NCBI GenBank assembly: GCA_963631395.1
Contig: CAVGQN010000005.1
Coordinates: 8,446 to 72,445 of the forward strand
Direction of reading: 5' to 3'
Source of the DNA: a bacterium
Lineage (GTDB): Bacteria; Bacteroidota; Bacteroidia; Bacteroidales; UBA3663
Length of the DNA stretch: 64,000 bases
In this document: piece after piece, positions 1 through 64,000 of the stretch
Layout of the letters: the number at the start of each line of letters is the position of its first letter
How positions within the stretch are numbered: position 1 is the stretch's first letter
The notes under the pieces: generated by a model
Databases searched by the model: none
Seen by the model: the letters and a program-made list of their open reading frames with translations, nothing else
Told to the model about the DNA's origin: nothing
Program-made: the position numbers and the translations under genes

Positions 1-395
1 ATCTCGTAACAGCTGAGCGAGATGTCATCGTTGTCTCCACTCAGATTGCGGGTCGAGTAGAGGGCCTCTACCTGTATGCCAAAACGCTCTGTGCCGAACG
101 GTCGACCGGCAGGACGGGCGAAGCGTAGGTTGAAGGCAACACCGGCATTGAAACCCATGCTGCCAGATAGGCCTAAGTCCATATCGTCTTTCGGCATGGC
201 ATAATTGCCGCCCACTTTGGGCCCGATGGAGAGGGTGTAAGGTTTCAGGACTTCCTTGATGTTGTCTAATACGATTTCATCATCTGAGGTCATAACAGTC
301 TCGTCCTCGTCCGGTACTAAACGCAGGTCCTGAGCTGATACGGATGCCGCTATTCCGATAGCGGCAAACAATGTGAATAATGCTCTTTTTGACAT
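1..395 (-). CDS. Outer-membrane beta-barrel (porin-family-like) protein, N-terminal part only; continues beyond the window
   Basis: It is absent from the ORF track because it is open-ended. The minus-strand ATG is at 395-393. The translation is MSKRALFTLFAAIGIAASVSAQ (signal peptide), then GPKVGGNYAM...GFNAGVAFNLRF...GIQVEALYSTR, with the alternating pattern typical of small Bacteroidetes OM barrels. It starts 18 nt after the stop of the WG-repeat gene on the same strand. Confidence 0.55.
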   Translation of the reverse strand, partial: MSKRALFTLFAAIGIAASVSAQDLRLVPDEDETVMTSDDEIVLDNIKEVLKPYTLSIGPKVGGNYAMPKDDMDLGLSGSMGFNAGVAFNLRFARPAGRPFGTERFGIQVEALYSTRNLSGDNDDISLSCYE

Positions 396-413
396 AGAAT
401 GTATTGTTTAAAT

Positions 414-1919
414 TTAAAAGTATGGTTGGAAAAGTATGCTTGATTGGACGCGTTCGCCCGTGTCAAGAGACAAGCTTATATCTTTTGTGTGGCTTGCAGT
501 TACTGTCGTTGTCCCCGTAATGGTCTTGCTGCCGTGCGCGGGAATCGTCACAGATACCTCCCGACCAGTTGACCATGTCGCCGTCACTGTCGCGGGCCGA
601 CTAGAGTCGTTGTATATTGTGGCACTGAAAGTTGCAATGTCGTTTTCGTCGGCTCTTATCGTTGAGGGCCCGGGTGCGGAAACACGGAGCCGGATGGGCT
701 GGCGGACCATGAATGTCTTCTCGAGTCTTGCCAAGGTGATTCCGTCGTTTTCGACTGCAATTTTTATAACACAGGACTCTGACCCCTTTCCGACAAACGG
801 TGTTATCGTGTAGGATTTTGTGGCCTCACGGCTGTTGCCCTGTGAGAGCATTGCCTCATATATGCCATCGCCCTTGTCGACAAGCACTCTCGGCGCATTG
901 AGACTGGAGGGAATGCTGCAGTCTATGGCTATGGAGGAAGGCTGGCCTTTCTGGTCCACTTCAATCTCATTGGGATTCTGCTCTGCGGTATACGATTTGA
1001 GCCCTATCTCTCCATCCGTGATGGCGAGCACGCCCTGTCTGCCATTACACTGGGTCAGTATGACCCCGTCATTGTATTGCGTGGCAAACGAATCGAACTG
1101 TGTCGGTACGATAACTGTTTCGCCTTCCTTCAAACCGAACTTCCCATCTTGGGCGAAAACGCTGTATCTTGAAGCTTCGCTAAACCAGGATTCCGAAACT
1201 TCCTTACTGGCATTGTTCCTCTTGTATAGTTGCTTGAATTCGGCTTCGTTCAACTTCTTGATTTTTTGTCCGTTGCTGTCAATTGCGGCGAAGTCTTTGT
1301 TGTAGGCGACAATAGCCGTCCCGCCATAAAAGCAGCTTGACATCGTCATCTCTCCGTAATGGAAATCGACGGGCAATGTGCCATAGGATCGGTCCCGGTC
1401 GTAAGCTTCGGAGATATACATGGTGTAGTTGCCCTGCCGCACGGAAGCCCACCCCTCACTGAATCGCATGGCGTAGTCGAACTGACACCTTACCACTATG
1501 CTGCCATTGGCAGAGATAAAGCCGTATTTGCCGCTACTGTTGATGACTGCAAGTTTGCCTTCCGACACAAACTGACTGCCGAGAGGTGACGGCAAGTAGT
1601 ATTGGGTAGTAATGGCGGTCACGTTTCCCGATTCGCTGATGATGTGTTTCAGCAAATACCTGTTGCCTTCTTTGATACCTGCCAGAGCATAGCCATGCCA
1701 GAATGGGGTAATGAAGTCACAACTGGCATCCATCAACACCTTGTCGCCGCTCTGCACCATGCCCCACTTGCCATTCTGCTGATAGACGTAGAGGTTGCGG
1801 TAATACCGCTGGATGTTGTCGTATTTAGGATGGATGGACCACATGGCAATTTTGGCATCGGCGTCGGCAAATGCCAAAACTGTCAATATGGGAATCAATA
1901 AGTCGCGACGTAAGTTCAT
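414..1919 (-). CDS. Secreted WG-repeat (KWG-type beta repeat) protein with a C-terminal beta-rich domain
   Basis: 501-aa ORF with a signal-like N-terminus (LLIPILTVLAFADA). It has repeated GKWG/GKYG/GKFG motifs (QQNGKWGMV, SSGKYGFI, QDGKFGLK). The C-terminal ~180 aa are T/S-rich and beta-like. Its start overlaps the stop of the upstream gene (ATGA at 1916-1919). Confidence 0.75.
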   Translation of the reverse strand: MNLRRDLLIPILTVLAFADADAKIAMWSIHPKYDNIQRYYRNLYVYQQNGKWGMVQSGDKVLMDASCDFITPFWHGYALAGIKEGNRYLLKHIISESGNVTAITTQYYLPSPLGSQFVSEGKLAVINSSGKYGFISANGSIVVRCQFDYAMRFSEGWASVRQGNYTMYISEAYDRDRSYGTLPVDFHYGEMTMSSCFYGGTAIVAYNKDFAAIDSNGQKIKKLNEAEFKQLYKRNNASKEVSESWFSEASRYSVFAQDGKFGLKEGETVIVPTQFDSFATQYNDGVILTQCNGRQGVLAITDGEIGLKSYTAEQNPNEIEVDQKGQPSSIAIDCSIPSSLNAPRVLVDKGDGIYEAMLSQGNSREATKSYTITPFVGKGSESCVIKIAVENDGITLARLEKTFMVRQPIRLRVSAPGPSTIRADENDIATFSATIYNDSSRPATVTATWSTGREVSVTIPAHGSKTITGTTTVTASHTKDISLSLDTGERVQSSILFQPYF

Positions 1920-3487
1920 TCTCTAACGCGATATCTGTTATACAATTCGACCAAATGCTTGATATTGCAGCAATAGGTTACTTCTGAACCCTCGATGCCA
2001 CTGCAAAGCACACCGACCAGGCGATGCGATTTGTCAACTACAGGCGACCCGCTTTGTCCGCCTATGCCTATGGCTTGAATCTGAATCTGATTGTCGTCGG
2101 GCATCTTGCTAAGGGAGGCTTTGTGTATGGTAGGATGCAGTTCCTTGCCGTCGAAAGTCTGATATCCGACATAGCCGCCCATCGGATAACCGGTGGTGAT
2201 CAGGTCTTCTTCCTGTGGTTTCAGTGTTGTTTCGTCTACCCGTGCCTTCTCTATATCATAGACGGCTCCCATCTCTACAAGATAATCAGGCGTCTTGCGG
2301 GTGTTTAACCGAATGAGAGCGACGTCCTTTTGCGCGTCGCCTGATTCGGCTATCACCTGCGCTTGCTGAAGGTCAATTTGACTGTTGACTTTAGAACCTG
2401 TCAGACCGACTCCGAATAGGATGTGTCTGCCGCCTATCTCCACTGGAGAAATCTGATAACGGTGCAACCAGGCATTCGCTTCGGTTGCAGACAGTCGGCC
2501 TTCGTTTACAATCTCCTGTAGAATCTGAACCAGGTCGCCACTGGTGGACTGACGTGCTTTTTCCATCAGTTGCCGTATCTCTTCTTCCATCTTGGCGCTG
2601 CGATATTCCCAAGGTACAGCGATATGCCGGTTTGTGCCCATTTCGCCGTTTTTCGAGATGAAGAATGCGGTGCCATAATAACCGATGGGAGAGAGCCCTG
2701 TTGTGTTGGTTTGTGCCTTCAAATCGCCATCGGCGTCATAGCCTATGTACCATTTGTCCGGCCAAATATCTTTCAAGACTGTTTTGAATGGGTCGTCCGT
2801 CACGTTTATCTCAAAGTAATAACTGCCATAGACACAAGCGGAGGCATTTTCCATGGCCTGCACCGTCGCGGGAGAAACCGTACTGCTCCATGGGATTAAC
2901 TTCCAGGCACCCCACGCACAAGCCAAGACAAGCACAATTGCTGCGACGATGCCCACTATCTTGGGCAAGTTGTTGCTGGGTATAAACTGCGACAGATTGA
3001 CGGGCACTCCGCCGCACACAATGGCATCGCTCCGCTTGATCTGTTTGGTTTGTCCGTTGTTCAGACATACCCCATTGACTGTCGACCCGTTTTTGCTGTG
3101 GTCTTCCAACCAGGCTTTGCCATTGCGGTCTATCTTGAGCGTCGCATGGTAGCGGCTGACGGTATTGCCGGTTATCTGTATCTCATTGCGCATGCTGGTG
3201 CCGATGCCATAGACAGCCTTGTATTTCGACAAGTCTTCGGGCTGGGGAATTTGGCTCCATAACAGTTCGACGTCACCGAACCGAATGGCGTCGCCGCGCT
3301 TGATGGATACTTGCGTGCCGGGTTTGATGGGACGGTTCATTACGAATGTCCCGTTGTGGCTATTCTTGTCTTCCAGGAGGATGTCTCCGTTGTTGAGTAT
3401 GGTAATCTCGGCATGTAGGGCACTTGCCATATTGCTGTGAAGTACGATGTCACAGTTAGAGTCCCTGCCGACTTTTAGTAGTCTCAT
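1916..3487 (-). CDS. FHA-FHA-TM-trypsin-like serine protease (membrane-tethered)
   Basis: 523 aa. It has two FHA-like modules (LLKVGRDSNCDIVL...NSHNGTFVMN; TGNTVSRYHATLKIDRNGKAWLEDHSKNGSTVNG) and one hydrophobic helix (IVGIVAAIVLVLACAWGAWKLI). A chymotrypsin-fold domain follows, with His (GTNRHIA), Asp (KDVALIRL) and Ser (GGQSGSPVV) motifs. Confidence 0.85.
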   Translation of the reverse strand: MRLLKVGRDSNCDIVLHSNMASALHAEITILNNGDILLEDKNSHNGTFVMNRPIKPGTQVSIKRGDAIRFGDVELLWSQIPQPEDLSKYKAVYGIGTSMRNEIQITGNTVSRYHATLKIDRNGKAWLEDHSKNGSTVNGVCLNNGQTKQIKRSDAIVCGGVPVNLSQFIPSNNLPKIVGIVAAIVLVLACAWGAWKLIPWSSTVSPATVQAMENASACVYGSYYFEINVTDDPFKTVLKDIWPDKWYIGYDADGDLKAQTNTTGLSPIGYYGTAFFISKNGEMGTNRHIAVPWEYRSAKMEEEIRQLMEKARQSTSGDLVQILQEIVNEGRLSATEANAWLHRYQISPVEIGGRHILFGVGLTGSKVNSQIDLQQAQVIAESGDAQKDVALIRLNTRKTPDYLVEMGAVYDIEKARVDETTLKPQEEDLITTGYPMGGYVGYQTFDGKELHPTIHKASLSKMPDDNQIQIQAIGIGGQSGSPVVDKSHRLVGVLCSGIEGSEVTYCCNIKHLVELYNRYRVRE

Positions 3488-3506
3488 AGTTTTTGTCAGA
3501 TTAAAG

Positions 3507-4142
3507 TTAACCGATAGCTCTTAGTGTGGATTTAGAAGAATCCTCCATGACTGAGTCTTCCTTGGCATTGCCCTCGTCGGCGTTGTCTTTCTTTTGCAAC
3601 TTTTTAGTCGGAGTGGCCTTCTTCGTTGCCTTAATTGAATCTTGACGGGCCTTTTCTATCGAATCTTGAGCAACTTTAATTGAATCTTGGCGCTCAACGG
3701 TCTTGATGGAGTCAAGTTTCGCTGCCTCTTTTTGTTTGATGTCTGTTGAATCCGTCTTCTCGATGGCTAACGGACTTGCGTCGCCATTGTCACCCGAATC
3801 GTTCTGTAGGGACTTTGCGCCCCAGACAAGGCCCAATATGACTACAACAGCAGCGGCAGCACCGAGGGTGTACTTTATCCACTGGTTGGATTTTGGTACT
3901 TGGTCCCAATCCAATTTGGCCACATGCGCCAACGACACAATGTCCTTGCGCGTGACGGGGACGGGGACGTTTTGGGTAATCCGGATGCCATTGACATAGG
4001 TGCCGTTGCTACTCTGGTCGACGATGGTCATCTTGCCGGAGGAGGTGATGTTCAAGAGCGCGTGACGGCGGCTGATGACATCGGTAGAGTCGTTAATGAC
4101 TATGTCGCAGTTAAGGTCGCGACCGATGGAATATGTTTTCAT
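3507..4142 (-). CDS. FHA domain protein with a single TM helix and a low-complexity tail
   Basis: 211 aa. N-terminal FHA (YSIGRDLNCDIVI...SRRHALL...DQSSNGTYVNG), then a TM helix (LGAAAAVVVILGLVWGA). The K/D/S-rich tail carries 4 copies of QDSI(K/E)-like units. Confidence 0.8.
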   Translation of the reverse strand: MKTYSIGRDLNCDIVINDSTDVISRRHALLNITSSGKMTIVDQSSNGTYVNGIRITQNVPVPVTRKDIVSLAHVAKLDWDQVPKSNQWIKYTLGAAAAVVVILGLVWGAKSLQNDSGDNGDASPLAIEKTDSTDIKQKEAAKLDSIKTVERQDSIKVAQDSIEKARQDSIKATKKATPTKKLQKKDNADEGNAKEDSVMEDSSKSTLRAIG

Positions 4143-4164
4143 CCTTTTTATTATGTGTTTTACA

Positions 4165-5184
4165 TCAATTGTTATTGCTTGTTTGAGGGTTTGCTGTCGT
4201 GGCCGAATCTGCGCTCACGCTATCGCCCTTCAGCTTGAGCGAATCTACTACCGCGCACTCGGTTTTTTCGGCTTGCGGTACATTCCCTTTTTGCGTAAAG
4301 CACAAGGCCACACTGACGGCCAGGCCCACGATGCAGACGGCGATAAGTCCTATCAGTGAAAATTTGAGTTTTGGGCTCATCTTGGGTCTAAGTTCCGATT
4401 TTGTATTGGTTTCTACGATGGCAATGGTCATATTGTCATGACCGCCGCCAGCGTTGCGTCCCTTGCCGTCGATGACCGTCGCTATCTCGTCAGTGACTGT
4501 GCCGAGTGCGTGTTTCTTGTCCGATGCCATCCCAATCAGTTCGGCTTCGGATACGGACCCGTGTATGCCGTCGGTCGTCAGAACAAAGCGGTCTCCCCGG
4601 TCGTAGGGCAGTTCGATGATGTCGACGTCCATGTCCGGCTTGATGCCCAAAGCGCGGGTGATGACATTCGACTGGGCCGAAAGTCTTGCCTGCTCTTCTG
4701 TGATGACTTTTTGCTTGACCAAATCAAATACCATCGAGTGGTCGAAGGTGCGGAACACCTTGCTTTTGCCCCTCAACTGATAGACCCGGCTGTCACCGAC
4801 ATGTGCGACGATGGCAGACGCCTTGCTGATGAGCAGTACGGTACACGTCGACCCCATGCCCTTCAGGGCCGGTGTGTTGTTGCCGGCTTCGTGGATGGCC
4901 AGATTGGCGCGTCTGATAGCCTTTAACACAATATTCGTGGCCGTATCATCGGGATTGCCTTCCGTTATGCCGGTGATAATCTCACGGACGGCGATGGACG
5001 ATGCTGTCTTTCCTCCGGGACCGCCTCCCATGCCGTCGCATACGGTGACCACAAACCCGTAAGGCGTGTCACAACTGCCATAGGAGTCTTGATTTTCAGC
5101 ACGGCCACCTATCCGCGATTCAGCAAATCCGGTTACGAAGGTTGGCGTTTTTAGTTGTTGGATCAAATCCATAGTTGTTTTCAA
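4165..5184 (-). CDS. PP2C-family Ser/Thr phosphatase with a C-terminal TM anchor
   Basis: 339 aa with PP2C motifs (GRAENQDSY, VCDGMGGGPGG, LTTDGIHG, GGHDNMT) and a C-terminal hydrophobic helix (LIGLIAVCIVGLAVSVALCF). Its start codon directly abuts the stop of the upstream kinase gene. Confidence 0.9.
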   Translation of the reverse strand: MKTTMDLIQQLKTPTFVTGFAESRIGGRAENQDSYGSCDTPYGFVVTVCDGMGGGPGGKTASSIAVREIITGITEGNPDDTATNIVLKAIRRANLAIHEAGNNTPALKGMGSTCTVLLISKASAIVAHVGDSRVYQLRGKSKVFRTFDHSMVFDLVKQKVITEEQARLSAQSNVITRALGIKPDMDVDIIELPYDRGDRFVLTTDGIHGSVSEAELIGMASDKKHALGTVTDEIATVIDGKGRNAGGGHDNMTIAIVETNTKSELRPKMSPKLKFSLIGLIAVCIVGLAVSVALCFTQKGNVPQAEKTECAVVDSLKLKGDSVSADSATTANPQTSNNN

Positions 5185-6108
5185 TTAGTTTAGACCGAGC
5201 CATTTCTTCAATCGCTGCATTATCGTGGGCGGTGGCAACAAGGCTTCCGTCAAGGCTTCTCTGAACTCTCCGGCCGTCTGAAGCCTTTTGGACTGTTCTT
5301 TTTCCGTTGCCTTTGTAATGACGTTCATAATCCGTCCGGGTATTGCTTCGTGTGGGGGCAATGGGTCCCTTAACTGTCGGGTCAGCGTGTCGACCTCGGT
5401 ATCTGCATCAAACGGATTGGTGCCTGTCAGTATTTCGTAGAAGGTGATGCCCAGGGCATACAGGTCTGTGGCTGCATTGATCTGTACCGAACGGGATTTG
5501 TCTCTCAATATCTGCTCGGGCGCTGCATACTGAGGCGTTCCGATGAAGCCATATTGCGAGAATTTGTTGCCGTCGTTCATCCTGGCTATGCCCAGGTCCA
5601 TCAGCCGGATGTTCGAATCGCTTTCGACCATGATGTTGGAGGGCTTGATGTCGCGATGGATTACTCCTCTTGAGTGTATGTACTCCAAAGCATCCAGGAC
5701 CTGAAAGATGGCATGACAAATCTTTTGTACCCTGTCACTGCCCGTGAGAACGTCTTTGGCATACTCGTCGATGTTTTTGCCCGAGACGTATTTGCTGACC
5801 AGGAATATCGGACCGCTGTCGGGCGCATATTCACAGTAACCAATCATCTCGACAAGATTGTCGTGCCGGAAGGCCAAGGAGGCTTCCTGCCGGGCCCTTT
5901 CGCGAATCATCGGATTGTTGGAATAACTGTCCTTGACCCGTTTGATGGCCATGCGGGTCCCATCTTTGACGCGATAACCTAGATAGACAGTGCCCATAGC
6001 TCCACTTCCCAAGGGCATAGACGCAGGGTCATAGCAATACCATTGCCCCATGACGAAGAGGTAGATGTACGGGTCGTCCGGCCTCTGATATACGGTCTTG
6101 CTGCTCAT
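5185..6108 (-). CDS. Hanks-type Ser/Thr protein kinase, soluble
   Basis: 307 aa. G-loop GSGAMGTVY, AIKRV lysine, catalytic loop HRDIKPSN, DLG in place of DFG, and GTPQYAAPE. No TM helix. Confidence 0.9.
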   Translation of the reverse strand: MSSKTVYQRPDDPYIYLFVMGQWYCYDPASMPLGSGAMGTVYLGYRVKDGTRMAIKRVKDSYSNNPMIRERARQEASLAFRHDNLVEMIGYCEYAPDSGPIFLVSKYVSGKNIDEYAKDVLTGSDRVQKICHAIFQVLDALEYIHSRGVIHRDIKPSNIMVESDSNIRLMDLGIARMNDGNKFSQYGFIGTPQYAAPEQILRDKSRSVQINAATDLYALGITFYEILTGTNPFDADTEVDTLTRQLRDPLPPHEAIPGRIMNVITKATEKEQSKRLQTAGEFREALTEALLPPPTIMQRLKKWLGLN

Positions 6109-7757
6109 GGTCGGGTCGGCTTTAGGTTGGTCATTCGGCCTTTGATGGCTTGCGTATATTCTTTATCGCCGGCTTTGATGGCCAATTGCAGCGCTTTGTT
6201 CAGATACAGGTAAGCGGAGTCCGTATTGAATGTAGCACCGCGCCTCTTCGACTTGTAGTCGCACCCGAGTTCGAACAGAGATTTGTAGTCTTCGGAGTTG
6301 AGAGCTACGGCATTCTTCAACAGTCTGTGTGCTTCCTTGTTTTGGGCGCTTATACCGAGGTTGCTCCGGAAGAGAGCGATGGAATCGGCGAAAGTTCCGA
6401 TTTTGATGCTCTCCGGACTGTCAAAGTACAGACGGCTTAACAAGAAGACGGAACGGTAGTCGTTGGCATCAGACAGTTGCTTGAGCATGACGAGACCCTC
6501 ATCGGCAGTACTCCTATCGAGCAACAAGGCCAGGGCTTGGCGATACGATGGCTGTGGGGTCTCTGCCTCTTGGCTGCCAATAGTAGCCATCACTGCTTCG
6601 GCAGTCATCTGGTCAGAGGGAGCGTCGCTTTCTACTTGGTATAGACTTTCTTGGCCTAGGTTCTCTGCATACGCCGTAGGTTCGCTACTGGCTGCGTTTG
6701 GCGCAGCTGCATTGCTGCTTGACTGGTTTATTGCAAAGAGGGCAATTCCGACAACCGCTGCTGCGCTTCCGATAGCGATGCCGATGGCCTTCGAATTGAT
6801 TGCATTGGCTGGATATTGCAAGGGAACGAGCCGCTCTACTGCCACCCGAAACTCCGCTGCGCTCTGATACCGCTTGGAACGTTTCTTTTGTGTAGCGGTT
6901 TTGATGACCTCCCTAATCTGCTTTTGTTTCACATTGCCTAATGGCATTTTCTTCGTGAGTTGCATCTCAAGCACCTCTGCCATTTCACCGTCAAAAGGAA
7001 CCTTGCCGACCAGCAGTTGGTATAATAGAACGCCGACGGCATAGAGGTCAGTGGTTGCATTTTGCGAGTCCGGCAGACCCCTTACCAATTCCGGGGCTGC
7101 GTATTTGGGCTTCCCCATGAATTGCCCATCCACCGTGTACGATGTTTCCTTGGTGTTGTTACCATTGAGTTTCTTCGCGATGCCGAAGTCTATCAACTTG
7201 ATTCTCCCGTCGGAGGTAACCATAATGTTGGAGGGGTCGATATCCCGATGGATATACCCGGCATCATGAAGGGCCATCAACCCGGAGAGGAGATTGCGTA
7301 TTATGGTGAGGGCAAAATGGTAGGGGTCGGTTTGTCGCTTCCCATATAACTCTTGTGCAAAAGGAATAATATTCCCTTTGTGGTCATAGGTCTTGCCTTC
7401 CAGTAACTTGTCCAGGGTGACTCCATGCAGGTACTCACTAACGACATGATAGCGTATCACGGGTTGACCAAGCGCGTCCGTCCCTTTTATTTCCAGGAAG
7501 CCAAGCATCTCGATGAGATTGTCATTGCGGAGTTGGACGGCCGCTTCGCGTCGGGCACGCGCAATCACACGAGCAGGCAAATCGCTATAAAGGAACTTTA
7601 TTGCGACTTCTCTGCGCTGATTGTTATACTCATTACATTGCCAGCCTTTGTAGACCTTACCCATACCGCCTTCGCCTAATGGCGTGTCGGTCGGGTCGTA
7701 TTCGTAATAGATGCCCAATCTGCGCTCTTGATCCCCTTGTAATCTTACGGTAGCCAT
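6105..7757 (-). CDS. Hanks-type Ser/Thr protein kinase with a TM helix and an extracytoplasmic Sel1/TPR-like domain
   Basis: 550 aa. G-loop GEGGMGKVYKG, VAIKF, catalytic loop HRDIDPSN, DFGIA, GKPKYAAPE. TM helix IGIAIGSAAAVVGIALFAI. The C-terminal ~170 aa have Sel1/TPR-like helical repeats (FLLSRLYFD..., LFELGCDY..., YLYLNKALQLA). A 4-nt ATGA overlap links it to the downstream kinase gene. Confidence 0.9.
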   Translation of the reverse strand: MATVRLQGDQERRLGIYYEYDPTDTPLGEGGMGKVYKGWQCNEYNNQRREVAIKFLYSDLPARVIARARREAAVQLRNDNLIEMLGFLEIKGTDALGQPVIRYHVVSEYLHGVTLDKLLEGKTYDHKGNIIPFAQELYGKRQTDPYHFALTIIRNLLSGLMALHDAGYIHRDIDPSNIMVTSDGRIKLIDFGIAKKLNGNNTKETSYTVDGQFMGKPKYAAPELVRGLPDSQNATTDLYAVGVLLYQLLVGKVPFDGEMAEVLEMQLTKKMPLGNVKQKQIREVIKTATQKKRSKRYQSAAEFRVAVERLVPLQYPANAINSKAIGIAIGSAAAVVGIALFAINQSSSNAAAPNAASSEPTAYAENLGQESLYQVESDAPSDQMTAEAVMATIGSQEAETPQPSYRQALALLLDRSTADEGLVMLKQLSDANDYRSVFLLSRLYFDSPESIKIGTFADSIALFRSNLGISAQNKEAHRLLKNAVALNSEDYKSLFELGCDYKSKRRGATFNTDSAYLYLNKALQLAIKAGDKEYTQAIKGRMTNLKPTRP

Positions 7758-7821
7758 GAAGTTTGGGTTAGTTTATATGCCTGTCATTTAAGTCTATAGA
7801 ATATGCCTGCAGTTTCTTGCC

Positions 7822-8601
7822 TTATAGGCCTACAGTGCCACCGCCTCCGTAATTGTTGGATGAATCCGTGTCTACGGTAGAACTTGACGGACGGTTGCCT
7901 CCATTATATGATGAGTCGGGCCCGTTGAATCGAGGCGGGAAGTCTTGCTCGTTGTGTGTGGTATAGCCCTGGCCGGTCGTTTGGTTATTGGTATTGACTT
8001 TCTCTTCATGCTCGTTCCTTACGTCATAGAAACTTTCAGATACATGCAGGCCGAGAGCCTTTGTGTCGATAAGCAAAAGCAGCAAATCGTAGTTCTCGCC
8101 GATGGTGATTACGTCTCCGTTCACGCATTCGATAGGCCGGGCCATAGAAACGCTGTTCTCATTGACAAGAGTTCCATTGGTGGAGCCCAAATCAGAGATG
8201 GTGGCTTCTGTCTTCTCCGGCTTCTTCATCTTGTTGATGTGCAGGTTGGCATGCCGATGAGAAACGGTGCCTTCGCCAAGGATGATGTCGCAATCAGGCG
8301 AATTGCCGATAATGTTCTGACCGATGTGCAATGGCCAGTATTCACCGGCTGCAGTACGCGAAATCGAGTACAGGAATCCGACAATGGGTTTCCCGTTGCC
8401 TTGCGATGGCTGTGGGGATTGGGAGCATCTCTGAGCGGATGCACCTTCTGCTTGAGATGCCATCCCGGGGAAGACAGTCCCGTTGGCTTGTCTTTGATTG
8501 GACGAACGAGTGTATTCTGGGCTTCCTCCAGAAAACGACTGATTGGGATTGAAATCATCTTCTTGACCTAATCCCGGGAAAACGGTTTTGTTTTGTGACA
8601 T
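7822..8601 (-). CDS. FHA domain protein, soluble, with disordered termini; first gene of the operon
   Basis: 259 aa with a central FHA (WPLHIGQNIIGNSPDCDIIL...SHRHANL...DLGSTNGTLVN). Both termini are low-complexity and G/S/N/Q-rich. Confidence 0.8.
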   Translation of the reverse strand: MSQNKTVFPGLGQEDDFNPNQSFSGGSPEYTRSSNQRQANGTVFPGMASQAEGASAQRCSQSPQPSQGNGKPIVGFLYSISRTAAGEYWPLHIGQNIIGNSPDCDIILGEGTVSHRHANLHINKMKKPEKTEATISDLGSTNGTLVNENSVSMARPIECVNGDVITIGENYDLLLLLIDTKALGLHVSESFYDVRNEHEEKVNTNNQTTGQGYTTHNEQDFPPRFNGPDSSYNGGNRPSSSTVDTDSSNNYGGGGTVGL

Positions 8602-8649
8602 AATGTGTAGTTTTTGTGGCGTTGAGGTCTAGGTTGGGTATCGTTAGGT

Positions 8650-8666
8650 ATCTCTTGTTTAGAGAT
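8650..8666. repeat. Left inverted-repeat / recombinase core-like site (ATCTC-TTGTTTA-GAGAT)
   Basis: Read directly from the sequence. It has 5-bp inverted arms around a 7-bp asymmetric spacer. It matches site R at 8930-8946 as an inverted repeat in 16 of 17 positions. Confidence 0.5.
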
Positions 8667-8909
8667 TTGGAATAAGGATAAAGATGTGGTTGTCTGATGC
8701 TTATAATATCGCTCCCTGTCAACTTCCTAAACATTATTCTTGATTACGGATTATTCTTATTGTTGTTTTAATTGATAATATAAGGGCGAAGGCAAGGAAT
8801 AATATATTGTTCTGGCTGAATTTGGCATATCCATGCGGCAAAATCATGGTATTTGCTGAAAGATTTTCTGTTTTTGCTCAGCGTTGTGTGGTTGTTAGGA
8901 AATTCTTTG

Positions 8910-8917
8910 TACCTTTG
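8910..8917 (+). promoter_or_regulatory. Candidate Bacteroidetes -7 promoter box TACCTTTG (TAnnTTTG)
   Basis: It is the only TAnnTTTG match on either strand in 8602-9046. Weak -33-like GTTG motifs lie ~20-25 bp upstream. It points away from the FHA operon in the orientation given. Confidence 0.3.
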
Positions 8918-8929
8918 TCCCGGGTAATT

Positions 8930-8946
8930 ATCTCTAAACAAAAGAT
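8930..8946. repeat. Right inverted-repeat / recombinase core-like site (ATCTC-TAAACAA-AAGAT)
   Basis: Read directly from the sequence. The spacer TAAACAA is the exact reverse complement of the site L spacer TTGTTTA. It lies ~100 bp from the stop of the tyrosine recombinase gene. Confidence 0.5.
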
Positions 8947-9046
8947 TTGGGAGATAGTGGATAGGATGTTCCTCGGTGTCGATGGATGCTGAGGTTCTTT
9001 TTAAAGAGACACTTCTTTTTAAATAGGAGTGGTTGCGTATCCTTGA

Positions 9047-10282
9047 TTACTGATTCAGCCTTTCTAGAATAGCCGCGTTGGCCTGATCTACGACCGAGGT
9101 ATCGAGACTGGCAAGATAGATTCTTGTCGTCGTTTCCGAGTTGTGCCCCATGCCCTCGCTGATTACGCTCAACGGAATGACTTCGGTTTGGGCAATGGAA
9201 GCCCAACTGTGACGTGCCACATACATGGTTAAGTGAATCCGAAGTTGGAGCAAGCCCGATATCTGTTTGAGACTTCGGTTAATGTTGTAGCCTACATTGA
9301 GATAGGCGTACCGCTCGTTGATGCCTACAGACTTGATGACGGGAAGCAGATAGGCGGATTCGTTTGTGGGGTATTTGTTCATGATGCGCTGCATGTCGTC
9401 GGTCCATTGGATGGTGAGCTGTTGGCCCGTCTTATGGCGACGGTAAGATATTCGCCCGTTCCTTAAGTCTGATTTCTTCAGATATGCCATATCTATGAAA
9501 CTCATGCCACGGAGATAGAAACTCATCATAAACATGTCGCGGGCAAAGTCCAGGGCGGGTGCGTGAGATAAATCCAAGTCTTTGATTTGTCTGACAACGG
9601 CCAAGGGTAAGGCTCTTTTGACGGTCTTGTCAATTCCGGTATAGATGCGCCGAAACGGCATGCGGTTTTCGATAACTCCGTCCTCGACAGCGCGGTTGTA
9701 TACGGCACGGAGGATGCGGGCATAAAAGGAAATGGTATTGGGAGTGACTCCCCGCTTGCGCTGCCATGCTTCGTATGCTTCCATAATTTTTGAGTCGAGG
9801 CAATCGAGCATCAAGTCTTCGCCTTGTCTGAATTTCCTGAAACTGTTGAGGGTGGCCCGATGCGTTTCGGCTGTTCTGATTTTCCCGTTCTTCTTTAGTC
9901 TGACAATGACGTTTTCCATATAGTTGAAGAGCGAGTACTCGTGCAGGTAGCTGACGAATTCGTCCACGACATCGTCGGCGGTGTAGGAATAGCCATCGAG
10001 GTCCAGCCGTCGAATGACTTTTGTCAGCCGTTCGACGTCTCCTCTGATGCGCTCGCGTATGGAAAGGACAATGGACTTGCGCTCGCTCTTGCGGGAGGTC
10101 GTAACCATACCACGTTTCTCATCCCATTCGGATGGGAATACGTGGTAGGAAGTTGACAACTGGCGCACTTTGCGCTCATGAATCACTTGATAATAGACAG
10201 TGCCTTCGCCATCTGCAACGGACGATGGCCGGAATTTAACTTTTATGGATGCCATAGGTATGTTGTTGTTTGACATTTCCAC
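9047..10282 (-). CDS. Site-specific tyrosine recombinase/integrase (Bacteroidetes type)
   Basis: 411 aa. Arm-binding-like N-terminus (MASIKVKFRPS...VYYQVIHERK), a SAM-like core-binding region, and a catalytic C-terminus with VARHSWAS and GHNSETTTRIYL (Tyr nucleophile context). Confidence 0.9.
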   Translation of the reverse strand: MEMSNNNIPMASIKVKFRPSSVADGEGTVYYQVIHERKVRQLSTSYHVFPSEWDEKRGMVTTSRKSERKSIVLSIRERIRGDVERLTKVIRRLDLDGYSYTADDVVDEFVSYLHEYSLFNYMENVIVRLKKNGKIRTAETHRATLNSFRKFRQGEDLMLDCLDSKIMEAYEAWQRKRGVTPNTISFYARILRAVYNRAVEDGVIENRMPFRRIYTGIDKTVKRALPLAVVRQIKDLDLSHAPALDFARDMFMMSFYLRGMSFIDMAYLKKSDLRNGRISYRRHKTGQQLTIQWTDDMQRIMNKYPTNESAYLLPVIKSVGINERYAYLNVGYNINRSLKQISGLLQLRIHLTMYVARHSWASIAQTEVIPLSVISEGMGHNSETTTRIYLASLDTSVVDQANAAILERLNQ

Positions 10283-10313
10283 AATGTGACAAAGTGGGGG
10301 ATTGTATAGAATG

Positions 10314-10356
10314 ACTGTGCGCCATACTGCTGGTATTCAGCGGTATGGCGCACAGT
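10314..10356 (-). terminator. Strong hairpin downstream of ftsZ (probable terminator of the dcw transcript)
   Basis: ACTGTGCGCCATACTGCTG-GTATT-CAGCGGTATGGCGCACAGT forms a 19-bp stem with one mismatch and a 5-nt loop. It lies 96 nt after the ftsZ stop. There is no clear U-tract. Confidence 0.5.
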
Positions 10357-10451
10357 ATTGAGTGATAAATGCTATTTTCCCCTGTTCGGTCGTTGCCGGG
10401 CGATGATGATGTCTGGCGGTGATGACGGTAGGATGATTATGTGAGTGATGA

Positions 10452-11693
10452 TTATCCGAAGATATTGCCCTCGACAGAGGTGCTGCCAGGCTGGCCCTGT
10501 GGAGCGGAACTAAGGCCGCACAAGTCATCATACGAACGGCTGTAGGCCGGCGAGTTTTCGAGGCGCGTAGCGAGCTGCTCGTCCGACAAGTCGTCCTTGT
10601 CGAAGATGTAGAAGTTCTTCCGAATCTGGTTCATCCGCATTTCCTCTTCCGTTTCCTCGTCGTAGTACGTGCCGATTTTGGCCTTCGTCTTCGTGGGTGT
10701 TTCTCTGATGTCATCTACCTCAAAGCCGGCTGCAAGTATGATGAAGCGCACTTTGTCTTCGAGGGTATCGTCTTGCAAAGCTCCCCAGATGACCTCGATG
10801 TCCGGCCTCAACTTGTCTACAAAGCGGGTCACTTCGTTCATTTCTTCCATCGACGGTTGACTTTGGGCCGAATAGCAGATTTCGAACAGCAGACGTTTGG
10901 CGTTCGTAATCTTGTTGTCTTGCAGCAATGGAGACACGATGGCCTCGTTGATGGCTTGCGTCACGCGGTTCTCGCCGGAGGCTTCGCCCATGGAAATCAA
11001 GGCTACGCCACTGTTCTCGAGCGTCTTCTTGACATCGGCAAAGTCGAGGTTGATATAACCGACCTTGTTGATGATGTCGGAGATGCTGCGCGTGGCTCGT
11101 GTCAGGGTGTCGTCGGCTTTCTTGAATGCATTGAAGAACTGCAGGTCCGGATAGATGTCTATGAGCCTGTTGTTGTTGACGACGAGAAGGGCATCCACAT
11201 ATTTGCGGATTTCCTCCACACCTCTTAGCGCCATCTCGATTTTCATCTGTCCCTCGAACTTGAACGGGATGGTCACGATGCCTATGGTGAGGATGCCCAT
11301 GTCGTGAGCTATTCTGGCTACGACGGGTGAAGCTCCCGTGCCTGTGCCGCCGCCCATGCCGGCTGTGATGAAGATCATCTTGGTCCCGTCGTCCAAGGCA
11401 TTGCGGATGGCCTCTTCATACTGGAGGGCGTACTCCCGCGCCTTTTCGGGCTGGGCACCTGCACCCAGTCCTTCGTCAGAGATCTGCAGTTTCTGCGGAA
11501 CGGGCGAGTCTTCGAGAGCAGCCCTATCGGTATTGATGATGAGGAAGGTCACGTCCTCAATACCTTCGTTGTACATATTGCGGACAGCGTTGGAACCGCC
11601 GCCGCCTACTCCGGCCACCTTGATGATAGATTTCAGTTGGTCGGCCGTTTCGGCATATCCGAACTGAAGGGTGTCTTGCGTATTGTTTTCCAT
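10452..11693 (-). CDS. ftsZ: Cell division GTPase FtsZ
   Basis: 413 aa with GVGGGGSNAV and the tubulin signature AGMGGGTGTGASP. It is the last gene of the dcw cluster. Confidence 0.95.
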   Translation of the reverse strand: MENNTQDTLQFGYAETADQLKSIIKVAGVGGGGSNAVRNMYNEGIEDVTFLIINTDRAALEDSPVPQKLQISDEGLGAGAQPEKAREYALQYEEAIRNALDDGTKMIFITAGMGGGTGTGASPVVARIAHDMGILTIGIVTIPFKFEGQMKIEMALRGVEEIRKYVDALLVVNNNRLIDIYPDLQFFNAFKKADDTLTRATRSISDIINKVGYINLDFADVKKTLENSGVALISMGEASGENRVTQAINEAIVSPLLQDNKITNAKRLLFEICYSAQSQPSMEEMNEVTRFVDKLRPDIEVIWGALQDDTLEDKVRFIILAAGFEVDDIRETPTKTKAKIGTYYDEETEEEMRMNQIRKNFYIFDKDDLSDEQLATRLENSPAYSRSYDDLCGLSSAPQGQPGSTSVEGNIFG

Positions 11694-11741
11694 ATTGTGG
11701 AGTTGCGACTGATTGTTATCTGATGTGAATGTTGATGCGGG

Positions 11742-12971
11742 TTAATTCTCATCCCCGCTTACGTGAAACAAATCATCGAAGATGGTGCGGGCAGCGCCCT
11801 TGAACAACATTGTTCCCTTCTTTTCCTTTTTGCCTGTCTCGTTGCTCTTGTCTGTTTCGACATTCGATGGCTGCACCGCTTTTTCTTCTTCAAAACAAGA
11901 GTCCGTGCAGTGGTCGAGCATCGTCATGAGCGAAGACATGGAGGGGTCGTTGTCGGAAGAGTTGTAGCATAGCGTGCTGCAACTTCGGGTGCTGATTGGG
12001 CTTATCTCCAACCGTTTCTCGAAGAGGTCGTGCAGGCCTTTCTGTACGGAACATCCGCCTGTCAACACGCATCCGCCTGTCAGTTGGCCTTTGTAGCCGG
12101 ATTGCTCCAGCTGATGGGTGATGTTGGCGATAATCTCTTCGTAGCGTGCTGCGACGATGACGTTCAGTTCTTTGGGCGGGATAGAGGACGGGCTTGCAGT
12201 GTTCTTGTCTGCCGGACGGGAAGCGTCGCTCCACATAATCTTCTGATTCTCAGCCTCTTCGACGCGCAGCCCTTTGGAAGCGATGTCGCGCGTCACGGCA
12301 TTGCCGCCGAGCGGAATGACGGTCAGGAAGCGCAACTTGCCTTCTTTCCAGATGGACATGGTGGTGAGTTGTGCGCCCATATCTACCAGCAATGTTCCAC
12401 CGGACCTTTCGTCTTCGGTCAGGATGTCGTTTTGCACAAGCGGCAGCACATGCCAGCCGGCTATCTTGAGACCGGCTTTCTCCATCACGCTTTGTATGCC
12501 CTGCCTAAGCCGGCTTTTGGCCAGGATGAGCTGATGATGCCCGATGACCTGTTGCCCGGAGACTTCCTCTCCGTTATTATAGAGGTCGATGATATCGTAG
12601 CCCGGGATGCTGAGGTGCCGGCTTTGGTCTTCCATCTGCTGTATGGTTTTTTCCGGGACAAACAACTCGTTGCCCAGAAGGGCAGACGGGCAGTACTCCA
12701 TACTGTGCATGGATATGCCGCAGATGCCGACATAAGCGGAACTCAGATTGACGTTGCCGTGCTCTTTGATGCGGTTGTTGAGTTTGCGCACAAGGTTTTT
12801 GATATGGACGGCGGCCTCGTCGGCATTGACGACCCATCCATGTCGGATGCACCCTGCAGTGGGGACAGACTCTACCGCCATCACGGTGTGGCGGCCTTTC
12901 TTGTCGATTTGGGCCACAGCGGCGCTGATGTGCGATGAACCGAACTGTATAGCGGCGGTTAAGGTTTCCAT
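11742..12971 (-). CDS. ftsA: Cell division protein FtsA (actin-like ATPase)
   Basis: 409 aa with actin-fold phosphate motifs (AIQFGSSHISAAVA, LLVDMGAQLTTMS, VLTGGCS) and a C-terminal amphipathic helix (MLFKGAARTIFDDLF). It sits between ftsQ and ftsZ. Confidence 0.9.
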   Translation of the reverse strand: METLTAAIQFGSSHISAAVAQIDKKGRHTVMAVESVPTAGCIRHGWVVNADEAAVHIKNLVRKLNNRIKEHGNVNLSSAYVGICGISMHSMEYCPSALLGNELFVPEKTIQQMEDQSRHLSIPGYDIIDLYNNGEEVSGQQVIGHHQLILAKSRLRQGIQSVMEKAGLKIAGWHVLPLVQNDILTEDERSGGTLLVDMGAQLTTMSIWKEGKLRFLTVIPLGGNAVTRDIASKGLRVEEAENQKIMWSDASRPADKNTASPSSIPPKELNVIVAARYEEIIANITHQLEQSGYKGQLTGGCVLTGGCSVQKGLHDLFEKRLEISPISTRSCSTLCYNSSDNDPSMSSLMTMLDHCTDSCFEEEKAVQPSNVETDKSNETGKKEKKGTMLFKGAARTIFDDLFHVSGDEN

Positions 12972-13017
12972 TCGAAATTATTTTGTTTTTTTATTTATAG
13001 CGTTTTTACGTTGTGTC

Positions 13018-13761
13018 TTATCGTTTTACGGCCACTACCTGGTCGTTGAATTTCAGGTTGATGGTCTTGTAGGTGTTCCATCCTTTCGTCTCCAGGACTT
13101 TTTTCTCGAAAACATCGTAACGGGCGAGTTTCTTCTCGAAATTGTCGATTGAACCCAACAGAATGGTGAAATCGCCTTTGCGCGGCACCAACCGGATGCT
13201 TTGGTCCTCATCGACATAAATCTGTACAATCCGGTGACGCCACTTCTTGTTTCCATTGAGGAACTTGGCAAACTCATAGAGCGGACCGGTGGCTGTCTCT
13301 TTCGTGACATAACCGGTGACGAGCGGGACGTTGACGGCGTGCCGTGTCGCCTTGTAGGGCATCAGCCGTCCGTCCGTGTCGAGGTAGACATCGGACGAAA
13401 GCCGGGTGCTCTTGATGCGCATGATGGGCTTGCGCTGATAGATGTCGATGCGCATCGTGCCGTTGGGCGTGGGATAGCAGTCGGCATTGCCAATCAGACT
13501 GTTCTGCTCCAGCACCTTCTCAAGACGATAGGCATTGAACTCCCTGATCTTCTTGCCAACAGGGTTCAGCGACACCGAACTGTGGATGATTCGCGTCACG
13601 TCGCGGTTGCCCACAAACTGGGATTCCGCACTGTCGCAGATGACCACGTCCAGTTTGCTGACCACTCGCTCCGGCTGCCCAATACGCCACACGTATCCGC
13701 ACACTGCCAGATAGGCAATGAGAACTATGACGCCGAATATCTTCAGTATGCGTTTGAACAT
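13018..13761 (-). CDS. ftsQ: Cell division protein FtsQ (POTRA-containing)
   Basis: 247 aa with an N-terminal TM helix (IFGVIVLIAYLAVCGYVW). Size and position between murC and ftsA fit FtsQ. Confidence 0.7.
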   Translation of the reverse strand: MFKRILKIFGVIVLIAYLAVCGYVWRIGQPERVVSKLDVVICDSAESQFVGNRDVTRIIHSSVSLNPVGKKIREFNAYRLEKVLEQNSLIGNADCYPTPNGTMRIDIYQRKPIMRIKSTRLSSDVYLDTDGRLMPYKATRHAVNVPLVTGYVTKETATGPLYEFAKFLNGNKKWRHRIVQIYVDEDQSIRLVPRKGDFTILLGSIDNFEKKLARYDVFEKKVLETKGWNTYKTINLKFNDQVVAVKR

Positions 13762-13872
13762 CTTACGGTTTTTATTTCAGCACTTCTTTGTTTCAGCACA
13801 TCTTTTTTATTTCAGATCCATCAACATAGGCCCTTATTTCAGCACTTTTATTTTAGTGCCTCATTTCAGCAC
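13762..13872. repeat. Five copies of the murC 3' terminus motif (minus strand GTGCTGAAAT[G/A]A), filling the murC-ftsQ gap
   Basis: Plus-strand ATTTCAGCAC is at 13774-13783, 13836-13845 and 13863-13872. The last copy is the real murC end. A shorter TTTCAGCAC copy lies at 13791-13799, and the variant ATTTCAGATC at 13809-13818. Confidence 0.8.
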
Positions 13873-15264
13873 CTCGTACACTTTGGGCACAAGCCGCTCG
13901 ATGTCGGTGCCTGCCCCCATCATGACGACTACGTCGAGGTCTCCTTTGGCGCGGAGTTCCTGCAAGTGGCTGACTACCTCGTTCGTGTCTATGACGTAGC
14001 GCTCCGCTTGTATGCCCTTCTTCGCATCTTCGGCTTTGATTTTGTCGAGCAGCCACTCGGAGGTAATGCCCGGGATGGGTTTTTCGCGAGCCGGATAGAT
14101 GGGGATGAGGATGGTGCGCTGCGGTATGCCCAAAGCCTGGGCAAAACCGTCGGCCAGGTCGTGTGTGCGTGAATAGAGGTGAGGCTGGAAGACGACGGTT
14201 ACCTTTCGGCCTTCGAACAGTCGGCCGACGGAGGTCAGACTAGCCCGAATCTCGTCGGGGTGGTGTGCGTAATCGTCGAGGAGCACGAGGTCCGAACGGT
14301 TGATGTAGAAGTCAAAGCGGCGCTTTGCCCCGCCGAAACTCTTCAGTCCCTCGCGGAGCTCTGTTTCTGTGCATCCGTTCAGCAGGCAGACGGTCAAGGC
14401 TGCCGTGGCATTGTCGACATTGACGGGCACGGGCACGCCGGGCTCGAGGTCGCGGAGTATTATTCCTTCCTTGCGGGCCACATAGTCGAAGCGTATAGTG
14501 CCGCCCCCGATGCGGATGTTGGTGGCGTAGTAGTCGGCCTCTTCGGTCGAAGAGTATTCGGCGTAGCGAGCGCTCGGGTTAAGCTGCGAGCAGTCGACCT
14601 TGATGCCCTTGTGCTTGAGCAGCATTCCGTCCGGACGAACCAGCGAGACGAAGTGAGCGAAACTCTCGCGGTAGGCTTCCTCCGTTCCGTAGATGTCGAG
14701 ATGGTCCGGGTCACAGGCCGTGATGACGGCCGTGTAAGGCGAGAGCGTATGGAACGAACGGTCGAACTCGTCGGCCTCGATGACCGTGAGGTCGCTCTTG
14801 TCAGACAGCATCAGGTTGGAGTCGTAGGGCTTCAGGATGCCGCCCAGGAAGGCGTTGCAGTCCACATGGCTTTGCTTGAGGATGTGCGCTATCATGCTCG
14901 AGGTCGTGGTCTTGCCGTGTGTGCCGGCCACGCAGATGCCGCGCTTCTCGCGGGTGATGATGCCGAGCAATTCGCTGCGCTTTACGACCTTGAATCCGTT
15001 CTGCTGAAAGTAGCAGAGTTCGCCGTGGTCTTTCGGAATGGCCGGCGTGTAGCAGACCAGCGTTTCTGCCGGATCTTTAAAACAAGGGTCTACGGCGTCG
15101 ATGTTGTCTTCGAAATGGATTTGTATTCCTTCGCGGATGAGCTGGTCGGTCAAGGTCGATGGAGTGCGGTCGTAGCCTCCTACCCGATAACTGTTTTCGT
15201 TGAAGTAACGTTCGAGCGCCGACATGCCGATGCCGCCTGCTCCTACAAAATATAGACTTTTCAT
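13861..15264 (-). CDS. murC: UDP-N-acetylmuramate--L-alanine ligase MurC
   Basis: 467 aa with FVGAGGIGMSALERY and the Mur ligase P-loop GTHGKTTTSSM. Confidence 0.95.
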   Translation of the reverse strand: MKSLYFVGAGGIGMSALERYFNENSYRVGGYDRTPSTLTDQLIREGIQIHFEDNIDAVDPCFKDPAETLVCYTPAIPKDHGELCYFQQNGFKVVKRSELLGIITREKRGICVAGTHGKTTTSSMIAHILKQSHVDCNAFLGGILKPYDSNLMLSDKSDLTVIEADEFDRSFHTLSPYTAVITACDPDHLDIYGTEEAYRESFAHFVSLVRPDGMLLKHKGIKVDCSQLNPSARYAEYSSTEEADYYATNIRIGGGTIRFDYVARKEGIILRDLEPGVPVPVNVDNATAALTVCLLNGCTETELREGLKSFGGAKRRFDFYINRSDLVLLDDYAHHPDEIRASLTSVGRLFEGRKVTVVFQPHLYSRTHDLADGFAQALGIPQRTILIPIYPAREKPIPGITSEWLLDKIKAEDAKKGIQAERYVIDTNEVVSHLQELRAKGDLDVVVMMGAGTDIERLVPKVYEVLK

Positions 15265-16370
15265 TTCTTTCCTTTCTCTTTGACGATTTCGATGACTATT
15301 TTGGCAATGGTTTCGGCAGCCCCGAAACGGCCGTGTTTGGCGGCATTCGCTTCAAATCGGTGTATTCGGTCTGTGTCGTTGATGAGGGCGATTGCCTCGT
15401 CCGTCAAACGTCGGGGAGCTTCGGCATCCGGACAAAGGATGGCAGCGTCTGCCTCCGAGAGAACCCGTGCGTTGGCTGTCTGATGGTCTTCGGCGGCTGT
15501 GGGTAGCGGAACAAAGATAGCTGCTTTGCCCAGCAGGCAGACCTCGTTGACACCGCCGGCACCGGATCGGGAGATGACGACATCGGCAGCGCGGTAGGCC
15601 ATGGCCATGTCGCTGACAAACACCGTGGGGTGTACGTGCTTTGCGCCCGAAGTACGGACGGCCTCTTCCCACTTTGTGCCGTCAGCCTTGCCGGTTTGCC
15701 AAAGCACCTGTATGCCTGACTTCTCCAACTTGTCGAGCCCTGCGGCAATGGCGTTGTTCACGCTGCGTGCTCCCAGGCTGCCGCCCGTGATGAAGAGCGT
15801 CTTGCGGTCCGGCTCCAAGCCCAGGGCAACACGTGCTTCTTGCGGTGTGGCCTTGCACTCCAGAAGTTTCTGCCGTACAGGATTGCCAGTCATGACGATG
15901 CGGTCGGCCGGGAAGAAGCGCTCCATGCCGGGATAGGCGACACATATCTTCTCGGCATCCTTGGCGAGCCGTTGGTTGGTCACGCCAGCGAAGCCGTTCT
16001 GCTCCTGCAGAATATAGGGAACGCCCAGCGAATGGGCGGCCTTAAGTGCTGCGGCACTCGCATAGCCGCCTACTCCGATGGCGATGTCCGGCTGGAAGTT
16101 GCGGATTATCTTCTTGGCGCTTTGTATGCTGCGGTACAAATCCCACAGCACCTTGACATTGCCGGGATGGAAGAGGGGGCGGATAAAGCCCCGTACCGGC
16201 AGTCCGATGATTTTGTAACCCTCGGCCGGTACTTTCTCCATCTCCATTCGGCCCAGCGCCCCGATGAAGAGGAACTCTGCGTCCGGGTCTGCCTCGCGAA
16301 TGGCATTGGCTATTGATACTGCGGGGAAGATGTGGCCACCCGTGCCACCTCCGCTTACGAGAACCTTCAT
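15261..16370 (-). CDS. murG: Lipid II N-acetylglucosamine transferase MurG
   Basis: 369 aa with SGGGTGGHIFPA and a GT28 C-terminal region (ITGGSLGA...). A 4-nt overlap links it to murC. Confidence 0.95.
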   Translation of the reverse strand: MKVLVSGGGTGGHIFPAVSIANAIREADPDAEFLFIGALGRMEMEKVPAEGYKIIGLPVRGFIRPLFHPGNVKVLWDLYRSIQSAKKIIRNFQPDIAIGVGGYASAAALKAAHSLGVPYILQEQNGFAGVTNQRLAKDAEKICVAYPGMERFFPADRIVMTGNPVRQKLLECKATPQEARVALGLEPDRKTLFITGGSLGARSVNNAIAAGLDKLEKSGIQVLWQTGKADGTKWEEAVRTSGAKHVHPTVFVSDMAMAYRAADVVISRSGAGGVNEVCLLGKAAIFVPLPTAAEDHQTANARVLSEADAAILCPDAEAPRRLTDEAIALINDTDRIHRFEANAAKHGRFGAAETIAKIVIEIVKEKGKK

Positions 16371-16385
16371 ATTGTTCTATTGGTT

Positions 16386-17669
16386 TTACTGTTGTTCTTC
16401 TTTCTCTTTTTCTTCTTCACTTTCACTTTCCTTTTGCTTTCCCGACTCTTTCTCCTTCAGGATGCTGTGGCTTAGGCCGAAGAGTATGCCGAACTCGGCC
16501 GAGGTAGCCACAATCGACATGCCGCCGCGGCTGATGAGGGGCAACGGCTGGCCGGTGACGAACATAGCGTCAGCACAGACACCCATGTGAATCAGGGCCT
16601 GGACGACCATCATCAGCGGGAAGCCTATCATCAGCAGCCGCTTGCGGGGGTCTTCGGTCTTAATCGAAATCCTGTAGCATCGCCAAAGCAAGATGAAATA
16701 GAGCAGCATGACGATGACGGCGCCCTCGACGCCCGTCTCCTCGAAGATGATGGCGTAGATGTAGTCGGAAAAGGCTTCCGGCAGAAGGTCTCTCATTTGG
16801 CTCTCGCCGAAGAAACGTCCGTATCCGTTGCTGTTGGCAATGGCCATGTGGGCGTACATCTCCTGTGCGTTGTCGTCGTTGATGTCCTGTCGCCAAAGCG
16901 GCACATCACTGCCGTCGAAGAGGCGCTGTTCCCACGTGTTGGCACGGTCGAGAAACCCGATTTCGGTGTAATGCGAACCTCCGGCGGTCTCGTTGCTCGA
17001 GTTGACGGTATGGAGCAGGAAAAGCAGAGAGACACCGATGACGCCCAAGACGCCCAGTACGAACAGAGTGCGCCACAGGTAAGCCCATTTGACCTTGCCG
17101 AGAAACAGGATAAAGACAGATGTAATGCCCATTATCAGGGCGGTCGAAAGGTTCTGCGGGACGATAGGGCCTATGGCCAAAGCCATGAGCAACAGCATGA
17201 GGCCGTAGATGCGCAGTTCCGTGTTCTTCTGGAAGTACTTCAGCCGTGTGTAGGTCTCCCTCTTCGCCGTAAGCCCCGCACACAACACAGCCACCAGGCC
17301 AGCCTTGCAGAACTCCACGGGCTGGAAGCCGAAGATCTCGCGGGTGGCGCCTTTCATGCTGTGGCCGAATACGGGCATAAGCAGCATCAGAGCGACGCCG
17401 AACACATACGCCAAACCGCCGAGCAGGACGACATACGAAGTTTTGGCGCTCGCCAGCGACTGCAGGGGCAGTACCAAACAGAAGAATCCTGCCACCAGGA
17501 AAGTGGTGTGGCGTACCAGCGGATTGTCGTTGGTAATCTGCTTGTAGGCCAAAGTGCTCGAGGCACTGGCGATTTCGACCACGGAGATGAAGAGCAGTAT
17601 GAAGTAAATGCCCCATATCCAGTGGTCGCCGCCCATCAGCGAGCTTAGGTAGCTTTTCTTGTTGTCCAA
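16386..17669 (-). CDS. ftsW: SEDS-family peptidoglycan glycosyltransferase FtsW
   Basis: 427 aa, polytopic, with the SEDS motif GQPLPLISRGGMS. It has an acidic low-complexity C-terminal tail (KQKESESEEEKEKEEQQ). Confidence 0.9.
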   Translation of the reverse strand: MDNKKSYLSSLMGGDHWIWGIYFILLFISVVEIASASSTLAYKQITNDNPLVRHTTFLVAGFFCLVLPLQSLASAKTSYVVLLGGLAYVFGVALMLLMPVFGHSMKGATREIFGFQPVEFCKAGLVAVLCAGLTAKRETYTRLKYFQKNTELRIYGLMLLLMALAIGPIVPQNLSTALIMGITSVFILFLGKVKWAYLWRTLFVLGVLGVIGVSLLFLLHTVNSSNETAGGSHYTEIGFLDRANTWEQRLFDGSDVPLWRQDINDDNAQEMYAHMAIANSNGYGRFFGESQMRDLLPEAFSDYIYAIIFEETGVEGAVIVMLLYFILLWRCYRISIKTEDPRKRLLMIGFPLMMVVQALIHMGVCADAMFVTGQPLPLISRGGMSIVATSAEFGILFGLSHSILKEKESGKQKESESEEEKEKEEQQ

Positions 17670-17692
17670 TTTGCGTATGGTGTTTTAGTTCG

Positions 17693-19066
17693 TTACTTGC
17701 CTGCCGCTTCCCATTCGGCCACGATGGCCTTCATCTGGTCGCCGCGGTCTTCGTAGCTCTTGAAGAGGTCGAACGAAGCGCAGCAAGGGGAGAGGAGGAC
17801 GGTGTCGCCGGGACGGGCGAATGCGCGGCACTTGTCGAGGGCTTCGCGCATGGACAGAGCATCGGCGACGGGTTTGCCCATCTTGTCGAAGAAGTCGTGC
17901 AGCTTCTCGTTGTGCAGACCCATATAGACGAGTGCCGTGCAGCGGGTGCGGACCAGTTCCTCGATTTCGGTGTAGTCGTTGCCTTTGTCCTTGCCGCCCA
18001 GTATCAAGACGGTCGGCGTCGTCATGCTCATCAGGGCGTACCAGCACGAGTTGACGTTGGTGGCCTTCGAGTCGTTGATGTAGGTTACTCCGTCAACGAT
18101 GCCGCACTTCTCGAGCCGGTGTTCCACGCCTTTGAAAGTCTTGAGCGCCTGCCGTATTTGCTCTTCCTTGACCCCTGACAGACCGGCGGCGATGGTAGCT
18201 GCCATGGTGTTGTAGAGGTTGTGGGGACCGGGCAGCGGCAGGTCGGCGAGGTCGATGGCGATGGTCTGGTCAGCCAGGTTGACCACCATCTTGCCGTCCT
18301 TGATGCAGGCACCAGGCGTGAGCGGGCCGCCGAGTTCCTGTGCGTCCTTGCCGCTGAAGGGAATCATCTGCATCTGGAGCGGGCTGCGCTTCTCAATTTC
18401 TTTGGTCACGACGGGGTCTTCGTGCCAGTAAATAAAGTGTTCCTTAGGCCCCTGATTCTGCAGAATGCGCATCTTGGCATCGATGTAGTTCTGCATCTCG
18501 AAACCATAACGGTCGAGGTGGTCGGGCGTGATGTTCATGATGACTGAGATGTCGGCCTTGAACTTGTACATATTGTCCAACTGGAAGCTCGACAATTCGA
18601 TGACGTAGTAGTCGAAGTGTTCCGTCGCAATCTGGTAGGCCAACGACTTGCCGACATTGCCGGCCAGGCCTACGTTGAGTCCGGCTGACTTGAGTATGTG
18701 GTAAGTCATCATCGTGGTCGTGGTCTTGCCGTTCGAACCCGTGATGCAAATCATCTTGGCGTCAGAGTAGCGTCCGGCAAACTCGATTTCGCTGATAATG
18801 GGCGTGCCCTGAGCGATGAGTTTGGCGACCAAGGGTGCCGTCAGCGGAATGCCCGGCGACTTGATGACCTCGTCGGCATTGAGTATCAGCGACTCGGTGT
18901 GGGCGTGGCCTTCCTCGTAGTCGATGTGCCAGTCGTCAAGCCACTGCTTGTACTTGTCCTTGATGGGCGACATATCGCTGAGGAACACGTCGAAACCTTC
19001 CTTCTTGGCCAGAACGGCAGCACCTGCGCCGCTCTCTCCGCCACCTAAAATAACTATTCTTTTCAT
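17693..19066 (-). CDS. murD: UDP-N-acetylmuramoylalanine--D-glutamate ligase MurD
   Basis: 457 aa with ILGGGESGAGAA and ITGSNGKTTTT. Confidence 0.95.
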   Translation of the reverse strand: MKRIVILGGGESGAGAAVLAKKEGFDVFLSDMSPIKDKYKQWLDDWHIDYEEGHAHTESLILNADEVIKSPGIPLTAPLVAKLIAQGTPIISEIEFAGRYSDAKMICITGSNGKTTTTMMTYHILKSAGLNVGLAGNVGKSLAYQIATEHFDYYVIELSSFQLDNMYKFKADISVIMNITPDHLDRYGFEMQNYIDAKMRILQNQGPKEHFIYWHEDPVVTKEIEKRSPLQMQMIPFSGKDAQELGGPLTPGACIKDGKMVVNLADQTIAIDLADLPLPGPHNLYNTMAATIAAGLSGVKEEQIRQALKTFKGVEHRLEKCGIVDGVTYINDSKATNVNSCWYALMSMTTPTVLILGGKDKGNDYTEIEELVRTRCTALVYMGLHNEKLHDFFDKMGKPVADALSMREALDKCRAFARPGDTVLLSPCCASFDLFKSYEDRGDQMKAIVAEWEAAGK

Positions 19067-19088
19067 ATCAGTATTGCTTTCTTATTTA

Positions 19089-19195
19089 TGTCAAATCAAA
19101 CCTGTTGTCAAATCAAACCTGTTGTCAAAATCAAAACTATTGTCGAAGTCAAATGTCCTATAGTGTCAAAGTCTTGTTTGTCTAAGTCAAACCTC
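19089..19195. repeat. Tandem ~17-bp repeat TGTCAAATCAAACCTGT in the mraY-murD gap (2 perfect and ~4 degenerate copies)
   Basis: Perfect copies are at 19089-19105 and 19106-19122. Degenerate copies start at 19123, 19141, 19164 and 19180. Confidence 0.8.
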
Positions 19196-19205
19196 TCCCG
19201 TGCCG

Positions 19206-20528
19206 TTATCTGATCTTGAGCGTCATGATGGCAAAGGCAGCCATGATGAGCGTCGTGATCCAGAAGCGCATCGTGATGCGGTTCTCGTGCATGCATCCGC
19301 GTATGCGCCGGAAGGGGATGCGCGAGATGTTGATGCCTTGGCTTTCCATCTTTTCGGCCAGTGCAGCAGTGATGCGGAACGAGTCGTGTATTGGCGTGCG
19401 CATGAAGAGGCGCCACTTCTGTCCGCGCTTGTTGCCCATTTTGGCGTACTGTGTCTGAAGCAGCACGGACAAGCTCTCGGCGAGGAAGACGAAGCAGATG
19501 ATGGGGATGAGCAGTTCCTTGTGGATAATCATGGCAATGACGCCGATGACGCCGCCGATGGCCAGCGAACCGGTATCGCCCATGAATATCTGCGCCGGAT
19601 AGGTGTTGAACCATAGGAATCCGACCAAAGCTCCGATAAAGCCTGCGATGAAGACCACCAGTTCCTGTGAGCCCGGTATGAACATGATGTCGAAGTAGTC
19701 GGCCCAAATGGCGTGGCCCGAGAAGTAGGCCAAAGCGCCGAAGGCCAGGAACATCAGCATGGAGTTGCCGGCGCACATGCCGTCGAGGCCGTCGTTGAGG
19801 TTGGATCCGTTGCTCACCGCCATCACGATGAAGGTGGTCATCACCACAAAGAAAGCCCATCCGGCGGCCTGCTGCCATTCGCCGAGGAAGGCGAAGAAGC
19901 CAGCGTAGTCGAGGTTGTGGCTCTTGACGAAGGGCAGGGTGGTGTAAGTCGACTTGATGAGTTCGCCGCCCTCACGGATGACGATGTCCGGACTCAGCCA
20001 AAGCACCAGTCCGACGCTTAGGCCCAGGATGAACTGCCCGAGAAGCTTGTAGGCGGGACGCATGCCGTTCTTGTTGCGCGCGCGGTAGTCCGCATTGCGG
20101 CCGCGGAACTCGCTCAGCCATTGCAGTGCGCGGGGCAGCCGGTCATAGTCCTTGGTGCGTGCCTTCAGCAGGTCGTCGAGGAACCCGAGCGCACCCAGCC
20201 ATACCGTGCTGATAAGCATCATGATCATGTAGATATTGCGCAGACGTCCGAAGAGGAGACTCGGCACGATAGTGGCCACGATGATGATGACGCCGCCCAT
20301 GGTGGGCACGCCGACCTTGCCCGTGTTGAAGGGATCGGTCGCTGCATCGCGTTGCACCTCCACCCGGTTGTGGCGCTTCATGTAGTTGATGAACCAGTTG
20401 CCGAACATCGTCGAGATGATGAGGCTCAGTATCAGCGCGGCTATTGCACGCGTCGACGTGTAGCCCCACATGCCCGCTCCCGGAATGTCGAACGTATCGT
20501 TCAGATATCTAAAGAAGTAATACAGCAT
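19206..20528 (-). CDS. mraY: Phospho-N-acetylmuramoyl-pentapeptide transferase MraY
   Basis: 440 aa, polytopic, with DDLLK, NLNDGLDGM and PAQIFMGDTGSLAIGG motifs. Confidence 0.95.
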   Translation of the reverse strand: MLYYFFRYLNDTFDIPGAGMWGYTSTRAIAALILSLIISTMFGNWFINYMKRHNRVEVQRDAATDPFNTGKVGVPTMGGVIIIVATIVPSLLFGRLRNIYMIMMLISTVWLGALGFLDDLLKARTKDYDRLPRALQWLSEFRGRNADYRARNKNGMRPAYKLLGQFILGLSVGLVLWLSPDIVIREGGELIKSTYTTLPFVKSHNLDYAGFFAFLGEWQQAAGWAFFVVMTTFIVMAVSNGSNLNDGLDGMCAGNSMLMFLAFGALAYFSGHAIWADYFDIMFIPGSQELVVFIAGFIGALVGFLWFNTYPAQIFMGDTGSLAIGGVIGVIAMIIHKELLIPIICFVFLAESLSVLLQTQYAKMGNKRGQKWRLFMRTPIHDSFRITAALAEKMESQGINISRIPFRRIRGCMHENRITMRFWITTLIMAAFAIMTLKIR

Positions 20529-20566
20529 CCTTTATGTTGTTTTCTTGTGCTTGATTCTTTATATCG

Positions 20567-20720
20567 TTTTCTTTCGCTTGCCTTTTGCGGTTTGCCAAGT
20601 TCCTTCTGCCCGGTTTCTCCCGCCCGGCCATTAGCTTTCCCGGCTATCGGCCGAAGCCGGACCTTGCCAGAAAGTCTTTGGCCGAAATTGGCTATCGACA
20701 GAAACTGGCCTTTTGCCGTC
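20567..20720. repeat. Loose ~23-bp periodic T-tract/GCC repeat in the murE-mraY gap
   Basis: T-tract starts at 20567, 20591, 20614 and 20636 are in phase, then decay. The motifs (TTTGCC, TTTCCCGG) resemble the arrays at 24888-25200 and 27785-27880. Confidence 0.45.
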
Positions 20721-22206
20721 AGAGACCCAAAGCCTCGCGCACCACCTCGTGGTCGTCGAAGTGGTGTTTCGTACCCTTCACGTCCTGATAGTCCTCGTGC
20801 CCCTTGCCGGCCACTAGTATCACGTCGTCCTTTTGGGCAAGGGCGATGGCGGTCCGGATGGCTTCGCGGCGGTCGCAGATGGAGATCGTCTTGTCGCGCA
20901 ACTGGGCCGTGTCGAGACCGGCCTGCATGTCCTTGAGAATGTCTTCGGGTTCCTCAAAGCGCGGGTTGTCGGAAGTCAGGATGAGCTTGTCGCTGCGCAG
21001 TCCGGCTTCTTTGGCCATGATGGGTCGCTTACCTTTGTCGCGGTTGCCTCCGCAGCCCACCACGGTGATGATGCGGCCTGCATTGCGGTTGTCGAGAATC
21101 TCGCGGATTGTGTCGAGCACGTTGACCAGAGCGTCGGGCGTATGGGCGTAGTCGATGATGGCCGAGAAGCCCTTCGGCGAACGGATCGACTCGAAGCGGC
21201 CGTTGACGGGCAGCAGTTCCGACATCTTGACGAGCACCTCGTGGTCGTCGGCGCCCAGTTCGCGGGCGGCGCCATAGACGGCTGCGAGGTTCGAGGCGTT
21301 GAACCGACCCACGAAGTGCGTGACCACATGAGTGCCGTTGAGCAGCAGTTCCATGCCCTCGAAGGCCTCTTCCACCACCTTGGCCTGATAGTCGGCGGCC
21401 GTGCGTACGCTGTAGTAGCGCTTGCGTGCACAGGTGTTCTGCAGCATGACCTCGCCGTTGCGGTCGTCCAGGTTGCTGAGGGCAAAAGCCTCCTTCTTCA
21501 GGTTGTCGAAGAACGACTTCTTGGCGCGTAGGTAGTTCTCGACCGTCTTGTGGTAGTCCATATGGTCGCGGGTGAGGTTGGTGAAAATGCCTCCGTCGAA
21601 GTCGAGGCCGCCGATGCGCTTCTGGTCGGCCGAGTGGCTTGACACCTCCATAAAGGCATAGGCGCACCCTTCGTCCACCATCTGGCGGAGCAGGTCGTTG
21701 AGCTCCAGTGGATCGGGCGTGGTGTGCGTGGCTGGCACGGCGCGGTCGATGACGTAGTTGCACACCGTAGAGAGCAGGCCGCACGGATAGCCGAGTTTGG
21801 TGAAGAGCTTGTAGAGGAGCGTTGCGATGGTCGTCTTTCCGTTGGTGCCCGTCACGCCGACCAGCGTGAGCTGTTCGGACGGGTAGCCGTTCCAGGCCGA
21901 GGCGAGGAGGGCGAGGGCCAGGTTGCAGTCGTCCACTATGACAAGCGTCACGGCGCTTTGTCCGTCGATGGCTTTCCCTTCGTCCGTGTCGGCCCATTGC
22001 CTGTCGCATACGATGGCAGTGGCACCCGACTCGATGGCCTTGGCAATGAACGAATGTCCGTCCACGTTGGTTCCTCTCACGGCAACGAACAAGCTGCCGG
22101 CCTTGACCTGACGGCTGTCTTGTTCGATGCTTTCTATCTCGGCGTCGTTCTGCCGGGCTCCGCCCAGTGTGCAGGAGACGCGCTCCAGAAGTGTGCTCAG
22201 TTTCAT
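20719..22206 (-). CDS. murE: UDP-MurNAc-tripeptide synthetase MurE
   Basis: 495 aa with VTGTNGKTT and [10 protein letters not shown] (DNPR motif). Confidence 0.95.
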
Positions 22207-22362
22207 ATCTGACTTATGTTTTTATTTTCTAGTTTATGTGTTGTCTTTGTCTTTTTGTCTTTTGCTTCTCTAGCTTCTGCTTCCCTGACCTCGGTTTGTC
22301 TTTCAGACTCGACTCTTCTCAAGCGTTAGCCGTCCAGTCGGGGCTCTTTGCTCGGTCGGGGG

Positions 22363-24522
22363 TTATTTCAAGTCGAGGCTCACGGTGCCGTTGTGGAACG
22401 TTTGCGTCTTGACCGTGCCGAAGCCGTGTATTTCGACGTGCGTGTAGCCGGCCGTCTCGAGCATCAGCAGGGCGTCGCTCGCGCCCATGCCCCTCACGTC
22501 GGGCAGTCCGCCCATACCGGCGTCAGCCAGGTTGGCTTCGCGCTTGACGACGGCGGCGCGAGGTGCCACTGAGTCGGCTGGCAGGTCGTCCAAAGTGCGG
22601 TGGCCGTGCAGGGCGTAGACTCTCTCGGCAAAGCGCCGGAACACCGGACCGGCCATAAAGCCGCCGCCGGGCAGGCCGCCCTTGTAGCCGTTGGTGTTGA
22701 TGACCACAATGCCGCAGTAGGCAGGTTCGTCGGCAGGGAAGTAGCCTGCAAACGAGACGTTGTGGCCGTTGCCCGAATACAGGCCCGTGAGGGGGTTGCG
22801 CCGCTGGGCCGTTCCCGTCTTGCCCGCTATCCTGACCTTGTCGCTCTCGGCCCCGTCGCGGATGAAGATGCCGTTGCGGTTCTTCTCGGTTCGGGCAGTG
22901 CCTTTCGTCACCACGTCTTCGAGCGCTTCGCGCACCTCGCGCAAGGTCTCGTGGCTGCATATCTTCCGGTTGATGACCGTCGTCTCCTGCTTGTACAGTT
23001 CCTCGCCGTCCTTCACTACGCGCTCCACGATGTAGGGGCGAACCAGGCATCCGTCGTTGGCGATGGCGTTGTAGAACTGCAGGATGTAGATGCCGGGAAT
23101 GTCCGTCTCGTAGCCGTAGCTGATCTGGGCCAGCGACATCTTGCGCCAGGCCCGATCGCCCACCCGTCGGTGGCGTGCGCTGAGGGCGTTGGGGAATTCC
23201 TTCTTGAAGGCTTCGATGGGCAGGATGTTTTTGGTTTCCAGTTCCTTGACCTCCTCGTGGCTTAAGGCGTGGTCGTCGAGGAATCCGATTCTGTTCACGG
23301 CATCCAGGTAAGCCTTCGGGTCGTCTTCGTAGGCTGCGGTGGTGAGCTTGGCGATGGCTATGTTGCTCGACTGCTCGATGCCCTGGCGCGCCGTGCAGAC
23401 CCCGACGGGGTGGTCGTCGCGTATGGACTTGCCGTAGTAGTTGAACGTGCCGTAGTGGCCGGGATAGTTTTCGGTGTCGACCTTCGTGTCGGGCTTTATC
23501 TTGCCGTTGTCCAGCAGAATCATGTAGCTGACGGTCTTGAAGGTAGAGCCCGGTGCGCCCAGGTCGCTGAAGAGGTGGTTATAGTCCTCCGAGCAGGTTC
23601 CGTTGCGGTTGTTGCGCAGGTTGGAGATGGCCCGTATCTTGCCCGTCTTGACCTCGACGAAGGCGGCCCAGCCCTCTGCAGCGTTCAGCTTGACGAGCTG
23701 GGTGGCCAGTTCCTGGTCCAGCATTTCCTGCATCTCCATGTCGAGGGTCGTGTAGACGTCGGCGCCGTCGACGGGCTGTTCGATGGTAACGGTCGACATG
23801 CGTCCGTGAATCCTCTGCAGGTAGCCTTTCCCCGGGGTGCCGGCCAGATAGGCGTCAAAGCCCTGTTCGATGCCACCGCGTCCGTGTCCTGCGCGGGCTG
23901 TCGAGTCCTTGCCGTTTTTGGCCCATACCGAACCGATGGTGGCCGAGGCCATTCGGTTCTCCCCGTACGGGCGGTAGCGGTGGGCGCGTTCCTCTTTAAT
24001 CAGACCGTTGCGCAAGGCCGACTTGTTGAAGTAAGGTTGCTTGCGCAGATGCCGGTAGTCGAGATAGGGCATGGCGCGGAAGATCCTGTGGTAGCCCTTG
24101 TGCTGCCTGTAGGCTTCGCGTATCTCTGCGCCGAACTGCTCGGCGCTCTTGACGTTGTACTTGGGGTCGCCGTATGCGTTGGCCAAAGCCAGGCTGCCCT
24201 CTCCGTGTGCCCCGAAGTATTTGGCTATCGTGTCGGCCGGGATGTTGATTTTGCCATTGGCGTCGGGGCGGGTAGTGGAGTTGAAGTCCAGGAAGACGTC
24301 ATACTCCGGCAGGCTGCCAGCCAGCATCTCGCCGTGGTTGGCGAAGATGAATCCCCGGACGGGGTCGATGGGCTTGGCGTCACGCTTCAGTTTTTCCACC
24401 TTGGCGCGGTAGTCGTCGCCGTGCACGACCAGCGTGTGCCACGTCTGTATCCAGATAAACGCGGCATAGAACAGTAGGCAGGCGCCTATGAAGTAGAATC
24501 GCTGTTTGTAACTCAGTTTCAT
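22363..24522 (-). CDS. ftsI: Division-specific class B penicillin-binding protein (FtsI/PBP3-like) with a C-terminal PASTA-like module
   Basis: 719 aa with an N-terminal TM helix and the transpeptidase motifs STFK (PGSTFKTVS), SSN (EQSSNIA) and KTGT (AGKTGTAQ). The last ~60 aa (LPDVRGMGASDALLMLETAGY...VSLDL) resemble a PASTA domain. Confidence 0.9.
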   Translation of the reverse strand: MKLSYKQRFYFIGACLLFYAAFIWIQTWHTLVVHGDDYRAKVEKLKRDAKPIDPVRGFIFANHGEMLAGSLPEYDVFLDFNSTTRPDANGKINIPADTIAKYFGAHGEGSLALANAYGDPKYNVKSAEQFGAEIREAYRQHKGYHRIFRAMPYLDYRHLRKQPYFNKSALRNGLIKEERAHRYRPYGENRMASATIGSVWAKNGKDSTARAGHGRGGIEQGFDAYLAGTPGKGYLQRIHGRMSTVTIEQPVDGADVYTTLDMEMQEMLDQELATQLVKLNAAEGWAAFVEVKTGKIRAISNLRNNRNGTCSEDYNHLFSDLGAPGSTFKTVSYMILLDNGKIKPDTKVDTENYPGHYGTFNYYGKSIRDDHPVGVCTARQGIEQSSNIAIAKLTTAAYEDDPKAYLDAVNRIGFLDDHALSHEEVKELETKNILPIEAFKKEFPNALSARHRRVGDRAWRKMSLAQISYGYETDIPGIYILQFYNAIANDGCLVRPYIVERVVKDGEELYKQETTVINRKICSHETLREVREALEDVVTKGTARTEKNRNGIFIRDGAESDKVRIAGKTGTAQRRNPLTGLYSGNGHNVSFAGYFPADEPAYCGIVVINTNGYKGGLPGGGFMAGPVFRRFAERVYALHGHRTLDDLPADSVAPRAAVVKREANLADAGMGGLPDVRGMGASDALLMLETAGYTHVEIHGFGTVKTQTFHNGTVSLDLK

Positions 24523-24887
24523 TCGACTACAATGGGTGGTTCGTCAGCCAGTATCAACTTGGCCTTGCTGCTTATCTTGCTTCTGACGATTTCGGGTTTG
24601 TTCTTGCTTGTCAGTTCGCCCCAGGTGGCGATGCTTGTGTAGCGCACGTCGGCCAGTTCCTGCTTCAGCGTGCTGATGTCGGCGATGATATCCTCGTAGG
24701 TGTAGCGCATCTGCACGTGGCTGTAGAGGAGGAAGAGCACAAAGATGACCTTGCCCAAGTGCTTCTGGTAGAAAGCCTTGTTGAAGGGCGACGAGCTGCC
24801 GTCCAACCCGTTGTGGGCTGACTTCAGCAAGCCGTCCAGTCCGTTGTGGGTGTTCTTGATCAAAGTGTCAATCTTGTCCTTTTTCAT
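24519..24887 (-). CDS. ftsL: FtsL-like cell division protein (Bacteroidetes type)
   Basis: TM helix (VIFVLFLLYSHV), then a coiled segment (STLKQELADVRYTSIATWGEL). The stop overlaps the ftsI start. I prefer the internal start MKKDKID at 24887, because the extra 24 codons of the track ORF (to 24959) only translate the intergenic repeat array. The N-terminus carries an 11-aa tandem duplication (IKNTHNGLDGL / LKSAHNGLDGS). Confidence 0.55.
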   Translation of the reverse strand: MKKDKIDTLIKNTHNGLDGLLKSAHNGLDGSSSPFNKAFYQKHLGKVIFVLFLLYSHVQMRYTYEDIIADISTLKQELADVRYTSIATWGELTSKNKPEIVRSKISSKAKLILADEPPIVVE

Positions 24888-25200
24888 CTTGTTTTGCTCT
24901 TGTCGTTTTGCAAAGTCTTGTCCTTTTGTTTTGCAAAGTCTTGTCCTTTTGTCTTGCAAAGTTTTCCCCCTATCCGGGAAGCCTCGTTTCTTTGCCCGAG
25001 AAAAGTTTGGTTTTCTTGCTCGCGAAGCTTAGTTTCTTTGCCCGAAAACCTTGGTTTTTCCCTTGGCAAAACGCCGTTGTTTTTTCCTGCTCGAAAAGCC
25101 CCGTTTTTTGACTCCAGTTAGGAAAAATTATTTTCCCAGTTGGGTTTCAAAAAAAATCCAGTTGGGCTGCAAAATTTTCCCAGTTGGGCTGCAAAATCCG
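24888..25200. repeat. Array of ~13 degenerate 22-27-bp tandem units (TTTTCyy...G.AAA...) filling the whole rsmH-ftsL gap
   Basis: T-tract starts at 24906, 24929, 24947, 24962, 24987, 25011, 25033, 25055, 25080, 25104, 25131 and 25175. Perfect internal duplications: TTTTGCAAAGTCTTGTCC (x2) and CCAGTTGGGCTGCAAAAT (x2). Confidence 0.8.
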
Positions 25201-26142
25201 CTAGCTCTCGGCCTTTCGGACGGCGACGCGGAGTTTTGCGCTTCGGGAGCGCGGATTCTCCTCCTGTTCCTCGGCGCTTGCCGTGATGGGCTTGTTGTTG
25301 ACGGCCTTGAGCGGCGCGATGACCCGGCCGTAGAAGTCCTGTTCCACCTTGCCGTCGGCGTGCCCGGATCGGATGACGTTCTTCACGATGCGGTCTTCGA
25401 GCGAATGGTAGGTCATCACAACCAGCCGGCCGTCGGGGGCGAGACACCGCACGGCGTCCTGCAGCATCTCCTCAAGCGCCTGCATCTCGTGGTTGACCTC
25501 GATGCGGAGGGCCTGGAAGGCCTGGGCCAGTTCTTTCTTCTGGGCCCGCGGGTCGACCAGGGGCAGCAGAGCTTCGCGCAGGTCGCCGGTCGTGGCGATG
25601 GGCCGGCTCTGACGCAGGCGGACCAGGGTCTGGGCGATGCGGCGGGCCTGGCGCAGTTCGCCGTAGAGGGCGAAGATGTGGGCAAGGTCTTCCTCTGTGT
25701 AATTGGCCAGTAGTTCGGCGGCCGTCATTCCCGCGCGGGTGTTCATGCGCATGTCGAGGGGCGCGTCCATGCGGAAGGCGAAGCCTCGCGAGGCGTCGTC
25801 CAGGTGGTGGCTCGACACGCCCAGGTCGGCGAGCAGTCCGTCAATGTGCTCCACGCCGTAGTAGCGCATCCAGTTGCGGAGATAGCGGAAGTTGCTGCGC
25901 ACGAAGGTGAACTTCCCGCCGCGGCTGGCGTCCGGGTCGTCAGACTCCGGGCCGAAGGCGTTGCGCTCGGCATCGGGGTCCTGGTCGAAGCTGTACAGGT
26001 GGCCGTTGGGGCCCAAGCGGTCGAGGATGGCGCGGCTGTGCCCGCCGCCGCCGAAGGTGACGTCCACGTAGATCCCGTCCGGGCGGATCTGCAGACCTTC
26101 CAGACATTCCTTGAGCATGACGGGGTTGTGGTATTCGGACAT
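25201..26142 (-). CDS. rsmH: 16S rRNA (cytosine1402-N4)-methyltransferase RsmH (MraW)
   Basis: 313 aa with HNPVMLKECLEGL, DVTFGGGGHS and DLGVSSHHLD. Confidence 0.95.
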   Translation of the reverse strand: MSEYHNPVMLKECLEGLQIRPDGIYVDVTFGGGGHSRAILDRLGPNGHLYSFDQDPDAERNAFGPESDDPDASRGGKFTFVRSNFRYLRNWMRYYGVEHIDGLLADLGVSSHHLDDASRGFAFRMDAPLDMRMNTRAGMTAAELLANYTEEDLAHIFALYGELRQARRIAQTLVRLRQSRPIATTGDLREALLPLVDPRAQKKELAQAFQALRIEVNHEMQALEEMLQDAVRCLAPDGRLVVMTYHSLEDRIVKNVIRSGHADGKVEQDFYGRVIAPLKAVNNKPITASAEEQEENPRSRSAKLRVAVRKAES

Positions 26143-26280
26143 AGACGCTGTTGTTTGTTGAGTTTGTACGTTGTCGATTTAGGGTGTAAAATTATGTATT
26201 TCCTCCGAGATGTGCAAGGAAAGGGTAAAAAAACTCGTCTTTTGCCGGCCTAAAATGAGTGCGTAAGGTGATTTTGTCAT

Positions 26281-26453
26281 TTCCAAACTCCACATAGTGG
26301 AGAGTTGTGTGTTTTCCTTGAGGGAAAGTTGAGCTTTTTCCCAGTGGAGGGTTTCGTGTTTTTCCGTAGGAAAGTGGCGCGTTTTCCCAGTGGAGAGTTA
26401 TGCGTTTTCCCGGAAGAGAGTTTCGTGTTTTTTCGGAGGGCGAAGGGTTGCTG
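26281..26453. repeat. Array of 7 tandem 23-bp units (consensus TTTTCCCAGTGGAGAGTTTCGTG) upstream of rsmH
   Basis: Units are at 26312-26334, 26335-26358, 26359-26381, 26382-26404, 26405-26427 and 26428-26453, plus a degenerate leading unit at 26281-26311. Confidence 0.85.
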
Positions 26454-26652
26454 TTCTCGGCGATGGTCAAAGGCCGGCGCGGGCGGGGAAGAAGCCCTTG
26501 GAAAGAGCGCGCTCAACGGCCGGAATTCCGCGGCTTGTCAAGCTGATAAAACGGCGTATGGAAATAATTGTGATATAAACACTTTCGCGTCTCTATCTAT
26601 ATGCGGCGTTCATCTGCCACGTCCGCTAGGTTTTTGCCGCTTGGCGAGGGAC

Positions 26653-27468
26653 TTAGAACTCAATATAATGCAGCAGTTTTTCGAGCTTTTCGTCGGCGAA
26701 TACGCCCAGTTGCTCGAGGTCGGACTGGCCGTGCAGGTTGCCGTTCAGTTGGCGCCATTGGAAGATGGCTTTCACCTCGTTGTACTCCAGGTAAGGGTGC
26801 CGCAGCAGTTCCCTGAATGTCAGGCGGTTGACGTTCAGGCGGTTGACGAGCCGGGCGTCGGCGTAGAACCATTCTCTGCACCAGACGTCGAGGTAGGGGA
26901 GGGCACTGTCCCAGGTGAGCACTTCGCGCAGCTGCTCGGGTGAATAGAAACCGCCGAGCTTCTTCCTGTATTGGAGAATGGTTTCGGCCGTACGGGCTCC
27001 GATGCCCGGAATGCGCACGAGCGTGGCGCTGTCGACGGAGTTCAGTTCCTGGCGCACCACCGAGGCGAACTTGGGCGTCTTTGCATTGTCGTCGGTCAGG
27101 ACCTTGGCTATGGTTTCGGCTTTCCCCTGTCCGCTTTGGGCGAGAATCCCGTCCAGGTTGCCCTTGCGGCCTGTTTTCGTGCGGTCGCTTGCTCTCGTGC
27201 CGTTTGTCGGCCTGGCGTTGGTCGTGGCCGAGGCTTTTCGGCGGCGCGCGCCGGTCGAGTCAGCTTCAGCTTCCGCCCGAGCCGAACCGTCCGACCCCTG
27301 GCCGAGCCTTTCGAGTACGGCCAGGCGGTTCTCCAGCGTGGCTATTCGGGCTTCTTGCGCCTCTATCCTCACGCGCATGCGCGCCTCGCGCCTGTACACT
27401 AATGTAAATACGATGAACAGGCAGATGGCGAACAGCCAGCGGTATTTGTAGTTGAAGCTTCTTTGCAT
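26653..27468 (-). CDS. ComEA-like helix-hairpin-helix DNA-binding protein
   Basis: Start taken at MQRSFNYKY (27468); the track ORF extends to 27537. It has a TM helix (WLFAICLFIVFTLVY), a coiled segment, and HhH motifs (LVRIPGIGARTAETILQYR; a second degenerate HhH in the NRLNVNRLTFRELLRHPYL region). Confidence 0.7.
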   Translation of the reverse strand: MQRSFNYKYRWLFAICLFIVFTLVYRREARMRVRIEAQEARIATLENRLAVLERLGQGSDGSARAEAEADSTGARRRKASATTNARPTNGTRASDRTKTGRKGNLDGILAQSGQGKAETIAKVLTDDNAKTPKFASVVRQELNSVDSATLVRIPGIGARTAETILQYRKKLGGFYSPEQLREVLTWDSALPYLDVWCREWFYADARLVNRLNVNRLTFRELLRHPYLEYNEVKAIFQWRQLNGNLHGQSDLEQLGVFADEKLEKLLHYIEF

Positions 27469-27654
27469 ATTGTGCGGTCCGGGAGGGGAAATCTCTCTTG
27501 GTGCAAAGATAGTGTTTTTGGCCGAAACTTCCGGCAAACGTCAAAAAAATAGCGGTTTTTTACCTCAATTCTTGGAAGATGTTGAAATATTGCCTATCTT
27601 TGCACCCGAAAAATCCGAATGCAACACGCGCGGAGTCGCGTGAAGCACAACCCT

Positions 27655-27742
27655 GGAGAGATGCTCGAGTGGTTGAAGAGGCACGCCTGGAAAGCGTGTA
27701 AACCTCCAAAGGGTTTCACGGGTTCGAATCCCGTTCTCTCCG
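27655..27742 (+). tRNA. tRNA-Ser (anticodon GGA)
   Basis: 88 nt. Acceptor stem GGAGAGA/TCTCTCC, anticodon stem-loop CACGC-CTGGAAA-GCGTG, a long class II variable arm, and T-arm GGGTTCGAATCCC. CCA is not encoded. Confidence 0.9.
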
Positions 27743-27749
27743 CTTTTGT

Positions 27750-27783
27750 CAAGTGCCGTTGGCCGTTTCGCCCACGGCACTTG
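27750..27783 (+). terminator. Hairpin terminator after tRNA-Ser
   Basis: CAAGTGCCGT-(14 nt loop)-ACGGCACTTG is a perfect 10-bp stem followed by TTTTCTT. Confidence 0.55.
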
Positions 27784-27784
27784 T

Positions 27785-27880
27785 TTTCTTGCCGGCGGCG
27801 TTTGTTTCTTTGCCGAAAACCCGGAAACCGGAAGCTTCTTTGCCGGAACCCCGGAAACCCCGAGGCGGCTCGGTTCAGCC
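27785..27880. repeat. Short array of the same repeat family (TTCTTTGCCGnAAnCCCGGAAACC x2 plus one partial copy)
   Basis: TTCTTTGCCGAAAACCCGGAAACCGGAAGC is followed by TTCTTTGCCGGAACCCCGGAAACCCCGAGG. TTTCTTTGCCCGAAAAC also occurs in the 24888-25200 array. Confidence 0.7.
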
Positions 27881-27883
27881 CGA

Positions 27884-28252
27884 CTAAATGTTCCTCTCGT
27901 CTGCCTCGTCTTCCTCCACGTCTTCGGGCGCCTTGTTGACCTGTGTCGTTACGTCCTTCATCAGGGTCGAGAAGGCCAGGACCTTCTGGCCGAAATGCGC
28001 GTGCAGGTCAGCCTCGGCCTTTTGTCCCACTTCTGACTTCCACCGCTTCAGGTCACGGATGCTTTCGGCCTCGAACATCAGGGCGTAGGCAAAGGTGTCT
28101 TCGCCCACACTCGTGACGATGCGGATGATGCGCGGATTGCGGACGGCGTCGTGGCTCGTGACGGCGGGGTAGTAACTGTCGCGGAGGTAGGTGAGGAAAC
28201 GGGCCACATGCCGTTCTCCGTCGATGTGGAAAGTAGTGTTGTAGATAATCAT
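27884..28252 (-). CDS. DUF4286-like small protein
   Basis: 122 aa. The N-terminus MIIYNTTFHID and the FGQKVLAFST segment resemble the DUF4286 family pattern recalled from memory. It has an acidic C-terminal tail. Confidence 0.55.
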   Translation of the reverse strand: MIIYNTTFHIDGERHVARFLTYLRDSYYPAVTSHDAVRNPRIIRIVTSVGEDTFAYALMFEAESIRDLKRWKSEVGQKAEADLHAHFGQKVLAFSTLMKDVTTQVNKAPEDVEEDEADERNI

Positions 28253-28459
28253 TCCGATAGCGGTTCTTTTCTAATATAACGTACGAGAAACGGTATTATT
28301 GCCCGGATTTTTCGAATGTATTTTGGCAAAAGCGGCGCCGAAAGTGTTAAATTGGGGCGGAAAGACCGTTAGTTCGGGTCGGAAATTTGGCCAATTCGAA
28401 AGAAATGCTTACCTTTACGCCCGCTAAAAGGAACAACTGACATAGAACGATACCGAACA

Positions 28460-30625
28460 ATGAGAAATATTACTTCTTTTGTGACCCTTTGCGCCTTGGC
28501 GCTGGGGATGGCTCAAGTTGCGCCGACGGCCAAGGCTGACGACATCCTGCTGAGCGACAACGACCTGAAGGATGCCTGGGCGGCCCGTACCCACAGCCGC
28601 ACTTCTGTCCACGACCCGTCGGTCTTCCTCGACACGGTGAGCAAGGCGGGCAGTAACCGCTACTATGTGATCGGTTCGCATCTCGGCATGTCGTACTCCA
28701 CCAACCTGTACGGCTGGTCGGCTGGCGACGCCATCACCAAGGGCGAGACCACGTCGTGCACTTTCTTCGCCGATACGACGGGGACGAAGACGGCGTTCGA
28801 CAAAGCCTACTCCACCCATCGTGTGACGCGCGTCAAGAACTGCAACGCAGAGGAAGTGGACTTCGGCCCCTTTGACGCTCACGGCTGGCAGGCCGACGGC
28901 AATACGGTGGCGGGCATGGAGTGGGCGCCCGACATGATCTACAACCCGACCATGAAGAAGTGGCTGCTCTACGAGTCGCTCAACGGCGACAACTGGTGCT
29001 CGACGGTCGTTTGCTTTGCCGCCGACAATCCGCGCGGACCTTTCGTCTGCCAGGGTCCGGTGGTCTTCTCGGGTTTCCAGGGCACCTACAAGCACAATGC
29101 CTATGCCGCTGCCGACGACTGGAAGCACACCGACTTCGCCATTGCCACGGGCGAAACCTCGCTGCCGGCCCGCTATAAGAAGGGCAGCAAGTGGGGCACA
29201 TATTGGCCCAACTGCATCGACCCCTGTGTCTTCTACGACGCCGAGGGCCGGCTCTGGATGTCTTACGGCTCGTGGTCGGGCGGCATCTGGATGCTCCAGC
29301 TCGACGAGAATACGGGTCTGCGCGACTACACCGTCACCTATCCGTTGACCTACCGGACCACTTCCAGCACGGATGCTGCCAACCAGACTTCCGACCCGTA
29401 CTTCGGCACGAAGATAGCCGGCGGCTACTATGTGAGCGGCGAGGGTTCGTATATCGAGCGCTTCGGCGACTACTATTACCTCTTTATCAGCTACGGAGGC
29501 TTTGCCCCCGACGGCGGCTATGAGATGCGCATGTACCGCAGCGCCAATCCCGACGGCCCGTATGCCGATGCCAAGGGCATTTCGCCCATCGCCACCGCCT
29601 ACAAGATGAACTACGGCCAGAGCCAGGCTTTCTTTGGCGGCATGAAGCTCATGAGCGCCTACAAGTGGGACCTGATGCCCTGGGCAGAAGTCTCGCAGGG
29701 CCACAATAGCGCCTTTACCGATGCTCAGGGCCGTATGCTCGTGGTCTATCACACCAAGTTCAACGACGGAACGGCCGGCCACAGCATCCGCGTGCATCAG
29801 CTCTTCCTCAACAAGGAGGGCTGGCTCGTGGCCGCTCCGCACGAGTTCAGGGGCGAGACGTTGACCCAGGCGCAGGTCGACAGCACTGAGACCATTGACA
29901 ATAGCGAGATTCCGGGCTCGTACCAGATGCTGCTGCACAACTACAAGCTCAAGTACGACACGATGGCCTATCAGAAGCCCATGACCATCACGCTCACGGC
30001 CTCGGAGTCTGACCCCTACACGGGCACGGTCAGCTACGGCAACGGCACCTGGACGCGCGAGAAGGGTACGAACCGCATTTCCTTTAAATTATATAATGTG
30101 GAATACCACGGCGTCCTGACGCGCCAGACGGTCGAGTACAGCAATATCCCGGCAGTCTGCTTCTCTGTGGTTTCGTCGAAGGGCGGAGCTGCCGGCAGCA
30201 CTTCGCAGCGCGAGATTTGGGGTTCGAAGGCCGAAACGAAAGCGGCCATCAAATACACGTTCGATCAGATGACCATCCCCGTCGTCAGCGGTCTGAAGGT
30301 GAAGGAAGACATTACCCTCCCGACGGCTGCCAAACTCGGCACGACGGTCACCTGGACTTCGTCCGACGAGACCATCCTTACGTCGAAGGGCAAAGTGGCG
30401 GGCGCCGGCGAGGTGACCCTGACGCTGAATGTGGGCAAGGACGGCTACGCCTACCGCAAGAACTATCTGCTCAAGGTGGGTGACTACAGCGCCCTCGACG
30501 AGGTGAAGACGGATGCCCGTACGGGCGACGGCGCGGCCTACGACCTCCAGGGTCGTCGCGTGGACCTGCAGGGTGCGGCCCGCGGCATGTATGCGGCCGA
30601 CGGCAAGGTCATCATCGTGCGATAA
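28460..30625 (+). CDS. Secreted GH43 glycoside hydrolase (arabinanase/arabinofuranosidase-like) with a T9SS C-terminal sorting domain
   Basis: 721 aa with a signal peptide. GH43 beta-propeller motifs: VHDPSVF, WAPDMIYNP, IDPCVFYDAEGRLWMSYGSW, GSYIERFGDYYYLFISYGG. A C-terminal beta-sandwich and Ig-like module follow. The CTD reads AYDLQGRRVDLQGAARGMYAADGKVIIVR. Confidence 0.88.
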   Translation: MRNITSFVTLCALALGMAQVAPTAKADDILLSDNDLKDAWAARTHSRTSVHDPSVFLDTVSKAGSNRYYVIGSHLGMSYSTNLYGWSAGDAITKGETTSCTFFADTTGTKTAFDKAYSTHRVTRVKNCNAEEVDFGPFDAHGWQADGNTVAGMEWAPDMIYNPTMKKWLLYESLNGDNWCSTVVCFAADNPRGPFVCQGPVVFSGFQGTYKHNAYAAADDWKHTDFAIATGETSLPARYKKGSKWGTYWPNCIDPCVFYDAEGRLWMSYGSWSGGIWMLQLDENTGLRDYTVTYPLTYRTTSSTDAANQTSDPYFGTKIAGGYYVSGEGSYIERFGDYYYLFISYGGFAPDGGYEMRMYRSANPDGPYADAKGISPIATAYKMNYGQSQAFFGGMKLMSAYKWDLMPWAEVSQGHNSAFTDAQGRMLVVYHTKFNDGTAGHSIRVHQLFLNKEGWLVAAPHEFRGETLTQAQVDSTETIDNSEIPGSYQMLLHNYKLKYDTMAYQKPMTITLTASESDPYTGTVSYGNGTWTREKGTNRISFKLYNVEYHGVLTRQTVEYSNIPAVCFSVVSSKGGAAGSTSQREIWGSKAETKAAIKYTFDQMTIPVVSGLKVKEDITLPTAAKLGTTVTWTSSDETILTSKGKVAGAGEVTLTLNVGKDGYAYRKNYLLKVGDYSALDEVKTDARTGDGAAYDLQGRRVDLQGAARGMYAADGKVIIVR

Positions 30626-30670
30626 TCGGAAAGCCTCGGTTCCATTTTGTTACCTTATAGATATCCGGAT

Positions 30671-30907
30671 ATGATGAAAGCCAAAACGATATTGTCTGCT
30701 GCAGCCCTGGCCCTGGCTTTGCCCATGACGGGGGAGGCACAGACCGTGACCAAAATCACCACCACCGAAGGCAATGCCTGGGTGCAGACGAAAGTGAAGA
30801 TGCAGAAGAAGGCGAATGCCGACGTGCAGCTCTCTGTCTCCCTCGCAGGCCGCACGCTGAGCGACGCCCTCGCGCCACATTCCATGAACACCTATTTATA
30901 TAGGTAG
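30671..30907 (+). pseudogene. Possible remnant of a secreted glycoside hydrolase (signal peptide plus N- and C-terminal scraps)
   Basis: MMKAKTILSAAALALALPMTGEAQ is a signal peptide. It is followed by only ~55 aa, ending LAPHSMNTYLYR, which looks like the last beta-strand of GH30-type enzymes. That is too short for a domain. Confidence 0.3.
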
Positions 30908-30916
30908 AGTGGTCTG

Positions 30917-31012
30917 GCGTTTTCCCGGCATGCATGAGCAGAACCTTGCCGGCAAGCATGGGCAGGAGTTTGTCAGCATGCATGAGCAGGAAGAAGACCC
31001 GAGAAGCCGGAG
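30917..31012. repeat. Four tandem 24-bp units (GCGTTTTCCCGGCATGCATGAGCA-like)
   Basis: Units are at 30917-30940, 30941-30964, 30965-30988 and 30989-31012. GCATGCATGAGCA occurs twice. Confidence 0.65.
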
Positions 31013-31343
31013 ATGTTTGTTATCTTTGGGTTGCAAATCCGCCGTCTTGCTTGGATTATTAACGGATTAACGGACTTTTTCGGGGAAAACACGTGGTAAA
31101 TACTAAAAATTGTTTAATTTTGTACCACAAAGATTAAATTATTGGAAAAGCTACAATAAGTCTAAACCATGAGCCGGAATTGCCGTGCCCGGGGCAGGAC
31201 GAGAATGCAGCGGGAAAGAGGTAACGATTGGAAAATGAGAAAGTTAGGGAAAGAAATAAGATTGTAAAGAAGGTGAACAATACAGGGAAAGATTACTATT
31301 ACATACAACCGTGATAAATTTACTTATTAAATCTAACTTTATT

Positions 31344-34300
31344 ATGAAACAAAGATTACTTGTTGTTTCGGCAGCGCTGTTGCTCATGGGCTCGGCTGCC
31401 ATGGCAAAGGTAGTGGACGGCGTGCGCCAGTTCCCTAGCCTGCCCTTACCGAACTTCTCCGAACTGGTGCAGGACGGTACAACTGTCCAGTATCTCTACA
31501 ACGTCGATGCGCAGAGCTTCTTCCGCGGTGCCAACGACTGGATGACACGCGCTACGATGGACGATACATTGGGCTACAAATTCAAGATTAATGTCGAGGG
31601 CACGAATGTGGCTGGTGACACCACCTATGTGTCTCTGAGTGACTATGTCCTGAAGTTTAGCGCGTATTATAAGGTCTTCGCCGACGGAACCACCGGTATC
31701 TGGGTGGACAACAACAACGGCGCCAACGCCAACACTTGGGTTATTACTCCTGTTGAGGGTAGCAGCCTCTTTACTATCGGCAACGCAGCCTATCCCGGCA
31801 CCGTACTTGGCGGTTTCCGTGGCGATGTCGGCACTGTAGGCGTCAACGACTGTACTTCGGCCGGTATCTATCTGAACCTGGTCAAGCCGGACTCTGTCGG
31901 ACTCTGCGCAACGTGGGCTGCCGTCAGTGAGACTGACTATAAGGCGTATATCGATGCCAATACGGAGACCATCCGTACGTTGGTCGGTCAGTATAACAAG
32001 TCCGGTGAACTCAAAGCCAAGATTGACGAGTGCAAGCAGGCTGAAGGATTCACTGTGCCCGCCAAGTACACCACTATCTATGAGGACGAAAGCAAGACTG
32101 TTGCCGAGCTCGAGCAGGCTATCGCCGACCTCGCAGCCGACTATACGGACTTCGTCAACAACAAGGCCAGCCAGGCTACACTCGACAATCCTGTAGAAAT
32201 CACTTCGCAGATTGCCAACGTGGACGGCAGCTCTATCACCAACTGGACGCGTACGTTCACGGGCGAGGGCTCGACGGGCAGCCTTAAGTGCAACACATGG
32301 TCGACGGAAGGCGCCAGCGACGGAACCAACATGCTCACTCCTTTCATCGAGAACTGGGCGTCAGCGGGCAACAGCCTTTCCGACCAGATTGTTCAGCACG
32401 ACACCGTCAAGGTGGCTCCAGGTGCTTACCTCATCACGGCCAGGGTTCGTTGCTACAACGAGTCGTCGGGTGCAGAGTCCAGCAAGGGTTATTCGCTCTT
32501 CGCCAATAACAATAGCGTTGACTTGCACGAAGAGGGTGGTGACTACTTTACTTATAACAGCATGCTCGGCTACTGGAAGAGTGAGCCGTTCGAGGTCTAT
32601 GCCGTTGTCTCTGCTGACAGCTGCCTGACCTTCGGTATGAAGCTCGAGGGTGCCGACTTCAACTGGTTGGCTCACAAGGACTATCACATCTATGCTCTCG
32701 GACAGACGGACGAGGCGCTCAAGAAAGCCGCTTCTGCCAATCCGTCAGTAAAGAAGTATAAGAAAGATGACTACATCACCGCTTCTTTGCGCGATGAGTG
32801 GAATGTATGCGCAGACAAGTATCTCAATGGTGAGACTGCTGCCGAAATCATGCAGGCTCAGCTTGACCTCAATGCTCTTAAGGATACTATCAGCAAGAAT
32901 GCCGCAGCTTGGGCTTCTCTGCTTGTGGAGTACGAAGCTGCCAAGAAGGTGGCCGGTAACACTTCTATCTCCGGTGACGACGTCGCTGAATTGGCCGACT
33001 ATCTTGAGATGGAATTCGAGGAACTCCTGGAAGCAAAGGAGTTGACCACCGAAGAGATAAAGGCTGAAGAGGCTAAAATTTCGGAAATGCGTCAGGCTGC
33101 CATCCAGAACGGTCTTGCCGCCGGCACCGACTTCTCTGACTATCTGACCAACACCGACTTCTCGCAGGGTACAACGGGCTGGACATTCAACAAGATTTCC
33201 GGTTCGACTTGTGTCGCCAACGCTTCTGCCAAGTGTGCTGAGGGTTGGAATGCCAACTTCGATATCTACCAGATCGTAAGAAACGCACCTGTGGGTGTCT
33301 ACAAGATTACCGTTCAGGGCTTCTTCCGCAAGGGCCGTGGTGATGACGCCTGGAATCTCTACTATGACGAATACGGCGAGAAACTGGAGGAAGATCAACT
33401 TCCGGCTTCGATGGCCTATGTATACATGAACGACAACAAGACCCCGTTGAACAGTGTGTTTGACAATCAGGTTCCTAATGGCGAAGTTTATTCATCAGGA
33501 ACATACACTGATCCGAACGGTACCTACTGGTATCCGAATGACATGACGAGTGCAGGCGCCGCATTCGATGCAGGTTATTATCAGATGTCAGCCTTCGGAC
33601 TTGTAGCCCAGAAGGGTGATTCTCTCCGTATCGGCATGAAGGGCGATTTGTCAGGTGGTGACAACTGGGCTATCTTTACCCGTTGCAAGTTGACATACGA
33701 AGGCTTCGATGCCTCTATCATTCAGCCTGAGCTTGAGAAGGCTATCAAGGCTATGGATCTCACCGTCACCATGGGCTCTGAGGTTCTGACAAATGCACAG
33801 GAAGTCAAGGCTTCTGCTGAGAATGTCGACAAGACTGACGGAAAGGCTATGTTCGAAGCCCTGGCTGCCATCTATGCTGTCAACACCAAAGTCAGCGAGT
33901 CCGAAACTCTCTTTGCCAACTTGAAGGACAAGAACGAAGCTTTCCTTACCACTATCTCAGAGAGCCAGGCTGCCGAGGCAACCAAGACCGACGCCGCTAC
34001 TCTTTACAACGAGATTGCTGACGCAATCGATGGTGGCTCTTACACCAATGCTGACGCAGAGGCCGCCATCACCAAGATTGCCGAGATGACTGTCAAGCTG
34101 GCTATTCCTGACGCAGCTTCAAGTGCTTCTGACGAGAATCCTGTCGACATGACAAGCTTGCTGCAGAGCCCTGGCTTCGAGAAGGAAGGTTCTAACTCTG
34201 TAGAAGGCTGGACTTGCACAACCACAGGCTACAGCTTCGGTAACAGCACTACGCAGAAGGCTGCTTTGTGTATCGAGTTCTACGAGAAGACCTACGACTT

Positions 34301-34910
34301 CTATCAGGACATCACAGGCCTGCCGAACGGCATGTATCTGGTTAAGATGAAAGGTTTCTACCGCTATGGCACTACTTCGCAGGACTACGCACACTATGCA
34401 GCTGGTGAGGATGGTCTGGCCTACATCTACGCCATCGCCACCAACGATACCGTCAAGGGTCATGTCAAGCACCTGTGCAGCTACGAGACCAGCTTCGAGG
34501 AGCAGCAGGGTGTCGGCACAGAGACTACCTTCACCACCGGTAGCGATGTTGTACGGTATGTTCCTAACGACATTGTTTCTGCCCGCAACTACTTCGACTT
34601 GGGCTTGTTCGAGAACGGTGTCTATGTCAAGGTTACTGACAACAAGCTCCGCATCGGTATCAGCCAGGAAACAAGCGTTACCGGAGGTTGGATGATTATG
34701 GACGACTGGACGCTGACTTACTACGGTGAAAACAGCACCAAGGAGGAAGGTCTGGGTCTCGCCGCTATCGAGGACAATGCTCCTGTAGCTTCTGTCGAGA
34801 TGTTCAACATCAATGGCCAGCCAGTCAATGCTCTCCAGCAGGGTGTTACCCTGGTTCGCACGACTTCAAGCAACGGAACTGTAACCGTACGCAAAGTCAC
34901 TGTCAAGTAA
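31344..34910 (+). CDS. Large T9SS-secreted protein with three paralogous beta-sandwich (CBM-like) modules separated by helical linkers
   Basis: Start taken at ATG 31344 (MKQRLLVVSAALLLMGSAAMA); the track start at 31311 is GTG. Three modules share GW..., FDIYQ/YDFYQ, PxGxY, GFFR/GFYR, YxPNDMxSAxxxFDxGxY and WxIxDxxxLTYxG motifs. The CTD reads VEMFNINGQPV...VTVRKVTVK. Confidence 0.85.
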   Translation: MKQRLLVVSAALLLMGSAAMAKVVDGVRQFPSLPLPNFSELVQDGTTVQYLYNVDAQSFFRGANDWMTRATMDDTLGYKFKINVEGTNVAGDTTYVSLSDYVLKFSAYYKVFADGTTGIWVDNNNGANANTWVITPVEGSSLFTIGNAAYPGTVLGGFRGDVGTVGVNDCTSAGIYLNLVKPDSVGLCATWAAVSETDYKAYIDANTETIRTLVGQYNKSGELKAKIDECKQAEGFTVPAKYTTIYEDESKTVAELEQAIADLAADYTDFVNNKASQATLDNPVEITSQIANVDGSSITNWTRTFTGEGSTGSLKCNTWSTEGASDGTNMLTPFIENWASAGNSLSDQIVQHDTVKVAPGAYLITARVRCYNESSGAESSKGYSLFANNNSVDLHEEGGDYFTYNSMLGYWKSEPFEVYAVVSADSCLTFGMKLEGADFNWLAHKDYHIYALGQTDEALKKAASANPSVKKYKKDDYITASLRDEWNVCADKYLNGETAAEIMQAQLDLNALKDTISKNAAAWASLLVEYEAAKKVAGNTSISGDDVAELADYLEMEFEELLEAKELTTEEIKAEEAKISEMRQAAIQNGLAAGTDFSDYLTNTDFSQGTTGWTFNKISGSTCVANASAKCAEGWNANFDIYQIVRNAPVGVYKITVQGFFRKGRGDDAWNLYYDEYGEKLEEDQLPASMAYVYMNDNKTPLNSVFDNQVPNGEVYSSGTYTDPNGTYWYPNDMTSAGAAFDAGYYQMSAFGLVAQKGDSLRIGMKGDLSGGDNWAIFTRCKLTYEGFDASIIQPELEKAIKAMDLTVTMGSEVLTNAQEVKASAENVDKTDGKAMFEALAAIYAVNTKVSESETLFANLKDKNEAFLTTISESQAAEATKTDAATLYNEIADAIDGGSYTNADAEAAITKIAEMTVKLAIPDAASSASDENPVDMTSLLQSPGFEKEGSNSVEGWTCTTTGYSFGNSTTQKAALCIEFYEKTYDFYQDITGLPNGMYLVKMKGFYRYGTTSQDYAHYAAGEDGLAYIYAIATNDTVKGHVKHLCSYETSFEEQQGVGTETTFTTGSDVVRYVPNDIVSARNYFDLGLFENGVYVKVTDNKLRIGISQETSVTGGWMIMDDWTLTYYGENSTKEEGLGLAAIEDNAPVASVEMFNINGQPVNALQQGVTLVRTTSSNGTVTVRKVTVK

Positions 34911-35001
34911 TATGACACTTGAAATAATCTAAATTCCAAAAAATATGGGGACCGGGGAGGGTCGTCCGCCAGCTCCGGTTCCTGTATTTCATTTTCCGAC
35001 T

Positions 35002-37809
35002 ATGATAAACAATAGACTTGCCAACAGAAAAGAGTCCCGGCAGCAGAACAAGACTTCGCTCCAGGTCCAGATGGCATGCGGCATCCTCCTTATGTCGGTG
35101 GGACTGCAGTCGTGCGAGAAGGACATCCTGACCGGACAACCCGAGTGGTTGGGTAACTCCATTTACGAACGCCTGGAAGAAGGCATCGAGGTCAATGGCC
35201 AGGTGCAGAGCTTCGATATCACGCTTAACCTCATCAACGACTTGGGCCAAAAGGACGTGCTGTCCAAGACCGGCTCGAAGACTCTGTTCGTCACGACCGA
35301 CTCAGCCTATGCCGAGTGGTTCAGGACCAACGACTGGGGCGTGAGAAACTACGAAGACCTGTCGACATCGCAGAAGAAGCTTTTGCTCAACAACTCGATG
35401 ATCAACAATGCCTACCTGCTTGAACTCATGTCGAACGTGAGCGGCAACCCGCCGCAGGAAGGTCTCTGCATGCGCCGCCCGACGGCTTCCAGCATCTACG
35501 ACTCCATCCCCGTTATGACGGTCAGCGAGATGCCTGTCGATCCGCTCCTGAAGACTCGTCTCGACTCGTGGGCTTCTCTGCGCGAGGCCGGCAAGGATAT
35601 TCGTATACTCAAGAACGACGACGCAGCGCCGATGATTCACTTCCTGCCCGAATTCATGTCGAAAAACAAGATTACGGACAGCGACCTCGAGATTCTGACC
35701 AACGGCAACTCGAAGAGCATCGCCGACTCCTGGATCAATGGCAAGAAGGTAATAAGCACGGACCAGACCTGCAAGAACGGCTATATATATGTTGTGGACG
35801 GAGTGATCGAGTCCAACAAGAACATGGCCGAGATTATCAGCTCTGAGCCGCAGATGTCGCGTTGGGCCAGCATGCTCAACCGATTCAGCACACCGGTGCC
35901 AGCTACGGGTTCTACGCTCGCCAACTTCCAGCGTCTGTACAACACTTCCGATACGTGCTACGTGCTCCGCTATTTCTCAAAGGCTTCGCAAGGGGCAGCA
36001 GCGTTGAGCAAGACACCGCAGGGATACAGCGTTCCCGCCACGCTGACTTTCGACCCGGGCATGAACCAGTACATGTGGGCCAACACGATGGGCTACGACA
36101 TGCACTACGACGCCGGAGCCATGATCGTGCCGACCGACGAGGCACTCGCTACATGGTGGGACAACGCAGGCAAGGGCCTGCAGCAGGAGTACGGCACCTG
36201 GGAGAATGTGCCTGCCCTGACTATTTCAAAACTTCTTAATGTCAACATGCTTTCGTCGTTCGTCGATGCCGTACCTTCCAAGTTCGGCTCTATCGTCGAT
36301 GACTCGAAAGTGGAACTCGGCATCGAGCCCGAGGATGTAGTGAAATGCTACATGGGCTGCAACGGCGTGGTTTACCTCGTCAACAAGGTGTTCGGCCCGA
36401 GCGAATACAGCTCGGTCGTCTATCCGGCCCTGGCGCACCAGAGTATCATGGGCGTCATTTACTATGCTATCGACAACTATGATTTCGGACCGTTCCTCAA
36501 CTCTATGGAGTCGGAGTTCAGTCTGATTTTGCCATACAACGTGACCCAAAGCTATGACGGCGAGCACGAGGTGCTTCTTTATCTCGACCCGTCATCGTAC
36601 GGCCTCTCTACTCAAGTCATGTACGAATTCTATTTCGACGACGAGAGCCAGATGCCGAAGTGCGACCGCTATCAGGTTACCATCGACTCTTTGACCCACG
36701 AACTTACCTACATGAACAAGTTGCCTGAGCCTTCGGCCGACGCTTCGAGCACAAGCGGCGTCATCAACAACCGCCTCAGCGACTTGATCGACAACTCGAT
36801 TATCGTCGGTCTGCTCAAGCCCGGCCAGGAGTACTACAAGACCAAAGCCGGCAGCGTCATCCGCGCCGTGACTTCCGACCCGCGTCAGTCTGTCACCTTC
36901 CAGGGCGGTTACCAGATGGAAACCGGCGAGAGCATTGTGGTCGACAGGACGAACATCTACGACTTGACCAAGGAAACCAATGGCAAGGGTAACGGTATTT
37001 CCTACGGCGTAGGCGATTCAATCGGCCGCAGCCTTTGCATTCCGTTCACGGCTTCCAAGTCCGTTTACCAGATTCTGAAAGAAGCCGACAGCGACGACGC
37101 TTCGACTTCCAAGCTCTTCTTCAAGTTGTTGTCGGAAGACCCGACCACCGACGCCCTCCTGGCTTCGGAGACGGGTAGCGGCACAAAGTACTATTGCGCC
37201 AACGACCAGTCGAACAAGAACATCCGCCTCTTCGACAACTACAACTACACGGTCTATGTGCCTGCCGATTCGTCTATACAGAACATGATAGACATGGGCT
37301 ACTTGCCGACATGGGACGACTATGAGGCCTACAGCGACGCCGTCGACAGCGGTGACAAGAATGCCGTTGCCGCTCAGGACAGCATCGCCGAAATCATCCA
37401 CAGTTTCCTCCGCTATCACATCCAGGACAATGCCGTCTACATCGGCGGCGAGTCCGTGACTGGTGCCAAGTACGAGTCGTCGAAACTCAACACCAGGAAC
37501 AACCGATTCTTCTCTCTCGAAGTGACAGCATCCAATGACGGCATGACCATCAAGGACGCCTGGACAATCAGCCAGGAGAATGCGGGCAAGACGGGTGTGA
37601 CACGCAAGGTGATTACGGACAATGGTTTCTACAACAAGACGAGCCGCGAGTATTGGTTTACGACCAAGGCCACGTCGGCTGTCGTTGCCGCCAACCGCCA
37701 GATCTATTCTTCTTCCAATGCCGTTGTGCATCAGATAGACGGTGTCCTGCTGTATGACAGGGACGCTCAGTTCACCAGTTGGAAATCCCATTTGCCTGAG
37801 ACGAAATAA
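35002..37809 (+). CDS. Fasciclin (FAS1)-like surface lipoprotein, large
   Basis: Start taken at MINNRL (35002). Lipobox LMSVGLQSC, then CEKD. FAS1-like segments (DLGQKDVLSKTGSKTLFVTTDSAY; YNYTVYVPADSSIQNMI). It lies immediately upstream of SusC. Confidence 0.7.
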   Translation: MINNRLANRKESRQQNKTSLQVQMACGILLMSVGLQSCEKDILTGQPEWLGNSIYERLEEGIEVNGQVQSFDITLNLINDLGQKDVLSKTGSKTLFVTTDSAYAEWFRTNDWGVRNYEDLSTSQKKLLLNNSMINNAYLLELMSNVSGNPPQEGLCMRRPTASSIYDSIPVMTVSEMPVDPLLKTRLDSWASLREAGKDIRILKNDDAAPMIHFLPEFMSKNKITDSDLEILTNGNSKSIADSWINGKKVISTDQTCKNGYIYVVDGVIESNKNMAEIISSEPQMSRWASMLNRFSTPVPATGSTLANFQRLYNTSDTCYVLRYFSKASQGAAALSKTPQGYSVPATLTFDPGMNQYMWANTMGYDMHYDAGAMIVPTDEALATWWDNAGKGLQQEYGTWENVPALTISKLLNVNMLSSFVDAVPSKFGSIVDDSKVELGIEPEDVVKCYMGCNGVVYLVNKVFGPSEYSSVVYPALAHQSIMGVIYYAIDNYDFGPFLNSMESEFSLILPYNVTQSYDGEHEVLLYLDPSSYGLSTQVMYEFYFDDESQMPKCDRYQVTIDSLTHELTYMNKLPEPSADASSTSGVINNRLSDLIDNSIIVGLLKPGQEYYKTKAGSVIRAVTSDPRQSVTFQGGYQMETGESIVVDRTNIYDLTKETNGKGNGISYGVGDSIGRSLCIPFTASKSVYQILKEADSDDASTSKLFFKLLSEDPTTDALLASETGSGTKYYCANDQSNKNIRLFDNYNYTVYVPADSSIQNMIDMGYLPTWDDYEAYSDAVDSGDKNAVAAQDSIAEIIHSFLRYHIQDNAVYIGGESVTGAKYESSKLNTRNNRFFSLEVTASNDGMTIKDAWTISQENAGKTGVTRKVITDNGFYNKTSREYWFTTKATSAVVAANRQIYSSSNAVVHQIDGVLLYDRDAQFTSWKSHLPETK

Positions 37810-37819
37810 CTAACCGATT

Positions 37820-40800
37820 ATGAAGACAAATATGCTATATAGAACAGTAGCCTTGCTGTCCTGTCTGCTGCTTTCGTGCACCATACAGATTATGGCACAG
37901 CAGATAACCTCCGTACACGGTACGGTGGAGGACGAGTTCGGTCCGTTGATGGCTGCTACCGTAGTGGAGATTGATGCCAATGGCCGTGTGATTTCTTCGG
38001 CACTGACCGACATGAACGGCAACTTCACTATGAAGATCATGAACCCGAAGGATAAACTCCGCATTCAGTATGTGGGTTTGAACACCAAGACGCTGCCCAT
38101 CGACCGTACGACCTACAAGGTCTTTATGGAGTCCGGACAGACGCTGAAGGAGGTGACCGTCGTACGCGAGAAACGTATGGAGGGCAACTCGCTCCACATT
38201 CCCGAGCGTGAGGTCTCTTTCGCCAAGCAGTCCATCTCCGCTCAGGAGTTCGAGGGCTTGGGTATCAACACCATCGACGAGGCTCTGCAGGGCCGTATCG
38301 CCGGTTTGGACATTATTTCCCTTTCGGGTAACCTCGGTTCGGGATCTACGATGCGTCTGCGCGGTGCTTCGTCCTTGTCTTCCCTCACGAACGAGAACCC
38401 GCTGGTTGTCGTCGACGGCAATGTGTGGGATGTCGATATGTCGAACTTCGACCTCGCTGCCAGCAATGACGAGAAGTTCGCCGAGTTGCTGAACATCAAT
38501 ACGGAGGATATCGCCTCCATCACGGTGCTCAAGGACGCTTCGGCTACGGCTATCTACGGTTCGCAGGGCGGTAACGGCGTCATCGAGTTGACGACCAAGC
38601 GCGGTATGCGTGGCAAGCCGAAGCTGACTTACACGATGAAGCTGACCAGCACCTACCAGCCTAAGGGCATGGACCTGCTGAACGGCGACGACTACACGAT
38701 GCTGCTCAAGGAGTCTTACTTCAACCCGCAGCAGAGTGACGCTGCCTCCAATATCCCGGAGATTAACTACGACCCGACCTTCTCCGAGTACGAGCAGTAC
38801 AACAACAATACGGACTGGCGTGATGCCGTCACACAGTGGGGTCTGCGTCAGAACCACTATCTGACCATCTCCGGCGGTGGCGAGCGTGCCACGTTCCGTA
38901 TCTCGGGCGGTTTCGACAACGAGACCGGTAGTATCATCAAGCAGGAACTGAGCCGTTTCTCTACGCGTGCCAACCTCGACTACAACGTCAGCAAGCGCAT
39001 CCGCGTCCAGACGAACTTCTCGATGACCTATACCAAGAACTACCGCAACTCTGACGGCTTGCTGTCCATTGCCCAGAAGAAGATGCCTAATATGAGCATC
39101 TACGAGCAGGACCCCAATACGGGCGAAAACACCAACCGCTACTACAACATGCTGCAGAGCGGTGCCAACATCGGTAGTGACGCCTTCAAGGACGACCAGC
39201 GCAATTATGTCAACCCGATTGCCTCTGCCCATTTGGCCAAGAACATCCAGACGACCTACAACCTGTCGCCTGAGTTGGTGCTCAACTACGAGCTGCTCGG
39301 CCTGGACGAAAACCACACACGTCTGACGTGGAGAGGCCAGGTCTATATGAATATATATAATGAGTATGTGGACCGTTACTATCCGTCTGAACTCGTTTCG
39401 ACAACCTGGACTTCCGGTCACAACACTTCGTCTTCTGCCAGCAACAAGAGTGTGTCTTTGACCACCAAGCATACGCTGACCCTCGTTCCTTACTTCTCCA
39501 ACAAGGACCATTCGATTATGGCTTTGGCCCGTATGGAGTTGAACTCGGGCAATTCGACGGGACAGTCTACGTCGGGCAGCGGTCTGCCTTCAGGCAGCAT
39601 CACAAGTCCTGATGCCGGCGGCAAGAACACGGGCTTGAGTTCCAGCTACGCCGAGTGGCGCTCGCTCTACTTCACTCTTTCGGTACACTACGCCTACAAG
39701 AGCCGTTACATGCTTGACGTTTCCGCCCGTGCCGATGCTACGACCAAGTTCGGTCCGGATAAGCGCTGGGGTGTGTTCCCCTCTGTTTCTCTGCGATGGA
39801 ACATGGTGGACGAGGCCTTCATGGAGGGCCTGAAGGAGAAGGGCCTTTCAATGTTGTCTATCCGTCCCAGTTGGGGTATTACGGGTAAAGCGCCCAACAA
39901 GGATTACCTCTACGTTTCCCAGTACGGCTCAGCCTCTTCTTACTTGGGTGTCCAGACCATGGCTCCGCTCAACCTGAAGCTCACCAACCTGCAGTGGGAG
40001 ACCAGAAACCAGTATAACCTCGGTTTCGACCTCGGATTTATGGACGACCGTCTGACCACAACGTTTGAGGTCTACAAGTCCACCACATCCGACATGTTGA
40101 TGTCTAACTTCCGCATCCCGTCCAATACCGGTTTCCAGACGGTCGCTTACCGCAACTGCGGCAAGATGAGCAATACGGGTTGGGAATTCTATGTCAACAC
40201 GAACCGACTGGTCCGCAAGGGTAAGTTTACGATGGATTTCAACATGAACTTCGGCAACAACCGCAACGAAATCCTTGAGATGGACCAGACGGTGCTCGAC
40301 AACCTCAACTCTACCTTCGACAATGCCAACCGCGATGTGCTCACCCGCATCCAACTGCACAACCCCTTCGGTTCTATCTACGGCTTCCGGAGCAAGGGCG
40401 TCTACCAGTACGAGTACGAGACCTTTGCCGCTCTGAGCCCAGACGAGCAGACGGCATTCCTGGCAGCCGGCAAGACCGCCCCTGTGGCTCTCAATGCCGC
40501 CGGTGGTGTCATCTACAACGAGAACGGCGAGCCTATCCGCATGATGTTTAACTACTCCAACGACGGTTCGGGCAAGAACTACTACTTCAAGGGTGGCGAT
40601 GCCCACTATGAGGATGTCAACAACGACGGACAGATCAACGCCCTCGACATTGTCTACCTCGGTTCGTCGCTGCCTAAGTTGCTCGGCGGTTTCGGCTTCT
40701 CGTTCAACTACGGAGACTGGCGTTTGAGCACTCAGTTCACCTATCGTGTCGGCAACAAGATTCTGAATCTTGCCCGTCTCGATGCTGAGGCTATGAACAA

Positions 40801-41167
40801 CAACAACAACCAGAGCCAGGCCGTCAACTACCGCTGGCGCAAGGAGGGCGATGTGACCTCTATCCCGCGTGCCATGTACGGTTCGACGACCAACTACAAC
40901 ACGCTGATCAGCGACCGTTTTGTTGAGAATGGTTCTTACCTGCGTATGAGCTATGCTCAGCTCTCTTACTCGCTGAAGAAGGAGTGGGTCAAGAAAGCAC
41001 ACCTCAACAAGGTCAGCTTCTACTTGAGTGCCAACAATCCGCTTATCCTTACAAAATACACGGGTGTGGATCCGGATATCAGCAGCAGCGGCTATGGCCC
41101 GGCTACGGATAGCGCACAGACCCCGCGTGCCCGTTCATTTACATTCGGTTTGACAGTCGACTTCTAA
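37820..41167 (+). CDS. SusC/RagA-family TonB-dependent outer-membrane transporter
   Basis: 1115 aa. Signal peptide, carboxypeptidase-regulatory-like N-domain (VHGTVEDEFGPLMAATVVEIDANG), plug (IDEALQGRIAGLDI...LRGASSL...PLVVVDG), a long barrel, and a terminal aromatic residue (TVDF). Confidence 0.95.
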   Translation: MKTNMLYRTVALLSCLLLSCTIQIMAQQITSVHGTVEDEFGPLMAATVVEIDANGRVISSALTDMNGNFTMKIMNPKDKLRIQYVGLNTKTLPIDRTTYKVFMESGQTLKEVTVVREKRMEGNSLHIPEREVSFAKQSISAQEFEGLGINTIDEALQGRIAGLDIISLSGNLGSGSTMRLRGASSLSSLTNENPLVVVDGNVWDVDMSNFDLAASNDEKFAELLNINTEDIASITVLKDASATAIYGSQGGNGVIELTTKRGMRGKPKLTYTMKLTSTYQPKGMDLLNGDDYTMLLKESYFNPQQSDAASNIPEINYDPTFSEYEQYNNNTDWRDAVTQWGLRQNHYLTISGGGERATFRISGGFDNETGSIIKQELSRFSTRANLDYNVSKRIRVQTNFSMTYTKNYRNSDGLLSIAQKKMPNMSIYEQDPNTGENTNRYYNMLQSGANIGSDAFKDDQRNYVNPIASAHLAKNIQTTYNLSPELVLNYELLGLDENHTRLTWRGQVYMNIYNEYVDRYYPSELVSTTWTSGHNTSSSASNKSVSLTTKHTLTLVPYFSNKDHSIMALARMELNSGNSTGQSTSGSGLPSGSITSPDAGGKNTGLSSSYAEWRSLYFTLSVHYAYKSRYMLDVSARADATTKFGPDKRWGVFPSVSLRWNMVDEAFMEGLKEKGLSMLSIRPSWGITGKAPNKDYLYVSQYGSASSYLGVQTMAPLNLKLTNLQWETRNQYNLGFDLGFMDDRLTTTFEVYKSTTSDMLMSNFRIPSNTGFQTVAYRNCGKMSNTGWEFYVNTNRLVRKGKFTMDFNMNFGNNRNEILEMDQTVLDNLNSTFDNANRDVLTRIQLHNPFGSIYGFRSKGVYQYEYETFAALSPDEQTAFLAAGKTAPVALNAAGGVIYNENGEPIRMMFNYSNDGSGKNYYFKGGDAHYEDVNNDGQINALDIVYLGSSLPKLLGGFGFSFNYGDWRLSTQFTYRVGNKILNLARLDAEAMNNNNNQSQAVNYRWRKEGDVTSIPRAMYGSTTNYNTLISDRFVENGSYLRMSYAQLSYSLKKEWVKKAHLNKVSFYLSANNPLILTKYTGVDPDISSSGYGPATDSAQTPRARSFTFGLTVDF

Positions 41168-42942
41168 TGCCTTTACTTACAATGAAGAGAAATATATTAA
41201 ATATGTCGGCAGCATTGCTGCTCTCAGCAACCACTCTGAGCAGTTGCAGCGATTTCCTGGAAATCGAGCCGCAGAACATCGTCACCATCGACCAGTTCTG
41301 GAATGAAGAGTCGGACGTCGAGAGCGTGGTGAACGGTTGCTACAGTGCCATGCAGTCGTATGGCATGATAGCCAGAATGATGATTTGGGGAGAGTTCCGT
41401 TCGGAGAACATCGTCTCTTATGCCAACACCATCGAGAGTGATGTCAACCTGGAGCGTATTCTCGACGAGAACATTACGGCCAACAACTCCTATACCGATT
41501 GGACGGAGTTCTATCAAGTCATCAACCGGTGCAACATCATCATCGAGCGCGCTCCGTTGGTGGCCGAGAATGACCCTGCCTACACCTCCAGCGAGATGTA
41601 TGCACACATTGCCGAGGCTACGGCCATCCGTTCGTTGTGCTATTTCTACCTGATCCGCACGTTCCGCGATGTGCCTTACACTGAGGAGGCTTTCCTCGAC
41701 GACAATCAGAAGCTGGACCTCGAGCCGACTACCTTTGAGGAGGTGCTTGCCAAGCTAATTAGTTCGCTCGAAGCTGTCAAGGACTATGCCGTGACCAAGT
41801 ATCCGGAGTCTACAGGCTATGCAAGGTATTATGACACGGGACGTATCACCCGTACCGCTATCTATGCCATGCTTTGCGAAATGTATCTGTGGCAGAATGA
41901 CTATGCCAACTGTATCAAATATGCCGACCTGGTCATCGACCGCAAGTTGGAAGAGGCTGAGCAGAGCGAGGATTTCTTTACCTCTGACTTCAGCGACTTC
42001 AACGGTTATCCGCTGATTTCTTCCCGCCTCAACAATATGTCGACCTATTTCGGTGCTGCATTCAACAGCATCTTCGTCACCGGCAACAGTTCGGAGAGCA
42101 TACTCGAACTTACCTTCGTCGGCACCGACGGCACGACGTTGTCCAACGGCCCTGTCAGCAACTTCTACGGCAACACCGGCAGGTCTCCTTTCTGCAAAGG
42201 CTCTGACTATATCTCCGAGGATGTAACTGCCGCCACGCCTATAGTCTTCAACAACAAGTACGATGGCCGAGCATACGAGAACTTCTTCTATCAGGGAGGG
42301 GAAGTGCTTTGCATCAACAAGTATTCCAACAGCACGGGTGTCAACCTTTACGACCCGTCTGTCTCAACCTCGTTCTTTAAGAACAGCGCTTGGGGTACAT
42401 TCTACGATACGTATGGTTCGGGTTATGACTCGCGCAACAAGTCGAACTTTATCCTTTACCGTCTGACCGACATCATGCTGCTCAAGGCCGAGGCTTTGAC
42501 CCAGCAGATCAGCGACGAGGCAGTGCTTAACGAGGAAGATCTCGTTCTCCGCGACAAGGCATTCTCTTTGGTCAACGCTGTCAACAAGCGCTCTTTGTAC
42601 CAGACTACACTCAAGGACACGCTTGTGATGAGCAACTACGCCACCAAGCTTGACATCACCAATCTGGTGTATGACGAGCGTGAGCGCGAGCTGATGTTCG
42701 AGGGCAAGCGTTATTACGACTTGGTGCGTCGTGCCCGCCGTGAGGGCAATACCTCTTATCTCAAGAGCAAGGTCAAACTGAAGAGTACAGACAATGCTTC
42801 CGTCATCGAGAACCAGTTCGAGAAGATGGACCGTATGTACTGGCCTTACAACCTCGACGAGACCAAGGTCAACAAGAACCTCAAGCAGAATTCGGCCTTC
42901 AGTTCGGGTGAGAACAGCAGTTATTCAAAAACCGCCAATTAA
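41167..42942 (+). CDS. SusD/RagB-family nutrient-binding lipoprotein
   Basis: 591 aa. Lipobox LSSCSDF. SusD-like motifs (RSLCYFYLIRTFRDVPY; ERERELMFEGKRYYDLVRR). The start overlaps the SusC stop (TAATG); an alternative start is MKRNIL at 41182. Confidence 0.9.
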   Translation: MPLLTMKRNILNMSAALLLSATTLSSCSDFLEIEPQNIVTIDQFWNEESDVESVVNGCYSAMQSYGMIARMMIWGEFRSENIVSYANTIESDVNLERILDENITANNSYTDWTEFYQVINRCNIIIERAPLVAENDPAYTSSEMYAHIAEATAIRSLCYFYLIRTFRDVPYTEEAFLDDNQKLDLEPTTFEEVLAKLISSLEAVKDYAVTKYPESTGYARYYDTGRITRTAIYAMLCEMYLWQNDYANCIKYADLVIDRKLEEAEQSEDFFTSDFSDFNGYPLISSRLNNMSTYFGAAFNSIFVTGNSSESILELTFVGTDGTTLSNGPVSNFYGNTGRSPFCKGSDYISEDVTAATPIVFNNKYDGRAYENFFYQGGEVLCINKYSNSTGVNLYDPSVSTSFFKNSAWGTFYDTYGSGYDSRNKSNFILYRLTDIMLLKAEALTQQISDEAVLNEEDLVLRDKAFSLVNAVNKRSLYQTTLKDTLVMSNYATKLDITNLVYDERERELMFEGKRYYDLVRRARREGNTSYLKSKVKLKSTDNASVIENQFEKMDRMYWPYNLDETKVNKNLKQNSAFSSGENSSYSKTAN

Positions 42943-42956
42943 TAGTCCGTCTAACT

Positions 42957-45056
42957 ATGAAAAAGTTTTTATATACAATCTCCTGTCTCGTTTGTGCCGC
43001 TGCATCTATGGTGCTGCCTACTTCATGTAACGACGATCCGGACAGTGAACACTACTACTCGTTCGATGGTCAGATGATGAGCGAGTATCTGCAGGAGCGC
43101 GAACAGTACAGTTTGTTCTCGCAGGTCGTAATTAGGGCAGACCTCATGGATTTGCTTTCGACCTATGGACACTATACCTGTTTCTGCCCGAACGACTCGG
43201 CCATGCAACTGTTCATGCAGACCAAGGGTTGGTCAACGATTGATGACCTGACCGACGCCGACTGCGACACCATCGCCCGTACCCATCTGGTCAATGTGAT
43301 GTACTCTACCTTCGAAATGAAGGACGGCGTACTTGCCACTCAGAACATGAACAAGCGGCCTATCGAAATTACGCACGGCCTGGATAACAACCAGAATAGT
43401 GTCGTCATCCTTAACGGCGAGGCTATCGTTCTCTTTGAATCGCAGAACGACTCGGTGGAGAACGGCATTATGCAGCCTATCGACAAGGTCCTGGAAAGCA
43501 ACACTAACACGCTGCCTGACCTGATGGCTACCAACCCGACCATTTCCATCTATTGCGAAGCCCTTTCGAAGACGGGCCTGGCTAGCCAGATGATACGCTA
43601 CAAGGATGACTCGTATGTCGATACTGAGGTGTTCTATGACTACATCACCGGTTCCAATATCCACGAGGCTGCCACTCCTCCTGACGATCACCTGTACGGA
43701 TATACAGCTTTCGTAGTCCCCGATTCCGTACTCGAGGCGAAATACGGCATTACTGATTTGAAGGGTCTCTACGAACTTGCTTGCAATATATACGATAACA
43801 TCAGCCCGTCTGATGACCCTGACGGATTGTGGCGCACGGATGCTAGTGACGAGAGCCATAGTTTCGACAATCTGTCTGACCCGAAGAACCCGCTGTACCG
43901 CTTCATGGCCTACCACCTGCTCAACCGCAATGTGCAGGGCTGGAACTTCCTCACCGTACGTGACGACTTCGGTACTATCACCAACATGATGAACCCGACG
44001 GACTGGTATCCGACATTCCTCACCTCAGCCATGCTGAAGGTCGAGCACCTGACGGCCACCAAGTGGGTCGGCACCGAGACGGCTGTAGGCGGACGCTACT
44101 TGAACCGCCGCACCGACGACTTGTATACAGGCGATAAGGCTATTCGTGGCGTGCAGGTTGCCAACACGAGTACTGACAAGGAGTACAAGCATATTGCACT
44201 CAACGGCATCTATTTCTATATTGACGATGTGCTCAAGTTTGACTCTGATGTCCAGAACAAGGTCGACAACTGCCGCATCCGTATGGACTTCTCGACGGTC
44301 TTCCCGGAGGTAATGACCAACGACATGCGTATGAACGGTGACCGTACCAAGGACGATGACAATGTTAGCACCTCTTACGACCACACCTTCAAGTACGGAC
44401 GCAACTACTACTTCCCGGACGGTTATCTCGATGGCGTAAGTGTAGGCGGTAACGGTTACTTCATCTACCGTCGTCCGCGTCAGGGATATTGGTCTCTGCA
44501 TGGTGACGAGTTCATCTGCCAGGGCAACTACGATGTGTCTTTCCGCTTGCCACCTGTTCCGTTTGAGGGCGACTGGCAGATTCGTCTTGGCTACGCCGCT
44601 ATGACCATCCGCGGCATTGCCCAGATTTACTTTGGTACCAGTGACCCCGTCACGGGAAGCGTAACTTACGTGCCTCAGGGTATTCCGTTGGATATGACCC
44701 GTACGCTAGAGCACTCTTCCATCCTTGGAACGGACTTCAAGACCTATACGACTATGTCCGATGACGAAAAGACCGAAGACAGGAAGATCCTGAAGAACCT
44801 CGGCTTCTATCGTGGCGCCAATGGCGGCTACCGCACCGGCGGTTCTGACCAGCAGCACTTCTCGGATATTGCCAATACACTGCGCATCGTGCTGTGTACG
44901 GCACACTTGAAGCCCGGTCAGGATTACTATCTCCGTGTGCGTGCCGTGTCTTCCAAGCAGGGCAACAACAATGAGGTCATGCTCGACTATCTTGAACTCG
45001 TTCCGAAGAGCGTCTATGGCGTTACTGACGAGGGAGCACAGGAAGACGACCTGTAA
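42957..45056 (+). CDS. Fasciclin (FAS1)-like surface lipoprotein
   Basis: 699 aa. Lipobox LPTSCNDD (acidic surface-export-type residues after Cys). FAS1-like N-domain (FSQVVIRADLMDLLSTYGHYTCFCPNDSAMQLF). Confidence 0.7.
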   Translation: MKKFLYTISCLVCAAASMVLPTSCNDDPDSEHYYSFDGQMMSEYLQEREQYSLFSQVVIRADLMDLLSTYGHYTCFCPNDSAMQLFMQTKGWSTIDDLTDADCDTIARTHLVNVMYSTFEMKDGVLATQNMNKRPIEITHGLDNNQNSVVILNGEAIVLFESQNDSVENGIMQPIDKVLESNTNTLPDLMATNPTISIYCEALSKTGLASQMIRYKDDSYVDTEVFYDYITGSNIHEAATPPDDHLYGYTAFVVPDSVLEAKYGITDLKGLYELACNIYDNISPSDDPDGLWRTDASDESHSFDNLSDPKNPLYRFMAYHLLNRNVQGWNFLTVRDDFGTITNMMNPTDWYPTFLTSAMLKVEHLTATKWVGTETAVGGRYLNRRTDDLYTGDKAIRGVQVANTSTDKEYKHIALNGIYFYIDDVLKFDSDVQNKVDNCRIRMDFSTVFPEVMTNDMRMNGDRTKDDDNVSTSYDHTFKYGRNYYFPDGYLDGVSVGGNGYFIYRRPRQGYWSLHGDEFICQGNYDVSFRLPPVPFEGDWQIRLGYAAMTIRGIAQIYFGTSDPVTGSVTYVPQGIPLDMTRTLEHSSILGTDFKTYTTMSDDEKTEDRKILKNLGFYRGANGGYRTGGSDQQHFSDIANTLRIVLCTAHLKPGQDYYLRVRAVSSKQGNNNEVMLDYLELVPKSVYGVTDEGAQEDDL

Positions 45057-45095
45057 GCACATCCGTTTTATTGCATTACACACGCAAGTAAAAAA

Positions 45096-46769
45096 ATGAA
45101 AAGAAACATGAAATACAATAAAATCACGTCAGCCGTTATGGTGTTGTCTCTCGGATTGGCCTGCTCCTGCACCGATGATTGGGACAACCACTATGGCAAT
45201 GGGTCTTCTGATGAAGGCTGTTCTCTGTGGCAGACAATAAAGAACGACGGCGAACTCAACAACTTCGCTGCTGTCCTCGAGGCTACGGGCTATAAGGCAG
45301 CATTGGACGGTAGTCAGGTGTTCACTGTTTTCGCTCCTTCCGACAGTCAGTTCTCGGAGGCTCAGCGCGACAGCGTCATCAACCTGTACAAGCAAGAGGT
45401 CGCTGCCGGCGTTTCGGACAAACGGAATGCCGCCATCAAGGAGTTCGTCAAGAACCATATCGCTCTTTACAACTATTCCGTTTCATCAGTGACCAACGAT
45501 TCTATCGCGATGATGAACGGTAAGTACGGGATGCTGAAGACCGATTCCTTCCGCGGCAGGAATTTCCTGTCCAGCAACGTAAAGGCATCCAACGGCATCT
45601 TGTTCAAGATGTCCGGCATCTCGAGCTATACGCCTAACGTCTATGAGTATATAGGTCGCGACGCAGACCTCGATAGTTTGACCTCGTACATTTACGGCTA
45701 CAGTATCGACGAGTTCGATGCTTCGCAGAGCGTTCCGGGAGAGATTGTCAACGGCAAGACCCAGTATCTAGACTCTGTGACCGTCTTGAGGAACAAACTC
45801 CTGACCAATTGGATGGACGCCAACATAGACGAGGAGGACAGTACCTATTGGATGATAGCTCCAGTCAATCAGGTGTGGGACTCACTGCTGACCGAATACG
45901 CAAATTACTACCAGTATGATGCCAAGGTCGAGGGTCGTGACTCTCTGATGTACAACTTCCCGCGCCGGGCTATTGTACAGGGTTCTGCTTTCAGCCGGAC
46001 GCTCAATCCGGACGATGCGCTGCAGGATTCGGCCATGTCAACCAACGCCGTTCCCTATTCACGTCGTCGTGTTGCCTATGGGTCTTACGACAAAAAGTAC
46101 TATCAGTATGACCGTCCTTATGACGCAGGAGGTGTTTTTGACGGAGTGGAAGAGATCGTTTGCAGCAATGGCAAGGTTCTCAAGACAAGCAATTGGAACA
46201 TAGACAAGAAGTCTACATTCTATCGCGAGATTGTCATGGAGGGCGAAAGTTCCTATTTCATTGACTCTATTTATTCTAACTGTACCCGTGAACCGAGTTA
46301 TAGCACGGTGGCCAACTATAATCCGTACTATAATAAGGTATCCAACAACGGTTTCACTATCTTGGCGCCGTCGGGCAACAGTAACTACAAGGCGTTGGTA
46401 CAGGTCATGGATGTTCTCTCCAATGTTCCTTATGATGTGTATGTGGTAGCTGTTCCGGCCGTTGCCGGTGACACTCTGGTTGCCCAAGACCAACGTGTTC
46501 CTACCATATTCCGTGCTACGGTCAGTTACCACGATGCAACAGGCGAGATAGCCTTCTTCAAGAGTGTCGACAAGTTGACGACAGACGCGACCAAGGTCGA
46601 CTCCGTCCTTGTAGGTACATACACATTCCCGACCTGTTCATACAATCTGGAAGAAGCACAGGTGAAGATTCTGATTGAGGGTCGTGTGAGCAACAAACAG
46701 GTGAACAGCCTTACTCATACCAAGACACTACGTCTGGATTGTATCGTGTTCAAGCCTCATGAAGAATAA
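45096..46769 (+). CDS. Fasciclin (FAS1)-like surface lipoprotein
   Basis: 557 aa. Lipobox LACSCTDD. FAS1 signature (LNNFAAVLEATGYKAALDGSQVFTVFAPSDSQF). Confidence 0.75.
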   Translation: MKRNMKYNKITSAVMVLSLGLACSCTDDWDNHYGNGSSDEGCSLWQTIKNDGELNNFAAVLEATGYKAALDGSQVFTVFAPSDSQFSEAQRDSVINLYKQEVAAGVSDKRNAAIKEFVKNHIALYNYSVSSVTNDSIAMMNGKYGMLKTDSFRGRNFLSSNVKASNGILFKMSGISSYTPNVYEYIGRDADLDSLTSYIYGYSIDEFDASQSVPGEIVNGKTQYLDSVTVLRNKLLTNWMDANIDEEDSTYWMIAPVNQVWDSLLTEYANYYQYDAKVEGRDSLMYNFPRRAIVQGSAFSRTLNPDDALQDSAMSTNAVPYSRRRVAYGSYDKKYYQYDRPYDAGGVFDGVEEIVCSNGKVLKTSNWNIDKKSTFYREIVMEGESSYFIDSIYSNCTREPSYSTVANYNPYYNKVSNNGFTILAPSGNSNYKALVQVMDVLSNVPYDVYVVAVPAVAGDTLVAQDQRVPTIFRATVSYHDATGEIAFFKSVDKLTTDATKVDSVLVGTYTFPTCSYNLEEAQVKILIEGRVSNKQVNSLTHTKTLRLDCIVFKPHEE

Positions 46770-46796
46770 TTTAGAAACATCACAAACGGACAAGAA

Positions 46797-49700
46797 ATGA
46801 AACGATATATTCTATTTGGATTGACGCTTTTTACAGCGTTGTCGGCCGTTTCTGCACAGGACATCAACTACAATGACAATGGTGCGGGCAATGCGTCTAA
46901 TAAAAAGGCCGTTTCCGTCAAGAAGTACGAGACCCGCCTGGTAAAGGGCAAGGTGTTCGATGCTGCAACGGGACAGCCTATCGGAGGCGCGATTGTGAAA
47001 GCCAACGGGGTCGAAGGCTACGGTGCCTTGACCGAAGACGACGGTTCTTACGAACTTCAGGTTCCGGTTTTCTCTTCGGCCTTACAGGTCAAGAGCCCGG
47101 ACTATAATATGTTGATGCTCGGATTGTCTGGCCAGACGGAGCAGAAGTCGGCTTACCTCGTGTCTTCTGCCTTCAAGTCGGACTATACGGAACAGCTCAA
47201 TCTCCTCAACGACCACAGTGCTTCCGACCTGGAGTACACCAGTGCTGTCAATATCAAGGAGGAAGTACAGAAGCAGTTGGGAGCTTACGCTTACAATGTA
47301 TCCCGGAGCGGCACGCCTGGCATTGGCAATGTCATGTTTGTGCAGGGCCTCAACTCCCTCAATGCCAATGCACAGCCTTTGGTCGTGCTCGACGGTGTTA
47401 TCCTTGACCAACAATATGGCCGGGAAATGCTGCATGACGGATTCTTCAACGATGTCCTGACGAGTATCAATCCTTCGGACATAGAAGACATAACGGTTAT
47501 GCGCAATGCCACTGCCCTCTACGGTGCGAGGGGCGCCAATGGTGTTGTAATCATCAATACCAAGCGCAGTAAGTCTATGGCAACCCAGATTACGGCCCGT
47601 GTCTCTGCCGGCGTGTCGATGGAACCGAAGTACATCCCTACAATGGATGCTGAGCAGTATCGCGGCTATGCCTCAGAACTGCTGCGCGGAACGAAGACGA
47701 CTATCACCGACTTCAAGTTCCTGAATGCCAACCCTGACTACTATTACTATCCACAGTATCACAACAATACGGACTGGAAGGATCAGGTCTATCGTACGGC
47801 TATCACCCAGAACTACGGTATCAACGTCGAAGGCGGTGACGATGTGGCTCAGTATAGCCTTTCGGTGGGATATGTACAGAACGAAAGCAACCTCGAGTAC
47901 AATGACATGAACCGACTGAACGTGCGTTTCAATACGGACATGAAGATCTTCAAGCGACTCAGTGTACGTTTCGATGCATCGTTCAGCAACACCAACCGTA
48001 ATCTGCGCGATGATGGCGCTCCTCTGTCTTACGACGAGGGTACGCCGACTGCGCCTTCTTTCCTGGCATATGTCAAGTCTCCTTTCATGAGCCCCTATGC
48101 TTACGGCAACCACGTCTTCAGCAAGTCGTTCTATGATATTTCAGACGAAAGCTACCTGGACGAAGCCCTTTCCTGGTATACCTATAACGGATACAACTAC
48201 CGTATCGGTAACCCTTGGGCGCTCAACAAGTACGGCGATGCAGAGAACAAAAATCACTTTGAGAACTCGTTGCTCAATGTTTCCGTTACACCCAAGTTCC
48301 AGTTTACTCCTAATCTGGACTTGAGCGAGCATTTCAGTTACAACCTGGTCAACACCAACAACAAGTACTATATTCCTATCAATGGTGTGCCTGACTATTA
48401 CGTGTCAAGCGTAAGTGCCACCCGTGAGAACGAGGTGCGTTCGTTGGCTTCCAAGCAGAATTCCATACAGAGCGACACGCGTCTGACGTGGGGCGACCGT
48501 TTCGGCGCAAACGATGTGAAACTTTTCGGCGGTGTCCGCATCAATTGGGAGAACTACACCCGCAATGCCCAACTGGGTTATAACACGGGTAGTGATAAGA
48601 CTCCGTTCATGTCGGCTTCCCTTCTTAACTCATCGTCTGACGGTATCAACGACAGCTGGCGGAATATGGATGTTTACGTGCAGGGTAACTACAACTATGG
48701 TGGGCGTTATTATGCACAGCTTAACTTGACCGGTTCGGGTTCTTCCCGTTTCGGTAAGGATGCTGATGGTGGATTGAAGGTCGGTGGTGTCGTATGGGGC
48801 ATCTTCCCATCTGTACAGGCTTCCTGGATTTTGACCAACGAAAAGTGGCTGGCCGATGTCAACTGGCTCGATTACCTCCGCTTGACAGCAGGCTATGACA
48901 TCAGCGGCAATGACGGCATTGACAACGATGCTTCCCGCAGTTACTTCAAGGCTCAGTTGTTCCTTAATACCATCTCTGGTTTGACGTTCGGTGGAATCGG
49001 AAATACCGAAATCAAATGGGAGACAACGCGTCGTTACAACGTCGGTGTTGAGGCCAACTTTTTCAAGAACCGTCTGCATGTGGCTGCCAACTACTTCAAT
49101 GGCGAGACGGACGATCTCCTCTCATTGCAGACGCTCGGCTACCTCTCCGGTCTGGAGCAGAATTGGGTCAATGACGGCAAACTGCAGAACACCGGTTACG
49201 ACGTGAGCCTCAGTGTCAAGCCGATTGTCACCAAGAACTGGTCTTGGGAAATCGGTGCAACGATGGGCCATTACGAGAACGAAATCAAGAGCCTCGGCCA
49301 GGGTGTCAGTGGCTACAATACCGACCTTTACAGCGGAACCATCCGTACGGAGGTAGGTAGTCCTGCCAACCAGTTCTATGGCTACAAGACCAACGGCGTC
49401 TTCTCTACTACCGAGAAGGCCAATGAAGCCGGACTGTATGTCATGGACGAGAACGGTGTCGACAAGAACTACTTCGGTGCCGGCGACATAATCTTCTTTG
49501 ACAAGGACGGTAATCACGAAATCAACGAGGATGACCGTGTCGTGATTGGTGACCCGAACCCTGACTTCTACGGCAATATCTTCACATCAGTTGCTTACAA
49601 GCGTTTCCGTTTGGATGTCAACTTCAACTATTCGTTGGGTAACGACATCTACAACTACATGCGCTCGCAGCTCGAGGGCGGAAGCCGGTTCATGAACCAG

Positions 49701-50048
49701 TCCAAGTCTTTGACCAAACGCTGGCAATCTGAAGGACAGGTGACCGATGTGCCGCGCATCACCTTCCAGGACCCGATGGGCAACAGCCGCTTCAGCGACC
49801 GCTGGATTGAGGATGGTAGTTATCTGAAACTCAAGTCTGTGACTTTCAGCTACGACTTGCCGCTCAACATGCAGTTCCTGCAAGGTTTGCAGTTCTGGGT
49901 GCAAGGCAACAACCTCTTCACCCTTACCAAATATCTGGGGTCTGACCCGGAGGTTTCGGCTACCTCTTCTGTCATCGGACAAGGCGTGGACTTGGGCCGT
50001 ATCGGACAGAGTTGTAGCATCATTGCAGGCATCAAGATAAATCTCTAA
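46797..50048 (+). CDS. SusC/RagA-family TonB-dependent outer-membrane transporter (second copy)
   Basis: 1083 aa. Signal peptide, carboxypeptidase-regulatory-like domain (VKGKVFDAATGQPIGGAIVKANG), plug (FVQGLNSLNANAQPLVVLDG) and a long barrel. Confidence 0.95.
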   Translation: MKRYILFGLTLFTALSAVSAQDINYNDNGAGNASNKKAVSVKKYETRLVKGKVFDAATGQPIGGAIVKANGVEGYGALTEDDGSYELQVPVFSSALQVKSPDYNMLMLGLSGQTEQKSAYLVSSAFKSDYTEQLNLLNDHSASDLEYTSAVNIKEEVQKQLGAYAYNVSRSGTPGIGNVMFVQGLNSLNANAQPLVVLDGVILDQQYGREMLHDGFFNDVLTSINPSDIEDITVMRNATALYGARGANGVVIINTKRSKSMATQITARVSAGVSMEPKYIPTMDAEQYRGYASELLRGTKTTITDFKFLNANPDYYYYPQYHNNTDWKDQVYRTAITQNYGINVEGGDDVAQYSLSVGYVQNESNLEYNDMNRLNVRFNTDMKIFKRLSVRFDASFSNTNRNLRDDGAPLSYDEGTPTAPSFLAYVKSPFMSPYAYGNHVFSKSFYDISDESYLDEALSWYTYNGYNYRIGNPWALNKYGDAENKNHFENSLLNVSVTPKFQFTPNLDLSEHFSYNLVNTNNKYYIPINGVPDYYVSSVSATRENEVRSLASKQNSIQSDTRLTWGDRFGANDVKLFGGVRINWENYTRNAQLGYNTGSDKTPFMSASLLNSSSDGINDSWRNMDVYVQGNYNYGGRYYAQLNLTGSGSSRFGKDADGGLKVGGVVWGIFPSVQASWILTNEKWLADVNWLDYLRLTAGYDISGNDGIDNDASRSYFKAQLFLNTISGLTFGGIGNTEIKWETTRRYNVGVEANFFKNRLHVAANYFNGETDDLLSLQTLGYLSGLEQNWVNDGKLQNTGYDVSLSVKPIVTKNWSWEIGATMGHYENEIKSLGQGVSGYNTDLYSGTIRTEVGSPANQFYGYKTNGVFSTTEKANEAGLYVMDENGVDKNYFGAGDIIFFDKDGNHEINEDDRVVIGDPNPDFYGNIFTSVAYKRFRLDVNFNYSLGNDIYNYMRSQLEGGSRFMNQSKSLTKRWQSEGQVTDVPRITFQDPMGNSRFSDRWIEDGSYLKLKSVTFSYDLPLNMQFLQGLQFWVQGNNLFTLTKYLGSDPEVSATSSVIGQGVDLGRIGQSCSIIAGIKINL

Positions 50049-50059
50049 AAGAAAGTGAA

Positions 50060-51829
50060 ATGAAAAAGTTTATATATTTGCTGTCACTGGCTTTGACATT
50101 GCCTTTGGCTTCCTGCTCGGATTTCTTTGAGACGGATTCTGACCATGTCATCTATGCGGACGAGGATCATCTGAGCAATGCCAACGATACCATCTACTCG
50201 ATGATTGGTATCCTCAACAAGCTACAGGCTATCGCTGACCGTACCATTCTATTGGGTGAGGCCCGCGGTGATTTGGTCGACGTGACCGACAATACGCCTG
50301 CAGATTTGCGTAATGTCGCCCTCTTTAATATTGACGACGACAATGCCTATAACAATCCGCGTGACTACTATGCAGTCATCAACAACTGCAATTATTTCCT
50401 GGCCAATGCCGACGTTTCGCTCAAGAATAACCGTAACGAGTACTTGTTCCTTAAGGAATATGCAGCCGTCAAGGGCATCCGTGCCTGGACTTATCTGCAG
50501 TTGGTCCTGAACTATGGAGAAGTGCCTTTTGTCACTGAACCCGTTCTGACCAAGGCCGATGCGGAGAAAGACTATCCGAAAAAGGATATCAAGGGCATCT
50601 GCGACTATTTCCTGTACGAGGACAATCTGCAGGAATATGTTGATACCGACTATCCGGGCTATGGCTCTATCAAGGGCATTCCCTCTAAGATGTTCTACTT
50701 CCCGCTCTATATCGTTTTGGGCGACTTGAACCTTTGGGCCGGCAACTATTACGATGCTGCCAGGTGCTATTACAACTATATCAACACCCGCAACGGTGTA
50801 AACTCGACCTATCCCACCGGAACAGTCGCTCTCGATTGGATGTCCAGCACATGGTCCACTGTCAACATGGGCTCATGTACCACTTACCGTGCTGACTTCT
50901 CTAATGAGACCAACTCTTCCAATAGTGAAATCATCACACTTATCCCTGGTGACTCAATTCCTTCGGAGGGTTATTACAGCGAGTTGGGCAGCATCTTCAA
51001 CACTACCTATGACGGTACAATTGGAGAGGTGAGCCTTACGGCTTCGCAGAGTTTGCAGAATTTGTCCGAGAACCAGACTTTCTGCTACTACGACGGTGAC
51101 GGGTATCTCACAGTACCCAAGGGGTTGTCCAACAACCGTTCAGGTGACCTCCGTCTCTATGGCTCATGGTCATATACAGAAAACGGACTTACTGTTGTGG
51201 CCGGCAACCGCACCAGTTATGACAATCAGGTCGTGTACAAGTATCGGACAAAGAATATCCATATTTACCGCCGTCAGTTGATATATCTGCGACTTGCCGA
51301 GGCTTTGAACTGTGCCGGATATCCGCGTTTCGCCTATCAGATTTTGTCTTCAGGCGTGAACAATCAGATTATAGAGCACAACGTCTTGCCCTACTACACT
51401 GCCGATTCGCTCAAACTGGCACAGTTCGATTTCCCCAACACCCGCTACATTCTTCAGAATCCTGAGTCGAACTCTACTTTGGGCAATACGCAAGGTATCC
51501 ATTCCCGCGGTTGCGGCTATTCACCAATGAATGCAAATTATCAGATGCCGGTAGATACGACTATCACAGATTCTCTTGCACAGATTGCCTGGCAACAAGA
51601 GCAGGTGGAGAATATGATTATCGACGAGGAAGCTCTTGAGATGGCATTCGAAGGCTACCGTTTCTATGATTTGATGCGTGTCGCTTTGCGTAGAAACGAT
51701 CCCTCATTCCTGGCCAACAGGGTTTATGCCCGTCGAGGTGAAGGCGTAAATTCGGGCATCTCTGTTGATCTAAACGATAAGAAAAATTGGTATCTCAAGT
51801 GGAACGGAGAGTTCGGCTTAGGGGACTAA
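50060..51829 (+). CDS. SusD/RagB-family nutrient-binding lipoprotein (second copy)
   Basis: 589 aa. Lipobox LASCSDFFE. SusD-like motifs (GIRAWTYLQLVLNYGEVPFV; EALEMAFEGYRFYDLMRVA). Confidence 0.85.
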   Translation: MKKFIYLLSLALTLPLASCSDFFETDSDHVIYADEDHLSNANDTIYSMIGILNKLQAIADRTILLGEARGDLVDVTDNTPADLRNVALFNIDDDNAYNNPRDYYAVINNCNYFLANADVSLKNNRNEYLFLKEYAAVKGIRAWTYLQLVLNYGEVPFVTEPVLTKADAEKDYPKKDIKGICDYFLYEDNLQEYVDTDYPGYGSIKGIPSKMFYFPLYIVLGDLNLWAGNYYDAARCYYNYINTRNGVNSTYPTGTVALDWMSSTWSTVNMGSCTTYRADFSNETNSSNSEIITLIPGDSIPSEGYYSELGSIFNTTYDGTIGEVSLTASQSLQNLSENQTFCYYDGDGYLTVPKGLSNNRSGDLRLYGSWSYTENGLTVVAGNRTSYDNQVVYKYRTKNIHIYRRQLIYLRLAEALNCAGYPRFAYQILSSGVNNQIIEHNVLPYYTADSLKLAQFDFPNTRYILQNPESNSTLGNTQGIHSRGCGYSPMNANYQMPVDTTITDSLAQIAWQQEQVENMIIDEEALEMAFEGYRFYDLMRVALRRNDPSFLANRVYARRGEGVNSGISVDLNDKKNWYLKWNGEFGLGD

Positions 51830-51839
51830 TCGGAATTGA

Positions 51840-54572
51840 ATGAACAAACGTAATATAGCAAGTACAATCCTCTTTCTACTGCCCCTTTTGGGGGGAGTGG
51901 AAGGGGGATTTTGTTTTGCCCAGCGCATTCCGCGAACATCTATGATGATGGAGGCCGGTTCCGCTGGAGCTACACCAGTCGTCTTTCGGAACGGTATAGA
52001 CATTAAGGATTCCACACTGCTGCCCGAGTCTCCGATATTGTGGGGACTGGATACGGCTTGGGATAGTGAGGACAATGTTGTGCGCGGTACGAATTTTATC
52101 GGCAAGGATGTTCTCTCCGTCGGACGTGTGTCTTTCCAGCCAAGTGACCTGGTCGATTCGGATGGCAATCTGTCATCGTTGCAGAAGTCCGCGTTACAGT
52201 CCCGCTTGGACCATATCGCCCTTAGTGGGGTGCGCGATGTAATCCTCAACTGTGACCATGAAGCTCTCAATTCGGACAACTATTACGGCAAGCCCGAGGA
52301 GTGGTATAAGGTCATCCGGGCAAGTGTGCTCTATATCCGCTCAAAAGGTTTTTCGGTCATAACCATTTCCCCCTTCAACGAACCGGACTATACCTACTGG
52401 GGCGAGGGAACGAAAGATGACTTCAAGGCCATAGCCAAACTCATCAGCGAAGACTCCGAACTGAAAAACATCCGCATTTCGGCTGGCAATACGCTCAATT
52501 GCGACCAGGCTGATGCATGGTATTCGTATATGAAACCATACGTGTCGGAGGGCAATACGCATCAGTTGGCCGGCGACTTTGACCACTATGCGGCTTTTTG
52601 GCAGAAAGTGCGTCAAGACGGCAATCATGCTACTGCCGACGAACTCCACAATGTGATGGAAGCCATCGTCGGCATACACTATGGTATGCAGACGGGCATC
52701 TGGTGGGGATATGATGCCGCTGCTCGTGGGGAATTTTGTAAGGCTTCCTATTATGGCAAAGAAATAGGTTATGGTGAGAACCGCTCTGCCTGGACGGCTG
52801 CTGCTGTGTACCGGCGTCCCAATGGACGGACGGACGCTTTCTTGGGCGTTAGTGAGCGTCAGGCTTTGACGAGCAGTTTCGACCTCGTGGCCGCTGACCG
52901 GGAGTTCTACTTCGATGGTTGTGGCCCTTTACATACCTATCAGGTAGAACTGCCGGGTGACCCGACCTACGCGTCCGCTAACCAGAAGAATGCCGAGCGC
53001 ATGATACAATTGCATAGCGGAGCCGATGTGCCGATAGAGCCCATCAAAGCCGGTGCCTATGTCATCATGAATGTCAACAGTAAGATGTGTCTCGGTTACT
53101 ACAATGGTGCAAAAGGCAGCGATATCCAATTGGTGCAAGGTACCTATACGGGCCGCAAGTCCAATACGCACCAACAGTGGCTGGTGTGTCCTGTCGGCAG
53201 TCGCATTGGTGGAGATTTCGGATACTGTTGGCTGAAGAGTCAGCGGGATACGACGCAGTATATGGACTTGAAGGACTGGAGTACTGCTGAGGGTGGTACT
53301 CTGCTGGGCTATGCCGGAAGCGGAGGCAATAACGAGCAGTGGTTTTTCGAATATGCGGGCGACGGTGATTGGTACATCCGTTCCAGACATTCGGGACTTT
53401 ATCTTGAGGTCTTCGGTGCAAAAACCTTTAAGAACGCGCGTATTCAGCAAGCTGCGTATACGGGTGCCGCTAATCAGCGGTGGCGCTTTATACCGACGGA
53501 TGCAGCCTTGGAGTTGACAGCACCGGCGTCACCTACGGGCTTAATTGCTACTAGGCAGACGGCTTCCGTCAAATTGCAATGGACGGCCAATGCCGAATCG
53601 GACTTGGCCGGCTATATGGTCTTGCGTGGCACGAAGATTTCAGTCGATAGTGTGCAGTGGAATGTCATCGGACGGATGGTAGACGGAACAGAGTTCCTGG
53701 ACAACGGTATTGCTCCTGATCGGGGATATCAGTACCGGTTGCGCGCGGTGGATGCCAGCCGAAACCAGTCCGAACTATCCGAACCCGTCGACGTCTCTAC
53801 ATATGGTTTGGACGACACAAAGGCTCTTGTAGCTCACTATACCTTTGAGGATTCCCTACGGGACGAGACCGAAAATGTGTTCGATGCCGTCGTTAGCGGT
53901 ACGTATAGTGCCAATGTCTATGCGAAAAAGCAGGGCAAAGCCTCCCTTTATCTGAAGGAACAGTTTCTCATGTTGCCTCCTGCAGTGGCAAACCACAAGT
54001 GTATGACTATTGCTGCGTGGGTCAACAATGCCGCCAGCAGCACGACGAAGACCCGTGTGTTCGACTTCGGAAATGGTACAGAACAGTATATGTATCTGAC
54101 CCCCAACAACGGCAGCAATATGCGGTTCGTCATGAAGAATGGTGGAGAAGAACAAACCCTGTCAACGCCCAAACTGGGCAGCGGTTGGTGTCATCTTGCC
54201 GTGACCATCGGCGCAGATACCGTCAAGATATATGTCGATGGAGTTTTGAAGGCGTCTACGACAGATATCACCATCCGTCCTTCGGATTTCTGTCCTGTCC
54301 TCAATTACGTGGGTCGGAGTCAATCGCCTAATGACCCTGTATTCAAGGGATACTTTGACGATTTCCGCATCTACAATTACGAACTTCCCGCCGGGGATAT
54401 TCTTCGCCTCAAGAACGGAGAGGAAGTGTCGTGTTTGGAAAGTATTGAAGCCCGTACAGCTTCGGAGCGTGATAGCAGGGCGTATGACCTTTTGGGGCGC
54501 CCGGTCAATCTACTGTCGCGGCAGGGTTTCTATATTAGTAAAGGTTGTAAATATTTCATGAATCGATTATGA
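51840..54572 (+). CDS. Secreted multidomain glycoside hydrolase: clan GH-A-like (beta/alpha)8 domain + ricin-type beta-trefoil + Fn3 + LamG/ConA-like + T9SS CTD
   Basis: 910 aa with a signal peptide. SPFNEPDY (acid/base-type NEP motif) and ATADELHN (candidate nucleophile). Beta-trefoil QxW motifs (HQQWLV, NEQWFF, NQRWRF). Fn3-like segment (LQWTANAESDLAGYMVLRG). LamG-like segment (LVAHYTFEDSL...FDDFRIYNYEL). CTD (AYDLLGRPV...YFMNRL). Confidence 0.8.
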   Translation: MNKRNIASTILFLLPLLGGVEGGFCFAQRIPRTSMMMEAGSAGATPVVFRNGIDIKDSTLLPESPILWGLDTAWDSEDNVVRGTNFIGKDVLSVGRVSFQPSDLVDSDGNLSSLQKSALQSRLDHIALSGVRDVILNCDHEALNSDNYYGKPEEWYKVIRASVLYIRSKGFSVITISPFNEPDYTYWGEGTKDDFKAIAKLISEDSELKNIRISAGNTLNCDQADAWYSYMKPYVSEGNTHQLAGDFDHYAAFWQKVRQDGNHATADELHNVMEAIVGIHYGMQTGIWWGYDAAARGEFCKASYYGKEIGYGENRSAWTAAAVYRRPNGRTDAFLGVSERQALTSSFDLVAADREFYFDGCGPLHTYQVELPGDPTYASANQKNAERMIQLHSGADVPIEPIKAGAYVIMNVNSKMCLGYYNGAKGSDIQLVQGTYTGRKSNTHQQWLVCPVGSRIGGDFGYCWLKSQRDTTQYMDLKDWSTAEGGTLLGYAGSGGNNEQWFFEYAGDGDWYIRSRHSGLYLEVFGAKTFKNARIQQAAYTGAANQRWRFIPTDAALELTAPASPTGLIATRQTASVKLQWTANAESDLAGYMVLRGTKISVDSVQWNVIGRMVDGTEFLDNGIAPDRGYQYRLRAVDASRNQSELSEPVDVSTYGLDDTKALVAHYTFEDSLRDETENVFDAVVSGTYSANVYAKKQGKASLYLKEQFLMLPPAVANHKCMTIAAWVNNAASSTTKTRVFDFGNGTEQYMYLTPNNGSNMRFVMKNGGEEQTLSTPKLGSGWCHLAVTIGADTVKIYVDGVLKASTTDITIRPSDFCPVLNYVGRSQSPNDPVFKGYFDDFRIYNYELPAGDILRLKNGEEVSCLESIEARTASERDSRAYDLLGRPVNLLSRQGFYISKGCKYFMNRL

Positions 54573-56941
54573 ACAGAATGGTTAAGGCAGCCTCATCTTT
54601 CTTCCTGTTGGCTGCGTTGTTTTCGCAAGTCCTTGCACAAAATGCGCCTACAGTGCATACAGATACTCGTTTTGCCCGTGGTTCGGATCAGGCTTTCGGT
54701 CGTGCTACTTTTCAAGCCAATGGAGGAAACACTATCAAGGAGCGAGGCTTTTGCTGGAGTTCGTCGACATCCAATCCGAGTATTGAGGACGAACATTCGA
54801 CATCGAGTTTGTACAACAATGGCAATATCTATTGGATGCACGGTTTGACTCCGGCTACAAAATATTATGCGCGTGCTTATGCAGTTGCGACTGATGGGTC
54901 GGTGGGCTATGGTGAGGTTATCAAGATTGTCACTTTGCCAAAAGGCAAGATAGCATGGAACTATGATGACGGAGGCTCTGATGCCGAGGATACACGTATC
55001 CGGGCTGCCGTGGAAGAGGCCGTGAACTATTGGAACAGTCTGACCAGTATCCCGTCCCTGACTTTGAGCGTACATTACGGTTCGGGCACACCGACGGCCG
55101 ATTGCAGTTATGGTGGCTGGATGCGTGTCGGCCCGAATTCCTCTTATCAGAAAACCGGAACCATTATGCACGAGGCTCTGCATGCCATTGGCGTCGGAAC
55201 GACAGACTTGTGGTACGGGTCGTCATCGCCACTTCGTTCGGGTAGCGGCACAGGACAGTGGTTGGGCGATCGGGCTACGGAATTAGTCCGTTTCTGGGAC
55301 AACAGTGCGTCTTCGGTAATCAATGGCGACAAGACACACCTTTGGCCTTACGGTATCAATGGTGCTCATGAGGATACGGGGTCAAAAGTCCTATACATCG
55401 GCTGTAGTCTGATAGCTCAGGCTGTCGGAGAGGACGGTCTGCCGAGTTCTTCCGGCGGGCAGGCATTCGGTACACCTTACTATTCGTTTGACCAGGAGGA
55501 TACAATCAAGTATTACATACGTAACGAGAAGGAGGACTACGGACTGAAGACATCGTTCCTGGTCGAGACTGCAGACCACAGTCTGCAATGGCGTGAGATG
55601 AGTTCTGATGAGGCTTTCGCCAACGATTCTGCGGCTTGGTATGTTACTTTTACGCCTGACAATCAGTACTATCAGTTCCGTAATGCCTCGACCGGATATT
55701 ATATGACATATAGTGCTACAGGTGTCAATGGTATCGTTACCAAAAGCGGGTCGATAACAGGAAATACGAACTTCCAGTTGATGCGTTCACGTATAGATGT
55801 GACTTCTACAGAAGGAGTAGTAATCTCGCCCAAGCGCGGATACTGGATTATCCATCCGGACAATAGCAGCTCAACACCAGGATGCCTGGCTGCCACCTCT
55901 GGCGGCAAGACCACAGCGACAAACTTTAGTCTGTTGAATACCGCTACAGCCCAGCGTTGGGTTATTTTGACGGCCGAGGAAACAAGGACCATGGACAATG
56001 CCGGTTTGTTGGCGGCACGCGCAGCGTTCGACAAGAACAAAACGACCGTTATGGAATGGTATCAGACACCGCATCAAGAGCTGACGGAGGGCGCAGACCA
56101 GACATTGCTGAACACCTTGGAACTTTTGACTACACAGAACAGTGAGACCTCTGATGCTGCCGAGGCCGAAGGCTTGGCTGAGGATGTGTTGACTGCGGGC
56201 AAGACTTTCCTGTCCAGTGTCTGCGTGTCGGATATAAATAGCCCATTTGATTTGACGGCTCTCATTGTCAATTCGGATTTCGATACCAATACTGCAGGTT
56301 GGACGATGTCTGCCGGTAGTTCATACGGCAATCAGGAAGTCGAGTATTACGAGAAATATGTCAATTGTATACAGACGCTTGCAGCAATGCCTAAGGGAAC
56401 TTATGCCCTTAAGGCTTCCGGATTCCAACGTCCTGGAAAATATGCTTCTGTCTACACCTCTTATGTGACGGCAGGGCTCGATAGTGTGAAGTGCAAACTG
56501 TATATCGACAAGGCTTCGCAAGGTGTTTCGTTGAAGAATCTGATGGCTGACCGTACGGCAACTAGCCTCCATTCGGGCGGTGTCAAACTGTCAGACAATA
56601 CATATGTCCCCAACACAATGGCCAGTGCCCGTGCTTGGTTCGATGCCGGTTATTATGATAATGTCTCGACCCAATATAGGGCAGAGGGTAATATGAAGAT
56701 AGGCGTAACAGGACCGAATGCCTACAGTTCCTGGTGGACAGTGATAGACCACTTCCGCTTGTTCTATTACGGACCTTTGACGTTGGACGAAATCAGTCAG
56801 CTGTCTTCGGTTGAAGAGGTGCAGACCGAGCAGAAGTTCGCTGCATCTGTGCTGTACAATCTGCAAGGTCAGCGTGTGACCCGACCATCGACGGGCATAT
56901 TTGTTCGTAACGGTAAAAAGATTATATTGTTGAACCGTTGA
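54569..56941 (+). CDS. Secreted zincin-like (HExxH) protein with a beta-trefoil-like middle region, the shared CBM-like module and a T9SS CTD
   Basis: 790 aa with a signal peptide. GTIMHEALHAIGVG contains HExxH. The middle region ends in AQRWVI. The C-terminal module is paralogous to those of 31344-34910 (TYVPNTMASARAWFDAGYYDN; WWTVIDHFRLFYYG). CTD (LYNLQGQRV...KIILLNR). A 4-nt overlap links it to the upstream gene. Confidence 0.7.
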   Translation: MNRMVKAASSFFLLAALFSQVLAQNAPTVHTDTRFARGSDQAFGRATFQANGGNTIKERGFCWSSSTSNPSIEDEHSTSSLYNNGNIYWMHGLTPATKYYARAYAVATDGSVGYGEVIKIVTLPKGKIAWNYDDGGSDAEDTRIRAAVEEAVNYWNSLTSIPSLTLSVHYGSGTPTADCSYGGWMRVGPNSSYQKTGTIMHEALHAIGVGTTDLWYGSSSPLRSGSGTGQWLGDRATELVRFWDNSASSVINGDKTHLWPYGINGAHEDTGSKVLYIGCSLIAQAVGEDGLPSSSGGQAFGTPYYSFDQEDTIKYYIRNEKEDYGLKTSFLVETADHSLQWREMSSDEAFANDSAAWYVTFTPDNQYYQFRNASTGYYMTYSATGVNGIVTKSGSITGNTNFQLMRSRIDVTSTEGVVISPKRGYWIIHPDNSSSTPGCLAATSGGKTTATNFSLLNTATAQRWVILTAEETRTMDNAGLLAARAAFDKNKTTVMEWYQTPHQELTEGADQTLLNTLELLTTQNSETSDAAEAEGLAEDVLTAGKTFLSSVCVSDINSPFDLTALIVNSDFDTNTAGWTMSAGSSYGNQEVEYYEKYVNCIQTLAAMPKGTYALKASGFQRPGKYASVYTSYVTAGLDSVKCKLYIDKASQGVSLKNLMADRTATSLHSGGVKLSDNTYVPNTMASARAWFDAGYYDNVSTQYRAEGNMKIGVTGPNAYSSWWTVIDHFRLFYYGPLTLDEISQLSSVEEVQTEQKFAASVLYNLQGQRVTRPSTGIFVRNGKKIILLNR

Positions 56942-57025
56942 ACGTGAACAAGGAAACGATTGCAGGCTGTCTGTCTTGACTATCTGCGTTCATGCAAGAC
57001 AAAACATCGATACGTAAATTATACA

Positions 57026-60000
57026 ATGAAAATACATTTTGCGATGAGAAAAGCAGTTCTGATTATTCTTTTGTTATCATCCACACTGGCAGCCTTTGCA
57101 CAGCGAATTACCGACCGATTGGATAGAGGCCTTGTTGCTGTGCCGGCCAGTTCCGGTAGCGGAAACCTCGTGTCATGGCGCATCTTTGCCGAGGAATATT
57201 ATGATGTTACATATAATCTGTACTGCAATGGCTCGAAGATTGCGTCAAATCTTTCAGTGTCCAATTTCCAGCATACTGCGGGCAACTCGTCGAGCAGCTA
57301 TCAGGTGGCTGCCGTAGTACGTGGCGTCGAGCAGGAGAAGTGTGCGGCCATAACCCGTTGGGAGAATGGTTTTCTGGAGATTCCTGTCAAGGGCATTGTC
57401 GGGCGTGATGGTGCGGATGTTACCTCCAATTATACCCTCAACGATGTGTCGATGGGAGACCTTGACGGAGATGGAGTTGTCGAATTTATTGTGAAGCGTC
57501 CATGCAGTTTGGCGTCTGATATCAGCAACAAGAATTGCTTTCACGTCCTTGACTGTTATCATCGTGACGGTACAAGACTCTGGTGGATAGACCTTGGCCC
57601 GAATATGTTGTCTGGAGCAGACGAGCAGTGGGATGCAGTCTGCTTCGATTGGGATCAAGACGGTAAGGCAGAAGTGCTTTTGAGGATACAGGATAATGCC
57701 ATTATTCACTATGCCGACGGAACGGCCGATACTATCGGCTCGACGTCTGTCGACACTCGTTGGTCCGGTATCGAATACACCTCTTCCGGCAACGAATATC
57801 TCCTATATCTCGAAGGAGCTACAGGCAAGCCTTATGAGATAGGCGACTCCAGTCATCCCAAGTATATGACCTATCCTATCGCACGTGGTAGCGATTCCGA
57901 TTGGGGGTCTGGTATTGTAGGTCACCGCAGCACCAAGCATTACTTTGCAGCCCCATATCTGGATGGTCGCCATGCTTCAATCTTTTTGGGCCGTGGTTGC
58001 TACACCAAGCACATCATGAAGACCTTCGATGTCGACCCCACTACCCATAAGTTGACTCCATTGTGGACATGGCAGTGTTCCGTCAGCGGTCCGTGGTTCG
58101 GACAAGGTTACCACAATTTCCAGGTAGCCGATGTCGATTGGGATGGTCGAGATGAGATTGTTTTTGGTTCAATGGTAATTGATGACAACGGCAAGGGTCT
58201 GTCAACGACAGGTCTGGGCCATGGCGATTCGCAGCATTGTTCCGATTTTGATCCTTACCGTAAGTATCAGGAGCAGTTTGCTTGCAACGAGAGTTCACCT
58301 GCCAATAACTACCGCAATGCCTGCACTTCGCAGATTTATTATAGGCAGACTTCTAGTGGCGATGACGGACGTGCCTTGATGGGTAACTTTACCAATCAAT
58401 ATCCAGGTTCAGTAGGCCGTTCGGTTGCTTCTAGCTGGATTAGTTCAACATCCGATAAAGTCATCTCCGAACTGGGAGACATCATTTCCTGGGGTGATTT
58501 GAACAGCCGCATTTACTACGACGGAGACCTCCTTGACGAATATCTGGAGAGTCCGGGCACAGAGGGGTATGGCGTTGTGTACAAGGCCGGAGGCGGTCGT
58601 GTGGCCAACCTCGTAAAAGATGCCTATGACACCAAGATGAACAACTACACGAAAAACAATCCGGCGGCGCAAGGCGATATCTTCGGAGACTGGCGCGAGG
58701 AGGTTGTGCTTCGTAAGTCTGACAATACGGCCCTTCGTGTCTTCACCACAGGCTACCTAACCGAATACCGCATTCCGACCCTATGGCACGACCATCAGTA
58801 TCGCAATGCTATGGTTTGGCAGTCTATGGGTTACAACCAGTGCCCGCACAAGTCGTACTTCCTTGGTGAACTGGAGGGTATCACCTATGCTCCGGCACCA
58901 CTCACCATGACAGGACGTACAGAGATAACCAATGGCGGCACCATCAAGACGACCGATGACCATGTGATTGTCTGCGAAAATGCCGATACTGAGATTTCTA
59001 TTGCCGATGGGGCAAGTCCGTATATAGTGACATTCAACGTCCCCTCGTGGGTGCAGGGCAATGCCGGTAGCAATACGACGGCCAAACCCGATCCAACCTA
59101 CACCTATTATACTTGCAATGTAACAGGCGGAGCATTGACCGGCAATACCCGTTTGGTCAAGCAAGGTGACGGCATACTCAACCTTCCCAAGGTAGATATG
59201 AAGCATTCGGGCAATACTGACATTTGGGCAGGTACTGTCAATTTTGACGGAACGATGCACAACAGCAATTTGTGGTTGAACCGTTTCTCAGAGTTCAATG
59301 GCGATGCGGCTTTCCATAGCATAAAGGCTGATTACGGTTCTGTCATCCGTCCTGGAGGAAAGGGCGCTGTCGGAACGATTACGGCAGACAGTACTCTCTA
59401 TCTTGGATTCGGTAGCCGCGTCGTCCTGGATATTGACGGCAATCAGTCAGACTGCATCGTGTGCAAGACACTCGTCATTGAGACCAAGAATTGGTCGTAT
59501 GGACCGGAATATCTGATGCCTGTTATCGAAATTTCCGGAGATAACATTATGGCAGGGACTTACCTGATCGGCCAGGTCGACAGCATCAGCGGTTCGTTGG
59601 TTGACCTCAAGTTTGAGGGAACAGGCAGCTTCAAGCGTGCATTGAAGTACCAGGATGGCAAGATATATTTGACCTTGGGCGATGTGCGAGGTTCTTCGCG
59701 CGTTACTTGGTATGGTAATGAGAGCGATGTTTGGGATTATGCTACCACCGAGAATTTCTTCCTTTCCTCTGACAAGACAAAGGCCCCGGAGATGTTTGTC
59801 TCAGGTGATATTGTGGAGTTTACGGATTCCGCGTTGGTGAAGTCCGTTACTATCAAGGATGAGGTTACTGTCGATACATTCCTTGTCAATAGTACGCAGA
59901 ACTATACTTTCACCGGCGCCGGAAAGATTGTATCCGGAGCATTCGTTAAGGAAGGCAGTGGCAAGGTAACCCTCAGCACGGACAACACTTTTACGGGAGG

Positions 60001-61537
60001 CAGTTATCTTAGGGGTGGAACCGTAGTGGTCAAAGCCCTGGCTAATTCGACTCAGGCCTATGGCGGTTTGGGAAGTGTCGTCACTGCTTCCAAGAAGTTT
60101 ACGATGGAGAACGGTGCAGTCCTTCAGAATACGGCCGAGGTCCAAAATGGGTCTCTAATCACTTGCGTTGGTACAGATGGCGGCGTGCTCTTTACCAATG
60201 CTGCCTTTACACAGCAGAAGGCCGTGCTGGGCACGTTGCTTACTAAGAAGGGTGGTGGCACGTTGACTTTCTCTGCTAACAATACCTCGCTGAAGAAGTT
60301 GTGTGTCGTTGGAGGTACAGTTGCTGTAGCGTCAACTCCGGCAGCTGCTGTCGTGATGCAAGGCGGTACGCTCAGTTTCTCTGACGGTTCGTCTTGCCCT
60401 ATTGAAATCGCTGATGGCAAGACGTCTTATATCAACTATTATGCCAACCGTGGTACTTACACCAATAAGTTGACGGGTGGCGGTACAGTGACCATTTGGT
60501 ATCCTGTCGTGAACGGTGGCAGCTGGTATGCGACCCGCACCTCTTTGGCCGGCGACTGGTCTGCGTTTACTGGAACGCTCAAACCGAATGCTTTGGCCGC
60601 AGACGGACGGTTCTGCTTGAACAACAGCTATGGTATGGCCAAAGGTACGATGGAGATTCCTTCGGGCATTACGGTCGTCAATACGGGCAAGACTTTCGCT
60701 ATTGGACGGTTGACCGGAACAGGCAATTTGGGCGATTTCTGCGGATTGAGTAATGGTTCTTCTGGAACGGCTACCTGGAATGTGGGCAATGACTCTGCAT
60801 TCGTCTTTGAGGGCGATGTGACCGGTACTCCTATCTTCAACAAGGTCGGTAAGAGCACGATGACAGTCACCAACGCTTGGTCTACGAAGGGCGCTGTGTC
60901 TGTCAAGGCAGGAACCGTGTTGCTTAAGAAGTCTGCTAGCGTTGCGCCTGGCCTTGGTACAGGTTCGCTGAATGTGGCCTCAGGCGCTTTCCTGATGGGC
61001 GACGATACCAGTATCCAGAATGCCTCTGTCTCTGTGAGCGGAACCCTTTATCCGGGCACGAGTATCGGTACTTACCGGGGCGCTTTGATTTTCAACGGAC
61101 AGAACGTGACCATCACTTCTTCGGGAAAACTGCGTGTCTGCCTGCGTAGGGCCGGGACTTCGGCAACCGTGTTGGGCGCATCAGGACTGAAGAAAATCAA
61201 GACGCTCACCATCAACGGCACTATCCATGTGGATATAAACAACAACCTCACGGTAAATGTGGGTGATGAGTTCCGTATTTGGGCGAATGTAGAGAGCTTC
61301 TCAGGCACGCCGACCATCACTTGTTCTGACAGTTCCATCACCTTCTCGACTGAGAAGTTGAGCGAGGGCCTCCTTGTCGTGACCTCGGTTGGAGGAACGG
61401 GCATAGATCGTACTGTTGTCGATGCAGAGTCGGAAGATGTCTACTATAGCATTACCGGACAGCCAATGGGACAGGATGTCGATGAGTTACCGTCCGGCAT
61501 TTATATTTGTAATGGCAGAAAGTTTATTAAAAAGTAA
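57026..61537 (+). CDS. Rhamnogalacturonan lyase (PL11-like beta-propeller) fused to a long autotransporter-type beta-strand-repeat region and a T9SS CTD
   Basis: Start taken at MKIHFAMRKAV (57026). PL11/YesW-like motifs: GDLDGDGVVEFIVKR, DWDQDGKAEVLLR, ADVDWDGRDEIVFGSMVIDDNG, GDIFGDWREEVVLR, LRVFTT, PTLWHDHQYRNAMVWQ. About 800 aa of G/T-rich repeats follow (LVKQGDGILNLP, FVKEGSGKVTLSTDNTFTGG, LTKKGGGTLTFSANN). CTD (VYYSITGQPM...GRKFIKK). Confidence 0.88.
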   Translation: MKIHFAMRKAVLIILLLSSTLAAFAQRITDRLDRGLVAVPASSGSGNLVSWRIFAEEYYDVTYNLYCNGSKIASNLSVSNFQHTAGNSSSSYQVAAVVRGVEQEKCAAITRWENGFLEIPVKGIVGRDGADVTSNYTLNDVSMGDLDGDGVVEFIVKRPCSLASDISNKNCFHVLDCYHRDGTRLWWIDLGPNMLSGADEQWDAVCFDWDQDGKAEVLLRIQDNAIIHYADGTADTIGSTSVDTRWSGIEYTSSGNEYLLYLEGATGKPYEIGDSSHPKYMTYPIARGSDSDWGSGIVGHRSTKHYFAAPYLDGRHASIFLGRGCYTKHIMKTFDVDPTTHKLTPLWTWQCSVSGPWFGQGYHNFQVADVDWDGRDEIVFGSMVIDDNGKGLSTTGLGHGDSQHCSDFDPYRKYQEQFACNESSPANNYRNACTSQIYYRQTSSGDDGRALMGNFTNQYPGSVGRSVASSWISSTSDKVISELGDIISWGDLNSRIYYDGDLLDEYLESPGTEGYGVVYKAGGGRVANLVKDAYDTKMNNYTKNNPAAQGDIFGDWREEVVLRKSDNTALRVFTTGYLTEYRIPTLWHDHQYRNAMVWQSMGYNQCPHKSYFLGELEGITYAPAPLTMTGRTEITNGGTIKTTDDHVIVCENADTEISIADGASPYIVTFNVPSWVQGNAGSNTTAKPDPTYTYYTCNVTGGALTGNTRLVKQGDGILNLPKVDMKHSGNTDIWAGTVNFDGTMHNSNLWLNRFSEFNGDAAFHSIKADYGSVIRPGGKGAVGTITADSTLYLGFGSRVVLDIDGNQSDCIVCKTLVIETKNWSYGPEYLMPVIEISGDNIMAGTYLIGQVDSISGSLVDLKFEGTGSFKRALKYQDGKIYLTLGDVRGSSRVTWYGNESDVWDYATTENFFLSSDKTKAPEMFVSGDIVEFTDSALVKSVTIKDEVTVDTFLVNSTQNYTFTGAGKIVSGAFVKEGSGKVTLSTDNTFTGGSYLRGGTVVVKALANSTQAYGGLGSVVTASKKFTMENGAVLQNTAEVQNGSLITCVGTDGGVLFTNAAFTQQKAVLGTLLTKKGGGTLTFSANNTSLKKLCVVGGTVAVASTPAAAVVMQGGTLSFSDGSSCPIEIADGKTSYINYYANRGTYTNKLTGGGTVTIWYPVVNGGSWYATRTSLAGDWSAFTGTLKPNALAADGRFCLNNSYGMAKGTMEIPSGITVVNTGKTFAIGRLTGTGNLGDFCGLSNGSSGTATWNVGNDSAFVFEGDVTGTPIFNKVGKSTMTVTNAWSTKGAVSVKAGTVLLKKSASVAPGLGTGSLNVASGAFLMGDDTSIQNASVSVSGTLYPGTSIGTYRGALIFNGQNVTITSSGKLRVCLRRAGTSATVLGASGLKKIKTLTINGTIHVDINNNLTVNVGDEFRIWANVESFSGTPTITCSDSSITFSTEKLSEGLLVVTSVGGTGIDRTVVDAESEDVYYSITGQPMGQDVDELPSGIYICNGRKFIKK

Positions 61538-61543
61538 AACAAG

Positions 61544-64000
61544 ATGAAACGAGTTCTTTTGGCAGCGGTGTCTGTACTATTGCCCGCTTTGGCCATTGCT
61601 GCAAACACTGTAGTGTCGGTCACTCAAGTGACGGAGGCGGTCGATGTTGCCGATGATACTGACTATGTGATTACCTCTACGACACCCTTTGGCGATGCCG
61701 GTACTGTGAACATTAGCGGTTCGTCTACCTTGATTCTTAAGAATGTTATTCCGACCGAAGCCCTCAAACTGAAGGACCATATCCGCATAGGCGGCTCTGT
61801 TGCGGCTAACGGCAGCAACTGTATGTTCAAGGTCTATGGTAACGGTTGTATCGTCCTTGCCCATGGATCTTCGGTTACGGCCTTCACAGCCTATTCCAAT
61901 GCCGACTATACGGGCGATGTATACACATGGAAGGTCGGGACAGCCCGCGTCTCGTTGGCTGACAATGCGGCCAACAACAACATAAGGAGTTTCGTGTTGA
62001 AGCGCGGATATATGGTTTGTCTCGCTACGCGTAGTGACGGTACCGGATATAGTCGTGTCTATATAGCCGATGCGGCAGACCGGAAAGTCGTCCTTCCGCA
62101 AATCTTGAGCGGCACCGTTTCTTCCCTCCGTGTGATGCAGTGGAACGACTGTGGCAAACGCGGGTATTCCGGCGGCGATGCCACTGTTTTGGATGCTCTC
62201 AACGCGACTTGGTTCTATGACTGGAACTGTGGCGGTACAGCCACCAGCGATTGGGAGTATGTGCCACAGCACCATCATGAGGGATGGCCTTCTATTAGTG
62301 CCATCGGTTCGAGCAACCATTCTCCACACGCCTTGGCCAACAATGAACCTGACAACACTTCCGATTCTCGCGAACAGGTCAACACTGTCGATGATGTTTT
62401 GGCTAATTGGCCGGCTATGATGGCTACGGGCAAACGCCTCGGCTCGCCGGCAGTATCAGGCAACTACAACTGGCTTTATCAGTTTATTGACTCCATTGAT
62501 GCCCGAGGTTGGCGTTGCGACTTTATAGCCGTTCATGCCTACTGGTATTCCGACTGGAGCAGTTGGTACAATACGCTCAAGAATATCCACAGTCGCACAG
62601 GGCGCCCCATTTGGATTACAGAGATGAACTATGGCGCCAATTGGACCGGTTGGCCAGGCTCGGATACCTCTGGCAGCGATGCCAACTTCGCCATAGAGAA
62701 GCAGCATTTTGCACCGGTCATCGATGGACTTGAAAGTACTGGTTGGATGGAACGCTATGCTGTGTACAATTGGGTGCAAGACTGCCGCTCCATGTATCTT
62801 AACAACGCTTTAACTCCAATGGGTAAGTATTATGCGGACAAAGAGACCAATGTCGGCTACAATTCGTCCTACGAAAAAGTGCCATCTTTGCCTCGCCAAT
62901 ACGACCCGTCTAATCTCGTGGCTACCTACGATAAAGGCACCCATAAGGTTACCTTGACTTGGCATGAGCCCAACGGCGAGTATAACCGTTCAATGGTGAT
63001 ACAGCAGAAATTGACGGGCTCGTCTCAATGGACGGCTCTGAAGACTGTCACACAACAGGAGTTGGAGGCAGACTATACGGAGACCGTTGATGGTCAGGAT
63101 GGATACAAGTACCGCATCCTTGTGACAGATGTAAGCAACAAGTCGAGGTATAGCAACGAGGCCACTGCTGTCAACGATAATCTGGAATTTGGTGACGAGG
63201 TGACCACGGCCGAATCTGTTATGTACCTTGGCGGTAACCTGTTGGTAAACGGAGACTTCGAAATGGGACTGGCCGGTTGGGAAAATGGAGCTGGCGCCCC
63301 CCTTTCTGCACCTTACTTTCAAGTTGTTGCTCTAGGCGGCGTAGACAATAGCAGCTACTTGCAGTGTTACGGCAGCAGCACGTCTTCCACTGATGCCCAG
63401 TCCTTGAGGAAGGTCTTGACCCTCACTCCCAATACGTACTATTACGTTTCAGCAGCGGGTTGCAATAACAACCCAAGTTATCAGCGTATCAGCACGACGG
63501 CTATCGAAAAAGTAGAATTGAATCTGCGTATACAGATGCAGGACGTGTCGGAATGGGCCAAACAGGGCAGTTCGTTTCAGGTGACATCCGATACGACGTT
63601 GTTGATACAGTTCCGCAATCTGGAGGGCAAGGCTCAGTTCGACGATATCGTTGTAGCCCGTTTGTTCGAAACGCGGGAAGAGGCTTTGGCTGATGCTCTC
63701 GAATGTGAAAAACAGCGTGTCGCAGCTTTCAAAGCTTACAACACATGGCTGCCGTCTTTGAATGACCAACTTGACAAACTGGTAGCGTCAAGTATTCCGG
63801 CCCTTCAACTTGAGGCTGCTGTTTCACAGTCTTTGCAAGCCATTAAAGCCGCCAAAGAGATTGAAAATCTGAAGCCGAATGCTCTTCTGGTAGTGGAATA
63901 TGGATTGCCGGGACACGCAGAGGTGTCGGAGGTACTCAATGCTATTGCCGGTGCAACGACGGCACAAGACTATATTGATGCATCGGCCAAGATGAAAGCC
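61544..64000 (+). CDS. Secreted multidomain glycoside hydrolase, Glyco_hydro_cc/GH128-like catalytic core + Fn3 + CBM-like + helical region; 3' end outside the window
   Basis: It is absent from the ORF track because it is open-ended. I translated 819 codons by hand from ATG 61544 without meeting a stop. Signal peptide MKRVLLAAVSVLLPALAIA. Motifs NATWFYDWN, LANNEPD (acid/base) and RPIWITEMN (nucleophile). Fn3-like segment (VTLTWHEPNGEY...YKYRILV). CBM-like segment (LLVNGDFEMGLAGWEN). Confidence 0.78.
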   Translation, partial: MKRVLLAAVSVLLPALAIAANTVVSVTQVTEAVDVADDTDYVITSTTPFGDAGTVNISGSSTLILKNVIPTEALKLKDHIRIGGSVAANGSNCMFKVYGNGCIVLAHGSSVTAFTAYSNADYTGDVYTWKVGTARVSLADNAANNNIRSFVLKRGYMVCLATRSDGTGYSRVYIADAADRKVVLPQILSGTVSSLRVMQWNDCGKRGYSGGDATVLDALNATWFYDWNCGGTATSDWEYVPQHHHEGWPSISAIGSSNHSPHALANNEPDNTSDSREQVNTVDDVLANWPAMMATGKRLGSPAVSGNYNWLYQFIDSIDARGWRCDFIAVHAYWYSDWSSWYNTLKNIHSRTGRPIWITEMNYGANWTGWPGSDTSGSDANFAIEKQHFAPVIDGLESTGWMERYAVYNWVQDCRSMYLNNALTPMGKYYADKETNVGYNSSYEKVPSLPRQYDPSNLVATYDKGTHKVTLTWHEPNGEYNRSMVIQQKLTGSSQWTALKTVTQQELEADYTETVDGQDGYKYRILVTDVSNKSRYSNEATAVNDNLEFGDEVTTAESVMYLGGNLLVNGDFEMGLAGWENGAGAPLSAPYFQVVALGGVDNSSYLQCYGSSTSSTDAQSLRKVLTLTPNTYYYVSAAGCNNNPSYQRISTTAIEKVELNLRIQMQDVSEWAKQGSSFQVTSDTTLLIQFRNLEGKAQFDDIVVARLFETREEALADALECEKQRVAAFKAYNTWLPSLNDQLDKLVASSIPALQLEAAVSQSLQAIKAAKEIENLKPNALLVVEYGLPGHAEVSEVLNAIAGATTAQDYIDASAKMKA

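Follow-up and report, generated by a model that had tools for sequence, protein, structure and literature searches.

A Bacteroidales protein that joins two FHA domains, a transmembrane helix and a serine protease may connect threonine phosphorylation to periplasmic proteolysis

Regulated periplasmic proteolysis in bacteria is mainly known as an outside-in process (DegS/RseP). DegS of E. coli, an inner-membrane-anchored regulatory protease of the HtrA family in the sigma-E pathway, carries a PDZ sensor at its C-terminus and lacks any cytoplasmic domain, and its signal runs outside-in, to the cleavage of RseA. MarP (Rv3671c) of M. tuberculosis is held in the membrane by a four-helix anchor. Its extracytoplasmic S1 protease has no PDZ domain and acts on envelope proteins; the protein carries no FHA domain and has no dedicated kinase/phosphatase operon. 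Threonine phosphorylation is transmitted in the H1-T6SS pathway of P. aeruginosa by PpkA, PppA, Fha1 and TagQRST, with assembly of the T6SS as its output. In actinobacteria, the cluster fhaA-fhaB-pstP-rodA-pbpA-pknA-pknB encodes two FHA proteins, a transmembrane PP2C and two Hanks kinases, with no protease fusion.

The window analyzed here, the whole stretch of 64,000 nucleotides, contains a gene (1916-3487, stop codon 1916-1918) on the minus strand, like all genes and gene parts described below, that encodes a 523-aa protein with the layout FHA-FHA-TM-S1 protease. The first FHA domain covers residues 1-75 (3263-3487) and the second one residues 89-165 (2993-3223). They are followed by a single transmembrane helix (residues 174-197; 2897-2968), recognized by hydropathy, by the AF2 helix and by the charges on its flanks, and by a clan-PA (S1) serine protease domain, most probably periplasmic (residues 209-523; 1919-2863), recognized by Pfam, Foldseek and profile matches. 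The Pfam FHA model (PF00498) matches the protein in two stretches (E 1.6e-29; score 102.5 bits, cutoff 20.7). The AF2 model, with a pLDDT of 94.6, consists of two beta-sandwich FHA domains, both all-beta at a pLDDT above 93, the helix 174-197 and a double-barrel protease. The first-pass annotation had placed two FHA domains, a transmembrane helix and a trypsin-fold domain in one polypeptide, and Pfam, hydropathy and AF2 agree with this layout.

The protease domain has the double beta-barrel, the His-Asp-Ser order and the G-x-S-G motif of clan PA, family S1. Its catalytic residues are His288 (codon 2624-2626, motif TNRHIA), Asp388 (codon 2324-2326, motif DVALIRL) and Ser479 (codon 2051-2053, motif GGQSGSPV), within the stretches GTNRHIA (284-290), DVALIRL (388-394) and GQSGSPVV (477-484). 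The triad, which was annotated as intact-looking from the start, lines up in the profile search with the corresponding catalytic motifs in exfoliative toxin A and is kept in all 75 species-level genome homologues. In the diverse family alignment, it is found in nearly every sequence (H288 in 89/91, D388 in 91/91, S479 in 89/91), together with the glycines G477 (90/91) and G480 (91/91) of the GGQSGSP motif. Between the catalytic His and Asp, a family-specific helical hairpin is inserted (residues ~296-346; 2450-2602), which is visible in the AF2 model as two helices (298-328 and 334-345) and in the His-to-Asp spacing of 73-135 residues across 75/75 homologues, compared with ~45 in exfoliative toxin A. 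The match to Trypsin_2 (PF13365; E 1.1e-9; score 39.6 bits, cutoff 27.6) is partial, limited to residues 367-493, because this insertion splits the protease domain. An assignment to Peptidase_S46 (E 0.002-0.007) was rejected, as that match spans the active-site Ser motif only.

In fold, the domain is close to the HtrA/Deg/DegS proteases (Foldseek TMt 0.65-0.73). The whole protein shares with DegS, which is among these best fold matches together with HtrA, an N-terminal membrane anchor followed by a periplasmic chymotrypsin-fold protease. It differs from DegS by its two cytoplasmic FHA domains, the insertion after the catalytic His, the absence of sigma and anti-sigma genes among the matches in its operon, and the lack of the C-terminal PDZ domain of the HtrA/DegP/DegS group (S1C): Pfam gave no PDZ match to the protein even at E<=1, and in the AF2 model the C-terminus lies ~40 residues past the catalytic Ser and ends as a single helix. 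HtrA-group enzymes are built on trimers and activated through allosteric loops; the AF2 model here is that of a monomer. The best sequence-profile matches are staphylococcal S1B enzymes (V8/GluV8, Spl and the exfoliative toxins), with exfoliative toxin A (E 5e-13), SplA and V8 among them. TNRH(I/V)A and G-x-S-G-S-P are common to both sides, and a homologue is annotated as “V8-like Glu-specific” by IMG. However, S1B enzymes are free and secreted, with a signal peptide and a propeptide, and become active once their N-terminus is processed, whereas the protein here is tethered to the membrane, fused to FHA domains and devoid of an N-terminal signal peptide. MarP is similar in being an anchored extracytoplasmic S1 protease without PDZ, but the FHA domains and the kinase/phosphatase operon are found only on the side described here.

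A partial Pfam match as the only Trypsin_2 evidence could also point to an assembly or annotation artefact, or to a dead pseudo-protease. The probability of these two readings together is negligible. The helical insertion accounts for the partial match, the pseudo-protease reading appears refuted by the invariance of the triad, and the full-length architecture occurs in the genomes of the isolates B. rodentium JCM 16496 and Phocaeicola massiliensis DSM 17679, and across Bacteroidales in hundreds of independent contigs, a taxonomic picture that is biased towards this order, since the scan for genome homologues was based on A2, a closer set than the 91-sequence alignment A1. One Phocaeicola homologue cluster alone is present on at least 1000 contigs. 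Among the best 150 cluster representatives at 50% identity, 92 keep FHA-FHA-TM-protease and 13 more have FHA-TM-protease. As the architecture is widespread in Bacteroidales, the fusion artefact considered when it was first noticed does not hold. The domain E-values and the conservation are far beyond chance.

An FHA-FHA-Tryp architecture has already been listed for B. thetaiotaomicron (NP_811686.1; Tripathi & Sowdhamini 2008, PMC2605481). As in that catalogue, two N-terminal FHA domains are followed here by a trypsin-family domain, and homologues were found in Bacteroides and Phocaeicola. The protein is probably an orthologue of NP_811686.1, as judged by the catalogued architecture. In the literature, no functional study of the architecture or of the operon was found, the 2008 catalogue being a list of architectures; the matches for WG-repeat were swamped by “KWG”. 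The conflict-system papers of the Aravind group mention FHA and trypsin domains separately, and not this architecture.

Topology decides on which side of the membrane the two halves of the protein act. There is a single hydrophobic segment, with a Kyte-Doolittle peak of 2.46 at residues 177-195, and no signal peptide, because the FHA fold begins at residue 2. Family-wide, the net charge is +1.7 on the N-terminal flank of the helix versus +0.24 on the C-terminal one, and relatives without FHA have an anchor or signal at the N-terminus instead. From the missing signal peptide, the one helix, the positive-inside bias and the N-terminal anchors of the FHA-less relatives, we infer with good support that the N-terminus is in and the C-terminus out, i.e., that the FHA domains are cytoplasmic and the protease is periplasmic, as the first-pass annotation had it. 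Hydropathy predicts this N-in/C-out layout for each of the four membrane proteins in the operon.

Both FHA domains had been described as phosphothreonine readers. FHA1 may well fit this description, as it has all canonical pocket residues (G7-R8, S22, H25, N45-G46-T47). FHA2 is the weaker candidate: the arginine of its GR motif is replaced by Thr (G96-T97), and S111-R112, H114 and N133-G134 are kept. The GR arginine is normally essential for binding of phosphothreonine. In the diverse family alignment, it is conserved in neither domain (Arg in 53/91 sequences at FHA1 and in 19/91 at FHA2), which would suit FHA domains that are structural, as in SctD/YscD. The protein would then be a fixed component across the envelope, independent of phosphorylation, with a housekeeping or maturation protease for the co-encoded envelope proteins. 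The layout is compatible with such a scaffold: a cytoplasmic FHA domain, one transmembrane helix and a periplasmic domain are also found in SctD/YscD of the T3SS and in GltG of Myxococcus (weak NCBIfam matches), and Yop-YscD_cpl is the second-best Pfam match. Nevertheless, this explanation is improbable. The periplasmic parts of SctD/YscD and GltG are ring-building or TonB-C-like instead of an S1 protease, and their FHA domains have no phosphothreonine pocket, whereas the pocket Ser, His and Asn-Gly are invariant in both FHA domains of the 91 diverse sequences. In addition, the operon contains no secretion-system genes and co-encodes two kinases and a PP2C nearly everywhere (see below). The T3SS SctD/YscD model TIGR02500 gave no match to the protein.

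The protease is the sixth gene of its operon. The first gene (7822-8601) encodes a 259-aa FHA protein whose disordered N-terminus contains two T-V-F-P-G motifs. It is followed by a membrane-spanning Ser/Thr kinase of 550 aa (6105-7757), with an atypical catalytic loop (HRDIDPSN) and a periplasmic C-terminal region of ~200 aa, a soluble Hanks-type Ser/Thr kinase of 307 aa (5185-6108; HRDIKPSN, DLG), a PP2C phosphatase of 339 aa with a C-terminal transmembrane helix (4165-5184), and an FHA-TM protein of 211 aa (3507-4142) with a canonical FHA domain, one transmembrane helix and a low-complexity extracytoplasmic tail. Downstream of the protease lie genes for secreted and outer-membrane proteins: a secreted WG-repeat protein of 501 aa (414-1919) and an OMP_b-brl_2-type outer-membrane beta-barrel, whose gene crosses the window edge so that only its 5' part is present (1-395).

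This operon is strongly conserved in Bacteroidales, common species of the human gut among them. In 71/75 loci, an FHA-TM gene immediately precedes the protease gene, and the full set FHA-STK-STK-PP2C-FHA is upstream in 47/75. At 78-79 of 79 loci the protease is found together with kinase and PP2C genes (PP2C in 78/79), and the linkage of FHA, PP2C and STK is kept even in the rearranged loci L070, L071 and L078. Judging from this gene content, the protease appears to be strongly tied to Ser/Thr phosphorylation. Genes for transcription factors, sigma factors or anti-sigma factors were absent from the domain matches in the operon, which leaves the protease as the sole effector-type enzyme seen.

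The overall arrangement resembles the H1-T6SS pathway, a trans-envelope module with a receptor Hanks kinase, a PP2C, an FHA output adaptor, and accessory periplasmic or outer-membrane proteins that feed the kinase. The difference is that the FHA module here forms one polypeptide with a periplasmic protease. The TagH/Fha1 model TIGR03354 scores only 52.6 bits against a cutoff of 120.25, and the neighbours in the operon include no T6SS genes. With the actinobacterial cluster, the operon has in common two FHA proteins, a PP2C with a transmembrane helix and two Hanks kinases; there is a further likeness in the first FHA protein, where N-terminal Thr motifs precede the FHA domain as in GarA/OdhI. 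However, the operon here has no RodA or PBP genes, and the NCBIfam scores for FhaB and OdhI are far below the cutoffs.

Upstream of the operon, a tyrosine recombinase gene (9047-10282, also on the minus strand) adjoins two 17-nt inverted repeats (8650-8666 and 8930-8946), which delimit a candidate invertible promoter segment (8650-8946, with no strand assigned). This recombinase-linked inverted repeat suggests phase-variable expression of the operon.

The same recombinase raises the question of whether the kinase, FHA and protease genes form a mobile module for anti-phage defense or conflict that travels on an integrative element. It is directly upstream and remains linked to the operon in genomes whose upstream flanks differ; moreover, the kinases match the PADLOC models PD-T4-6 and mad6, and the protease weakly matches RT-Protease_XI. 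These PADLOC matches, however, concern generic kinase, PP2C and trypsin domains, with the system-specific component absent. The order of the operon is kept across many Bacteroidales families together with the envelope proteins, the integrase is absent from most loci, and the recombinase with its inverted repeats suits a promoter invertase better. A role in defense is therefore very improbable.

The WG-repeat protein starts with a signal-peptide-like helix, followed by a compact beta-repeat domain (WG_beta_rep) and two C-terminal Ig-like domains. Its gene shares an ATGA stop/start overlap with the protease gene (1916-1919), as reported at first; of 50 homologous loci, 19 have this 4-nt overlap and 8 have one of 1 nt. 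It had been proposed on this basis that the WG-repeat protein is a substrate or a partner of the protease. The role of substrate stems from adjacency and is doubtful; a compact, well-folded beta-repeat/Ig-like protein with a repeat type that is fused to Ser/Thr kinases elsewhere more readily suggests a sensor or partner. The WG protein is absent from around one quarter of the loci, and an unannotated secreted protein of ~420 aa, present in 68/79, is the more constant neighbour. Pfam gave no matches in the periplasmic region of the kinase, in the C-terminal part of the WG protein or in the alternative downstream secreted proteins. A PP2C-WG fusion (P0335) was set aside as evidence, being a deletion product on a single contig.

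These envelope proteins are also an argument for a flow of information from periplasm to cytoplasm. In that case, the protease would be DegS-like, either activated by a substrate or ligand or constitutive, and would process a periplasmic signal protein or the sensor region of the kinase. The FHA domains would do no more than keep it next to the kinase complex in its phosphorylated form, or inform the kinases of its state. The protease fold is indeed nearest to regulatory proteases of the HtrA/DegS type, and the WG protein, the ~420-aa secreted protein, the outer-membrane barrel and a lipoprotein in the operon could bring an envelope signal; WG repeats are found elsewhere as extracytoplasmic C-terminal modules of Ser/Thr kinases. 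On the other hand, the protease has neither a PDZ nor any other ligand-sensing domain recognizable by Pfam, and the receptor kinase already owns its periplasmic region of ~200 aa. Taken as a whole, this outside-in model is rather unlikely, though the sequence data fit it and the model that we prefer alike and cannot separate the two.

The preferred reading, to which we assign a probability of about one half, is that the protease serves the Ser/Thr phosphorylation module of the operon as its effector in the periplasm. The inside-out logic put forward in the first-pass annotation, in which binding of phosphothreonine controls periplasmic proteolysis, is plausible as far as gene and domain content can tell. 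With one transmembrane helix, such a protein can only signal via oligomerization or localization. We infer phospho-dependence, direction of signaling, activation mechanism and substrates as follows. The kinases of the operon would create phosphothreonine sites, and the PP2C would remove them; such sites may lie in the kinases or in the conserved T-[VIM]-[FYVI]-P motifs at the start of the operon, in the first FHA protein. At least FHA1 would dock on these sites, and docking would recruit or cluster protease subunits at the receptor complex. This clustering would set the timing and place of periplasmic cutting, with the helical insertion beside the catalytic His as a likely gate. Candidate targets would be the co-encoded periplasmic proteins, or exposed tails of the membrane proteins of the complex itself.

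A broader hypothesis, which is tentative and somewhat doubtful, is that the FHA domains sense threonine phosphorylation in the cytoplasm and thereby turn on the periplasmic protease, which would remodel envelope proteins of abundant gut Bacteroidales, in a phase-variable manner in the Muribaculaceae clade studied here. It can be tested directly, because a homologue is catalogued in the genetically tractable B. thetaiotaomicron (PMC2605481). A protease whose only regulatory appendage consists of two cytoplasmic phosphothreonine readers would provide a simple route from a Hanks-kinase pathway to the envelope. If true, the system would represent inside-out proteolytic signaling across the bacterial inner membrane.

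The protease gene occupies positions 3487-1916 of the minus strand and encodes a protein of 523 aa. Two FHA stretches are recognized by Pfam (E 1.6e-29), together with a Trypsin_2 match (E 1.1e-9) that is limited to the C-terminal half of the protease profile. The motifs GTNRHIA (residues 284-290), DVALIRL (388-394) and GQSGSPVV (477-484) are all present, and a single strongly hydrophobic segment lies at around residues 177-195 (Kyte-Doolittle, 19-residue mean 2.46). Every particular of the arrangement proposed in the first-pass annotation, two FHA domains, one transmembrane (TM) helix and a trypsin fold with these motifs, is thus borne out. The architecture is already known to databases: "FHA-FHA-Tryp" was listed once, without function, for NP_811686.1 of Bacteroides thetaiotaomicron (Tripathi and Sowdhamini, BMC Genomics 2008; PMC2605481). 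Apart from this catalogue, no functional study of the protein or its operon was found in the literature. Homologues are currently annotated as "FHA domain-containing protein", "S1 family peptidase, partial" or "FHA protein/V8-like Glu-specific...".

An AlphaFold2 model, computed with a 91-sequence family alignment, is very confident (mean pLDDT 94.6). Two all-beta FHA domains (residues 1-75 and 89-165) are followed by one helix of 24 residues (174-197), a short linker modelled at low confidence (198-208) and a double-barrel protease domain (209-523). A two-helix hairpin (helices 298-328 and 334-345) is inserted directly after the catalytic His, which explains the partial Trypsin_2 match. In Foldseek searches against the PDB, the top matches were the protease domains of HtrA1, plant Deg, DegS and DegP (E ~3e-9, target TM 0.65-0.73, identity 12-15%). 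With a sequence profile built from 75 homologous periplasmic domains, the best matches were the staphylococcal enzymes exfoliative toxin A, SplA and V8 protease, at E 5e-13 to 1e-10, and Deg/HtrA enzymes came next; TNRH, D-[VL]-A-L and G-x-S-G-S align with the catalytic residues of these proteins. In all 75 homologues, 73-135 residues separate the His from the Asp, compared to ~45 in exfoliative toxin A. Modelled fold, profile and aligned motifs together identify a genuine clan-PA/S1 protease domain, placed between subfamilies S1B and S1C. HtrA enzymes require a PDZ domain, and none was found by Pfam in this protein; S1B members are free secreted enzymes, which this protein is not. Closest in working are the membrane-anchored periplasmic S1 proteases DegS and MarP, and a DegS-type model, outside-in or tethering, carries the most weight among the alternatives to the phosphorylation-linked role discussed below.

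Several features bear on the topology. The FHA fold begins at residue 2, so the protein has no signal peptide. Over the 91 family members, the net charge is +1.7 in the 15 residues before the helix and +0.24 in the 15 after it. FHA-less relatives of the protease domain carry an N-terminal hydrophobic anchor, and the kinase, PP2C and FHA-TM proteins of the operon share the same layout, a cytoplasmic domain first and then one TM helix. These features strongly favour cytoplasmic FHA domains and a periplasmic protease domain, in line with the orientation predicted at first pass.

The two FHA domains had both been termed phosphothreonine readers. The pocket of FHA1 is complete and canonical (G7-R8, S22, H25, N45-G46-T47). 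FHA2 has G96-T97 at the corresponding position and thus lacks the GR arginine, which in FHA domains normally contacts the phosphate, while retaining S111-R112, H114 and N133-G134. Throughout the 91-sequence alignment, both domains show little or no variation at the Ser, His and Asn-Gly positions, and the GR position is Arg in only 53 (FHA1) and 19 (FHA2) of the sequences. On this basis, phosphothreonine reading is well founded for FHA1 of this protein and uncertain for FHA2. Second among the alternatives ranks an SctD-type scaffold that would work independently of phosphorylation; by their defining membership tests, the protein falls outside both SctD and TagH.

Close homologues are numerous (72-99% identity, 519-532 aa, identical Pfam trio), from sources labelled Muribaculaceae, Muribaculum and "Bacteroides sp. 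CAG:927". An exhaustive search with residues 200-523 against 1.84 billion 50%-identity representatives gave 368 clusters at E<=1e-3. Among the best 150 of these, 92 have the protease behind two FHA domains and a TM helix, and 13 have it behind one FHA domain and a TM helix; the remainder are mostly fragments or proteins with no more than an N-terminal anchor or signal. The triad is conserved in the 91-sequence alignment (H288 in 89, D388 in 91, S479 in 89) and in 75/75 species-level genome homologues. Neither a fusion artefact nor a dead enzyme is thus tenable as an explanation. A genome scan recovered 79 loci, labelled among others Muribaculaceae, Prevotella, Parabacteroides, Alistipes, Alloprevotella, Tannerellaceae, Lentimicrobiaceae, Bacteroides (including B. 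rodentium JCM 16496) and Phocaeicola (massiliensis DSM 17679, faecalis, intestinalis), with two MAGs labelled Chlorobiaceae. The scan patterns were derived from closer relatives of the protein, and the restriction to Bacteroidales that the scan suggests is therefore unproven.

The operon, entirely on the minus strand, starts with an FHA protein (8601-7822), followed by a kinase (7757-6105) that has a TM helix and ~200 aa in the periplasm, a soluble kinase (6108-5185) whose gene overlaps the former by ATGA, a PP2C with a TM helix (5184-4165) and an FHA-TM protein (4142-3507). Behind the protease gene comes that of the secreted WG-repeat (WG) protein (1919-414); the ATGA overlap reported between the two is present at 1916-1919. 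Positions 395-1 hold the start of a gene for an outer-membrane beta-barrel protein of the OMP_b-brl_2 type, of which just the N-terminal part is encoded here, so the operon extends past the left edge of the window. A homologue of this gene comes after WG in locus L001, where a lipoprotein, a ~420-aa secreted protein and an SH3b/OMP-like protein follow.

Gene order was counted in the 75 loci (out of 79) that include the protease gene. In 71 of them its immediate upstream neighbour is the FHA-TM gene, and 47 have the full FHA-STK-STK-PP2C-FHA series upstream. Loci L070, L071 and L078 are rearranged, yet there too FHA, PP2C and kinase genes flank the protease gene. The link between the protease and Ser/Thr phosphorylation, as read from gene neighbourhoods, is therefore the most robust comparative result. 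The catalytic loop of the membrane kinase reads HRDIDPSN, with the usual Lys replaced by Asp, and this atypical HRD[IL]DP[ST]N loop is kept in 50/53 loci. The soluble kinase has a canonical HRDIKPSN loop, but DLG instead of DFG. The membrane kinase may be a receptor pseudokinase and the soluble one its active partner. Two T-V-F-P-G motifs (residues 6-10 and 42-46) lie in the disordered N-terminal part of the first FHA protein, and T-[VIM]-[FYVI]-P occurs at ~6 and/or ~40 in 41 of 61 orthologues; they are possible phospho-acceptor or FHA-docking sites. N-terminal Thr motifs combined with an FHA domain recall the GarA/OdhI layout, and the OdhI model gives a weak match to this protein.

The best-supported reading is that the protease protein would act in the periplasm as the effector arm of a Ser/Thr phosphorylation module spanning the envelope; the signalling logic of the protein comes closest to the PpkA/PppA/Fha1 threonine phosphorylation pathway of the T6SS. 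The operon kinases would make phospho-Thr sites and the PP2C would remove them; such sites would recruit or cluster the protease protein via FHA1 and perhaps FHA2. Because a single helix crosses the membrane, control would be exerted through localisation or oligomerisation, with the conserved, length-variable helical insertion beside the catalytic His as the likely gate.

The WG protein (501 aa, WG_beta_rep) has an N-terminal signal-peptide-like segment. In its AlphaFold2 model (pLDDT 91.1), a signal-peptide helix is followed by a compact WG beta-repeat domain and then by two Ig-like domains. PDB matches are generic beta-propeller or Ig folds with low TM-scores, among them the periplasmic sensor of the BT4663 hybrid two-component system. 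Ser/Thr kinases with WG repeats joined behind a TM helix occur in other phyla (database proteins P0365, P0377 and P0379), and there are additional kinase-WG fusions. Of the two roles suggested at first pass, substrate or partner, the predicted fold and these fusions point to the latter: the protein more closely resembles a partner of the kinase pathway, of a ligand-binding or sensor type, than an obvious substrate, although it may also be cleaved. In one database protein from a single Logan contig (P0335, 765 aa), a PP2C domain is joined directly to the WG signal-peptide region, apparently through a deletion in which the FHA-TM and protease genes were lost.

The WG gene immediately follows the protease gene in 50/75 loci (overlapping by 4 nt in 19 and 1 nt in 8) and lies further downstream in six more. 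Where it is not adjacent, the next gene encodes a signal-peptide protein of ~415-440 aa with an N-terminal "LKNGSVLxGYI" motif. The ~420-aa secreted family, with repeated "LKNGSxxxGxI" (e.g., L001 10056-11378), is labelled only "hypothetical protein" and had no Pfam match. Occurring in 68/79 loci, versus 57/79 for WG, it is the more constant neighbour of the protease. Other frequent members in the 79 loci are the OMP barrel (33) and the lipoprotein (30).

Between ftsZ and the operon lies a tyrosine recombinase (10282-9047, minus strand; Phage_integrase, Arm-DNA-bind_5, SAM_5). It stays with the operon in loci L002, L010 (degraded), L023 and L026, while upstream of the recombinase these loci and the window differ in sequence. 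A mobile defence module is the third alternative in weight; PADLOC matches only generic domains, which speaks against it. Beyond the recombinase is a complete dcw cell-division/peptidoglycan cluster (10452-22206, minus strand: murE, mraY, murD, ftsW, murG, murC, an unassigned 247-aa ORF, ftsA, ftsZ), with a G+C of 0.55-0.60, higher than the ~0.50 of the operon. The only tRNA gene within the window is tRNA-Ser (GGA), at 27655-27743.

In the 445-nt gap before the operon, a 263-nt segment (8667-8929) is bounded by inverted repeats of 17 nt (8650-8666 and 8930-8946). At the equivalent site in six related Muribaculaceae loci, ATCTCT-N5-AGAGAT repeats flank 148-163 nt (L002 4250-4442, L003 2896-3086, L005 1311-1507, L010 4255-4450, L023 4234-4424, L026 1192-1380). 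Their asymmetric core varies by species, yet the two arms are always complementary; in shuffled controls, repeats of at least 15 nt arose in 2/290 trials. The sole Bacteroides-type -7 motif (TAnnTTTG) of the region lies inside the segment, directed away from the operon. Taken together, these features look like the signature of a candidate recombinase-controlled invertible promoter, suggesting that expression of the operon may be phase-variable in this Muribaculaceae clade.

Follow-up and report, generated by a model that had tools for sequence, protein, structure and literature searches.

A probable phase-variable promoter of the ATCTCT-N5-AGAGAT inverton class upstream of a seven-gene Ser/Thr kinase operon in a Bacteroidales chromosome

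The 64-kb stretch of Bacteroidales DNA analysed here (the window) holds what is very probably a phase-variation inverton, in which a 263-bp promoter segment located between a tyrosine recombinase gene and a seven-gene kinase operon would switch expression of the latter [Table 1]. The reading draws on a near-perfect inverted repeat that encloses the only Bacteroidetes-type promoter box of the intergenic region, on the occurrence of the enclosed segment in both orientations in assemblies of the same species, and on the presence of the same arrangement beside related recombinases in other Bacteroidales. The mechanism and the class of inverted-repeat (IR) site are already published; the kinase-signalling cargo is the unusual part.

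Table 1. Features of the candidate switch, its recombinase and its cargo operon (positions in the window; a dot marks features without strand)
Feature	Position	Strand	Description
Putatively controlled operon, seven genes	414-8601	-	Pfam; co-directional, gaps of 64 nt or less, or overlaps
WG-repeat protein with signal peptide	414-1919	-	Pfam, signal-peptide scan
FHA-FHA-TM-trypsin-like protease	1916-3487	-	Pfam, TM scan
FHA protein with TM helix	3507-4142	-	Pfam, TM scan
PP2C phosphatase with TM helix	4165-5184	-	Pfam, TM scan
Ser/Thr kinase	5185-6108	-	Pfam
Ser/Thr kinase with TM helix	6105-7757	-	Pfam, TM scan
FHA protein	7822-8601	-	Pfam
Fixed leader, site L to FHA start codon	8602-8649	-	48 nt, without a -7 box
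Site L, operon-proximal core	8650-8666	.	ATCTCTTGTTTAGAGAT = ATCTCT-TGTTT-AGAGAT
Invertible segment	8667-8929	.	263 bp; two orientations between unchanged flanks in same-species assemblies
Interior motif	8725-8733	-	GTTTAGGAA (family consensus tGTTTAGCAAA), 58 nt inside site L
Bacteroidetes -7 box	8910-8917	+	TACCTTTG, within the segment at 12 nt from site R; faces the recombinase in the window
Site R, recombinase-proximal core	8930-8946	.	ATCTCTAAACAAAAGAT = ATCTCT-AAACA-AAAGAT; outer-arm mismatch at 8942
Hairpin and T-run, intrinsic-terminator-like	8971-9003	+	Terminator scan; faces the OFF-state promoter
Tyrosine recombinase, candidate local invertase	9047-10276	-	409 aa from the ATG at 10276

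The inverted repeat and its promoter box

Sites L and R form a 17-nt inverted repeat, complementary at 16 of its 17 positions and with 263 nt in between; the sequence reads exactly as an earlier interpretation of the letters alone (the sequence-only reading) had reported for these two sites. None of 300 first-order-Markov randomisations of the 445-bp intergenic region (8602-9046) contained a 17-nt inverted repeat with one mismatch or fewer, and the repeat is not due to chance. Across the whole window, the pattern ATCTCT-N5-AGAGAT, with up to one mismatch allowed in the arms, occurs at sites L and R only. The sequence-only reading had further divided each site into two 5-nt arms around a 7-nt spacer. 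This layout has to be amended in that the relatives described below show conserved arms of 6 nt and a variable centre of 5 nt, while a 7-bp crossover region of the form T-N5-A is compatible with them.

The enclosed segment carries the -7 box TACCTTTG. A scan of both strands of the 445-bp gap found this TAnnTTTG match and no other, as had been claimed, and no clear -33 TTTG was seen at canonical spacing upstream of it. In the window the box faces the recombinase, a geometry consistent with the proposal that this assembly represents the OFF state. Beyond site R comes a hairpin (8971-8994) with UUCUUUUU after it. Its predicted folding energy is -17.8 kcal/mol (z = -3.3) for plus-strand RNA and -6.3 kcal/mol (z = -0.5) for minus-strand RNA, the strand of the recombinase mRNA 3' end. 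Given this strand specificity, the hairpin would stop the OFF-state transcript before its antisense entry into the recombinase gene, and its weakness on the recombinase sense strand is such that read-through could give some orientation-independent expression of the operon. A GC hairpin is kept at this position in most relatives. Site L itself, as RNA in the ON-state leader, is predicted to form a small hairpin (-5.4 kcal/mol). Rfam returned no family in or near the switch; a sub-threshold match to an archaeal snoRNA at 10399-10446 was taken as chance.

Both orientations in same-species assemblies

Searches for exact matches to the FHA protein, the recombinase and the ftsZ product added 14 conspecific contigs, drawn from independent metagenome assemblies and from two NCBI MAGs; the recombinase was matched in its 409-aa form, as was the ftsZ product, and the 411-aa GTG-start form gave no match. 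Thirteen of the 14 span both sites and were scorable, with a 99% identical integrase and identical flanks and sites. The contig left over (L004) stops precisely at the proximal-site edge, which makes its orientation unscorable. With the window included, eight of 14 assemblies are OFF, the box being directed toward the recombinase, and six are ON, the box being directed toward the FHA gene. The segment reads as in the window in L001, L002, L096, L098, L101, L102 and L104, and as its exact reverse complement in L003, L095, L097, L099, L100 and L103. The flipped orientation, whose absence had been named beforehand as one refutation of the hypothesis, was thus recovered in six of the 13 further assemblies. 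The inverted form runs TACCTTTG, 12 nt, ATCTCTAAACAAGAGAT, 48 nt and the ATG of the FHA gene, placing the box 77 nt upstream of the operon where inversion had been predicted to bring it to about 80 bp. Both orientations of the segment occur in natural populations of the host species.

It is exceedingly improbable that the inverted copies are assembly artefacts generated by the repeats. The evidence does come entirely from metagenome assemblies, but the 17-nt repeats are far below the k-mers indicated by the contig names (k141, SPAdes NODE) and, by the principle on which de Bruijn assemblers work, repeats shorter than k create no graph ambiguity, making misassembly implausible. Moreover, the inverted form recurs across independent samples and assemblers with clean junctions.

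Another proposal is a fossil inverton, a locus that has stopped switching and whose two orientations would persist as fixed polymorphisms between strains after rare inversions in the past. In favour of this very unlikely alternative, the comparison drew on assembled consensus sequences only, one arm of site R carries a mismatch, and the window's own interior allele (allele 0, distinguished by two SNPs that closely follow the -7 box) is OFF in five of five assemblies, which are possibly not independent. Two alleles are nonetheless each found in both orientations within one study's assemblies, allele 1 being ON in L003 and OFF in L104, and allele 2 ON in L095, L097, L099 and L103 and OFF in L096 and L101, so that inversion has been recurrent rather than one old event. 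The recombinase retains an intact ORF with its catalytic residues, homologous systems of the same IR class show read-level support for switching, and the L004 contig breaks exactly at a site. Contigs L047 and L061 likewise stop at a site edge, which is the graph branch expected when one sample holds both orientations. Switching would probably occur within one clonal population. We note that, in ON and OFF assemblies alike (14 of 14), the mismatch at 8942 belongs to the recombinase-proximal site, and its being fixed in place fits strand exchange in the site centre.

The recombinase and its related invertons

The recombinase is the single one among the 10 annotated ORFs between 3507 and 15264. 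Its ORF ends 100 nt from site R, in keeping with the distance of about 100 bp given by the sequence-only reading, and its upstream neighbour is ftsZ, the gene order on the minus strand being murC, ftsQ-like, ftsA, ftsZ, recombinase, the 445-bp gap and the FHA operon. The protein combines Arm-DNA-bind_5, Phage_int_SAM_5 and Phage_integrase domains (Pfam). Residues R256, K282, R355, H378 and Y387 are invariant across 20 family members, and Tyr352 replaces His-II throughout the family; judging from its sequence, the ORF is intact, has the catalytic residues and belongs to the tyrosine recombinase superfamily. A PDB sequence search found no match, and an NCBIfam search produced Xer matches only, far below threshold. 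Assigned to this role by linkage alone, the protein is most likely the invertase of the 263-bp segment. Full-length comparison with the IP-ARG-1 invertase (Yan et al. 2022) gives 48% identity.

A protein search with the recombinase yielded thousands of relatives, and a scan of one genome per species gave 80 other Bacteroidales loci, including Prevotella, Muribaculaceae, Porphyromonadaceae, Alistipes, Phocaeicola sartorii and others, whose recombinases are 52-76% identical to that of the window. Paired ATCTCT-N5-AGAGAT sites are present downstream of the recombinase in 28 of the 80, 20-240 nt after its stop codon (552 nt in two), and delimit segments of 149-263 bp (437 bp in one). Conservation of the repeats along with the recombinase, on which the inverton hypothesis had been made to depend, is therefore found in this part of the family. 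About half of the relatives have no recognisable downstream IR pair, and a generic IR search in the 52 loci without an ATCTCT-type pair found variant or other IRs in approximately seven only.

Among the 28 loci, the arms ATCTCT/AGAGAT are conserved while the 5-nt centre takes about 19 values, complementary within each pair. Conserved arms around a variable but matched centre are the pattern expected of tyrosine-recombinase core sites with a crossover region that needs homology. Genomes with two modules use different centres (L048, GAATA; L060, TATTA), and the genome that harbours L018 and L090 has a lone L018 site with centre TGCTT, on a short contig tail, versus TTCCA at L090. Such private centres would keep co-resident switches from cross-recombining.

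Of the 28 loci, 24 have an outward-reading TAnnTTTG box 11-15 nt inward of one site; nine of these boxes are oriented toward the cargo and 15 toward the recombinase. Downstream of the recombinase stop codon, the family layout begins with a GC hairpin, after which come tGTTTAGCAAnCATCCAA and the proximal site. The segments are A/T-rich at their promoter end, with TAnnTTTGc next; the non-promoter end carries tGTTTAGCAAA and terminates in CATCCAA beside the site. The cargo-side flank is unconserved. Of 31 distinct related invertons, 21 have GTTTAGCAA (one mismatch or fewer) within the segment, starting 65-68 nt from its non-promoter end; a second copy stands just outside the proximal site in 11 of them, and one further match lies at 85 nt. 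In the window the interior copy is present as GTTTAGGAA and the outer copy is degenerate. The arm-binding domain of the recombinase makes these motifs candidates for accessory or arm-type sites.

The recombinases of a human-gut cluster (P0046) are 76% identical to that of the window and are followed, 87 nt after the gene, by the same sites ATCTCTTGTTTAGAGAT and ATCTCTAAACAAGAGAT enclosing an unrelated 171-bp segment. This segment lies one way in seven of 10 contigs and is exactly inverted in the other three, NCBI GCA_902463385.1 among them. The P0046 recombinases also map directly after HTH_17 excisionase-like, NikA-like and other mobilisation genes, a setting suggestive of a mobile-element integrase whose repeats would represent an attachment site or an element end and would switch no gene. 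Further indications of this kind are the phage-type integrase and arm-binding domains of the protein, the many relatives devoid of an IR pair, and the description by Yan et al. of the invertase clade as often residing on conjugative elements (PMC8748976). In the window, however, the gene is flanked by ftsZ and the FHA operon, the ORFs annotated nearby include none for mobilisation or excision, and the repeats are inverted rather than the direct repeats found at the ends of integrative elements. In addition, the enclosed segment inverts rather than excises, and it bears an outward promoter at a conserved position. An integrase without a switch is consequently highly improbable here, and the att-site reading of the repeats was rejected on the inversion evidence.

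The cargo operon and comparison with known systems

In the mechanism that we propose for a promoter inverton, the recombinase would bind the two 17-bp core sites via the arms ATCTCT/AGAGAT, and strand exchange within the complementary centres TGTTT/AAACA would invert the 263-bp segment. In the OFF orientation seen in the window, the promoter TACCTTTG would fire toward the recombinase gene from its 3' side, giving a transcript that would meet the strand-specific terminator hairpin. In the ON orientation, the promoter, 77 nt upstream of the FHA start codon, would read through site L into the seven-gene operon. Segment orientation would in this manner set transcription of an operon predicted to encode a membrane-spanning Ser/Thr phosphosignalling set: an FHA protein, two kinases, a PP2C phosphatase, a second FHA protein, an FHA-trypsin protease and a WG-repeat protein. 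The single TM helix in four of these proteins, together with the signal peptide of the WG-repeat protein, suggests that the set spans the envelope. A comparable logic operates at fimS of E. coli, a short promoter segment inverted by the adjacent tyrosine recombinases FimB and FimE to give ON/OFF expression; fimS differs in its unrelated recombinase lineage, its 9-bp IRs, its sigma-70 promoter and its IHF/Lrp accessory factors.

The first genes beyond the distal site vary widely among the related loci. They encode NusG/UpxY-like antiterminators of capsule loci (L028, L069), DUF3575 proteins (L041, L060), OmpA (L035), a BspA-type LRR protein (L034), an EcoRI-type methyltransferase (L054), a DUF4007 protein (L039), an ECF sigma factor (L085) or an FHA protein (L022, L057); the P0046 loci have radical-SAM/ClpP/ABC genes. 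This diversity bears on whether the segment, while inverting, has a main output other than ON/OFF control of the FHA operon, such as regulation of the recombinase, or answers to a distant recombinase acting in trans. The OFF-state promoter does converge on the recombinase gene, with a terminator in between, and single Tsr recombinases of B. fragilis and P. vulgatus act on distant promoters, their paralogues being interchangeable. Yet in the related loci the cargo gene starts 1-278 nt (mostly less than 50 nt) beyond the distal site and always on the strand read by the promoter, and the cargo differs while the recombinase and the switch stay conserved. Published work has moreover found invertases near such invertons to be generally not regulatable by them. 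We regard a different main output as unlikely and ON/OFF control of the adjacent operon as the function best suited to the segment.

Two of these loci have cargo akin to that of the window. L022 has the same recombinase, inverton and operon (FHA, kinase, kinase, PP2C, FHA) beside a UvrD gene rather than ftsZ, and L057 has a related operon after its inverton (Zn-ribbon-FHA, kinase-FHA, FHA-trypsin). Such cargo in L022 and L057 makes the recombinase-switch-kinase cassette a recurrent module at different chromosomal places, present in at least three Bacteroidales lineages and in different chromosomal contexts. Tentatively, this cassette with its two Hanks-type kinases may be portable cargo placed under heritable ON/OFF bet-hedging, either a costly kinase system for conflict (phage defence, or akin to abortive infection) or a programme of envelope remodelling; it would then be a phase-variable eukaryote-like kinase pathway instead of the usual surface-structure cargo, a possibility to which we give limited credence. 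In PADLOC, the two kinases match the PD-T4-6 and mad6 models through their kinase domain only, the PP2C phosphatase weakly matches PDC-M21C, and the FHA and WG proteins of the operon have no match. As the kinase matches extend to the generic domain only, they give the operon no defence-system assignment.

In its sites, its adjacent invertase homologue, its outward -7 box and its two orientations, the locus fits the ATCTCT-N5-AGAGAT inverton class represented by IP-ARG-1/2. Yan, Hall & Jiang 2022 (PMC8748976) described read-supported invertible promoters upstream of resistance genes on Bacteroidales conjugative elements. Their Supplementary Data 2 lists the IR motifs TCTCTCTTTAAGAGA, ATCTCTCTTTAAGAGATGT and ATCTCTCCGTAAGAGATGT, that is TCTCT-CTTTA-AGAGA, ATCTCT-CTTTA-AGAGAT and ATCTCT-CCGTA-AGAGAT, and the promoters end in TAATTTTGC or TAACTTTGC (TAnnTTTGC). 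According to the same study (PMC8748976), the invertase clade is often mobilised and has a highly variable cargo region directly downstream, a description that fits both the diversity of cargo among the relatives and the mobilisation genes next to P0046. The window shares with IP-ARG-1/2 the IR class, the TAnnTTTGC promoter, the invertase gene immediately upstream and the variable cargo. It differs in its cargo, an FHA/kinase/phosphatase operon in place of resistance or glycan genes, in its chromosomal location right after the dcw cell-division cluster rather than on an ICE, in its centre (TGTTT) and in the length of its segment, 263 bp as compared with approximately 165-190 bp in the published classes. 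A full-text literature search for the AGAGAT motif in the context of Bacteroides inversions gave no match, and motifs of the ATCTCT/AGAGAT type are absent from the PMC11892184 supplements.

Other Bacteroidales systems resemble the window in architecture. The BT1927-type S-layer/OmpA loci of B. thetaiotaomicron and Tsr26 of B. fragilis (Taketani 2015, PMC4611039; Porter 2020, bioRxiv 10.1101/521070), where ON/OFF operon control was verified by PCR and locked mutants, also have an adjacent recombinase and a promoter segment of approximately 250-300 bp that contains a -7 box; the flanking 17-nt imperfect palindromes vary in their middle nucleotides from one paralogous locus to another. The arms at these loci, however, read GTTAC-N7-GTAAC and the cargo consists of surface proteins. 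B. fragilis Tsr19 (BF2766), with IVp-I/IVp-II, and P. vulgatus BVU2677/BVU2684 similarly place a recombinase just upstream of an invertible TAnnTTTG promoter, but with the IR motif TACTTNNNANGTAANNGAA and with EPS and Mfa1 fimbriae as cargo; in these systems, one recombinase also acts on a distant promoter (PMC4747536, PMC12940148). As regards cargo only, the window recalls the KKP modules (PMC11341870) in having two Ser/Thr kinases and a PP2C phosphatase in one operon with FHA domains, modules of this type also being often integrase-linked. KKP modules comprise a cold-shock-domain (CSD) kinase and an FHA-fused kinase in the order phosphatase-kinase-kinase, whereas the order in the window is K-K-P, there is no CSD, FHA domains are on separate proteins, and membrane anchors, protease and WG-repeat partners are added. 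Assignment of the operon as a KKP module was rejected, neither kinase being fused to CSD or FHA (Pfam).

Invertible promoters are the main route of surface-structure diversification in gut Bacteroidales and affect phage resistance, immune evasion and antibiotic resistance. If our reading is correct, the same portable recombinase and switch module would also gate an intracellular and envelope Ser/Thr kinase signalling operon, and a single strain would comprise subpopulations set apart by an entire signalling pathway, beyond a surface antigen. The recombinase family further offers a clean natural example of core-site design, with fixed arms and a private 5-nt centre per locus; the comparative evidence for these private crossover centres and the conserved candidate accessory motifs are of interest in their own right. 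Practical value is modest and lies in a natural ON/OFF allele pair for probing the poorly understood kinase cassettes of Bacteroidales. Outside the locus, the window is ordinary Bacteroidales chromosome, with the dcw cluster, a tRNA and SusC/SusD polysaccharide-utilisation genes, the tRNA at 27655-27742 being its only Rfam match to reach the gathering threshold.

Asymmetry and orientation of the invertible segment

The half-site flanks of the two core sites are unequal, both in the window (8646-8649 and 8947-8950) and in the stacked sequences of the family. The arm is lengthened to CCAAATCTCT at the recombinase-side outer flank and at the non-promoter inner end of the segment; neither the cargo-side outer flank nor the inner end next to the promoter (aagt/aatt) has this extension. 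As a result of this asymmetry, a longer palindrome would be present at one site in the ON state only (promoter facing the FHA operon), a configuration that could bias the direction of inversion.

The window allele differs from the alleles found both ways round by two SNPs located directly 3' of the -7 box [Table]. It is OFF, and in no other orientation, in five of five assemblies, a sample that is too small, and whose members are possibly not independent. Many contigs end 50-300 nt past the recombinase gene, among them those of L004 (same species) and of the related loci L047, L061, L018, L021, L024, L078 and L088, and in the first three of these the contig end coincides, exactly or within 1 nt, with the edge of a core site. 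Contig ends at this position fit a mixture of orientations breaking the assembly graph.

Features of the switch, the recombinase region and related loci
Feature	Location	Strand	Remarks
Hairpin terminator	window 8971-9003	+	strand-specific in the window's species
Hairpin, perfect 13-bp stem (CTGTGCGCCATAC...GTATGGCGCACAG)	window ~10330-10372	-	between ftsZ and recombinase
Conserved interior motif (tGTTTAGCAAA family)	window 8725-8733	-	kept in related invertons
Two allele-distinguishing SNPs	window 8918-8920 region		segment positions 10 and 12, counted inward from site R
Direct repeat (TATTCTTGATTACGGATT / TATCCTTGATTACTGATT)	window 8735-8752 and 9038-9055		16/18 match
EcoRI-type adenine methyltransferase	L054 1894-2913		cargo of same switch
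DUF4007 protein	L039 2803-3528; also L042		cargo of same switch

Interior motif and hairpins around the recombinase gene

Measured from the segment end that lacks the promoter, the motif tGTTTAGCAAA keeps a constant distance of 65-68 nt in 21 of the 31 distinct related invertons (loci L005-L090), with one additional match at 85 nt. Eleven of these also have a second copy immediately beyond the recombinase-proximal site. The motif may serve as an accessory or arm-type site for protein binding. One copy of a direct repeat adjoins this motif inside the segment; the other overlaps the recombinase stop codon.

The hairpin between the switch and the recombinase gene folds strongly as plus-strand RNA and weakly as recombinase-sense RNA. 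It would keep transcription from the OFF-state promoter out of the recombinase gene, and recombinase transcripts may read through it. The second hairpin is probably the ftsZ terminator, in which case the recombinase would need its own promoter in the following ~50 nt. A match to the archaeal C/D snoRNA sR1 of Rfam (10399-10446, plus strand) was sub-threshold (24 bits versus a gathering score of 45 bits) and was taken as chance.

Cargo and architecture of the window and related loci

At 1-400 on the minus strand, a further gene encoding a signal peptide (MSKRALFTLFAAIGIAASVSAQ...) begins ~20 nt past the stop of the WG-repeat gene and continues beyond the window edge, so the operon may be longer than the part within the window.

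In the P0046 loci (L005-L015; human gut Prevotella-like), a 76%-identical recombinase and its inverton, found in both orientations, lie directly 3' of mobilisation genes (HTH_17, NikA-like, AbiEii). The inverton precedes a gene cluster of the order radical-SAM / small peptide / radical-SAM / ClpP-like / ABC transporter, which resembles a phase-variable locus for peptide maturation (RiPP-like). The methyltransferase of L054 and the DUF4007 proteins of L039 and L042, encoded behind the same switch, may be phase-variable cargo with an epigenetic or defence role. Two loci carry three core sites rather than two, L041 (at +64, +129 and +316 past the recombinase) and L058, suggestive of tandem or nested invertible regions like those known for the invertible-promoter class IP-ARG-2 and B. 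fragilis IVp-I.

Follow-up and report, generated by a model that had tools for sequence, protein, structure and literature searches.

A strain-variable tandem repeat of about 22 bp fills the rsmH–ftsL gap of an uncultured Bacteroidales bacterium and is related in part to a dispersed palindromic repeat of Prevotella

The rsmH–ftsL Junction and Its Surroundings

The window, by which we mean the whole 64-kb stretch of DNA analyzed here, carries a dcw cluster on the minus strand of its left half, and within this cluster the genes rsmH and ftsL, both on the minus strand, are separated by a gap of exactly 313 bp (24888-25200). RsmH is encoded at 25201-26142 (313 aa, MraW methylase family; Pfam MraW, E=8e-96) and FtsL at 24519-24887 (122 aa, Pfam FtsL_2), the N-terminal part of ftsL containing a 33-bp (11-aa) tandem duplication (24798-24863, minus strand). 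Downstream of ftsL lies the ftsI ORF (22363-24522, minus strand), in which PBP domains were matched in Pfam, and the ORFs that extend to ~10452 were labeled murE, mraY, murD, ftsW, murG, murC, ftsQ, ftsA, and ftsZ by order and size only. A ComEA-like HHH_3 gene (26653-27537) is found beyond rsmH, and mraZ is absent from the dcw cluster of the window, as it is from that of its clade. The right half of the window holds long ORFs on the plus strand. RsmH places the bacterium among uncultured Bacteroidales next to Prevotellaceae, being 97% identical to the protein of one assembly, 72-82% to those of several MAGs and ~65% to those of Prevotella, Segatella, and Xylanibacter.

The true start of ftsL is the ATG at 24887, at which the alignment of FtsL homologues begins, and gene calls in other assemblies start ftsL at the equivalent ATG. 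The repeat described below was originally thought to run into the N-terminus of an ftsL ORF that opens with a TTG at 24959. That ORF does cross the repeat, but the TTG is not the real start, since strains differ by 22-23-bp units upstream of ATG 24887 and FtsL aligns from that ATG.

Anatomy and Periodicity of the Array

Read on the sense strand, 24888-25200 consists of ~14 head-to-tail units of 15-26 bp, which fill the whole gap from the rsmH stop to the ftsL start and bear out the original observation of a phased repeat of ~13 units across it. Every unit starts with an A-run on the sense strand (T-runs on the plus strand), and the composition of this strand is 38% A and 43% GC. Formal autocorrelation, which had been proposed as the check on the periodicity, upheld it: base identity at lag 22 was 0.45 vs. 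0.27 expected (z=6.4), lag 23 gave z=5.7, and harmonics appeared at 44-46 and 66-68, the null consisting of 1000 dinucleotide-preserving shuffles. Tandem Repeats Finder (TRF) separated three sub-arrays within the gap, at 24905-24962 (period 23), 24974-25057 (period 22), and 25130-25197 (period 22).

By unit sequence the array also falls into three parts, all given for the minus strand. Sub-array A (25110-25200) comprises four units of the CCYAACTGG(G)AAAA type (22, 21, 23, and 25 bp), sub-array B (24966-25109) six degenerate units (24, 26, 24, 21, 25, and 24 bp) of the form AAAA..G/C..TTTTCG..GCAAAG, and sub-array C (24888-24965) AAAAGGACAAGACTTTGCAAAAC units of 15, 23, 23, and 17 bp, the last one being partial. 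Both of the perfect local duplications noticed at the outset are present, TTTTGCAAAGTCTTGTCC at 24906 and 24929, and CCAGTTGGGCTGCAAAAT at 25158 and 25180. Twelve nucleotides of the C unit (AAAAGGACAAGA) are identical to ftsL codons 2-5, and this identity, together with the 33-bp duplication in the FtsL N-terminus, indicates that the slippage hot-spot is the junction as a whole.

Related arrays had been claimed at four further sites, and this held for one of them. The array at 26296-26431 (minus strand, ~6 copies of 23 bp with a 46-bp super-period and units such as GGGAAAACGCATAACTCTCCACT) is clearly related, having CACTGGGAAAA in common with sub-array A, and a sliding scan of the whole window returned it as the only other array with a period of 22-23, whereas the short repeats in other dcw gaps have other periods (8, 13-19, and 18 bp). 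It lies upstream of a conserved putative rsmH promoter region and its copy number is stable among strains. The ~150 bp between this array and rsmH are almost invariant and carry a TAATTTTA box, and are probably the promoter region. A 24-bp repeat of 2.7 copies was also recorded at 30925-30989. All dcw gaps resemble 24888-25200 in being A-rich on the sense strand (38% A in the latter vs. 24% in coding sequence).

Variation Between Strains and Species

The array was compared across 18 assemblies, represented by contigs with the window's exact FtsL or RsmH variants of ≥90% identity, and 13 alleles were found. The proposed comparison of array length among strains thus revealed variation, most of all in the window's own clade, where 11 assemblies carry 11 alleles of 263-313 bp (263, 268, 285, 286, 286, 287, 289, 297, 309, 313, and 313 bp; the 297-bp allele contains a run of N). 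These differ by whole units of the A type (3-5 copies in sub-array A) and the C type (1 to at least 5 copies in sub-array C). The copy number of sub-array B is mostly stable, with frequent SNPs between strains, and SNPs are frequent among the alleles of this clade in general. Several contigs have the same FtsL protein but different arrays, and several of the short-read contigs break off within the array. All alleles of the window's clade retain the final 16-17 nt before the ATG (..ACAAGAGCAAA(A)CAAG), which place an A at -3 and at -6.

A sister clade, represented by seven assemblies, has a stable gap of 176 bp with two alleles, ~three A-type units and a few B/C-like units, and a slightly different end before the ATG (..AGAGCAAAAAG). 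This 176-bp allele and the array upstream of rsmH are both stable, so hypervariability is not a general property of such arrays. Of 14 related species, the ftsL start could be placed in ten: six have an ATGA overlap of rsmH with ftsL, and four have 4-48 bp between the two genes. RsmH of the relatives with the overlap or the short gap is 72-82% identical to that of the window. The gap in Xylanibacter brevis is 17 bp. The gap of the window is thus a derived feature, and the original view that an array-bearing gap is unusual at this point of the dcw cluster is confirmed by the nearest other species. The periodic array is real, it is absent in related species, and strains differ in it by whole units.

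The polymorphism also bears on the idea that the gap is coding, either for a small conserved protein or for residues that extend FtsL at its N-terminus. ORFs do cross it, among them the 146-aa ORF with the TTG start (24519-24959), a 61-aa ORF on the minus strand (24884-25069), and ORFs on the plus strand. However, alleles differ by indels of 21-23 bp through which the reading frame is not kept, no conserved ORF was found in the gap, and both FtsL homologues and the gene calls of other assemblies begin at ATG 24887. A conserved small protein had been named beforehand as a finding that would speak against the array, and the unit indels, not being multiples of 3, leave no place for one. We consider a coding role for the gap to be extremely improbable.

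A Dispersed Palindromic Element of Prevotella

Metagenome contigs were scanned for CCCAACTGGGAAAA-N6-12-CCYAACTGG, which yielded 44 loci, on none of which this species' rsmH or ftsL is present. At these loci the motif is the center of a conserved ~72-bp module of three 22-bp CCYAACTGGGAAAA units (for example, TCTAACTGGGAAAAATAATCTG CCCAACTGGGAAAATATTTTTT CCTAACTGGGAAATTATTTTTT, then CGCAGTTAAC), and the window matches one group of these dispersed loci, on human-gut contigs with other contexts, exactly over 31 nt. The module is a DNA palindrome in which the 8-mers TTTTCCCA and TGGGAAAA alternate approximately every 11 bp, and the 22-bp direct period follows from this alternation. Either strand can form a single hairpin of ~72 nt (z=-6.2 and z=-5.8).

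The module is present in at least 10 unrelated intergenic contexts of gut Prevotella, including operon spacers, some of these contexts coming from the same assembly. It was found between a BspA-like gene and an AAA ATPase gene (Pfam labels), between an AAA ATPase gene (Pfam) and greA (recognized by eye from its N-terminal sequence), between convergent M16 peptidase and DEAD helicase genes (Pfam labels), between carB (by eye) and topB (NCBI name), and in the rimM/dxr and pflB/pflA spacers (labels by eye from translations). Further copies lie upstream of valS, in an hsdR region and at a GNAT gene, all three labeled by eye, and the same three units stand in an intergenic position on an unannotated fecal contig named “Bacteriophage sp.” NCBI nr assigns three proteins neighboring the module to Prevotella. 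In 8 of ~10 contexts, the downstream gene has the CCCAACTGGG strand as its sense strand.

An nhmmer profile built only from the dispersed copies, with the window left out, matched the window at 25112-25145 (E=3.9e-9) and 25157-25188 (E=4.8e-5), and matched the three units of the sister clade with E=5.8e-13. Sub-array A is therefore homologous to the dispersed Prevotella family and, judged by these profile matches, descends from it.

At the M16/DEAD locus the module always has three units and occurs in every strain with a readable intergenic sequence except one. The DNA next to it is polymorphic: some strains carry a 212-bp segment with a variable 23-bp array (TTCCTCAGTTGGCGCATTTTTGC, 2.7-4.7 copies), and in the strain that lacks the module other DNA, with a DarT gene in it, begins at the junction where this segment does. 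Flanks of ~45 bp are common to four groups of dispersed loci (groups A-D) and are not found at L102, L109, L119, and L130. Neither terminal inverted repeats nor target duplications could be defined. The sequence AAGACTTTGCAAAA resembles GAGACCTTTGCAAAA, as in an IS5- or BrickBuilt-like terminal repeat; neither its orientation nor its position is that expected of an element end, and we regard the likeness as a coincidence. A BLAST search of PLSDB returned no match for the element, the fecal phage contig being the one hit of the plasmid and phage check, and Rfam has no family at it.

Conserved as it is in sequence and unit number across species and contexts, the three-unit element looks like the product of selection or of recent mobility. 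If so, its descendant in the rsmH–ftsL gap may retain some activity.

RNA Structure, Curvature, and Regulatory Signals

A role of the array could lie at the RNA level. The array, and especially the hairpin of sub-array A, could serve as an mRNA stabilizer, an RNase processing site or a partial terminator, which would set the expression of ftsL and the genes downstream of it independently of rsmH, with unit number tuning the effect. REP/BIME elements act in this way in Escherichia coli operons. Sub-array A is foldable as one long hairpin (z=-2.3), and the strong hairpin of its dispersed relative, the strand bias of the latter and its copies in the pflB-pflA and rimM-dxr spacers are in keeping with such a role. 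However, the palindrome folds alike on both strands, as a DNA palindrome without any signal particular to RNA would. Significant structure was found neither in the sense RNA as a whole (346 nt, z=-1.6) nor in sub-arrays B and C (z=-1.4 to -1.7) or the array at 26296-26431, and the leader adjoining the ftsL ATG is unpaired in the MFE fold. There is no intrinsic terminator (GC-rich hairpin plus U-run) on the minus strand within 24888-25200, and Rfam identified no family in the window apart from tRNA-Ser. With the array also being absent in sister species and differing in each of the 11 assemblies of the window's clade, we find a functional RNA element unlikely.

Intrinsically curved DNA was the structural consequence first expected of the array, on the grounds that phased A/T tracts would produce strong curvature. 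The gap does stand out by its mean predicted local bend, which three wedge models place at the 99.5-99.97th percentile of all 313-bp segments of the mostly coding 64 kb, absolute bend values being approximate. Spectral peaks are likewise present at ~21.5-24 bp for AA/TT and at 11.25 bp for AA only. The expectation nonetheless fails against shuffled versions of the gap itself: a bend of 15.9-16.5 degrees compares with 14.0-14.6 ± 1.4-1.8 in dinucleotide and block shuffles (p=0.08-0.2), and the ratio of end-to-end to contour length equals that of the shuffles. The curvature thus reflects AA/TT content and not phasing. A spacing of ~11.3 bp per half-unit is also off the 10.5-bp helical repeat, and a structural role for curved DNA at this junction is very improbable.

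The direct repeats could alternatively form a protein platform or an internal promoter, with the 22-bp units serving as operators of ftsL-ftsI transcription and a LytTR-type regulator or a nucleoid-associated protein as the candidate binder. LytTR operators are 9-bp direct repeats with 11-13-bp spacers (PMC4005675, PMC6193735), and VirR boxes have the form CCAGTT-N15-CCAGTT (PMC4747519). On the plus strand of sub-array A, CCCAGTT(G/A)GG recurs every 22 bp at 25113-25188, in line with the LytTR spacing rule, and the gap shares with the operators of AgrA and ComE and with VirR boxes direct repeats every 21-22 bp and a CCAGTT core on one strand. The related array upstream of the rsmH promoter region and a weak 9/10 match to the Bacteroidetes -33/-7 promoter at 25130 could be added in favor of this reading. 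However, LytTR operators are placed upstream of a promoter and toward the gene, whereas in the gap CCAGTT is read on the antisense strand, into the 3′ end of rsmH, with no Bacteroidetes -7 box following it. The repeats are also many more than the two or three of LytTR operators, and the motif forms part of a palindrome, the “tail” ACAGTTAAG of the dispersed element being the inverted arm of it. No LytTR gene was detected among the 14 window ORFs scanned against Pfam, the motif occurs in only 4 of ~14 units, and strains differ freely in the number and sequence of units. With 18 promoter-like matches in the window, a single one in AT-rich DNA is no more than chance would give, and a sequence-specific platform is further opposed by the absence of the array in sister species and by the 11 alleles in 11 assemblies. 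We therefore treat the LytTR/VirR likeness of sub-array A as a resemblance only, and operators or an internal promoter in the gap seem quite improbable to us.

Other known signals were also considered. A sigma-70 promoter scan returned nothing in the gap. An array of Bacteroidetes promoters (TTG-N19-TAnnTTTG) was rejected, as it predicts a TTTG-to-TTTG distance of ~27 bp, not 22, and has only one match in the gap. Sigma-54 promoters were likewise set aside, the GG-N9-GC spacing being off by one and the motif being absent from the dispersed copies. The MraZ operator, 3-4 direct GTGGG-type repeats spaced at 10 bp and located upstream of mraZ, does not fit a period of 22-23 bp in a cluster that lacks mraZ. 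True MraZ-box arrays (AAAAGTGGGG, 3.4 copies) were seen at four Prevotella loci.

Unit Length Across the Family

The unit length of the array recurs beyond this locus. When TRF was run on the window and ~1 Mb of Prevotellaceae-dominated loci, 70 tandem-repeat sequence families were obtained, and the period is 21-23 bp in 18 of these vs. ~3 expected under a uniform null (p~3e-9), with further small clusters of periods at 10-11, 32-33, and 44-46. One orthologous site, flanked by a dGTPase-like gene (HD_assoc domain) and by a GNAT gene, has arrays whose unit sequences differ by species while the 22-bp period is constant, and arrays of 20-23 bp occupy other dcw gaps in Segatella baroniae and at L012 and L060.

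To the eye, a dyad in every 22-bp unit is convincing, but this fails a formal test, with significant internal dyads in only ~4-5 of 22 arrays. Unit-level dyad symmetry is not above chance in the three sub-arrays of the gap (p=0.17-0.48) or in the 24-bp repeat at 30925-30989 (p=0.60), and we retain the idea for sub-array A and the dispersed element alone. Neutral slippage by itself does not account for the preference for ~22 bp (and 33 or 44), and a constraint on structure or function is hinted at; the preference may stem from two helical turns or from 8-bp arms with 3-nt loops.

A bolder reading is that palindromic-lattice repeats of ~22 bp make up an undescribed class of Prevotellaceae or Bacteroidales with a dedicated mechanism that fixes the unit, spreads the module and gives rise to arrays that tune expression. 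Such a mechanism would hold the unit at two helical turns and spread the three-unit module between loci, including essential operons, where modules would expand into hypervariable arrays tuning neighboring genes such as ftsL. It could rest on a protein that mobilizes or binds the repeat, or on replication or RNA processes that depend on hairpins. We offer this class as a tentative proposal that is rather doubtful at present.

Origin and Tolerance of the Array

The explanation that we favor, and hold to be probable, is that the gap is a lineage-specific hypervariable minisatellite (VNTR) that grew from a palindromic element by slippage or recombination and acts as a passive spacer. The ancestral state would have been the ATGA overlap of rsmH and ftsL that the nearest species still show. 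A three-unit palindromic module would then have come to lie at this junction, whether by transposition or by recombination, ~three such units being kept by the sister clade within its 176 bp. In the window's clade, whole units of 21-23 bp would have been gained and lost by replication slippage or by unequal recombination between neighbors, and growth of the array may have included microhomology with the first codons of ftsL.

The array is presumably co-transcribed with the dcw operon and would have no sequence-specific function. Its effect would be passive, in that an A-rich, weakly structured spacer would uncouple ftsL from rsmH and take the place of translational coupling. Translation initiation in Bacteroidia depends on low structure and upstream adenines (PMC6847099, PMC13000457). 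The array may be tolerated on this account: Bacteroidia ribosomes would need no Shine-Dalgarno pairing or coupling, only an A-rich and weakly structured leader, which the array and the conserved last ~17 nt would supply.

If this account is true, a tightly coupled rsmH–ftsL junction can be split in Bacteroidia by hundreds of bases of unstable repeat DNA, and such a split fits the Shine-Dalgarno-independent translation of this group. The gap would also offer a natural allelic series (176, 263 … 313 bp) for the effects of leader length and structure on an essential gene. In practical terms, the array could be a high-resolution strain marker for an uncultured Prevotellaceae species of the gut or rumen, and would be a cause of contig breaks in short-read assemblies.

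Comparison With Known Repeat Systems

The gap belongs to a known class, that of bacterial intergenic minisatellites and palindromic repeats. It stands out by its location inside the rsmH–ftsL junction together with extreme strain polymorphism, and by an undescribed 22-bp repeat phenomenon in Prevotellaceae that it brings to light.

With bacterial VNTR/MLVA loci, the array shares head-to-tail units of >10 bp, alleles that differ by whole units between close strains and local re-duplication that gives perfect neighboring copies. Its units of at least ~10 bp are arranged head-to-tail above chance and are polymorphic as whole units, as in VNTRs. Unlike the usual VNTR, it lies between two translationally coupled essential genes and is part of a family-wide class of ~22 bp.

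The Prevotella relatives of sub-array A resemble REP/BIME, ERIC, Correia, and RUP/BOX elements in being short imperfect palindromes dispersed in extragenic sites. They share with the REP/BIME type in particular a placement in operon spacers and between convergent genes, clusters of alternating orientation and the potential for mRNA hairpins. The Prevotella element differs from REP/BIME in its lattice of 8-mers, which alternate every 11 bp and produce a 22-bp direct period, and in expanding into long hypervariable arrays. We know of no RAYT-type transposase that goes with it.

BrickBuilt of Porphyromonas gingivalis (Klein et al., 2015) is the only published counterpart that we found, our literature search having returned nothing on Prevotella. 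It consists of 23-nt spacer-less repeats with 19 intergenic copies, copy numbers of 1 to 22.8 between strains, long predicted stem-loops and no Rfam match, and its non-repetitive leader and tail flanks have IS5-like ends; P. gingivalis W83 has repeats of 22 and 23 nt (PMC4596501). Compared by description, BrickBuilt and the array of the window both belong to Bacteroidales and are strictly intergenic, spacer-less, imperfect direct repeats, with a strain-variable copy number, stem-loop potential, and no Rfam match. As for the multi-copy character of BrickBuilt, two related sites occur in the 64-kb window (the gap and 26296-26431) and at least 10 contexts in Prevotella metagenome contigs. Unlike BrickBuilt, the array reaches from the stop codon of rsmH to the start codon of ftsL without unique flanks or a leader and tail, is built of heterogeneous units of three sub-families, and sits inside an essential operon. 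The excess of 21-23-bp periods (and of 33 and 44-46) and the conserved three-unit element together suggest, if the account above is right, that BrickBuilt of P. gingivalis is one case of a wider, undescribed phenomenon.

Repeats in the Division Gene Cluster

The ftsL gene carries a 33-bp tandem duplication (window 24798-24863, minus strand), which gives FtsL an 11-residue repeat (THNGLDGLLKS/AHNGLDGSSSP) within an N-terminal tail that is specific to the lineage. The long dcw gaps other than rsmH-ftsL (window 13762-13860, 19067-19205, 20529-20718, and 22207-22362) are all A-rich on the sense strand, with 35-45% A, and are made up of short local repeats, namely GTGCTGAAATAA, three copies of GGTTTGATTTGACAACA, and AAGACAAA-type units. 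The ftsI-murE gap differs in length between strains, from 156 to 164 bp. In Segatella baroniae (locus L076), two dcw gaps, ftsL-ftsI (5396-5483) and ftsI-murE (7726-7801), contain similar C/A-rich arrays with 21-bp units (AACACTTCACATTCCCCATTC), and no dyad symmetry was found in either of them.

Arrays at Other Loci

In Xylanibacter brevis (L064, 1160-1360), two distinct array sub-families adjoin at the dGTPase-like/GNAT site. L049, L051, and L054 carry arrays at what appears to be the corresponding position, which by eye is again the 3′ end of that minus-strand gene. The units of the arrays at these sites are unrelated in sequence, with a period of 22 bp throughout. Similar 22-bp arrays are present in L030 and L052, roughly as far from rsmH as those of the dGTPase-like/GNAT site.

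Six JGI contigs with Ga01815xx-type names (L095, L097, L099, L108, L113, and L128) carry 21-bp arrays in which AAAATCGCACCTGCGAAAATA units are followed by AAAATCCCAACTGGGAAAATA units. In L128 the arrays lie immediately upstream of a gene for a small sigma-like protein, which is preceded by a Shine-Dalgarno sequence, and L128 shares its flanks with most of the remaining five contigs. The lattice architecture, in which 8-mer arms alternate every ~11 bp, therefore appears to be present outside gut Prevotella, and the host of these arrays is possibly a phage. The only Rfam match among the metagenome loci was an abiF RNA (52.7 bits, L094 9255-9292), which is unrelated to the repeat.

At the M16-peptidase/DEAD-helicase locus of Prevotella, a 212-bp segment carrying 2.7-4.7 copies of a 23-bp array unit (TTCCTCAGTTGGCGCATTTTTGC) varies in presence by strain (L103, L104, and L120 vs. 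L130 and L153-L157). From the common junction onward, after GAGGTAGAG, L154 holds unlike DNA that includes a DarT gene. The locus has the appearance of a hot-spot for recombination or integration.

Within the window, the stretch just past ftsZ (414-10282) holds a tyrosine integrase gene (9047-10282; Arm-DNA-bind_5 and Phage_integrase domains), an AT-rich gap of 445 bp (8602-9046), and a cluster encoding three proteins with FHA domains, two Ser/Thr kinases, and one PP2C phosphatase. A 24-bp tandem repeat of 2.7 copies (CCGGCATGCATGAGCAGAACCTTG, 30925-30989), containing a GCATGC palindrome, lies inside a 685-bp intergenic region ahead of a long plus-strand ORF starting at 31311.

The mraZ Region

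The mraZ gene is absent from the window's clade, where rsmH directly follows a ComEA-like HHH gene (window 26143-26652; loci L002-L008). Prevotella relatives (L026, L028, L039, and L078) retain mraZ, preceded by 10-bp arrays of three to four copies (AAAAGTGGGG, AAAGTGGAGG) that look like MraZ boxes. A single inverted pair, CTCCAC TAT GTGGAG, is retained in the window at about 26288-26302 and is possibly a remnant.

Follow-up and report, generated by a model that had tools for sequence, protein, structure and literature searches.

The first gene of a conserved SusC/SusD uptake locus in a Prevotella-type (Prevotellaceae) bacterium raises the question of what is done there by a large protein that matches no named family. 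The gene lies on the plus strand at positions 31344-34910 of a 64-kb window (the whole stretch of DNA analysed), and one fasciclin gene stands between it and the SusC/SusD pair. An earlier account made from the sequence alone, hereafter the sequence-only reading, had described it as a modular open reading frame that could not be assigned to any named family. The reading frame is real and modular, encoding 1188 amino acids counted from the ATG, and the lack of a family was borne out: neither Pfam nor NCBIfam returned a match for the whole protein at E ≤ 0.01, and precomputed Pfam annotation was absent for 42 of 42 close homologues. The genes that follow were assigned using Pfam and NCBIfam:

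34945-37809, plus strand: fasciclin lipoprotein
37820-41167, plus strand: SusC
41167-42942, plus strand: SusD
42957-45056, plus strand: second fasciclin protein

The locus also encodes a GH43 protein, a PL11 rhamnogalacturonan lyase, a Glyco_hydro_cc protein and a ricin/LamG protein. Of 80 related loci from many Prevotellaceae and Bacteroidales genomes, 56 preserve the order A-fasciclin-SusC-SusD-fasciclin, and fasciclin/SusC neighbours are missing from 17. Literature searches on utilisation loci that include fasciclin genes, either in Prevotella or together with SusC, returned nothing relevant, and those on Prevotella, T9SS and utilisation loci returned nothing about the module described below.

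Predicted architecture of the protein

The full-length AlphaFold model (pLDDT 82.8) predicts a signal peptide, a 12-strand β-trefoil-like domain, three units each consisting of a helical bundle and a β-jelly-roll, and a short β tail. These features are arranged as follows:

31344-31409, plus strand: Sec-type signal peptide, MKQRLLVVSAALLLMGSAAMA (aa 1-22; read from the sequence, cleavage site placed by eye)
31461-31928, plus strand: N-terminal 12-strand β domain, β-trefoil-like and lectin-like (aa 40-195; model and Foldseek)
31929-32213, plus strand: helical linker 0 (aa 196-290; model helices 196-231, 240-247, 253-276)
32214-32702, plus strand: module 1, divergent "type-1" β-sandwich (aa 291-453; model and profile-profile comparison)
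32703-33143, plus strand: helical segment 1 (aa 454-600; model helices 456-464, 480-494, 499-537, 545-564, 569-590)
33144-33704, plus strand: module 2, canonical "type-2" β-jelly-roll (aa 601-787; family HMM E = 1e-68)
33705-34163, plus strand: helical segment 2 (aa 788-940; model helices 790-803, 812-826, 833-873, 878-897, 902-920, 923-927)
34164-34733, plus strand: module 3, canonical type-2 (aa 941-1130; family HMM E = 5e-67)
34734-34907, plus strand: short C-terminal β tail, candidate T9SS sorting signal (aa 1131-1188; three model strands at 1150-1187)

Residues 1-28 have a pLDDT below 50, with a helix at 4-15, and inspection of the signal peptide revealed no lipobox cysteine. All 12 strands of the N-terminal domain fall between residues 49 and 195 of the model. 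Foldseek with the full-length model matched the β-trefoils WSCP (5hpz/6s2z) and HA33 (5b2h/4lo0) at E-values of 1.5e-3 to 4.4e-3, and a sequence profile of the domain, compared with PDB sequences, found a weak match to HA17 alone (E = 0.12).

The segments between the modules contain 18-19% alanine, 10-12% glutamate and 7-10% lysine (18%, 12% and 10% in segment 1), and this composition, together with the model helices, confirms that the linkers are Ala/Glu/Lys-rich and helical. The stalks envisaged by the sequence-only reading stood in part: the segments are indeed predicted to be helical, but the presence of four to five predicted helices and the fold match to Cry protoxins (see below) suggest that each forms a compact bundle and not one long coiled coil. 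By hhalign, linker 1 is related to linker 2 (93%, E = 2.9e-7), and the C-terminal ~50 residues of linker 0 are related to the end of linker 2 (93.8%, E = 1.8e-7).

Two canonical modules and one divergent module

The sequence-only reading had claimed three modules with common motifs, to be seen as internal repeats on self-alignment. For modules 2 and 3 homology was established by formal alignment, with a BLASTP E-value of 3e-12 (27% identity over 186 aa) and a Smith-Waterman z of 17 against 300 shuffles. Module 1, in contrast, lacks the FDIYQ, GFFR and YxPNDM motifs and has a series of its own (NTWS..PFIENW..LSDQ..APGAY..YNES..TYNSML..NW); its pairwise comparison with the other modules remained at chance level (shuffle z~0), and BLASTP and HMM searches also failed to connect them. 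The relationship appeared at the profile level, where hhalign matched module 1 to type 2 at 95% (E = 3.9e-8) and, over 134 columns, at 94.3% (E = 9.6e-8). Judged by these profiles, module 1 is a divergent subtype of the module family, detectable only by profile-profile comparison. It is modelled as a β-sandwich with block-mean pLDDT of ~70-93 and is kept in most orthologues, and in orthologues P0008, P0010 and P0013 a canonical module occupies its position (E~1e-56).

Among orthologues, module 2 is the most conserved domain (mean identity 58%), with modules 1 and 2 at 53-58%, module 3 at 43% and the linkers at 30-43%. Despite an overall identity of 25-30%, the type-2 module is invariant at E38, Q48, Y58, R67 and W180 and near-invariant at Y99, P136-N137-x-M139 and F146; W18 and W180 are its only invariant tryptophans. 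By our own reading of the hhalign alignment, the E, Q, Y and N-x-M positions align with like residues of the type-1 consensus. Based on the strand register given by DSSP, E38, D45, Y47, Q63, F65 and R67 would share one face of the β3-β5 sheet of the model.

Further copies and the extent of the family

A fourth copy had been proposed to end the 54569-56941 protein, which carries a HEALH motif, and reuse of the type-2 module there was upheld:

56249-56812, plus strand: fourth type-2 copy (aa 561-748 of the 54569-56941 protein; HMM E = 3e-50)
56813-56938, plus strand: tail of ~42 aa after the fourth copy

This copy scores a shuffle z of 18.5 and a BLASTP E-value of 9e-11 against module 2, and 27.3 and 2.5e-19 against module 3. 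A search of PDB sequences with the HEALH protein gave nothing useful. The related module that had been suggested for the last open reading frame of the window was not substantiated. The common part is a generic N-terminal motif of ~16 residues (N-x-D/G-F-E..GW), and the low hhalign probabilities (15% against type 2, 0.3% against type 1), with a shuffle z of 4 at best, rule it out as a family member.

The module family comprises 5,936 clusters at 50% identity. Its members are mostly three-module proteins of ~1,200 aa, and in the genomes retrieved they come almost entirely from Prevotellaceae/Bacteroidales. The genome scan used a 7-sequence module alignment. When the module profile was run in a word-indexed search of proteins, only nine short fragments came back, and these carried no domain information. 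Elsewhere the module is fused to Peptidase_C10 with Inhibitor_I69, to Y_phosphatase3, to dockerin/cohesin and to BspA-type LRR domains; because its partners include C10 peptidase, tyrosine-phosphatase-family and dockerin/cohesin domains, a plant glycan is not necessarily its target.

Fold and nearest relatives of the module

A stand-alone model of module 2 (pLDDT 94.2, pTM 0.88) predicts with high confidence a β-jelly-roll, which Foldseek places in the CBM4/9/16/22/61/70 class. The module family has no match in Pfam or NCBIfam, including Pfam CBM_4_9 (PF02018) at E ≤ 0.01, and PDB sequences yielded weak, partial matches. TmCBM61 was the sole family at E < 0.001 (2xom_A, E = 1.8e-4, 24 bits), followed by a second galactanase (9fli_A, E = 2.3e-3). 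The CBM61 match is confined to positions 4-62, roughly the first 60 residues, and a weak last strand, which together make up only about a third of the module length. The type-1 profile found nothing in the PDB. By structure, Foldseek matched TmCBM61 with a probability of 1.00 and the folds are superposable, the query being ~45 residues longer; the full-length model gave a target-normalised TM-score of 0.62-0.63, the module model one of 0.53-0.54. Position 40, which is W or Y in many aligned members, aligns with the W of "NFW" in TmCBM61. CBM70 (4d0q), CBM4 (1gui), CBM16 (2zex/2zey), CBM22 (4xuo) and CBM27 (1of3) matched at Foldseek E-values of 8e-5 to 5e-3, with TM-scores of only 0.3-0.6. The nearest relatives, all weak, are TmCBM61, then CBM70, CBM4, CBM16 and CBM22; fold neighbours also include phage tail-fibre receptor-binding modules of the CenC/CBM4 class. 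The module appears to represent a new family whose fold class is known, in keeping with the earlier suggestion of a novel module: no confident match to a named CBM was found, and the CBM61 link is weak. For so large a family, we found no solved structure beyond these weak CBM matches, and nothing in the literature.

When the full-length model was searched, the best whole-chain Foldseek matches were five full-length Cry protoxins (E = 2e-16 to 1.5e-13), among them Cry8Ba2 (E = 2e-16), Cry1Aa (E = 1.3e-14) and Cry1Ac (E = 3.6e-14), the last of which was also matched by the single module model. Global TM-scores to Cry were 0.11-0.13, since the relative placement of domains differs. A sequence link to Cry protoxins is ruled out, as the full-length family profile, run against all PDB sequences up to E = 10, found no Cry protein and only helical-protein noise.

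C-terminal tail and export

The "T9SS" label of the sequence-only reading found no profile backing: NCBIfam gave no family, and Por_Secre_tail (PF18962), which we take to correspond to TIGR04183, the T9SS type A C-terminal domain, had no match in the last 58 aa at E ≤ 1 or in the last 90 aa at E ≤ 10. Weak matches to it occurred in 2 of 15 family tails (best E = 0.0037), and no T9SS genes lie within the 64-kb window. Other features point towards this route. Residues G1158, G1167, K1184 and K1188 of the tail are at least 90% conserved in the family, and a similar C-terminal pattern is present in the GH43, ricin/LamG, HEALH and PL11 proteins, and more generally in the non-lipoprotein members of the locus, whereas lipobox cysteines are present in the N-termini of its fasciclin and SusD proteins. 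The protein thus combines a Sec signal without a lipobox with a conserved, basic-ending β tail common to other secreted proteins, and from this combination we infer T9SS export. As it is not a lipoprotein, surface attachment would require the C-terminal tail.

Possible functions of the protein

The best explanation, to which we give about even odds, is that the protein is secreted, is probably attached to the cell surface and acts as a multivalent binder for the fasciclin/SusC/SusD uptake locus. Glycan binding by the modules we infer from fold and gene context only. The jelly-rolls, and perhaps also the trefoil, would bind polysaccharide, and a pectic RG-I, arabinan or galactan substrate seems likely given the neighbouring PL11, GH43 and GH-like genes. 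The helical bundles may be rigid spacers that keep several binding sites at a distance from the outer membrane, and the C-terminal tail may lead to type IX secretion and surface attachment, such that polymer captured by the protein would become available to the SusC/SusD transporter and to the secreted enzymes.

In its favour are the confident domain model, the fold matches to CBMs and phage receptor-binding modules, the profile matches to two galactanases, the higher conservation of modules than of linkers, the invariant polar/aromatic signature, the gene order kept in 56 of 80 loci, the enzymes encoded nearby, and the signal peptide without a lipobox together with a tail like that of the other non-lipoprotein members.

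Several observations weigh against this explanation. The CBM61 link is weak and partial, and TM-scores to any solved CBM are only 0.4-0.63; the varied fusions speak more for a module of general targeting or adhesion than for a CBM specific to one substrate; and in addition to the loci that lack fasciclin/SusC, Por_Secre_tail is not detected in the tail and the protein is not a lipoprotein.

One may postulate an alternative scenario, which we regard as unlikely, in which the modules are general adhesins or targeting domains that bind a non-dietary target, for instance glycans or proteins on host or microbial surfaces or the surface polysaccharide of the cell itself, and tether their fusion partners to it, the link to the locus being secondary. 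The breadth of those partners (Peptidase_C10 with Inhibitor_I69, Y_phosphatase3, dockerin/cohesin, BspA LRR and the HEALH protein) is consistent with this scenario, as are the phage receptor-binding modules among the fold neighbours and the 17 of 80 loci without the SusC/SusD context; the fasciclin-SusC-SusD order conserved in 56 of 80 loci, the neighbouring enzymes of plant-cell-wall type and a galactan-binding CBM as the closest sequence relative argue against it. Considerably less probable is a structural or self-assembly scaffold, in which the bundle and β-roll units would pack protein to protein, on the pattern of the Cry extension, as a surface coat or partner holder and the jelly-rolls would bind no ligand. 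Cry protoxins, with their CBM-like domains V and VII (PMC10926538), are the best whole-model fold matches, and some family members contain cohesin and dockerin domains; yet the full-length profile finds no sequence relation to Cry, the Cry TM-scores are low, and the invariant polar signature of the modules speaks more for a functional site than for a role in packing. That the jelly-rolls are an unrecognised lyase or hydrolase is hardly credible: E, Q, Y and R are invariant, and Y, N and M near-invariant, in very divergent copies, and "AFDAGYYQ" loosely recalls the YFKAGxYxQ motif carried by PL7 lyases, but the best 50 fold matches hold CBMs and receptor-binding modules instead of any PL7, PL18 or GH16-type structure, and three tandem copies with enzyme fusions are the usual pattern of binding modules. 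A PL7-like reading of that stretch is ruled out by these fold matches and by the module 2 model, in which "AFDAG" is predicted to be helical rather than a strand.

Returning to a multivalent binding protein, a more far-reaching proposal, which is speculative and on the whole doubtful, is that the modules constitute a new CBM family whose remote root lies close to CBM61, which has thousands of members among the Prevotellaceae of rumen and gut, and whose ligand is a glycan of pectic or arabinogalactan type. In that case the protein would be an "SGBP" that is anchored through the T9SS and is not a lipoprotein, belonging to a previously undescribed fasciclin-type locus, and the unit of helical bundle and β-roll could share ancestry with the Cry extension. 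In the rumen, and in many human guts, Prevotellaceae are the dominant degraders of fibre, yet much of their surface machinery is unannotated. If the modules bind glycans, they would represent a new CBM family of use for metagenome annotation and glycan probes, as well as an initial way into the conserved type of locus with the order A-fasciclin-SusC-SusD-fasciclin, and T9SS bacteria would be seen to build large, spaced capture proteins where Bacteroides uses lipoprotein SGBPs.

Comparison with known systems

The closest known module is CBM61, represented by TmCBM61 of the Thermotoga maritima GH53 galactanase (PDB 2xom/2xon), a β-sandwich of the same fold class. The two have in common an "N-P-x-F-E..G..W" strand, an "xxxQ..lPxGvY" hairpin and a last "W..DxF.L" strand. 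The module described here is longer, however (~190 aa versus ~145-150 aa), with an extra helix and loops and the conserved "Y-x-P-N-x-M-x-S-A..A-F..G-x-Y" helix, all absent from CBM61. Its copies follow one another along a chain with helical spacers in which no catalytic domain is recognised, whereas TmCBM61 is appended to GH53. CBM61 binds β-1,4-galactan, a side chain of RG-I, through a platform of three contiguous tryptophans (PMC12309604). Such binding would fit the present locus, which has a PL11 lyase. With the CenC-like, galactose-binding-domain-like jelly-rolls of CBM4/9/16/22/27/70 the module shares a fold class and generic N- and C-terminal strand motifs, but it differs in its family-specific insertion and invariant residues.

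At the level of the whole chain, helical bundles alternate with CBM-like β-rolls as in the C-terminal extension of Cry protoxins (domains IV-VII; PDB 4w8j, 8w7n, 9h9a), of which domains IV and VI are helical bundles; the modelled architecture resembles these domains by fold only. The settings are distinct: in Cry the extension serves crystal packing of an insecticidal toxin, while here the protein is secreted and belongs to a nutrient locus of gut Bacteroidales, and both the organisms and the export routes differ.

By position and design, the protein is comparable with the surface glycan-binding proteins (SusE/SusF-type SGBPs) of Bacteroidota polysaccharide utilisation loci, in that its gene adjoins a susC/susD pair, it is non-catalytic with several CBM-like domains, and it is proposed to take up polymer at the cell surface for the locus. 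Classical SusE/F-type SGBPs are lipoproteins; the present protein, in contrast, has no lipobox cysteine, is encoded upstream rather than downstream of susC/susD, and carries helical spacers in place of Ig-like linkers.

Protein A contains two subtypes of one module

Protein A, the secreted protein under study, was modelled at full length using AlphaFold on a 26-sequence family alignment, with a mean pLDDT of 82.8. Its N-terminus (MKQRLLVVSAALLLMGSAAMA) is a Sec-type signal peptide without a cysteine, and the whole protein had zero matches to Pfam and NCBIfam at E ≤ 0.01. An antisense ORF of 217 aa within the gene was dismissed as mechanical.

Features of the protein A gene and its predicted product (aa positions refer to the AlphaFold model)
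31311/31344–34910, + strand: protein A, sole long ORF at that place; ATG at 31344 gives 1188 aa
aa 49–195: 12-strand beta domain
aa 196–276: helices
aa 301–453: beta-sandwich (module 1)
aa 456–590: five helices
aa 614–787: beta-sandwich (module 2)
aa 790–927: helices
aa ~950–1128: beta-sandwich (module 3)
aa 1150–1187: three strands

The sequence-only reading had proposed that the three modules share one set of motifs, with a further copy closing the HEALH-motif protein at 54569–56941 and a related module in the last ORF (61544 to the end of the window). BLASTP of cut segments aligned module 2 with module 3 (E = 3e-12, 27% over 186 aa), and the C-terminus of the HEALH protein with both module 3 (E = 2.5e-19) and module 2 (E = 9e-11). 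Smith-Waterman z-scores for these pairs were 17, 27.3 and 18.5, respectively, and none of 300 shuffles attained the observed score in any of them; the copy in the HEALH protein is thereby upheld. Module 1 (aa ~291–453) scored at chance level against all three in the shuffles (z about 0) and was missed by an HMM made from the canonical copies. It is a distinct, well-conserved subtype (NTWS..PFIENW..LSDQ..APGAY..YNES..TYNSML..NW), which we call type 1, found at the first position in most orthologues of protein A; in three orthologues (P0008, P0010 and P0013) a canonical, type-2 module is there instead (E ~ 1e-56). Profile–profile comparison using hhalign linked the two types at 95% (E = 3.9e-8, 120 columns) and, in another comparison, at 94.3% (E = 9.6e-8, 134 columns). 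All three modules are therefore homologous, module 1 by way of profiles, while the listed motifs are confined to two of them. The last-ORF module has only a 16-column N-terminal motif in common with the family (probability 15% for type 2 and 0.3% for type 1), and we leave it out of the family.

The helical segments are also repeated. By hhalign, the two long linkers match each other (93%, E = 2.9e-7, 117 columns), and the first and the third linker end in similar sequence (93.8%, E = 1.8e-7). One repeat thus consists of a helical segment plus a module.

Fold, nearest relatives and conserved positions

Module 2 alone, modelled on 27 module sequences, reached a pLDDT of 94.2 and a pTM of 0.88. 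Foldseek matches in the PDB were moderate only (TM-scores 0.3–0.6) and included CBM70 (4d0q, 8e-5), TmCBM61 (2xom/2xon, 1e-4), C-terminal modules of phage tailspikes, CBM4, CBM16, CBM22, CBM29 and Cry1Ac, while a viral structure library returned CenC-like CBMs from tail fibres. Beta-trefoil proteins (WSCP and HA33) were among the full-length matches, and these would fit the predicted 12-strand N-terminal domain, the profile of which weakly reached HA17 (E = 0.12).

When the module profile was compared with all PDB sequences, the matches were TmCBM61 (E = 1.8e-4), spanning the first ~60 residues and last strand of the module, and a second galactanase, 9fli (E = 2.3e-3). TmCBM61 binds beta-1,4-galactan via three tryptophans (PMC12309604). 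This sequence similarity is weak and confined to part of the module, and we do not take it as enough to place the module in CBM61; the module is also ~45 residues longer than TmCBM61, and an inserted helix and loop with a conserved P-N-x-M-x-S-A..A-F..G-x-Y are specific to its family.

Across 27 module copies of ~25–30% identity, F11, W18, E38, Q48, G56, Y58, R67, G169, W180 and L188 were invariant, and G17, P54, F65, Y99, P136, N137, M139 and F146 nearly so. The type-1 consensus has like residues opposite the E, Q, Y and N-x-M positions in hhalign alignments read by eye, and the persistence of this polar and aromatic signature suggests, at the level of sequence, a site common to both types.

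Distribution and domain partners of the module family

An exhaustive module-profile search of 1.84 billion representatives recovered 5,936 clusters at E ≤ 1e-3, 4,506 at ≤ 1e-10 and 1,966 at ≤ 1e-30; the majority of the top 150 were ~1,100–1,350 aa long with three matched stretches. Close full-length homologues lacked precomputed Pfam domains and, where the source gives a name, were called "hypothetical protein". We took the 80 best loci from contigs, one genome per species; nearly all those with taxon titles were Prevotella, Prevotellaceae, Bacteroidaceae or Bacteroidales MAGs, from rumen, horse, chicken and human gut, with Xylanibacter muris (L027) the one cultured species.

Outside the window (proteins P0048, P0153 and P0156), some family members join 3–6 modules with dockerin and cohesin, the cohesin matches being weak and under Pfam's cut-off; one such member additionally has a C10 cysteine peptidase and an I69 inhibitor domain, and other members have tyrosine-phosphatase-family domains.

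A conserved locus with fasciclin and SusC/SusD proteins

On the + strand, protein A follows a GH43 protein and precedes a 954-aa fasciclin protein, SusC and SusD, two more fasciclin proteins, a second SusC/SusD pair, a ricin/LamG protein, the HEALH protein, a 1525-aa PL11 rhamnogalacturonan lyase and a Glyco_hydro_cc protein. When the window's proteins were used to search the 80 related loci, the order A–fasciclin–SusC(–SusD–fasciclin) proved conserved in 56, whereas 17 are without fasciclin/SusC-type neighbours and 7 stop too early to judge. A second, longer A-like gene lies in tandem in 13 of the 80. Many Prevotella genomes, Xylanibacter muris included (L017, L021, L027, L030–L033, L046, L056, L064 and L071), have such a gene of ~1420–1490 aa, placed after the ~1190-aa one and ahead of the fasciclin gene; the window has a single copy.

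Several neighbours merit description in their own right. On either side of the first SusC/SusD pair lie three large proteins with fasciclin domains, whose N-termini are of the lipoprotein type (34945–46769, +); our literature search turned up no account of fasciclin proteins in polysaccharide utilisation loci. The HEALH protein (54569–56941, +; 790 aa) carries its one HEALH motif at aa 201, within a domain for which neither Pfam nor PDB sequences gave a match. Beyond that domain come a ricin-like beta-trefoil region (weak RicinB match, aa 355–420), a helical linker, a single type-2 module and a short tail. The first ~75 aa of the protein are similar to the N-terminal part of the BT0360 arabinanase model. 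The PL11 lyase (56960–61537, +) is of unusual length, and its C-terminal half contains PATR (passenger-associated transport) repeats. The last ORF (61544–64000, +), which runs off the window, comprises a Glyco_hydro_cc catalytic core, a CenC-like module and a helical region; its full-length relatives (L037, L044 and L073; ~1150–1270 aa) go on with one more beta module, a degenerate one, and then a C-terminal tail, and relatives adjoin type-2-module proteins in several loci. Upstream lies a dcw cell-wall/division cluster (~13800–26200, −; MraW, PBP transpeptidase, Mur ligases, MraY-like GT4 and MurG), which is ordinary and bears no relation to protein A.

Secretion

Lipobox cysteines are present in the fasciclin and SusD proteins, whereas the GH43, ricin/LamG, HEALH, PL11 and A proteins have plain signal peptides and similar short tails, roughly aromatic-x-hydrophobic-x-G-x-x-V...G-x-Y/hydrophobic...G-x-K...K/R. 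Such a split is expected in Bacteroidota from lipoprotein versus type IX secretion sorting. Similar tails of ~30–40 aa end five ORFs (28460–30625, 31344–34910, 51840–54572, 54569–56941 and 56960–61537), which are all the non-lipoprotein secreted proteins of the locus; examples are ..AYDLQGRRV..GMYAADGKVIIVR and ..YYSITGQPM..GIYICNGRKFIKK. This kind of tail may be a short variant of the T9SS signal. Pfam Por_Secre_tail was not detected in the protein A tail, nor reported at E ≤ 0.01 in other locus proteins, and T9SS export of protein A is therefore something we infer: the earlier T9SS label gains from the lipobox-less signal peptide and the similar tails, but not from Por_Secre_tail.

Interpretation and comparison with known systems

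The best-supported reading, to which we give about an even chance, is that protein A is secreted, held at the surface and serves its locus as a multivalent capture protein, in which three CBM-class modules and a lectin-like head would be set apart by helical bundles acting as spacers. In the main rival reading, the module would serve adhesion or targeting in general, and its target would be non-dietary. This reading seems to us rather unlikely; in its favour are the fusion partners of atypical members, namely Peptidase_C10 with Inhibitor_I69, Y_phosphatase3, dockerin and cohesin, BspA-type LRR, CBM_4_9 and Y_Y_Y domains.

We regard a protoxin-like scaffold as improbable, even though the top full-length fold matches were complete Cry protoxins (Foldseek; Cry8Ba2 2e-16, Cry1Aa 1.3e-14, Cry1Ac 3.6e-14). 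Domains IV and VI of Cry protoxins are helical bundles, and the helical/beta alternation of domains IV–VII would then be as in protein A. In the protoxin extension, domains V and VII are beta structures that resemble CBMs (PMC10926538). The global TM against the protein A model is just 0.11–0.13, however, and the protein A family profile found no Cry sequences among all PDB sequences; we therefore regard the Cry protoxin as an architectural analogue. A catalytic role for the modules is the least credible alternative, and we consider it highly improbable.

Neither the fold class nor the general notion of CBM-like domains in tandem next to SusC/SusD is new. Three things appear undescribed in the libraries and literature searched: the family of modules, the way these are set on related helical spacers in a protein that is not a lipoprotein, and the conserved fasciclin-type locus headed by the protein A gene.
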